Shown in pieces: positions 1 through 51,037 of a stretch of DNA of 51,037 nt. The DNA comes from an uncultured Nostoc sp. (lineage in GTDB: Bacteria > Cyanobacteriota > Cyanobacteriia > Cyanobacteriales > Nostocaceae), in assembly GCA_964252435.1 (NCBI GenBank), contig CAXUOL010000002.1, positions 1-51,037 of the forward strand. The letters run 5' to 3'. Under the pieces are notes generated by a model. That model saw only the letters and a program-made list of their open reading frames with translations, made no database searches and had not been told where the DNA came from. The translations under genes were made by a program, and so were the position numbers. Each line of letters begins with the position of its first letter. Within the stretch, counting starts at the first letter, position 1.

Positions 1-284
1 ACAACACCATCAAACTGTGGAATCTCGCAACAGGAGAGCAAATCCGCACCCTCACAGAGCATTCAAGCTCGGTTAATTCCGTCGCCATCAGCCCAGATGG
101 CAAAACCCTTGCTAGTGGTAGTGCTGACAGCACAATCAAACTGTGGAATCTCGCAACAGGAGAGCAAATCCGCACCCTCACAGGGCATTCTAAAGTGGTT
201 ATTTCCGTCGCTTTCAGCCCAGATGGCAAAACCCTTGTCAGTGGTAGTGATGACAACACCATTAAAATTTGGCGGCTACGGTAG
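1..284 (+). CDS. WD40-repeat protein, C-terminal end (partial)
   Basis: Frame 3 reads NTIKLWNLATGEQIRTLTEHSSSVNSVAISPDGKTLASGSADSTIKLW...KIWRLR*, typical cyanobacterial WD40 repeats. Stop TAG at 282-284. Confidence 0.9.
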   Translation, partial: NTIKLWNLATGEQIRTLTEHSSSVNSVAISPDGKTLASGSADSTIKLWNLATGEQIRTLTGHSKVVISVAFSPDGKTLVSGSDDNTIKIWRLR

Positions 285-346
285 CTAGGACTGACCTAAG
301 CTAAAATTAAAACGGTTTAACCAAGGCATGAGTAGGGAATTGAACA

Positions 347-751
347 ATGGCAACAGAAACAATTACTCTGCAAATTCCAGAAATACTCTATCAGCGTTTA
401 CTCAACACTGCCCAAGCTCAACGTCGCCCCATTGACGAAGTAATAGTTCATGCTTTGCAGGTAGGTAGTCCTCCCGAATGGGATGATGTCCCAGAGGAAT
501 TCCAAGCTGACCTCGCGGCTTTAGATAAACTAGATGATAATAGTTTGTGGCAAATTGTCCGCAGTCGCAAAACAGCAGAGCAAATGGAGCGATATAACTT
601 GCTGCTGGAGCGTAATTCTAGTGGTAACATTACAGATGCAGAACAATTAGAACTAATAAAACTGCGTCACGAAGCTGACCGTTTTATGCTGTGTAAAGCC
701 CAAGCTGCTGTTTTACTCCGTTGGCGAGGACATCATCTGCCAACTCCTTAA
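347..751 (+). CDS. Hypothetical protein, antitoxin-like partner of the downstream HNH gene
   Basis: 134 aa ORF with an N-terminal ribbon-helix-helix-like segment (ITLQIPEILYQRL), 4 bp upstream of the HNH ORF. Confidence 0.6.
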   Translation: MATETITLQIPEILYQRLLNTAQAQRRPIDEVIVHALQVGSPPEWDDVPEEFQADLAALDKLDDNSLWQIVRSRKTAEQMERYNLLLERNSSGNITDAEQLELIKLRHEADRFMLCKAQAAVLLRWRGHHLPTP

Positions 752-755
752 ACTG

Positions 756-1190
756 TTGTGTCTAAATACATTCGGTGAAAGCTTAAAAACTCAAATAGCT
801 GATAGTGATAAAAGACGTTGCTGTTATTGCTTAACAACTGAAGCAAATAGCGGTATTCCCATGACCTATGACCATATTCGCCCCCGCTCAAAAGGTGGAG
901 AAACTATCTTTGCAAATCTTTGTTTAGCTTGTCGCTCTTGCAATGAATTTAAAGCCGATTCAACCGAAGCTATAGACCCTTTAAGTGGGGAAAAAACGCC
1001 TCTATTTAATCCACGTCAACAAAGATGGTCTGAACATTTTGCTTGGAATGCTGATGCTACAAGGGTTGAAGGTTTAACTACTACTGGTAGGGCTACAATT
1101 GTTTGCTTGCGAATGAATAATCCAGTTATAGTTGTTGCGCGACGACGTTGGACAATTAGTAGTTGGCATCCTCCAGATGATGTATTTTAA
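756..1190 (+). CDS. HNH endonuclease
   Basis: CCYC...DHIRPRSKGG...NLCLACRSCNEFK zinc/HNH motif, plus the LFNPRQQRWSEHF tail. Confidence 0.9.
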   Translation: MCLNTFGESLKTQIADSDKRRCCYCLTTEANSGIPMTYDHIRPRSKGGETIFANLCLACRSCNEFKADSTEAIDPLSGEKTPLFNPRQQRWSEHFAWNADATRVEGLTTTGRATIVCLRMNNPVIVVARRRWTISSWHPPDDVF

Positions 1191-1365
1191 AGTTTCAAGC
1201 AGTTCAATAAGCCAAAGTTACGCTGAAGAAATTATAATTTACGTCTGATGTGAATTATGAAAAACAACGTAATAGCAAACATTTCACGCTTTGTAGAGAC
1301 GCGAAATTTCGCGTCTCTACTCTAGAATTAAACTAAAATTAAGATTATTTACTCTGGGAAAAATT

Positions 1366-1596
1366 ATGGTTAACACCTATGACGAAATATTTGATGCAGC
1401 ATTGTCTTTACCTCCAGGTTTAAGAGCAATGCTTGCTGAAGATTTATTTAAAAGCCTAGATGCAGAAAATCAATTAGAAATTGATACTCTGTGGGCAGAA
1501 GAAGCAGAGAAAAGGTTTCAAGCTGTTGAACAAGGCGAAGTTACTCTAATTCCTGGTGAACAGGTATTGCGAGAGCTACGTTCTAGGAGTAAGTAA
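1366..1596 (+). CDS. Addiction module antitoxin component
   Basis: AALSLP...RAMLAEDLFKSLD...WAEEAEKR pattern, directly upstream of a RelE/ParE gene. Confidence 0.8.
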   Translation: MVNTYDEIFDAALSLPPGLRAMLAEDLFKSLDAENQLEIDTLWAEEAEKRFQAVEQGEVTLIPGEQVLRELRSRSK

Positions 1597-1886
1597 TAGC
1601 GTATGATTTTCATCCTGATGCTAAACAGGAATTAGATGATGCTGTTGCTTACTATGACAATATCAGCCGCGAGATGGGAGACGCATTTGTTACCGAAGTT
1701 GAACGCGCTCTCAATCGCATTGAACTGTTCCCACAAGCATGGACTCAATTATCAAAAAATACAAGACGCTGCCGCATAGCTAGTTTTCCCTATGGGATAA
1801 TTTATGCCATCACAGAGCAGCAAATTTTAATAGTTGCAGTCATGCACCTCCAGCGTCAGCCAAATTACTGGACTAATAGAATCTGA
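1596..1886 (+). CDS. RelE/ParE family toxin (expected start codon reads ATA)
   Basis: The frame extends upstream of 1674 as (I)AYDFHPDAKQELDDAVAYY; C-terminus FPYGIIY...IVAVMHLQRQPNYW. Confidence 0.8.
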   Translation: MAYDFHPDAKQELDDAVAYYDNISREMGDAFVTEVERALNRIELFPQAWTQLSKNTRRCRIASFPYGIIYAITEQQILIVAVMHLQRQPNYWTNRI

Positions 1887-1915
1887 AAGTACACCATTTG
1901 TTTTTGTCAATTTAA

Positions 1916-2158
1916 TTATTCTGAAGATTCATTGCTCTTGCGGCTATTTTCTGCGTCAATTCTCTGTCTAATCGCTTCTTGGGCTATGCGAATATTTTCC
2001 TCTAGTTGTGTTCCATCAGCTGTAGCGAGTGGAGGCATAGTTTTCCATTTCAAACTAGGATGATGAAAAAGCGATCGCATAGCTTCCATATCATCACGGT
2101 GTTCTAATACATATTTTCTTAACTCAGGTACACTCATCTCTTCAAAGTTCAGTTTCAT
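1916..2158 (-). CDS. Small DUF6887-like protein
   Basis: NFEEMSVPELRKYVLEHRDD motif; paralogs at 4619-4831 and 39422-39631. Confidence 0.65.
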   Translation of the reverse strand: MKLNFEEMSVPELRKYVLEHRDDMEAMRSLFHHPSLKWKTMPPLATADGTQLEENIRIAQEAIRQRIDAENSRKSNESSE

Positions 2159-2333
2159 CTACAAACCTCCAAGGTTCATGAGAGGGTACGATGATTTGTA
2201 TGTCCTCGCCTGCCAAAATATATACATTTCCAGTTTTGTCATCAAATCTGAACAACCGGATGTCACGATCGCAGTTAGACAACATCTGACAAACTATTAA
2301 ACAAGTTATAGCTTGGTGTGCATTGGGATATAT
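2142..2333 (-). CDS. Small DUF6888-like protein, partner of DUF6887 (no ATG start found)
   Basis: Reads YPNAHQAITCLIVCQMLSN...LFRFDDKTGNVYILAGEDIQIIVPSHEPWRF; paralogous fragment at 39631-39775. Confidence 0.55.
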   Translation of the reverse strand: MYPNAHQAITCLIVCQMLSNCDRDIRLFRFDDKTGNVYILAGEDIQIIVPSHEPWRFVDETEL

Positions 2334-2392
2334 GGTGTTTTCCTCAATTGTGACATAAATAATATAAGCCTTATAGTGTCACAACATCCAGA

Positions 2393-3175
2393 GTGAAAAC
2401 CGACAGCATATTTTATCGCCTATTTCAAGAATTCCCCAGTATCTTCTTTGAACTAATTGGCAATCCTCCCGAAACTGCCAACACCTATCAATTTGCTTCA
2501 GTTGAAATCAAACAAACAGCCTTTAGAATTGATGGTGTATTTCTTCCTATCCAAGACGAAAAAAGCCCAATTTATTTTGTCGAGGTTCAGTTTCAACCGG
2601 ACACAGAGATTTACTTACGCTTAGTATCAGAAATTTCTTTATACTTACGCCAAAATAGACACAAAAATCCTTGGCGAGGAGTGGTGATTTATCCCAGCAG
2701 AGATATAGATATAGCTGAGAAAGAAGATTTCATAGAATTCTTCCACAGCCAGCGTATCAGTAGAATTTACTTAGATGAATTAGGCTCAGCTGCATCCTTA
2801 CCAATAGGCATTGCTACGATAAAATTAGTAATTGAAGACGAAGATACGGCCATTAGCAGCGCCAGGGAATTAATCAACCGCACCCAGCAAGCAGTAAATT
2901 TACAATTACCACAAAAACAATTATTAGAATTGATAGAGACCATCTTGGTTTACAAGTTTCCTAACATGAGTCAAAAGGAGATACAAGCAATGTTTGGATT
3001 AAGTGAATTGAAGCAGACGCGGGTTTATCAAGAAGCTAGAGAAGAAGGTGAACAAGAAGGTAAACAAAAAGCAAAATTAGAAGCTGTACCTAAACTTTTA
3101 GCACTGGGTTTAACTGTAGAACAGATAGCGCAGGCGTTGGATTTAGATGTTGCACAAGTCCAGCAAGTAGAATAG
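2393..3175 (+). CDS. Rpn family recombination-promoting nuclease / DUF2887 protein
   Basis: MKTDSIFYRLF...FRIDGVF...YFVEVQFQ, with C-terminal LKQTRVYQEA...GLTVEQIAQAL. Confidence 0.85.
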   Translation: MKTDSIFYRLFQEFPSIFFELIGNPPETANTYQFASVEIKQTAFRIDGVFLPIQDEKSPIYFVEVQFQPDTEIYLRLVSEISLYLRQNRHKNPWRGVVIYPSRDIDIAEKEDFIEFFHSQRISRIYLDELGSAASLPIGIATIKLVIEDEDTAISSARELINRTQQAVNLQLPQKQLLELIETILVYKFPNMSQKEIQAMFGLSELKQTRVYQEAREEGEQEGKQKAKLEAVPKLLALGLTVEQIAQALDLDVAQVQQVE

Positions 3176-3304
3176 CAAAAGCGATAACTTCGTTGAGCTC
3201 CGCTAACGCCGGAATAATTGCCGCGATCGCACATTAATCTTGATTATCTGGATCTATGCCATCTCAGTTCTATGATAGAAACAAGCCACTCTTTGGTTTA
3301 ACTT

Positions 3305-3901
3305 ATGTCTTCCCCTGTCCTGGAAAACCCTACGACTGCTGAGACTTCCTATGTTCTTCTGTACAATGTCAGTTGGGAACAGTTAGAACAGCTTGATGTC
3401 ACCCTTGCAGGGACAAGCGCACGACTAACTTATTTAGATAATATTCTCGAAATTATGTCCCCACTTTCTGACGACCATGAGGACAGTAAAAAAACTCTGG
3501 CGATGTTGCTGGAAGTCTATATGCGGACGAAAAAGATCCGGTTTTATGGACGAGGAAGTGCAACCATCGGTAAAAAGTCAGACAAAACGCGACGAGAACC
3601 GGATGAGTCTTATAATTTAGGGGCAAAAAAACCTATTCCCGATTTAATTTTGGAAATAACTGTCACCAGTGGCGGAATTAATAAGCTAGAAATTTATCAG
3701 CGTTTGCGAGTACCTGAAGTCTGGTTTTGGGAAGATGGTTTGTTATCAGTTTATTGTTTGCAAGGTGACAGCTATATAAAAGTCACTAGAAGTACTTTAT
3801 TGCCTGATTTAGATTTAGATTTATTAGCAAAATATGCGCGAATTGCTGACCAATATGATGCTGTGACTGAATATAGTCAGATAATAACTAAAGTAACCTG
3901 A
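3305..3901 (+). CDS. Uma2 family endonuclease
   Basis: VSWEQ...LEIMSP...EPDESY...PDLILEI...KLEIYQRLRVPEVWFW. Confidence 0.9.
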   Translation: MSSPVLENPTTAETSYVLLYNVSWEQLEQLDVTLAGTSARLTYLDNILEIMSPLSDDHEDSKKTLAMLLEVYMRTKKIRFYGRGSATIGKKSDKTRREPDESYNLGAKKPIPDLILEITVTSGGINKLEIYQRLRVPEVWFWEDGLLSVYCLQGDSYIKVTRSTLLPDLDLDLLAKYARIADQYDAVTEYSQIITKVT

Positions 3902-3935
3902 ACTAAAATTATTTCCGTCTAAATCTGAAAAAAAT

Positions 3936-4022
3936 ATGGTTAACACCTATGACGAAATTTTCGATGCTGCATTGTCTTTGCCTTCAGAGCGTCAGCCAAA
4001 TTATTGGACTAATAGAATCTGA
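3936..4022 (+). pseudogene. Internally deleted copy of the 1366-1886 TA pair (28-codon fusion)
   Basis: MVNTYDEIFDAALSLP (antitoxin start) is joined in frame to (SE)RQPNYWTNRI* (toxin end). Confidence 0.85.
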
Positions 4023-4039
4023 ATAAGTAGCTTAATACA

Positions 4040-4566
4040 AGATTATCTGGATCTATGCCGAGCGATGTCTAACGACAAGCCGCTTCTCTACGAGAGGCTC
4101 TGCCAACGCGTCTACGCAATTTTTCTGCCATCTGTTGAGCGCGTTGTTCTGCAACTTCAGCGCGTTTTTGTACTAATTTAATCTGTTCTTGAGGCGTAGG
4201 ATAGCGTTTTCCTGACCGATCGTACCAATAAAGCCATTCTCTAGTTACACCAGAATAATTGCCGCGATCGCAGCCAATTCCTAAGCCAATTTCCGGTAAC
4301 CAAACCGGATTTCCTGCTTGCAATTTATACTTGCCATTCACTAATTTATGCACTTCTAAACGCGGTTTGCGGCGACGGCGAGAAGAATAAATTATGTAAT
4401 AAAGTACGCCTAAATCTGCATATTCATCTAATTTAGTTGTATATTCCTTGCGATACGTTTGAGAAACCACCTCTAGCACTAAACTCGGTAAAACTTTTTC
4501 TTCCCACAACGCATAACTGGGACGGTAATAGAGTTTCACCGTCGGCCAAATTTGAAGATAATACAT
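4040..4566 (-). pseudogene. Uma2 family endonuclease, 5'-truncated, with a small repeat inserted near the 3' end
   Basis: RPSYALWEEKVLPSLVLEVVSQTYRKEY...; the N-terminal part is missing and the tail GIDPDN is separated by a repeat insertion. Confidence 0.75.
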
Positions 4567-4618
4567 CTAGATATTGGTTGATTTGCTGACAAACTTCTGT
4601 GTTGTTCATAATTTTTAG

Positions 4619-4831
4619 TCAATCTTTTATTCTTAACTTTGAGAATCTTGCTTTCTTTTATTTGCTTGCTCAATGCGTTGCTTAATTGCTTCCTCAGCTA
4701 TACGAATATTTTCTTCTATTGGTGTACCGTCTTCAGCTACCATTAGCCCGTACCATGTTGCTTCCGAGTCAGGAGGATTACAGCGACTAAACAAGACACG
4801 AATAGCCTCATCATCATCTCGATGTGCAAGT
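4619..4831 (-). pseudogene. DUF6887-like gene truncated at the IS607 left end
   Basis: LAHRDDDEAIRVLFSR...EDGTPIEENIRIAEEAIKQRIEQ is homologous to 1916-2158; the 5' end is absent. Confidence 0.7.
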
Positions 4832-4893
4832 ATGATAAAACTTTAAAGAAAATATAGTCTAACATAGTCAGATGTAGTCTAAACTTCAGTCTA

Positions 4894-5478
4894 ATGAAAT
4901 TGTCTGATTATGCTAAAACTTTGGGGATCTCCTATCTTACAGCTTGGCGACATTACAAAGCAGGTAAAATACCATACCCAACAGAACAACTCCCTACAGG
5001 CACGGTAATTGTTGATTACGATCCAAAAAAGATATCAGGGGATGTTGTTAAAGTCGCAATTTATGCCAGAGTTTCAAGTGCTGAGAATAAAGATAATTTA
5101 GATAGACAAGCAGAAAGGTTGTCTCAATACGCTATCGCCAAAGGATATCAGATTGCTTATGTCATAAAAGAAGTAGGGAGCGGATTAAACGACAATCGCA
5201 AAAAACTAGAAAAGCTCTTTCTCAAAGATGATTATGATATTTTGCTAGTCGAACACAAAGATAGACTCTTGAGTTTTGGTACACATTATATAGACATTTT
5301 ACTTAAAAGATTAGGAGTAAATCTAGAGGTTGTTAATTTATCTGACAATGGACGGGATGAATTAATGCAAGACTTAGTGGCGATAATTACCAGCTTTGCT
5401 GCACGATTATATGGTCAGCGCAGGGCAAGACGGAAAACAGAAAAAATTGTGGAGACAATAAATTCTCAGACAGACTGA
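4894..5478 (+). CDS. tnpA: IS607 family transposase (serine recombinase)
   Basis: MerR-like HTH N-terminus, IYARVSS, EVGSGLN, EHKDRL, DLVAIITSFAARLYG. TAGTC direct-repeat motifs upstream (4855-4893). Confidence 0.93.
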   Translation: MKLSDYAKTLGISYLTAWRHYKAGKIPYPTEQLPTGTVIVDYDPKKISGDVVKVAIYARVSSAENKDNLDRQAERLSQYAIAKGYQIAYVIKEVGSGLNDNRKKLEKLFLKDDYDILLVEHKDRLLSFGTHYIDILLKRLGVNLEVVNLSDNGRDELMQDLVAIITSFAARLYGQRRARRKTEKIVETINSQTD

Positions 5479-5719
5479 AATATATTTTATAGTCAAATAT
5501 ATCTTATTGTCTCTTTGGTGATATACTAAATTTCATTGCCAAAATTTGATCAATATGCGTCAGGTTGAAAAGCACATAGTAAAAGAGGGGCATGAATGGT
5601 TTAATTATTGCAAGGAAATTACTTTTGTAAGGATCGTGGATTAAATAAGGTGTAATACTGCCAATGATATCTATAACACTAGAAGGGTAGATGAAGAACT
5701 GGTAGATGATGCGCCCAAA

Positions 5720-6168
5720 CCCAAGGGTGAAATTGAAGTTCAAATGCAACGATACTATGAGTCGTTGTCAGAGAAAGATAGCCGCCGATATGCCGCGATC
5801 AAAGCAGTAAAACTAGAGTACGGCGGGCAGGCATATATCCGCCGCTTGCTCTTATGCCATCACGAAACCTTATCCGCCCCATACCTCCAAGTACAATCCG
5901 ATTGAGCATCGTTTGTTTCCTCATATTTCTCGCGTTTGTCAGGGGGTGATTTTTGAGAGTGTCCAGACTGTAAAAGACCTAATGGCAACGGCAACCACCC
6001 GAACAGGACTCAAAGTGTTTACGACGATTCTCGATAAAACCTATCAAACAGGCCGAAAAGTGGCTCTTGATTTCAAATCAAATATGAAGATTGTTTTTGA
6101 TGAATTCTTGCCGCAATGGAATTACACCGCTAAACCAGAGTTACAGGTTATTTAATCCACGATCCTAA
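5720..6168 (+). mobile_element. ISAzo13-family transposase remnant (internal deletion)
   Basis: N-terminal piece (YESLSEKD.RRYAAI.AVKL.YGG) fused to a C-terminal piece (SKYNPIEHRLFPHI...TTRTGLKV...PQWNY). Confidence 0.8.
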
Positions 6169-6369
6169 GTGCGATCGCTCTGCCTTTTTTATAACTCTCG
6201 GTTCACCCATTTTTTGATGAGTTAGAAAAAATAGCAGTAGATAAAGATATTTTAAGTGTTAAAAAAAAATAATACCTTTGAGTTAGCCTTGTTCAGACTC
6301 TCGGTTAAATCGGCTAGCCGAGAATTATGTGTAACATAGATCACTACCAAGCTAGAGGGAAGTTTCAAA

Positions 6370-7713
6370 ATGCTTGCATTTATTTTAAAACCAACACAGA
6401 TACTTGAACGCATACTATCTGCATCGCTAATTAGTTTGATGTCCTTAGAGGTTCTTACCACCGCAGCGGTTGGCCAACCGCTCCCTGCGTCTATTGAAAC
6501 CAAGCTGAAAGTGCCTAGTACAATGACCTCTTGGCCCTTTAATACTAACCGTTACTTGAAAGTGCCGCCCAATTTCTCCGTCTCAGTTTATGCTCGCATT
6601 AACAAAGCTCGCTTTATGGCAGTTGCTCCCAATGGGGATCTTCTAGTTTCACAGCCCAGTTCCGGTAAAGTATTAATTGTCCGGCCAAATGGCAGCAAAG
6701 ACCCAATTATTTCTGACTTCGTAACGGGTCTACGCAAACCTCACGACATTGTGTTTCATAAGATTGACAACACCACATACATTTATATCTCTGAGACTCA
6801 TCAAATTAACCGCTTCATCTACAACTCTGGAGACTTAATCGCCAAAAATCGTCAAATTGTTGTAACTGGCTTACCAGACCGCAGCACACGGGAACTCAAA
6901 GGCACTTATGGTCACGAACTGAAAAATATCGCACTTGATGCCAACCACAAACTGTACGTGTCAATTGCCTCTACATGCAATGCCTGTAAAGAAGATACTG
7001 TCAGTACTCCAAAACGTGGTGCAATTTACCAGTACAACGCTAATGGAACCAATCAGCGACTTTTTGCCCAAGGTTTACGTAATGCTGAAGGGTTAGCATT
7101 TTTACCTGGCACAAATGACCTTTGGGTAGTCGTTAATAATCGAGATAACATCGCCTATCCCTTCAAAGATAGCAGTGGCAATTACGGTAAGATTTTCCCC
7201 TCCTACGTAGACAACCACCCACCAGAAGAGTTAACGAAAGTCCGAGATGGCGGTAACTACGGTTGGCCATTCTGCAATCCCAATCCTGACAGGCCAAACG
7301 GCCTCAACAATATGCCATTTGACTGGGATTATCAGTTAAATCGTGATGGAAAGGTTAATTGTAATGCAATGGACAGGATTAGCAAAGGTATCCAAGCCCA
7401 TTCGGCTCCCTTGGGACTAACATTCTTACAAAATACCAACTTCCCCAGCCTATACTCAAATGGGGTAGTGACAGGGCTGCATGGTTCATGGAATCGGCAG
7501 AAGAAAACGGGCTACAAAATATCTTACTTTCCCTGGAACAGTACGACAAAGACCCCAGGGCAGGAGATAGATTTAGTCATCGGTTGGGTAGTTCCAGCAA
7601 CGCAAGAAACCTGGGGGCGACCTGTGGATATGGTAGTAGACCAACAAGGTAATTTGTTAATTTCGGATGACTACAGCGGCACTATCTATAAGCTCTCCTA
7701 CACGCCGTCATAA
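6370..7713 (+). CDS. Secreted PQQ-dependent sugar (glucose/sorbosone) dehydrogenase
   Basis: Signal-like N-terminus; GLRNAEG, GGNYGWPFC, AHSAPLG, HGSWNR, GRPVD, LISDD beta-propeller motifs. Confidence 0.88.
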   Translation: MLAFILKPTQILERILSASLISLMSLEVLTTAAVGQPLPASIETKLKVPSTMTSWPFNTNRYLKVPPNFSVSVYARINKARFMAVAPNGDLLVSQPSSGKVLIVRPNGSKDPIISDFVTGLRKPHDIVFHKIDNTTYIYISETHQINRFIYNSGDLIAKNRQIVVTGLPDRSTRELKGTYGHELKNIALDANHKLYVSIASTCNACKEDTVSTPKRGAIYQYNANGTNQRLFAQGLRNAEGLAFLPGTNDLWVVVNNRDNIAYPFKDSSGNYGKIFPSYVDNHPPEELTKVRDGGNYGWPFCNPNPDRPNGLNNMPFDWDYQLNRDGKVNCNAMDRISKGIQAHSAPLGLTFLQNTNFPSLYSNGVVTGLHGSWNRQKKTGYKISYFPWNSTTKTPGQEIDLVIGWVVPATQETWGRPVDMVVDQQGNLLISDDYSGTIYKLSYTPS

Positions 7714-7803
7714 CTAGTTAAGGTCTACAGAGACCCTAACTTTGGTAGAATTTCCCAGTCTTTTTTTACAACTCCAGGAGTATACAAAGCCAACCAAGGT
7801 GAC

Positions 7804-8757
7804 TTAAATATTGTTGTTAATAACTGCAATCGCAATTTTTCCCACTGCACGCCCAGTTTCACTATAACTATGAGCCGCCGCTAGTTCTTGCAAGGGATAT
7901 GTGCGATCAATCACCACACGAATTTTACCCACTTCAATCAATTCTTTCAGATAAATCAAATCTTGAGTGTTGGGTTTTTGCAGGATAAATTTAGCTTTTT
8001 GAACTGGAAGGAACGCTGTTAAGACGCTCTCTAAGAAGACTTTGGGGCTGGGTAGTGTGGTGATATAAATTCCATTGGGTTTGAGGACTCTTTTAGTTTG
8101 AGAGAGCGATCGCTTACCCACTGCATCAAAGATAATGTCATACTGCGCTGTATCTTCAGTGAAATCTTGCTGCGTATAATCAATCACGCGGTCTGCTCCT
8201 AGAGATTTCACCAAATCCAAATTTTTGCTACTGCTAACTCCCGTCACCACTGCCCCTAAAGCCTGAGCAATTTGCACTGCAAAACTGCCTACACCTCCCG
8301 CAGCACCATTAATCAACACAGCTTGTCCTGTTTGAATATTTCCCCGATCTCGCAGCGCTTGCAGAGCCGTGAGCGCTGCTAACGGCACAGCCGCAGCTTC
8401 TTCATAAGATAAGTTCGTTGGTTTGAGCACCACCAAGTTTTCTGGAACAGCTGCAAATTCGGCATACCCTCCTCCAGGGAAGCTAGTACTGCCATAAATA
8501 GCATCTCCTGGTTTAAAACGGGTGACACCAGAACCAACTGCTACGACATCTCCCGCCACATCAAACCCCAAAATCTTCGGGAATTTGCTGCCGACAATCA
8601 AACTCAATATCCCCTGACGAATTTTCCAATCAATGGGATTAATGCTACTAGCACGAACTTTCACAAGTAACTGCGTTGAATCAATTTTCGGCTGCTCCAC
8701 GTCTTCATACTGCAACACCTCAGCGCCGCCATACCGACGGATAACGACTGCTTTCAT
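7804..8757 (-). CDS. NAD(P)-dependent MDR family oxidoreductase (quinone reductase/alcohol dehydrogenase-like)
   Basis: NPIDWK, GFDVAG, INGAAGGVG, LGADRVIDY, GRAVGKI. Confidence 0.92.
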   Translation of the reverse strand: MKAVVIRRYGGAEVLQYEDVEQPKIDSTQLLVKVRASSINPIDWKIRQGILSLIVGSKFPKILGFDVAGDVVAVGSGVTRFKPGDAIYGSTSFPGGGYAEFAAVPENLVVLKPTNLSYEEAAAVPLAALTALQALRDRGNIQTGQAVLINGAAGGVGSFAVQIAQALGAVVTGVSSSKNLDLVKSLGADRVIDYTQQDFTEDTAQYDIIFDAVGKRSLSQTKRVLKPNGIYITTLPSPKVFLESVLTAFLPVQKAKFILQKPNTQDLIYLKELIEVGKIRVVIDRTYPLQELAAAHSYSETGRAVGKIAIAVINNNI

Positions 8758-8922
8758 AGCATTCCTCCTGCTACCTTGTTTGACTTACACAACTCAGACA
8801 GGCTGTTTTTCTTGATGAATCTAGTGTAGCGATGTCTACGCATACGCATGGCATTTAACGAAGATGCTAGGCGCAGTTAGAGATTTCCTAAAATAGAAAT
8901 ATCAGTCTAAAACTACACCTGT

Positions 8923-8993
8923 ATGCCAGCTAGAAACCTGTATCACAATAATGTTTTAAAGAGGTTATTAAACAATGGATTACACCAAATTAG
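8923..8993 (+). pseudogene. xisH-family remnant (5' and 3' ends only)
   Basis: MPARNLYHNNV (XisH-like start) abuts KEVIKQWI (XisH-like end), overlapping the xisI start. Confidence 0.6.
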
Positions 8994-9340
8994 ACCACTA
9001 TCGCCAGGTGATTGAAACTATCCTCAGTAAATATGCTTCGCTACCCTATTCCTATGCCAATATTCAATCGGAGGTGGTGTTTGATCGAACCCGCGTTGGC
9101 GCAGCCTCTCTGAAAGAGACTCGCTATTTGTGGATGGATATTGGTTGGGATGGCGAACGCCGCATTCATGGCTGTCTGGTTCATATTGACCTAATTGATG
9201 GCAAAATCTGGATTCAACGGGATGGCACGGAAGAAGGCATTGCCGCCGATTTAGAACGGGCTGGAATTCCTAAAGAACACATTGTTCTGGGGTTTCGTCC
9301 ACCGGAGTTAAGACCATACACGGGCTATGCAGTTGCTTAA
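8975..9340 (+). CDS. xisI: XisI family protein
   Basis: GW.GERRIHGCLVHIDLIDGKIWIQRDGTEEGIA.DL...GIPKEHIVLGF. Confidence 0.9.
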   Translation: MDYTKLDHYRQVIETILSKYASLPYSYANIQSEVVFDRTRVGAASLKETRYLWMDIGWDGERRIHGCLVHIDLIDGKIWIQRDGTEEGIAADLERAGIPKEHIVLGFRPPELRPYTGYAVA

Positions 9341-9509
9341 GGTGCGTAGGCGCAGCCCGCACTTCTCTACGAGACGCTGCGCGAACGACTTGGCTCAGTG
9401 ACCATCGTAGACATCGCTCTGTAAAGTTGAGTTTTAATGATGCAAATTTAACTGTTTCGCTTTTTGAGAAAACACCTTTTTTTATTTAATTGCGAATTGC
9501 GAATTGGTT

Positions 9510-10088
9510 TCATTCTTCAGTGGTAAATACAACACCTTCATACAGCAATTCAATTGGACACTCAAATTCAATGCTCGATAAAGTGACGATATCTCCAGCT
9601 GTGTAGGGATAGTAAAGCCACATCCTACCCTCACCCCGACAGTAACGCTCAACGGAGATTTGTTCCGAGTCAATCAAGATATACTCTTGCAAACTAGGGA
9701 TTGTCAGATAATAAGTGAATTTTTCACCCCGATCTTTCGCGCTTGTCCCTGGCGAAAGAACTTCAGCAATCAGCTTGGGATGTTGAATAAATTTGCGAGC
9801 ATTGAGGTCTTGAGGGTCGCAACTGACAATAACATCAGGATAATAGTAGCGACTCTGGGGAGTGAGTTGCATTTTCACATCTAACGCATTCACTCGACAA
9901 CCTCTGGAACGCAGATGAGGGCGTAAGGCACTGTACAAGTTAAGTGCAATGTCATTATGGGGAATTGTACCGCCTGTCATGGCAAACACTTCGCCATTGG
10001 CATATTCGTAGCGAACGTCTTGCTGAGGTTCCCATTCCAGATATTCCTCAACGGTCATTTTTGGCAGTTGTTGGGGGACGGCTATCAT
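9510..10088 (-). CDS. Uma2 family endonuclease
   Basis: EEYLEWE...AMTGGT.PHN...YYPDVIVSC...EVLSPGT..KDRGEKF..Y. Confidence 0.9.
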   Translation of the reverse strand: MIAVPQQLPKMTVEEYLEWEPQQDVRYEYANGEVFAMTGGTIPHNDIALNLYSALRPHLRSRGCRVNALDVKMQLTPQSRYYYPDVIVSCDPQDLNARKFIQHPKLIAEVLSPGTSAKDRGEKFTYYLTIPSLQEYILIDSEQISVERYCRGEGRMWLYYPYTAGDIVTLSSIEFECPIELLYEGVVFTTEE

Positions 10089-10639
10089 TAACTAAGATTT
10101 TTTACGCTTGGTTTGATTGTAGCTAAATAGTATCAGCAATAAACAGCGGCTTCTAGAAAACCTCTCTCTTAGAAGAAGAAATACTTTAAATTTTCCCCCT
10201 TCCCGTGTCAGAAAGGAATTTTTTTTGCTAAGGTTTGTAGTGAGCAATTCAGAAAAATCATTGCGATCGCTCAATCATGTTAGATTATAGTTTGTTGTTT
10301 CTCTCAAACACAAAATCTGAGAGTTTCTTACCCATCTCCTCATTGTGGGAATGAAAAAAAAGGAGATAAAAGTTAAATTTTTTGAAAATTATGTGCAGCA
10401 ACACATCTATTTCCATTAGCTTCTACGGCTTACCAGATAAGGCTTAAAGGCATAATTGAACATGATTATCAAAGAAAAATTAAAAAAAGATGAATTGCAT
10501 TTTTACCCTCAAAAAAATGATATGTTAGATACAGAATTGAATTTCGCTTTTTTTCTGGAGTAGAACGATATAGACTACTCCAGTTTTTCACCCTCAAACC
10601 CTTGGCACTTCTTGCTTTTGACGGAAATTGAGGGCAATC

Positions 10640-10846
10640 TGAGTACACATTTAAATAACCCAAACCTAGTTTCAAGTTCGCTAAAGTTATTGCTGGGATT
10701 GGGTTTTAGCTGAGTACAAAGAAATCCTGAACCCCCATCTATAAACACTAGAACCCCAACCAAAAAAGACTAGAACCTCTACCTGAAAAAAACTTTTTTA
10801 ATTCTTGTAATGCTTGAAGAATTAGGGTTTTTCTTATTTGAGTACA
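10640..10846 (+). promoter_or_regulatory. nifB upstream regulatory region with three TGAGTACA motifs (probable CnfR/PatB-responsive elements)
   Basis: TGAGTACA at 10640, 10711 and 10839. Repeated TGAGTA-type motifs are known upstream of cyanobacterial nifB. Confidence 0.6.
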
Positions 10847-11224
10847 AAAGTAATAAATCCAATAAATTCTATCCTAGAGAGACGCAACATCTGGCTGGGA
10901 GGCGGCTGCTATAAATCTTATATCGCCAATCACTTAACGCTCTGAAACAAAACAAAGCGAAGAGTGAGTGGAGGGATGACATAGCACCATGCCTGAAGTG
11001 AAAAGAAGTCGCGGCTGTAAGCACAAATTCTACCCAAGAACCGAACGTTGACACACACCAGCCGAACATCAGATATCTATTGCCTGCCTGACTTGAAAAC
11101 AAGTCGCCCGAACCCAAGGGTTTGCAGGCAGTGTGGAAGACGCGACTTCAATTCTGGGCATGAAAGAGTAGCAACAGCATCTCCCACAGTGGCAGCCAAG
11201 TCCACCGACCTTTTGCGAAACTCA

Positions 11225-12676
11225 ATGACATCACCGTCTACACGACTCCTCAACTCCAACGCTACGGAATCGCCAACCCAAGCAAAATCCGGTGGTTGCG
11301 GCTGCGACAGCCCCAGCAGCGCCACCGTGGAAAGGGACGAAAAGCTCCAAGAACGCATTGCTAAACATCCCTGCTACAGCGAAGACGCTCATCACCACTA
11401 CGCCCGGATGCACGTTGCAGTTGCACCAGCTTGCAACATCCAATGCAACTATTGCAACCGCAAATATGATTGCGCTAACGAAAGCCGTCCTGGAGTAGTT
11501 AGCGAGTTGCTAACACCAGAACAAGCAGCACACAAAGCTTTGGTCATTGGTGGTAAGATTCCGCAAATGACAGTTGTGGGAATTGCTGGCCCTGGCGACC
11601 CTCTGGCGAATCCAGATAAGACTTTCCGCACATTTGAGTTGATTGCAGAGCAAGCACCAGATATCAAGCTGTGCTTATCAACCAATGGTTTAATGCTACC
11701 GGATTACATTGATCGCATTAAACAATTAAATATAGATCACGTTACGATCACCATTAACATGGTAGATCCAGAGATCGGTGCTAAGATTTATCCTTGGGTT
11801 CACTACAGACGCAAGCGCTACAAGGGCATTGAAGGCGCAAGAATTCTCCACGAAAGACAGATGGAAGGATTGCAAGCCCTGAAAGATGCTGACATCTTGT
11901 GCAAAGTTAACTCCGTGATGATTCCCGGAATTAATGACCATCACTTAGTCGAAGTGAATCGAGTCATTCGTGAGAAAGGTGCATTCTTGCACAACATCAT
12001 GCCATTGATTTCTGCACCAGAACATGGTACACACTTCGGTTTAATCGGTCAACGCGGCCCCACACCTAAAGAACTCAAAGAAGTTCAAGACAACTGCTCT
12101 GGTAACATGAAAATGATGCGCCACTGTCGCCAGTGCCGCGCCGATGCAGTCGGATTGTTAGGAGAAGACCGCAGCCAGGAATTTTCCAAAGAGAAATTCT
12201 TGGAAATGACTCCTGAATATGACATGGAACAACGCGCTACTGTTCACGAAGGAATTGAGAAGTTTAAAGAAGAACTTAAAGTAGCTAAAGATAAGGCGCT
12301 AGCCGGTAAGAAAATTGCCAATAGTCCGAAAGTTTTAGTTGCAGTCGCAACCAAAGGCGGTGGATTGGTTAATCAGCACTTCGGTCATGCGAAAGAATTC
12401 CAAATTTACGAAGTGGGTGGAAACGAAGTTCGCTTTGTCAGCCATCGCAAAATTGACCAATACTGCCAAGGTGGATACGGCGAGGAAGCTTCTTTTGAGC
12501 ATATTATGAAAGCGATCGCAGATTGCAAAGCAGTTTTAGTCTCCAAGATTGGTAACTGTCCTCAAGAAAAATTGCAAGAAGCTGGAATCAAGACTGTTGA
12601 AGCTTACGACGTAATTGAAAAGGTTGCTTTGGAGTTCTACGAGCAATACGTTAAGGAATTAGGGAATCAAGAATAG
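11225..12676 (+). CDS. nifB: Nitrogenase cofactor biosynthesis radical SAM protein NifB
   Basis: [31 protein letters not shown] and a C-terminal NifX-like domain. ATG at 11225 preferred over TTG at 11048. Confidence 0.98.
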
Positions 12677-12812
12677 GGCATAGGGCATGGGGCACTTGTA
12701 CTGAGCGTTCGCGTAGCGTCTCGTAGAGAAGTCGAAGTATGGGGCATGGGACAAGAAGTATCCCTAATGCCCTCCCCTAAACCCAATCCTCAATGCCCAA
12801 TGCCCAATGCCT
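12676..12812. repeat. STRR-type heptamer repeats (GGGCATG / CAATGCC) with nested small repeats
   Basis: Directly visible; the same core occurs at 49257-49300. Confidence 0.75.
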
Positions 12813-12836
12813 CTTGCCCAAAAAAGGAGAATAATC

Positions 12837-13193
12837 ATGGCTTACAAAATTCTTACTAGCCAGTGTATTTCCTGCAATCTCTGTCTATCTGTATGTCCCA
12901 CAAATGCAGTTAAAGTGGTTGACGGACAGCACTGGATTGACCCTGAACTTTGTACAAACTGTATTGGTAGTATTCATACCGTGCCTCAGTGTAAAGCTGG
13001 TTGTCCCACCTGCGACGGTTGCATTAAGCAGCCTAGCGATTATTGGGAAGGCTGGTTTACCAATTACAACCGTGTAGTCGCTAAATTAACAAATAAACAA
13101 GATTACTGGGAACGTTGGTTTCAAAGCTATTCCCAGAAATACTCTGAGCAGTTGCAAAAGCGTCAATCCCAATCAGTAGGATCTGAAGCTTAA
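12837..13193 (+). CDS. fdxN: Ferredoxin FdxN (uninterrupted)
   Basis: CISCNLC...CP and CTNC...QC...CP motifs; between nifB and nifS; RBS AGGAG before ATG 12837. Confidence 0.93.
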   Translation: MAYKILTSQCISCNLCLSVCPTNAVKVVDGQHWIDPELCTNCIGSIHTVPQCKAGCPTCDGCIKQPSDYWEGWFTNYNRVVAKLTNKQDYWERWFQSYSQKYSEQLQKRQSQSVGSEA

Positions 13194-13223
13194 ATAATTC
13201 GTAATTCTTAATTGAAGACAACA

Positions 13224-14438
13224 ATGCAAAATAACTGCATCTATCTCGATAATAATGCCACCACTAAGGTAGACCCAGAAGTTATAGAGGTAATGCTGCC
13301 TTACCTCACAGATTATTACGGCAATCCCTCCAGTATGCATACCTTTGGTGGGCAAGTCGGTAAAGCAGTGAGAACAGCAAGAGAACAACTTGCAGCCATC
13401 CTGGGAGCCGATGAGTCAGAAATTGTCTACACAAGTTGTGGAACTGAGGGAGATAACGCGGCGATTCGAGCCGCACTGTTAGCGCAACCAGAAAAGCGAC
13501 ATATCGTCACTACCCAAGTTGAACATCCCGCAGTACTTAATGTCTGCAAACAATTAGAAACCCAAGGTTACAGTGTTACCTATCTATCAGTAAATCATCA
13601 AGGGCAGTTGGATCTAGATGAACTAGAAGCTTCCTTGACGGGTAACACCGCCCTGGTGACAATTATGTATGCTAATAACGAAACCGGCACGGTTTTCCCG
13701 ATTGAGCAAATTGGGTTGCGCGTAAAAGAATATGGCGCTATTTTCCATGTAGATGCGGTGCAAGCAGTGGGAAAAATCCCCTTGAATATGAAGACTAGCA
13801 CCGTCGATATGTTAACTCTGTCTGGTCACAAGCTGCACGGTCCGAAAGGAATTGGTGCTTTATATATCCGGCGCGGGGTTCGGTTCCGTCCCTTCATGAT
13901 TGGCGGACACCAAGAACGCGGACGTAGAGCGGGAACAGAGAATGTTCCAGCAATTATCGCCTTGGGCAAAGCTGCCCAACTAGAACTGTTAAACTTAGAA
14001 GAAGCGACCACAAGAGAAAGAAAGCTGCGCGATCGCCTTGAACAAACTTTACTTGCTAAAATTCCCGATTGTGTAGTCAATGGTGACATAACGCAGAGAT
14101 TGCCAAACACGACAAATATCGGCTTCAAGTACATCGAAGGTGAAGCAATCCTACTGTTATTGAACAAATACGGTATCTGTGCATCATCTGGTTCTGCTTG
14201 CACCTCCGGTTCTCTGGAACCCTCCCACGTCCTGCGAGCAATGGGCTTACCCTACACAACTTTACACGGTTCCATTCGCTTCAGTCTTTGTCGCTACACC
14301 ACAGAAGCCGAAATCGATCGAGTCATAGAGGTAATGCCCAGTATTGTAGAACGTTTACGCGCCCTCTCACCCTTCAAAAATGATAATGCAGGTTGGTTGC
14401 AAGGACAAGAACAAGCACTGCTGGGAGTTAGGAGTTAG
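13224..14438 (+). CDS. nifS: Cysteine desulfurase NifS
   Basis: YLDNNATT, SGHK (PLP lysine), SSGSACTS. Confidence 0.98.
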   Translation: MQNNCIYLDNNATTKVDPEVIEVMLPYLTDYYGNPSSMHTFGGQVGKAVRTAREQLAAILGADESEIVYTSCGTEGDNAAIRAALLAQPEKRHIVTTQVEHPAVLNVCKQLETQGYSVTYLSVNHQGQLDLDELEASLTGNTALVTIMYANNETGTVFPIEQIGLRVKEYGAIFHVDAVQAVGKIPLNMKTSTVDMLTLSGHKLHGPKGIGALYIRRGVRFRPFMIGGHQERGRRAGTENVPAIIALGKAAQLELLNLEEATTRERKLRDRLEQTLLAKIPDCVVNGDITQRLPNTTNIGFKYIEGEAILLLLNKYGICASSGSACTSGSLEPSHVLRAMGLPYTTLHGSIRFSLCRYTTEAEIDRVIEVMPSIVERLRALSPFKNDNAGWLQGQEQALLGVRS

Positions 14439-14630
14439 GAGTTAGAAGTTAGGAGTTAGGAGTTAGGAGTTAGAAGTTAGGAGTTAGAAGTTAGGAGTTA
14501 AGAAGTAGCTTTGGCTTAATGATTTCATAACTCATAACTCATAACTCATAACTCATAACTCATCACTCATCACTCTTAACTCATAACTCATCACTCATAA
14601 CTCATCACTCTTAACTCATCACTCTTAACT
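14424..14630. repeat. Tandem heptamer repeats (GGAGTTA/GAAGTTA)n followed by (CTCATAA/CTCATCA)n
   Basis: Directly visible between nifS and nifU; the two arrays are roughly complementary. Confidence 0.92.
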
Positions 14631-14640
14631 AATAAAAGTT

Positions 14641-15540
14641 ATGTGGGACTACACCGATAAAGTATTAGAACTGTTTTACGATCCCAAAAATCAGGGAGAA
14701 ATTGAAGAAACGAGCGAAGCTGGAGTTAAGGTTGCAACGGGAGAAATCGGTAGCATTGCTTGCGGCGATGCTCTGAGATTGCACCTGAAAGTAGAAGTAG
14801 AATCTGATAAGATTCTAGATGCTCGTTTTCAAACCTTTGGCTGTACTAGTGCGATCGCATCTTCTAGTGCATTAACCGAAATGGTCAAAGGTTTAACCTT
14901 AGATGAAGCCCTGAAAGTGTCCAATAAAGACATTGCAGATTACTTGGGTGGTTTACCAGAAGCAAAGATGCATTGCTCTGTCATGGGACAAGAAGCGCTA
15001 GAAGCCGCTATCTACAATTATCGTGGCATTCCTCTCGCTACCCATGATGATGACGATGAAGGCGCGTTAGTTTGCAGTTGCTTTGGCATCAGCGAATCTA
15101 AAATCCGTCGCGTGATTCTAGAAAATCATCTTACGGATGCTGAACAAGTAACAAATTATGTAAAAGCTGGTGGCGGATGCGGTTCCTGTCTGGCAAACAT
15201 TGATGATATTATTAGATCAGTTCAACAGGAATACGCCTCACCTGCTCTCAACAATTACGGCGTAAAAGTTGCCACAGAAATTGTTACGTCTAAAGAGCGA
15301 TCGCTAACAAACGTCCAAAAGATTGCTCTAATTCAAAAGGTTCTCGATGAAGAAGTCAGACCCGTACTCATCGCTGACGGGGGAGATGTAGAACTCTATG
15401 ATGTCGAAGGCGATCGCGTTAAAGTTGTCCTGCAAGGTGCTTGCGGTTCCTGTTCTAGTAGTACAGCAACCCTAAAAATTGCGATCGAAGCCAGATTACA
15501 AGATCGTGTCAGCAAGAGCCTTGTAGTCGAAGCAGTTTAG
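14641..15540 (+). CDS. nifU: Fe-S scaffold NifU
   Basis: ACGD, FGC, KMHCS, CSCF...GGGCGSC and a C-terminal GACGSC. Confidence 0.98.
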   Translation: MWDYTDKVLELFYDPKNQGEIEETSEAGVKVATGEIGSIACGDALRLHLKVEVESDKILDARFQTFGCTSAIASSSALTEMVKGLTLDEALKVSNKDIADYLGGLPEAKMHCSVMGQEALEAAIYNYRGIPLATHDDDDEGALVCSCFGISESKIRRVILENHLTDAEQVTNYVKAGGGCGSCLANIDDIIRSVQQEYASPALNNYGVKVATEIVTSKERSLTNVQKIALIQKVLDEEVRPVLIADGGDVELYDVEGDRVKVVLQGACGSCSSSTATLKIAIEARLQDRVSKSLVVEAV

Positions 15541-15786
15541 GGATTGCTATAGGACTTAACGTACTCTACAAATACGCCCTAATATGCATTCAGCCAGGAA
15601 CAGAAAGTAGGATTTGAATTGAATCATTGTCTCCACTCAATGCTTCATACCAATTCTTTCTTAATTACGAATTACGAATTACGAATTGGTAGTCCTACCA
15701 CTATTACGGCTAACAGCATATAGGCTTCATAGATTAAGTGCCTACTTGCAAATTTCATCATCTAACTCGCTTCAAAGGAACAGAAT

Positions 15787-16143
15787 ATGAGTACATTGTA
15801 CGACAAACTTGGCGGACAACCAGCTATTGAACAAATAGTAGATGAACTCCACAAACGCATTGCCACAGACAGCCTCCTCAATCCCATTTTTGCTGGTACA
15901 GATATGGTCAAGCAACGTAATCATCTAGTTGCTTTCTTATCTCAAATATTTGAAGGGCCAAAGCAATACGGCGGTCGTCCAATGGACAAAACCCACGCAG
16001 GAATGAATTTACAGCAACAACACTTCGATGAGATCGCCAAGCTTTTGAGTGAATCAATGGCTGTGCGTGGAGAGTCGCCAGAAGACACCAAAGCTGCACT
16101 AGAGCGCGTCTCAAGTTTCAAGGGCGCTATTTTGAACAAGTAA
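15787..16143 (+). CDS. glbN: Cyanoglobin (group 1 truncated haemoglobin)
   Basis: LYDKLGG...F...GP.QYGGRPM..TH; the nifU-nifH position is as known for Nostoc glbN. Confidence 0.93.
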   Translation: MSTLYDKLGGQPAIEQIVDELHKRIATDSLLNPIFAGTDMVKQRNHLVAFLSQIFEGPKQYGGRPMDKTHAGMNLQQQHFDEIAKLLSESMAVRGESPEDTKAALERVSSFKGAILNK

Positions 16144-16420
16144 TAGGACTTATGCATTGATTGTTGACAAATAGCAACATCAAGTCCTATTTACTCTTGC
16201 AAGCTGAAACACATTATGACGTATTTGTAAATTGCGTAATTTTCTTTGTTCTTTGTCAAAACAAATGACAAAGGACAAAGAGAAAAGAAATTTAACCAGG
16301 AAATATATGTACTTACTTTCGATCATTTTAGCTGTGGAGCGATCGCCCCCAGCAGGCATTTATGCCAACGCTACCAACGATGCTCTACACGCGCTCACTA
16401 CTGTCGCTCAACTGGCGTGA

Positions 16421-17371
<951 letters not shown>

Positions 17372-17523
17372 GTCGCCGCTAAGAAATAACGTTTTAGCAT
17401 AAGGAAAAAGGAAGAGTTCCATATCTTACCTTTTCCTCTCTCTCCCTTGCATCTCCCCCCAAACCTTAGAGGGGACTCCTAGTCCCCCTATGCCCCGATC
17501 CTTACGAGTCACAGAGGCTAAGT

Positions 17524-18886
17524 ATGACACCTCCAGAAAATCAAAACATCATCGAAGAAAGAAAAGAACTAATTAAAGAAGTTCTCAGTGCTTACCCAGA
17601 AAAAGCTGCTAAAAAGCGCGAAAAGCACTTAAGTGTATACGAAGAAGGTAAGTCCGATTGCGGCGTTAAGTCTAACATCAAATCCCTTCCAGGTGTAATG
17701 ACCGCTCGTGGTTGTGCTTACGCCGGTTCTAAAGGTGTGGTTTGGGGTCCTATTAAGGACATGATCCACATCAGCCACGGGCCTGTAGGTTGCGGTTACT
17801 GGTCTTGGTCTGGTCGTCGTAACTACTACATCGGCACCACAGGTATTGATACCTTTGGTACCATGCACTTCACCTCTGACTTCCAAGAAAGAGATATCGT
17901 GTTCGGTGGTGACAAGAAACTTGTTAAGCTCATCCAAGAACTTGATGTACTTTTCCCCCTTAACCGTGGTGTTTCCATTCAATCTGAATGTCCCATCGGT
18001 CTAATTGGGGATGACATTGAAGCAGTTGCTCGCAAGACATCCAAAGAAATTGGCAAGCCAGTTGTACCCGTTCGTTGCGAAGGCTTCCGGGGTGTTTCCC
18101 AATCTTTGGGACACCACATTGCTAACGACATGGTTCGTGACTGGGTGTTCACCAGATCCGATCAAGCTAAGAAAGACGGTACACTCAAGTTTGAAGGTAC
18201 TCCTTATGATGTAGCCATCATTGGTGACTACAACATCGGTGGTGATGCTTGGGCTAGCCGCATCCTGTTAGAAGAAATCGGCTTGCGCGTAGTCGCTCAG
18301 TGGTCAGGTGATGGCACCATCAACGAAATGTTGATGACCCCCAATGTGAAGATGAACCTCATCCACTGTTACCGGTCGATGAACTACATCAGCCGTCACA
18401 TGGAAGAAGCTTATGGTATACCCTGGTTGGAATACAACTTCTTCGGCCCCACCAAGATTGCTGAATCTTTACGGGAAATCGCTTCCAAGTTTGACGAAAC
18501 AATCCAAGCAAACGCTGAGAAAGTTATCGCCAAGTATCAGCCAACAATGGATGCGGTAATTGCTAAGTATCGCCCCCGTTTGGATGGTAAGACTGTTGCC
18601 ATCATGGTTGGTGGTCTACGTCCTCGCCACGTTGTCCCAGCTTTCCTAGACTTGGGCATGAAGATGATTGGTACAGGTTATGAGTTCGCTCATAATGACG
18701 ACTACAAACGTACCACTCACTACATCGAAAACGGCACCATCGTTTATGACGACGTCACCGCTTACGAATTCGAGGAATTTATCAAAGCCCTCAAGCCTGA
18801 CCTAGTAGCTTCTGGTGTGAAAGAGAAGTACGTCTTCCAAAAGATGGGTCTTCCTTTCCGTCAAATGCACTCTTGGGATTACTCCG
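17524..18886 (+). CDS. nifD: Nitrogenase MoFe protein alpha chain, 5' part (interrupted)
   Basis: [20 protein letters not shown]; homology ends at the repeat and the ORF runs on into element sequence to 18966. Confidence 0.98.
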
Positions 18887-19139
18887 AACCTAGCGATCGC
18901 TCCTCAACATCATATAATGCAAGGTTTTTTAGCGGCGGGAGAAAAAAGAGCCTATTTCTAGCCTAAATGTAAGTTGCAGGGTTATTTAGGAACAATCTGT
19001 TTTGATGCTTTAGACAGTATAACTCTTATGGAGTCTGGTTTTTAGGATTTGCTTGCATTTTGCTCAAAGAAAAACTGTAAAATAAAAGACTATTTAAAAT
19101 GACGATTTTTTAGATTAAATGGTGCGATCGCTTTTACCA

Positions 19140-19616
19140 CTAGAGTTGCTTAATAAGTTTGGCTGCTAAATTTTCTGCTGAAGACAGTATGTTAATGGCA
19201 GTCTTGACATCGTTTGAGTCAAAGGATCTACTGAAAGTATTAGTTTTACTTGAAACTAAAAAGTGTAACCTTATTTTTTTATAACTCCAGAATAAAATAT
19301 ATGACTTTTTACTAGAGACTGTCACGGATAAAGTATCACTAACCTCACCACGCAAGACGAAATCTTCTGAAAATTCTCCTGTATATTTTTCCTCCTCCAG
19401 AAGCTCCATTTTTTTGTAAGCCTTGTTAAGGGCATCTATCAATTTATCAACCTTAGAGCTAGATACAACAGCTACTCCAGGATTATATCTTCCATCAAGT
19501 CCTGGAACAAAAAAGCGAATGTACCACTTACTTTTCTGTGCAGCATCACGATAAGCAATTAATGATGTTCTAATATTTGATAATTCGAGAGCTTGCTCAA
19601 GTTGTCTAGGATTCAT
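19140..19616 (-). CDS. Hypothetical protein
   Basis: 158 aa AT-rich ORF; no motif recognised. Confidence 0.55.
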   Translation of the reverse strand: MNPRQLEQALELSNIRTSLIAYRDAAQKSKWYIRFFVPGLDGRYNPGVAVVSSSKVDKLIDALNKAYKKMELLEEEKYTGEFSEDFVLRGEVSDTLSVTVSSKKSYILFWSYKKIRLHFLVSSKTNTFSRSFDSNDVKTAINILSSAENLAAKLIKQL

Positions 19617-19750
19617 TATGGTAAATTAAAAATACTTTTATCATTTTATGAGACTAAATTATGGCATAGCCACAACTCGACAATAAGCTATTATAAAACT
19701 GATAAAGTTAGAACTTTTGCATAAGGGTGCAATATGCTTGTTAGCGAGAT

Positions 19751-20683
19751 TTACTCAGCATCGCTTGATTCCACTATACCTTTTTCTCCATTTCGGACCC
19801 AATCCTCCCAGTATGGGCATCTTCTTTTTAGAAATTCTCTTCGCTCATCAGTTATATCTATTGTTTTATCAAAAGCTTCATTTATACCAAAAATCTTCAA
19901 TAACCTATTTGCCAAATGAGGCCCTAGCTGAAAAGTTGGAGGAATAGATAATGCTTCATATTTCCCATTAGCATTTAATCTAATTGTTATGGCATTATGA
20001 AGTTCTCTATCACATGACAGCCTATCATAACTCATTAATTCCATGCCATCGGACATTAATGACATGCGTTCTTTTGACTTTGTTGCATCAAACTCAAACT
20101 CATTTCTTCTACCATATATTAGGAGCATATGAAGTTTCATCTGCCTCTCATTTCTCATATAATTAGGAATCTGATACTGCTCTAAAAATTGCTGCACATT
20201 TGATGGGCTACTAAACCAAGTTTTCCACTGCTCTAGCTGATTTCTTGCCTGTGTGAAATTAGAAGTAGGTTGACCGTTATTTTTGAAAATATTTTTAGAA
20301 GGACTTTCAATCTCAATTAAAGTCGGATACCAGCCAGAACTGTGTGTTGCTATCCACATAAAATCAGGAATCCTTGTTGTCAGTCCCTGCAATTTAGGCT
20401 GTGTGATTAATGCACAATGTAGTGGATAATGACCAGATTTTGTTCCTGGTGTCCAAGCTCCCGGAATAAAAGATGGGTTTTCTTCAAAGAATTTCTGAAG
20501 CTCTTTTTCAGAACTTGTAGTATCAAGCAGCATCTTGTACTTTTTATTGCGTTCTTCCCTATATGTATCAATATCAAATTCTTTTGGGCTTTTCTCTATA
20601 ATGTATGTCTTTTTAAAAATCATATTTGGATAACTAGTTATTATGTGGAAAAATTTTAGTGTATATACCTTCGCAAATTGCAT
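19751..20683 (-). CDS. Shedu (SduA/DUF4263)-like anti-phage nuclease
   Basis: EKELQKFFEENP, IPDF, LIEIESP, ARNQLEQW, LLIYGRR, MSYDRL: the PD-(D/E)xK pattern typical of DUF4263. Confidence 0.75.
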   Translation of the reverse strand: MQFAKVYTLKFFHIITSYPNMIFKKTYIIEKSPKEFDIDTYREERNKKYKMLLDTTSSEKELQKFFEENPSFIPGAWTPGTKSGHYPLHCALITQPKLQGLTTRIPDFMWIATHSSGWYPTLIEIESPSKNIFKNNGQPTSNFTQARNQLEQWKTWFSSPSNVQQFLEQYQIPNYMRNERQMKLHMLLIYGRRNEFEFDATKSKERMSLMSDGMELMSYDRLSCDRELHNAITIRLNANGKYEALSIPPTFQLGPHLANRLLKIFGINEAFDKTIDITDERREFLKRRCPYWEDWVRNGEKGIVESSDAE

Positions 20684-20793
20684 CCTAACAGGATGTCAAA
20701 GTTTTGATTCATAGTATATATACGGTATTTTCTTAGACAACATCAATATATAAGTACTAGACATATCTTGTCCACAATAAGTAGACCGTTTTA

Positions 20794-20976
20794 GCGATGT
20801 CTACGATGGGCTACGCCTACGCCCTCACTTGGCAATAAACTAGGCGATGTCTACGACGGGCTATTCGGTGTCGCATTAAACTGTCCAATCCTCAATTAAC
20901 AATCCGGCTACTCTGCTGAAATCCCGATGATTGCGCGTTAATAAAACTAATTTACGAGAAAGTGCGATCGCAGTAA
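20794..20976 (-). repeat. Direct repeat copy A (3' remnant of a PIN toxin gene, HIP1-bounded)
   Basis: Aligns with 21864-22034; encodes ...TRNHRDFSRVAGLLIEDW. Confidence 0.85.
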
Positions 20977-21034
20977 AAGAAGTAGACTGTTGTAGCGATC
21001 GCTAGTTAAATAACATTTAGGTTACTTGTGATAC

Positions 21035-21448
21035 TCAATCAGACAACAAGATCGCAAAGCCTTCTTGGGTGAAGTGTTTATCGTGTGTCAGTACCTCTAT
21101 GATCTCCAGTTGACGCATGGTGTGCATAGAAATGCAATCTGTCAAGCTATAGCCTTTATCAAAACGTTGAGAATACAGAGCTAGACCACCTAAAAAGGAT
21201 TCGCGTGTTTGGGGAATAACTTGAACCCGATCATTTTGTAGAATGCTTTGTGCTAGTTGAAATATTCCGCTTCGGGTGTATCTACCAGCAGTTGAGAAAT
21301 AATTCACAAACTCAGTCAGCACTTCATCGGTTGTAATTAGTTTTGTTTGCATCAGCGATTTGTGTATGTCTTGAGTGCGGACATGCCATGCATCTCTTGG
21401 ATTAGCAAGCGCTATCCAGTAAAACGTGTCTACGAAAACAGGATTCAT
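21035..21448 (-). CDS. VapC/PIN-domain toxin
   Basis: VFVDTFYWIAL, VLTE, YSLTDCIS, LTHDKHF. Confidence 0.9.
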   Translation of the reverse strand: MNPVFVDTFYWIALANPRDAWHVRTQDIHKSLMQTKLITTDEVLTEFVNYFSTAGRYTRSGIFQLAQSILQNDRVQVIPQTRESFLGGLALYSQRFDKGYSLTDCISMHTMRQLEIIEVLTHDKHFTQEGFAILLSD

Positions 21449-21777
21449 GCTGATGTTTGAGAAGTTCCATAGAGATACTGGTCGTGCTGCTCTGCGCTAT
21501 CTGTGTGCAAGTTAACAAGTTCTTCAGAAGGAATGCTCTGAGCAAATTGCTCAAACTCGTTGAAGAGATTTTGTAAGGAGTTATTTGCTTCAACAGGAGA
21601 AGCAATTACTTGAGTGCTATCTGCTTCTTGAATACTATCTTGATTAAAACTTTGCAAGCTGCTAGATTGTGCCTTTACAGACTGTAAAAGGTTCAAAATT
21701 GCCTCAATCAGTTCCTCTGGTGCTTGCTCAATTTCCCGAAGAAGTTGCTCTTTTGCCGTCATTGCTGATACCCTCAA
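21445..21777 (-). CDS. Antitoxin (DUF2281-like)
   Basis: KEQLLREIEQAPEELI...D.AEQHDQYLYG; overlaps the toxin start (ATGA). Confidence 0.75.
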   Translation of the reverse strand: MRVSAMTAKEQLLREIEQAPEELIEAILNLLQSVKAQSSSLQSFNQDSIQEADSTQVIASPVEANNSLQNLFNEFEQFAQSIPSEELVNLHTDSAEQHDQYLYGTSQTSA

Positions 21778-21863
21778 GCAAATACCTTAAATCTTACTAT
21801 TAAGTTTAACTCTTATCACTCTGACCCCATAAAAAACACTGCGTATCTAGGGATTTTATAACT

Positions 21864-22034
21864 GCGATGTCTACGACGGGCTATGCCTACGCGCTCACTC
21901 GACAATAAACTAGGTAAACCGTCCAATCCTCAATTAACAGTCCGGCTACTTTGCCCAAATCCCGATGATTGCGCGTTAATAAAACTAATTTACGAGATAG
22001 TGCGGCGAATAGCCCGTCGTAGACATCGCAGTAA
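21864..22034 (-). repeat. Direct repeat copy B
   Basis: Aligns with 20794-20976. Confidence 0.85.
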
Positions 22035-22081
22035 CATTCCCTATCATTCCCCGCAGATAATGCAAACTTAACCAATCGCTC

Positions 22082-22313
22082 CTATGCTTATACTGCAATA
22101 TGGGAATTTGCTAAAATCAATGACTTTTGCATCATAACTCAAGATGTAGACTTTGCAGAAAGAAGCCGTTTGTACGGTTCTCCACCTAAAGTTGTATGGC
22201 TACGCTGCCAAAATGCACCAACAAAACAAGTTGAATCTCTACTTCGTTCTGGGGTGGAGGTAATTCAAGAGCTACTTAATAATCCAATTCTGCATTGCCT
22301 AGAATTGTACTAA
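22082..22313 (+). pseudogene. DUF5615/PIN-like toxin, 5'-truncated
   Basis: Reads AIWEFAKINDFCIITQDVDFAERSRLYGSPPKVVWLRCQN...LELY* with no start. Confidence 0.75.
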
Positions 22314-22395
22314 AGCTTTGCGAGGGATTGTCTATGAAATTCACAATTGCGAAAAAATAGATTCATCTACTTGCGAGAACAAAGTGTTACACAAA

Positions 22396-22995
22396 TTAAC
22401 TACTGAATTGCTGAACAATTGTCTGTACAATTGCCAAAATCGCTCCTACGTTATCCAAGTAATATCTTTGCTTATCAAGCAAAGCCACTTTTTGCGAAAG
22501 TTGCAGAAACTGCCATACTTCTCCTGTTGTCACGCATCCATACACAGGTATTTCTGTTTGTCCAGATGAACGATTGAATAAATCCGCCGCTACCATTTGC
22601 GCGATGCACTGTCCTAACCCAGCTTCAACATCATTTTTCTTCGCTTCCACAACAGTGATAATTGGCGATCGCAACGGTGGTAAAGGTGGAGCTATTGCTA
22701 AAATAAAATCACATTCCCCAATCAAACCCTGTGCAGGATCAACATCAAGTCTTTGTCCTGAGAAAATAGCCAAACTATCTTGGCTCAGATCCCGACAGGT
22801 TAGTAAAATCGGTACAATAATAAATTCGCTCCGAGCTTTTTCACTAATCAGAGCTAATTGGGTTCGCTTTCCTAAAGTTTCATTTAACCACGAAGGAATA
22901 GAAAGAGGTACAAGCTTGGGAAACAAATCTCCTTCTTGGGTGGTGATTCCCAAAACGGCCGCAGCTTTTTCTAGAGTAAAGTCGCTATACGCCAT
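22396..22995 (-). CDS. Conserved cyanobacterial PD-(D/E)xK-like protein
   Basis: MAYSDFTL...SEKARSE...GECDF...VVEAKK...GLGQCIAQM...TTGEVWQF. Confidence 0.7.
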   Translation of the reverse strand: MAYSDFTLEKAAAVLGITTQEGDLFPKLVPLSIPSWLNETLGKRTQLALISEKARSEFIIVPILLTCRDLSQDSLAIFSGQRLDVDPAQGLIGECDFILAIAPPLPPLRSPIITVVEAKKNDVEAGLGQCIAQMVAADLFNRSSGQTEIPVYGCVTTGEVWQFLQLSQKVALLDKQRYYLDNVGAILAIVQTIVQQFSS

Positions 22996-23134
22996 AGTTT
23001 TGTACTGCTTTGAGTATATGACGTTATAAAAGGGAATTACTTTTATTTTACCTTGTTGTAGAGTTGTCAAAGGATTCTGTGTGATAATGCTCCCGAAGTA
23101 GTACTTGAAAATTTTTGAAGGCTAATTTGCCAAA

Positions 23135-24673
23135 TCATTGCGGATTCATCCGAATCAAGTCTGTTAAAATACTATCCAAACTGCCGTTAACTTGAATCCG
23201 ATCAATCTTCTCTGCAATCCGCTCTAATACTTCGAGTTCCTTTAGACGCAATGCAACGGGGTTATCCTCCATCACTTTGGCAGTGTTTAGCATACTGCGG
23301 GTAGCAGCAGTTTCTTCTCTACGTCTAACTACGTTGGCTTGAGCAGCTTTTTCTGCCTCGACTACCTTACTCAAGATAGTCTTAATCTCACCAGGTAAAA
23401 TAATATCTTTGACACCTACAGAATCTACTTCAATTCCATAGTCTGCGGCTTTCTGGCGAATGTATTCAGAGATACTTCTATCAATTGCACCTTTATCTTC
23501 TAATAAAGTATCTAAGTTGCGTTCGCCGACTGCACCGCGCAAAGCAAACTGTAATTCTTTGTATAAGAACCCAGAAATATCTGATAAGCCGTTTTTTGCC
23601 CTCAATGGGTCTTGGATACGGAAGCCAGCGGTCAAATTCAACCGCAGAGGTACTTTATCTTTAGAGAGGATGTCTTGACCGGATACTTCCATATTTTGCA
23701 ATCTCAGGTCAATGGTTTCGGTTTGAAAAGAGCGTCCAAATAACCACCAAGCGTGTACCCCTGGCGATCGCTGTCCTTGAAACTCTTGATTAATGTATAC
23801 TAGTCCAACGTGTTGTGCAGGAACTTGGCAAATATGCAAACAGTTGCGACTGAGCAATTTCACTTCTGCTGAACCCTCAACCAACTCAGCCACTAAGTTA
23901 GGCTGTAACTGAGCATCAGCGCTAATATCGAGAATTTCCACTGCAACACCCTGCCAAAATAACTTGCGGCTGGTGGGCGGCAAAATAGAAATCACTTTTC
24001 CTCGGTATCGCACAATTGCAACTTGTGAAGCCAGTAATTGCACGGTTTCACAGTAAGCAGCAATAAAGTCGGGATGTTTTTCAATGAGTACATCTTCCAG
24101 AGGAAAATCTGGGTTAGGGATAATCCGGCTGAGAGTTCGGACGGTAACATCTCTATCTACCGACCAAAAAGCATACTCTCCTGGTTCTAGAGGTCGCACA
24201 AAATTGTTTTGCAGATATAGTAAACCAATCTCAGACTCTGAAATTTGGAACTTCTTTACTCCATTCAACGCAACTGAGCGCAATTGCTGTACAAAGGAAC
24301 TAGGCAATTCCCAGCTTTCTTCCAAGTTGAATATATAAGACTCTACTTCAATAAAACCACGCCAAAAAGCAATCAATTTATTTGGTGCAACGCTTACCCA
24401 ATTCTGACCGTAGCGGACTAACGCAACTTGATTGAATGCAGTTCTGATAATCAATAAGTGTTCTTGTAGTTCGGCTTGGTGATTTCGCAACAACAGTTCT
24501 AGGTTTTCAATCTGAGCTAGTGGCTGATTGAGGTCATAAATTTTTACTTGCCAATGCCGACCTAAATATGTATGTGTACCGGGTTGCAAAATTTTCTTAA
24601 AGTCACTGCGGTGATATAAGATGCCGATTTCGTTAGGTTTAATATAAAACGTTTGCCACATAGTAATTTGCAT
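23135..24673 (-). CDS. SPFH/band-7 (slipin family) protein
   Basis: Repeated N-terminal L.PG.Y.FW units, then DLRLQ.MEVSGQDILSKDKV, VKDIILPG, RREETAATRS.LNTAK. Confidence 0.92.
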   Translation of the reverse strand: MQITMWQTFYIKPNEIGILYHRSDFKKILQPGTHTYLGRHWQVKIYDLNQPLAQIENLELLLRNHQAELQEHLLIIRTAFNQVALVRYGQNWVSVAPNKLIAFWRGFIEVESYIFNLEESWELPSSFVQQLRSVALNGVKKFQISESEIGLLYLQNNFVRPLEPGEYAFWSVDRDVTVRTLSRIIPNPDFPLEDVLIEKHPDFIAAYCETVQLLASQVAIVRYRGKVISILPPTSRKLFWQGVAVEILDISADAQLQPNLVAELVEGSAEVKLLSRNCLHICQVPAQHVGLVYINQEFQGQRSPGVHAWWLFGRSFQTETIDLRLQNMEVSGQDILSKDKVPLRLNLTAGFRIQDPLRAKNGLSDISGFLYKELQFALRGAVGERNLDTLLEDKGAIDRSISEYIRQKAADYGIEVDSVGVKDIILPGEIKTILSKVVEAEKAAQANVVRRREETAATRSMLNTAKVMEDNPVALRLKELEVLERIAEKIDRIQVNGSLDSILTDLIRMNPQ

Positions 24674-24910
24674 AAATAATTTGTGTGATAGCTTAAGTTA
24701 GCTAGGCGATGCCTGCGGCGGGCGTAGCCATCGCAACTAGCTAAGAAGATTTGATCTACACATTTATAACCTTGCTTGAACTCAAATACCACCTGTGTCT
24801 CACAGCTTAACTACTGGAGTAGACAGAATTTATTTTGAGGTTCTTTGGGCTTTACAACCCTGTAAACAAAAGCTAAAGGATTAATTTTAGCCTTTCGTAC
24901 TACTATATAC

Positions 24911-25148
24911 TACAAAAAAATTATTTACTCTGCCAGTGCAGGTTTTTACAGTTTCGGTGCGGGCAAAAGCTTCTCCAAAACTGGATTAAGATTGCTGCTA
25001 CTTTTTTCAAACTGCTCAATGGCAATCTAAAAAAAGAGAACTGCGCTCAAATATGCCGTTCGCTTTGCCACTCCAGAATCCCCAAAGGAAAACCGGATGT
25101 AGGAAAAGGAAGGAACATACTCAAGTTAGGGAGAGATACAGTTGCGCT
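24911..25148 (-). repeat. ~238-nt repeat copy 1 (candidate structured ncRNA)
   Basis: Aligns end to end with 25479-25713, roughly 80-85% identical by eye. Confidence 0.9.
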
Positions 25149-25476
25149 GCGCTGCATTGTGAATTTCTAATTTCTCTAAAATATTCTCTAGAATCCACCT
25201 TTGAGCAGCTTTAAGTTCCGGCTTAGGTGCAGAAATAATTCTTTCTCCACCTGTCTTTTTTGAGATTTTGAAAGGGAGGTAATGTCTATTTAGGGATGTA
25301 CTAGTTGTTAAAAAGCGCAGTTTTTCTAGGCTTATCCCCATCGCCAAGGCGATTTCTTCGGCAGTATTATATTCAGCTAAACCATGCGATCGCAAAAGTG
25401 CTAAATTTTCAGTTTGCAACTTTTCTAGATTACTTTCAGTCGCTAATGGGGTAGTAGTTATATTTTTACTGTACAT
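25126..25476 (-). pseudogene. Retron-type reverse transcriptase, N-terminal fragment
   Basis: EIALAMGISLEKLRFL...HY..FKISKKTGGERIISAP.PELKAAQRWIL.NIL...HNAA is the RT0/RT1 region. It stops before the palm (no YADD), where repeat copy 1 begins. Confidence 0.88.
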
Positions 25477-25478
25477 AA

Positions 25479-25713
25479 TACAAAAGATTTTTTTACTCTG
25501 CTAGTACAAGTGTTTACAGTTTAGGTGTGGGCAAAAGCTTCTCCAAAGCTGGACTAAGATTGCTGTTACTTTTCTTCGACTACTCAATGGTAATCTAGAA
25601 AAAAGAACCGCGCTCAGATATACCGTTCAATTTACCAATCTAGAATCCTAAAGGAAAACTAGATGTAGAAAACAAAGGGACATACTCAAGTTAGGGAGAG
25701 ATGCAGTTGCGCT
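25479..25713 (-). repeat. ~235-nt repeat copy 2, immediately upstream of the RT start
   Basis: Aligns with 24911-25148; ends 2 nt before the RT ATG. Confidence 0.9.
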
Positions 25714-25873
25714 TACTCCTTGACTGTGGCTATCGAACATTACTCTTATGAGTAATGACCGACAGCAGAACACTTGCACCGCAGAGTTGAGAAAATGAGG
25801 GGTCTCGAATCTGTTAAGATCCGTACCATATTGGCTACCTTGGAAGGGTATTGTCTTTTAACCCGGACAGGGT

Positions 25874-25948
25874 TGGGTGAAAGTATAGGAATCGAACCTA
25901 CAACACATCGATTATGAGTCGATTGCTCTACCAGTGAGCTAACTTCCT
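25874..25948 (-). tRNA. tRNA-like gene, anticodon CAU (Ile2/Met-like), non-canonical
   Basis: (A)GGAAGT TA GCTC ACTGGTA GAGC A ATCGA CTCATAA TCGAT GTGTT GTAGG TTCGATT CCTAT ACTTTC A C CCA. Cloverleaf with an unpaired 1:72 position and C73. Confidence 0.8.
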
Positions 25949-26023
25949 GGGGTTTGATACAGGAGTTGAACCTGTGACGCATCGATTATGAGTCGATCGC
26001 TCTGCCAACTGAGCTAATCAAAC
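25948..26023 (-). tRNA. tRNA-like gene, anticodon CAU (Ile2/Met-like), 76 nt with encoded CCA
   Basis: GTTTGAT TA GCTC AGTTGGCA GAGC G ATCGA CTCATAA TCGAT GCGTC ACAGG TTCAACT CCTGT ATCAAAC C CCA. All four stems pair perfectly. Confidence 0.9.
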
Positions 26024-26389
26024 GATGGTATAGTTTAAAAGTACTCGGCGGTATACGCTTATGCAAAAGCTTGACGCACCAGTTAGGCTTATGGAACCTA
26101 AACCATAGCTTTGTAACTTTGTTACTATCCCGCTCCAAATTTAGCATAAAGGGATTCGGGAATGGGTATAACCACTAGCCTAGTGCGGAGCATCGCGGCA
26201 GCCATTCTTCTGGAAGTATGGCAGTAAGTTGCCAGCAATTTTAGCACGTGAGGAACTTTAAGGCGCAAATCACCAATGCAGAGATGCCCATTGTTAGGAT
26301 TAAAAAAATTTGGGTAGTTTCTATTTAGGTATATATCAAAGTCCAGATGGTGACAACCTTAGTGGAGGAGGTCGTACAATCCGGCTTAA

Positions 26390-26419
26390 TTTATACTGGC
26401 AGTAGTGGATATTCTTCAA
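26390..26419 (-). promoter_or_regulatory. Putative sigma70-type promoter for the tRNA-RT-SPFH unit
   Basis: Minus strand TTGAAG-N18-TATAAA. Confidence 0.35.
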
Positions 26420-26430
26420 GGCTGTCATAT

Positions 26431-26557
26431 TAAGCTGTTAAACACTTAATTTACACATTTAGACAGCAGGGGAGCAGAGGGGCAGAGGAGCAGGGGAGAA
26501 GGATTGACGCTTTTTCTCCAAAATCAACAATATGCAAGTTAAATGCGTATTAGCTTA
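26431..26557 (+). mobile_element. ~127-bp MITE-like element
   Basis: Imperfect terminal inverted repeats TAAGCT.../...AGCTTA; near-identical inverted copy at 39903-40029. Confidence 0.8.
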
Positions 26558-26635
26558 TCTTGACAGTCCGCCCCAAAAAAGCATAGTGTTTTCATTGATA
26601 ATTGCCAAGGAAGTTTGAGCAATTATTCTTGGGCT

Positions 26636-27214
26636 TCAGTCTGGAAAAGCTAAACCAGTCATGGGGTCACGAATATACAACCCTAATGTGAGACTACGCA
26701 TAGCTTCATCCCAAACGGGTATTAATTGTTCTGCTTGATCTACCCAATAATCGAATGTAATTAAGCATTGAACATTCGACCCCAAACCAATGCAAGTCCG
26801 CGAAAAGGCTTCCCGTGGTTCTTCTTGAGTGTCAATGAACTTCATCTCTGTCCAGACAATTCTGGCAGTTTGACGCTTGACGGTAATAATTTCTCCCCTC
26901 TCAATGACGTTGCGACTGTCGTCTTCCAAGACTTTCTTCAAGGTGGATTTTAGCGGGAACTGGCTCCAGTCATTGGGTGGCAGGCGATTAAAAGATACTT
27001 CTAGACAGCAATCATCGTTGGGCGGTTTTTTATCCATGAACTTGAAGGATTTCTCTTGTGGCTCAAAAACCCAATTCTGAGGAACATTGAAACGAACAGC
27101 GCCTCTATCTGCGACAAAAATTTTGTAACCTGATGGAGATTCCCAGCGATGATCGGGTTTTAGTTCAAGTGTTTCTTTTATCCACTGAAGATTGCTTTTT
27201 TTACGCTTTGCCAT
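26636..27214 (-). CDS. Conserved hypothetical protein
   Basis: Clean ORF from MAKRKK; the upstream extension to 27277 comes from small-repeat sequence. Confidence 0.7.
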   Translation of the reverse strand: MAKRKKSNLQWIKETLELKPDHRWESPSGYKIFVADRGAVRFNVPQNWVFEPQEKSFKFMDKKPPNDDCCLEVSFNRLPPNDWSQFPLKSTLKKVLEDDSRNVIERGEIITVKRQTARIVWTEMKFIDTQEEPREAFSRTCIGLGSNVQCLITFDYWVDQAEQLIPVWDEAMRSLTLGLYIRDPMTGLAFPD

Positions 27215-27446
27215 AGTGTTTCTGCATTTTCTGTTGAATAGGGCGTCACCGATAGCGTAGCGTAAAGCCTTTGGCATAGCTTCTTTACAAGACGCTACGC
27301 GTAGCTTGCTTCTCCGTAGGAGTATGCTTAGAGCGACGCAGGAGCGTCGTCACAGCCCATCGTAAACATTGCCCTTTTTGTTAATATTATCAAATTGCTA
27401 GGATTTTGAATAACTCTATCAAGGAATCCAAGGTAACTGTAACGTT

Positions 27447-28396
27447 GTGATTAAAGTTTCAGCTTTTAGCATTAAAATCTTAGCAGCAGTATTCATGGTT
27501 ATGGATCATCTGTGCTATTTGCTAATGCCAGAGTTGGTAATCTTGCACTTATTAGGGCGATTGAGCTTTCCCCTCTTTGCATGGCTTCTGGCTAAAGGCG
27601 AAAAACATACCCATAATGTACACCGCTATGGGAGAAGACTATTAATTACAGCAATAATATCTCAGCCAATCTATAGTATTGTTTTTCAGAGTTTATCACT
27701 TAATATTCTGTTCACGCTTCTTCTTGGACTTGTGATGTTGCGCTTATTGACATCCTCCCACCACTAATTCGGAGTACCGAATATAGTGGGGGATTCCAAA
27801 GATTGCTCTTTAGGTTTCCTCTTTCCACGACCCGACTTACTTGGAGGAGTTTCCCCACCCACGCTCTTGTCGATGTCTCCAGAGGCGTTAGTTCCGACGT
27901 GACCCGCCGTACTTAATGCTTTTTCTAATATGTTCCTCGCTACGTTCCAGTCACGATCTTGGGTATGTCCACAATTAGGACAAGAATGAGTTCTAGTGCT
28001 AAGAGATTTTTTCACAACCTCGCCACAATTAGAGCAATTTTGCGAAGTGTAGTGTGGTGGAACTGCAACCGTGACAACACCAAACACCTTACCAAAATAC
28101 TCAACCCATTCACGAAACAGCGACCACGAAACGTCACTAATCGATTTGGCCAATCGATGATTCTTGACCATATTCCGCACCATCAAATCTTCATACGCCA
28201 CAAGGTCGTTAGACCTCACTACGCACCTTGCCGTTTTAACAGCAAAGTCTTTACGTTGGCGACTTACTTTGAGATGCTTGCGAGCAAGTTTATTTCTAAA
28301 CTTGACTCTGGTTCACGAGCTAGATGGTTCTATGTCTTTTACCCGGCTCATTTAATAATTTTAGGTATAATCAATTATTTAATCCAGTCTAGGTAA
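27447..28396 (+). pseudogene. TraX family membrane protein disrupted by a tnpB remnant
   Basis: IKILA..FMVMDH...GRLSFPLFA..LA.G..HT...LNILFTL up to 27746; C-terminal WFYVFYPAHL resumes after ~28313. Confidence 0.82.
27747..28312 (-). mobile_element. tnpB: IS200/IS605 remnant: 3' part of tnpB plus right end
   Basis: AYEDL, YTSQNCSNCG, CPNCG..QDRDWN; subterminal hairpin and terminal GAGGATGTCAA. Confidence 0.9.
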
Positions 28397-29438
28397 GATT
28401 TCTATATCTATTTAATCCACGTGCGGTTATAAGATAAACTACAAACGTTCCCAACCAATGACTACTAGAATAATGGTCACTTGCAACATCTACCAACCCG
28501 CATTGGCGATGTAAAGCAGTAACAGAACGCAGGGTATTGAGTCGAGAATCGTTATCGGGTAATCGAGAGATTATTCCCTCAAGCATCCAAGCTCGACTGA
28601 GATTTAAACCCCGAAAATGAGATTGTAAATAGTCGTTGGGTTTAGTTATTTGTACAGGTTGCAACCAGTTTACTCCGTCTTCTGTGAGTAAATGTGGAAG
28701 AAAATCGGTAAGCCAATTTGCAAAATCTGTTGGTGAAAGAATGCGTCGCATTAAATCTGCTTCTGCAAGACAGGGAGAGACAAAATCATAACCCAATGGT
28801 TCAAAATGCAATGGATAGTTGCGATCGCTCTGATAAAATTTTTGGGCTTTGTCTTCAATCAGATCGGCAAAGTCTTTATTCTTCTTACTTTGCGCCCAAT
28901 CGAGTGCTAAACCAAGTGGAAACGCCGTCTGAAAGTGTGCTCCAGTGCGATTGGGAAGTTCGAGTTTTTCAAGCCAGCGATAAAAGTTGTTGGCAACTAA
29001 GGTTTCTAGGGGTTCTAACGCCGCTAGCCATTCTTTCCCTTGAGAATCATTCCATTCACGCAATTCCGTCGCCAGTTGCAACAGCCATGAAAATCCATAA
29101 GGACACTCAAAGAAGGGACATCGATTAAAATGGTTAATTTCTCCTTGAATTTTTTCTGGAGTCAGGGTTTGGGTTAGTGCTTCCCTTGCTGTCGGCTGAA
29201 ATTCAGCATCAGGAAAATAACGAGCTAGCCTTGCAAGTAACCAATGCCCATGTACGGCAGAATGCCAATCCAAACAACCATAAAATGCTGGCATTAATTC
29301 GCGTGGCGGCTTAATGTCCTCATCGCTTTCAAACCAAAAAATATTGTTGTGCGGATACTCTTGGTTAATGCAGTTCAGCACCAATTGAACAAACTGGGCT
29401 GCGATCGCTACGTCAATCTCTATTGCTTCGAGTTGCAT
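28389..29438 (-). CDS. DUF2891 family protein
   Basis: EYP, PAFYGCLDWHSAVHGHW, FE.PYG.SWLL, GLNLSRAW, HWLGTF. Confidence 0.85.
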   Translation of the reverse strand: MQLEAIEIDVAIAAQFVQLVLNCINQEYPHNNIFWFESDEDIKPPRELMPAFYGCLDWHSAVHGHWLLARLARYFPDAEFQPTAREALTQTLTPEKIQGEINHFNRCPFFECPYGFSWLLQLATELREWNDSQGKEWLAALEPLETLVANNFYRWLEKLELPNRTGAHFQTAFPLGLALDWAQSKKNKDFADLIEDKAQKFYQSDRNYPLHFEPLGYDFVSPCLAEADLMRRILSPTDFANWLTDFLPHLLTEDGVNWLQPVQITKPNDYLQSHFRGLNLSRAWMLEGIISRLPDNDSRLNTLRSVTALHRQCGLVDVASDHYSSSHWLGTFVVYLITARGLNRYRNLT

Positions 29439-29497
29439 GGTTTCTCAGCAGTAGTCTTACAATTACCTTTTTAGCATTATTAATACTCTATTACAAT

Positions 29498-30493
29498 TCA
29501 ATTCCTTTCTAAATTAAGTTTCACTGCTAAGTCAAATAATCTATCAATGTTTTGATTTGTTTTATCTAAGCTAACTTCATCTAAATATAGTTCAATAGGC
29601 ATCGGTAGCGCACTTGCATAACGATTTGTTTCTGCCCAGTAGGTAATTGTTTTTACAGTCCGAAAGTCTGGGTCGCAGTTTAGATACATTCTACCTATAC
29701 CTGCTTTTTTATTGAAGCGTAGGCTGCTTTTGGGGATTGGTAGCCATAGGTAACATTGTAAATGATTAAGTTGCTCAAGCTTGGTAGACGCAATAAACTT
29801 TAATTGACAGCAAGGCTTTGTTCTACCACGCCCATAAAATATACTCTTGACTTCCTTAATTTCTTTGATACGTTGATCGTAAGATAGCATTTTTTCTCTC
29901 AGCCTCAAAACCTCTGTTTTGGTTACAGGAGCAAGTTTATCCAAGAAATTTACTAACATTCTTGGTGGTGAATCAATCTGATTTACGGACATCAATAATT
30001 CTTGAGTCTCTTGAATCTCAAGAAAAGGAATTGCTTTTGGCACAATAAACTCTTTACGTCCTTCGAGATATAAATGCAAATAAAAATTATTGGTATGACT
30101 GATAATTGAAAATCGGATAAATTCAAATTGCAACAAATTGTAGCGACGGTCAATAAAATTATGTTTATGAAAATCGGGAGCAATTGCAATTAAACGAATG
30201 GGCTGGCTATAATCTATCAATTCTTTCAAAGGTTGCTCTAAGCTGAGACTGTGATAGTAGCGAGTGAGTTGATGGATAATGTAGCGATCCTCGCAATTTT
30301 TGAGTTCTAATACAGCCAGTTGATTGTTTTTTGTTTTAGCAAGAATATCACAATACTCTCCCTTAATGTTCAATTGGCGTTTAAGAGGAATCAAATCTAA
30401 AGTACTTTCTAGGCAATCCCAAATAAAATCTTCTAGCAGATATTCTTGTGCAAATATCCAACCTTGTTCAGTTTTCCTCAGCACACTCTTCAA
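29498..30493 (-). CDS. NucS/EndoMS-like nuclease domain protein
   Basis: E..LEDFIW...RQ...CDILA...VLELKN...QLTRYY...IRLIAIAPDF. Confidence 0.75.
   Translation of the reverse strand: MKSVLRKTEQGWIFAQEYLLEDFIWDCLESTLDLIPLKRQLNIKGEYCDILAKTKNNQLAVLELKNCEDRYIIHQLTRYYHSLSLEQPLKELIDYSQPIRLIAIAPDFHKHNFIDRRYNLLQFEFIRFSIISHTNNFYLHLYLEGRKEFIVPKAIPFLEIQETQELLMSVNQIDSPPRMLVNFLDKLAPVTKTEVLRLREKMLSYDQRIKEIKEVKSIFYGRGRTKPCCQLKFIASTKLEQLNHLQCYLWLPIPKSSLRFNKKAGIGRMYLNCDPDFRTVKTITYWAETNRYASALPMPIELYLDEVSLDKTNQNIDRLFDLAVKLNLERN

Positions 30494-51037: not shown

Follow-up and report, generated by a model that had tools for sequence, protein, structure and literature searches.

The window, by which we mean the whole stretch of 51,037 nt analysed here, carries on its minus strand a cassette of structured RNAs upstream of a slipin gene, and it is this cassette, not a retron, that forms the core of the locus. 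The cassette is conserved and structured, and in one relative it is abundantly transcribed, with the RNA ending at the 3′ end of its rod-shaped component (rod RNA). Present in many cyanobacteria, it is likely part of their RNA-repair response to blocked protein synthesis. On balance, the locus probably represents one form of the predicted Band-7/b7a-tRNA module for RNA repair, in which a short reverse transcriptase (RT), broken in this copy, is a dispensable addition.

Read along the minus strand, the window contains a promoter, a lead RNA of ~105 nt, two tRNA mimics, a rod RNA of ~290 nt, a TrcR-type box and slipin (Table 1); the common orientation of the parts, and the order given for them in a preliminary description, were borne out throughout. 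The ~350-nt leader proposed there is mostly unconserved, similarity to relatives beginning at about 26165; a conserved promoter-like site lies at ~26145, with the ~105-nt lead RNA after it as a separate structure. The long hairpin and the second repeat copy are both real and make up one RNA (25787–25495), closed by a terminal stem, instead of two. There are indeed two repeat copies, with 84% identity over 245 columns, although repeat copy 1 is the stump of a second rod, fused to codon 110 of the RT by a deletion of ~1.2 kb. The slipin/RNA locus is cargo of a 27.9-kb nifD excision element, with nifH before it and nifK and nifE after it, and nif genes lie close to 41 of the 80 slipin loci examined. 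A plasmid search matched the tRNA part only, in 26 records.

Table 1. Features of the locus and its surroundings (positions in the window; G000 is the genome of the window, 81% complete).
Feature	Position	Strand	Description
nifD excision element	18876..46828	.	27.9 kb; 11-bp direct repeat at 18876 and 46818
Slipin	23135..24673	-	N-terminal beta repeats, SPFH domain, coiled coil, without transmembrane helix
P2, putative repressed promoter of slipin	24907..24914	-	exact TrcR box overlapping -10 hexamer; motif from PMC10272220
Second rod RNA (repeat copy 1)	24927..25148	-	5′-truncated, model positions 69-290; same deletion as RT
RT relic, shortened type XIII retron RT	25126..25476	-	codons 1-110 of ~361; ends at NAxxH motif; YADD and VTG lost
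TrcR-like box after first rod	25475..25482	-	one mismatch; overlaps RT start codon; motif from PMC10272220
Rod RNA, 293 nt	25495..25787	-	long terminal stem, optional hairpin, imperfect rod, conserved UCCA bulge, Y-shaped end; no Rfam family
Linker	25788..25873	-	small hairpins; third tRNA mimic at this position in some relatives
tRNA mimic B	25874..25948	-	CAU here; ARAGORN; Rfam tRNA 56.8 bits
tRNA mimic A	25948..26023	-	CAU here, CCA encoded; ARAGORN; Rfam tRNA 64.1 bits
Lead RNA, ~105 nt	26027..26131	-	three-way junction; no Rfam family
P1, putative promoter before RNA cassette	26138..26148	-	extended -10-like site, from sequence; kept in relatives
Dispersed ~135-bp repeat, outside system	26428..26562	.	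MITE-like; >20 copies in G000, 92-99% identity
Integrase of nifD element	45235-46608	-	PHROG match

Covariation supports both new RNAs, with two-sided changes in 10 of the 20 pairs of the lead RNA and in 25 of the 61 pairs of the rod RNA (0/500 shuffles in each case); the rod also has a fold z of -6.2 (0/200 shuffles), and in it the ends pair, the G at the junction is invariant and there are two inner hairpins. The rod RNA lies upstream of slipin in all 80 loci, the lead RNA is present in 78 and a tRNA is called in 77, the cassette being retained down to 63–68% slipin identity. The lead RNA model found matches in 9 of 150 genomes, every one of them adjoining a long slipin. A literature search found no description of either RNA, which may still be listed in published RNA or transcript tables; the supplements of PMC4734099 gave 0 matches. 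Identities as Y RNA, SRP, RNase P or group I intron were discarded (no Rfam match at E 5–10), as was a coding repeat, since each of the three sense frames has stop codons and the indels come in any length. Pairing of the lead loop with the UCCA bulge of the rod was also rejected, the complement occurring in only 8 of 82 leads.

Transcription was examined in an RT-less relative (L183), using three runs from one study. Sense-strand depth over the cassette reached about 7,000 vs. 0–43 in the flanking genes, with the lead and rod RNAs transcribed >100-fold above neighbouring genes. The RNA 5′ ends map to 4593–4597, just downstream of a site matching P1, and depth drops from about 4,000–5,300 to about 20 at the 3′ end of the rod, stopping at its closing stem and U-run. 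Slipin mRNA was low while the cassette RNAs were abundant, suggesting that these RNAs may work without slipin. The single operon proposed for all parts is doubtful, because a second promoter box, of TrcR type, lies directly before slipin, and depth collapses at the rod 3′ end. This box is exact (24914–24907) and overlaps the slipin -10 element; of 152 distinct rod ends, 106 have a similar box no more than 45 nt away, vs. 0.7% of random windows, and the RtcB gene of G000 has the same type of box upstream. According to PMC10272220 and PMC8421152, TrcR represses the slipin orthologue Alr0740 together with rtcB and the tRNA L-array. In PMC10272220, binding is shown for the alr0739 promoter of PCC 7120 only, and a trcR mutant has alr0739 up 71-fold and alr0740 up 42-fold. 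In the microarray list of PMC9938897 (Suppl. Table 2), where rtcB, the L-array, alr0739 and alr0740 also appear, no probe changes more than alr0738_igFwd.

The RT was rightly described as retron-type and as broken. Its 116-aa ORF has RT_XIII as best PADLOC match (E 7e-32), and the RT of an intact relative matches at E 3e-149. The window copy lost ~1.2 kb relative to the locus of a relative (L033) and, ending at codon 110, lacks the complete NAxxH, YADD and VTG set of clade 10 that intact relatives possess. Such relatives had been anticipated and do exist in the same layout: the RT is intact in 10 of the 80 slipin loci, and rod RNA adjoins all of 28 distinct intact short RTs. Since intact versions recur in this layout, it is not a one-off insertion. 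That it is a core part is not supported, about 20 loci having a broken RT and 50 no trace of it. The RNA-RT-RNA arrangement, with the RT between duplicated cassettes, recurs across three genera or more and in a second family, and in 3 genomes it is found away from slipin; in other loci, the slot after the rod holds KptA/Tpt1, YdeI or L-PSP (RidA-type) genes.

The alternative that survives best, although we consider it unlikely, is that of a re-purposed retron, in which the shortened type XIII RT would have taken over the rod (or lead) RNA to serve as a non-canonical msr-msd, making branched cDNA and forming a sensor-effector unit with slipin, the RT-less cassettes being the ancestral RNA host. 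This agrees with the recurrent layout and with the association of the rod with 28/28 intact short RTs vs. 1/34 long RTs (L242 and L259 being counted among the long ones). It also agrees with the rod architecture, since paired ends, an invariant junction G and two inner hairpins are as in msr-msd RNAs (definition in PMC7736814). Additionally, the 28 RTs retain the NAxxH-region, Y(A/V)DD and VTG catalytic motifs almost throughout, with dN/dS values of 0.28 and 0.16 vs. 0.08 for full-length type XIII RTs, the former from a count that took in intact copies, selected as such. Conservation of the motifs in 28 of 28 rod-linked RTs with dN/dS below 1 is more than a passenger needs, and counts against a dispensable RT. 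However, these 28 rows represent two clades, with 56–58% identity between them, and therefore one or two events; a single short-RT clade is not rejected (p-AU 0.44, with 30 of 62 rows, LG+G4 and a bootstrap not fully settled). Moreover, broken RTs are twice as frequent as intact ones, and the rod is conserved and expressed in genome G606, where the short RT was not found.

Direct comparisons of the rod with retron RNAs also weigh against re-purposing. A profile built from 8 canonical type XIII msr-msd RNAs recovered canonical loci, with 30 matches at E 4e-6 or better, but matched no rod at E 10. In pairwise alignments the sense orientation scored 21/40 shuffles, and the antisense 1/40 by a tiny margin between non-independent pairs (21.5 vs. 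20.2). The rod was likewise rejected as a divergent type XIII msr-msd, its two short motif likenesses falling on the msd arm of the canonical fold and not on the junction. A DNA search for type XIII msr-msd in 5 short-RT genomes, run without positive control, was empty; the SWIM partner was not found in 7 short-RT genomes, while control genome G398 gave a match, and neither WGR nor SWIM is adjacent to the short RT within the loci examined. The proposal that the unit is itself a retron thus finds no backing in detectable type XIII msr-msd homology or in a SWIM partner in those 7 genomes.

The slipin gene was correctly identified: it encodes a 512-aa Band_7 protein with 80% identity to Alr0740, and the gene occurs in 197 of 389 family genomes (E 1e-100). 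Its designation as a membrane partner is unsupported, because no transmembrane segment was found (highest 19-residue hydropathy 1.5). In the R-DeeP rows seen for Alr0740 there is no clear shift, the peak lying at fraction 5 in one RNase replicate as in three controls. Vaults are cages of major vault protein (MVP) with vault RNA, and the structural model of slipin resembles them in its predicted beta repeats, SPFH shoulder, long helix and lack of a membrane anchor. Foldseek aligned this model with MVP over about 580–630 columns, with E down to 1e-13, but with a TM-score of only about 0.3; VIA Z was 11–12.5 with an rmsd around 10 or more, whereas stomatin scored higher (17). The N-terminal part modelled alone had a pLDDT of 41, and there was no match to MVP by sequence profile, nor to the Pfam vault family at E 0.01. 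A bacterial vault-like ribonucleoprotein would be a rather improbable reading. It would consist of a soluble SPFH cage of MVP-like repeats, induced by translation stress, holding both of the abundant new RNAs together with tRNA decoys whose anticodons can be exchanged, and, in some lineages, a domesticated retron RT, stripped of msr-msd and effector, would copy or bind the cage RNA.

It seems distinctly unlikely that the RT is a hitch-hiker, a type XIII retron fragment picked up when the cassette was duplicated in tandem and now decaying without any role, with the cassette function unrelated to it. Duplication does go with the RT (19 duplicated loci with an RT trace and 2 without; 11 single loci with a remnant and 48 without), the broken copies have many different breakpoints, and one cassette happens to have an orphan full-length type XIII RT 1.6 kb away. 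Nevertheless, open frames are maintained across the two diverged clades at the dN/dS values of 0.16–0.28 given above, with the caveat that the copies counted had been chosen for being intact.

Both tRNA-like genes with CAU anticodons reported from the window were recovered by ARAGORN and Rfam; mimic B begins on the last A of mimic A and has an A1–A72 mismatch and a G3–U70 pair. CAU is not, however, a meaningful identity, because anticodons vary, with 34 different calls among 205 distinct mimic sequences. The anticodon is not conserved with the body, as would be expected of a translational tRNA-Met or tRNA-Ile2, the same bodies having 21 calls among 90 distinct copies of mimic A and 16 among 95 of mimic B; no anticodon is more frequent than CAU, however, which is found in 92 of the 185 copies of A and B. 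Moreover, 53 of the 205 have anticodons classed as unusual for bacterial decoding (UAU 26, AUU 5, UUA 1, and others) or wrong-sized loops. That the mimics are working stress tRNAs (Met or Ile2) topping up the L-array, with the rod a mere structured leader or terminator of slipin, is very improbable: it would fit the good cloverleaves with encoded CCA, the charging and shared regulation of the Anabaena L-array tRNAs described in PMC8421152, and the end of read depth at the rod closing stem and U-run, but not those 53 copies, the bodies unlike the three other CAU tRNAs of G000, the decay of mimic A in L183, or the abundance of a rod whose conserved inner motifs a terminator does not need.

Under the RNA-repair cassette that we favor, P1 would make the cassette RNAs and, when translation is blocked, TrcR would fall and P2 would turn on slipin and the gene in the slot after the rod, be it KptA, YdeI, a RidA-type gene or the RT. 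Slipin might then form a soluble cage binding the rod and lead RNAs, although the lack of a clear R-DeeP shift for Alr0740 weighs against such binding, and these RNAs, abundant while slipin mRNA is low, may work without slipin. The mimics, their anticodons free to change, could serve anticodon nucleases and RtcB as decoys or docking shapes; RtcB itself is encoded elsewhere in the genome. The RT would have entered the slot once or twice, along with tandem duplication of the cassette; it appears to have lost its N-terminal coiled coil, its msr-msd and SWIM partner not being found with it, and would be kept under weakened selection and often lost again, as in the window copy, which is a relic.

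The predicted Band-7/tRNA-mimic module hereby gains a concrete form, open to testing in a genetically tractable lineage. It comprises two abundant, covarying RNAs missing from Rfam, mimics with drifting anticodons and a named repressor; the rise of the slipin gene by about 40-fold in the absence of TrcR was known already, but no function has been assigned to it. The retron enzyme persists next to an RNA foreign to it, its original RNA and partners having been lost; should it truly work on the cassette RNA, this would be a novel path to retron domestication.

Among known systems, type XIII retrons (clade 10; Mx162, Mx65, Sa163, Ne144; PMC7736814) share the RT family and, in intact relatives, its three motifs, but the short RT is without ~110 N-terminal residues of these enzymes and differs in the adjoining RNA and in the partners sought, as detailed above. 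Rsr/TROVE with Y RNAs (YrlA, YrlB; PMC4201824) resembles the cassette in that several RNAs are cut (in the cassette, presumably) from a single precursor, and in tRNA mimicry, long closing stems and an RNA-repair context. However, the absence of TROVE noted for the window extends to all of the 81% complete G000, and no Rfam Y RNA reached the cut-off in the window, the YrlA score of 25 (cut-off 69) coming from the tRNA dimer, which is known to match falsely. The TrcR translational-stress regulon of Anabaena sp. PCC 7120 includes alr0739-alr0740 as a known member, with the same box and -10 overlap, whereas the upstream RNA cassette and the RT are not described in the portions of PMC10272220 and PMC8421152 available. 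The closest counterpart is the Band-7, b7a-tRNA and RtcB module of Burroughs and Aravind (2016), known to us from the summary in bioRxiv 10.1101/312249, where, as of that 2018 preprint, it stands as predicted and unvalidated; an SPFH gene is also found in the P. aeruginosa rtc locus (PMC13086221). The cyanobacterial cassette differs from that module in being under TrcR and not RtcR/sigma-54, in having one to three mimics with variable anticodons and two extra structured RNAs, and in a longer slipin with more N-terminal repeats and an optional RT. RtcB is not adjacent, being absent from the window, as first stated, and located on another contig in G000, so that its tie to the cassette comes from shared regulation. 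Both have a Band-7/SPFH gene with a tRNA-like RNA directly upstream, co-regulation with rtcB (here through TrcR) and RNA-repair genes such as KptA in one unit, which upholds the link to Band-7/tRNA-like RNA repair originally drawn for this locus.

The preliminary description is borne out in its parts: the two CAU tRNA-like genes are real, as are the two repeats (84 % identical to each other), the fragment of a reverse transcriptase (RT), closest to type XIII, and slipin, which codes for a Band_7 protein. The intact RT-bearing unit that it anticipated in relatives exists in Nostoc, in the order lead RNA, tRNA mimics A and B, rod RNA, RT (ca. 361 aa), second lead, UAU mimic, second rod and slipin. 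Alignment of the window with L033, a relative's locus with this arrangement, gave two blocks, with ca. 1,210 nt absent from the window; the deletion cost the window copy the final two thirds of the RT, the second lead and the second mimic, as well as the beginning of the second rod. The supposed repeat is thus a second copy of the rod RNA, duplicated together with its cassette in the relatives. In another locus (L119), two cassettes lie downstream of a short RT, and a group II intron with its own RT is inserted in a cassette tRNA mimic.

Coordinates of features in the window and in related loci
Feature	Position	Strand	Remark
Rod RNA	25787-25495	minus	Fold score well beyond that of shuffled sequences, z -6.2
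UCCA bulge of the rod	25550-25553		
Base shared by mimics A and B	25947-25948		Last A of the CCA of A is the first base of B
nifD element edges	18876 and 46818		11-bp direct repeat
Defence-type cargo genes	19751-20683, 21035-21777, 22396-23070, 29498-30493, 32396-33139		
213-aa protein	26636-27277		Close to the cassette, though not at a fixed distance, in most Nostoc loci; no match in Pfam, NCBIfam, PADLOC or PHROG
TraX-like gene	27447-28396		Interrupted by a TnpB-type remnant
Intron-bearing cassette	L119:3980-6380 (G055:C60)		
Full-length RT near a cassette	L260:7874-13321 (G408:C60)		
tRNA L-array	G000:C1:44276-46744		28 genes, in the window's own genome

The cassette RNAs are conserved and structured. 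In 40 rod copies chosen to be diverse, pairing holds in 92.5 % of cells, and two-sided changes occur in 25 of the 61 pairs, compared with 13.9 for shuffles and 8–17 with the partners slid; this count is biased towards the structure, which was derived from the same sequences. Hairpins are gained or lost as whole units. In the lead RNA, 10 of 20 pairs show two-sided changes (25 copies). Neither RNA has a match in Rfam. The UCCA bulge, the most conserved unpaired element of the rod, has the same letters as the tRNA 3′ end. In the best 80 of 456 slipin loci, a set where Nostoc is over-represented, the rod is present in all 80 and the lead in 78. Both are weakly recognisable beside slipins at 63–68 % identity, and the lead model matches in nine of 150 phylum-wide genomes, always beside a long slipin. 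The profiles gave no match at the shorter, more distant slipins of L137–L139, including the upstream non-coding region of the L137 gene (383 aa; G056:C99), which is different, duplicated and tRNA-like.

The window slipin is 80 % identical to Alr0740 (P0088, BAB72697), and L183, an RT-less locus of genome G606, codes for the same protein as Alr0740 downstream of the same cassette and of a YdeI gene. In raw reads from L183 (three runs of one study, growth conditions not given), strand-specific depth was ca. 1,800–7,000 over most of the cassette, dipping to ca. 600 between mimic and rod, and 0–43 over the flanking genes; 5′ ends cluster at 4593–4597 and depth collapses beyond 5122. This indicates that the cassette RNAs are highly expressed in this relative and hardly extend into slipin in those samples. 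The slipin orthologue is under TrcR control: according to PMC10272220, alr0739 and alr0740 rose 71- and 42-fold in PCC 7120 without TrcR, which shifts the alr0739 promoter. Downstream of 106 of the 152 distinct rod ends there is a TrcR-type box, and the same box lies upstream of RtcB in the window's own genome, where TROVE was not found (81 % complete). In PMC9938897 (Suppl. Table 2), the intergenic probe alr0738_igFwd, which from gene order we infer to cover the cassette, heads a list also holding rtcB and the L-array, an effect for which the authors suggest erythromycin as a possible source.

RNA-repair genes occur in the position after the rod, where four loci, all of one genus, carry KptA/Tpt1, several carry YdeI and another genus has an L-PSP gene. 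Repeated beta domains, an SPFH domain and a long helix are seen in the slipin model (pLDDT 83), and the protein has no transmembrane stretch. Locally, stomatin matches the model best (Z 17.7, with an rmsd of 1.1 over 104 residues), and major vault protein covers more of the chain, loosely (Z 12.5, rmsd 11 over 223). Four rows of published gradient data for Alr0740 (PMC11797042) show no clear RNase shift. We consider it moderately probable that the RNAs and a slipin cage would act with RtcB, buffering or repairing cut tRNA and rRNA under translation stress.

The RT is dispensable. In the best 80 of 456 slipin loci, a protein search found it intact in 10, always within duplicated cassettes, and broken in 19, whilst with a DNA profile traces of it were detected in 30 and the other 50 gave none. 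Slipin occurs in 197 of 389 family genomes and any RT match at E 1e-40 in 96, so that at least 101 slipin genomes are without such a match. Canonical cyanobacterial type XIII loci have the order WGR, SWIM, msr-msd and RT (ca. 470 aa), in accord with the type definition in PMC7736814, and a conserved RNA of their own; cassette RTs lack the N-terminal ca. 110 residues. Among 62 distinct stop-free RTs, the rod is present in the locus of 28/28 short and 1/34 long RTs, and the canonical msr-msd, within the fetched DNA, in 0/28 and 18/34, respectively; SWIM was absent from searches of seven short-RT genomes. The defence retron proposed in the preliminary description is a weaker framing than the RNA cassette to which it points, and a re-purposed retron appears unlikely. 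Two msr-msd copies are present in some canonical loci, and for several long RTs the fetched DNA contains no copy (L240, L249, L251 and L113 are listed). Additionally, a full-length type XIII RT in divergent orientation lies 1.6 kb from a lead-mimic-rod-slipin unit in L260, without SWIM, WGR or msr-msd in its vicinity.

The short RTs fall into two clades, with YADD in 19 and YVDD in nine, and the tree neither supports nor rejects a single origin. Pairwise dN/dS between related, intact copies was 0.28 and 0.16 in the short RTs, compared with 0.08 in long RTs and 0.07 in slipin. The RNA-RT-RNA block lies apart from slipin in three genomes; the gene that elsewhere joins them follows the block in G530 and G541 and precedes slipin in G536, so this separation looks secondary. 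An RT that is purely a hitch-hiker seems a slightly more doubtful explanation than a re-purposed retron.

The nearest slipin loci are from Nostoc, placing the window in a Nostoc-type genome, and the cassette-slipin unit sits within a nifD excision element of 27.9 kb that carries an integrase at its distal end. In 41 of the same best 80 loci, nif genes lie no more than 8 kb away; the unit is located elsewhere in other genera, which indicates that the element is a carrier and no part of the system. Its defence-type cargo comprises Shedu SduA, a PIN toxin preceded by a small ORF, a PD-(D/E)xK protein, a NucS-like nuclease and a DNA methylase.

The 205 distinct tRNA calls upstream of rods include 34 anticodon calls, CAU being the commonest, and 53 are unusual or malformed by our own list, including UAU, AUU and ochre UUA. 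Body positions are mostly at least 80–90 % conserved, and the middle and last anticodon bases ca. 70–80 %, a pattern that would fit tRNA mimics better than decoding tRNAs; ordinary stress tRNAs are the least probable alternative. Since mimics A and B of the window share one base, only one can keep it after cutting. The cassette belongs to a known, still largely predicted kind of system, and its mimics agree with the description, in bioRxiv 10.1101/312249, of b7a-tRNA, a predicted RNA that adjoins genes for Band-7 and RtcB and in 2018 had yet to be validated.
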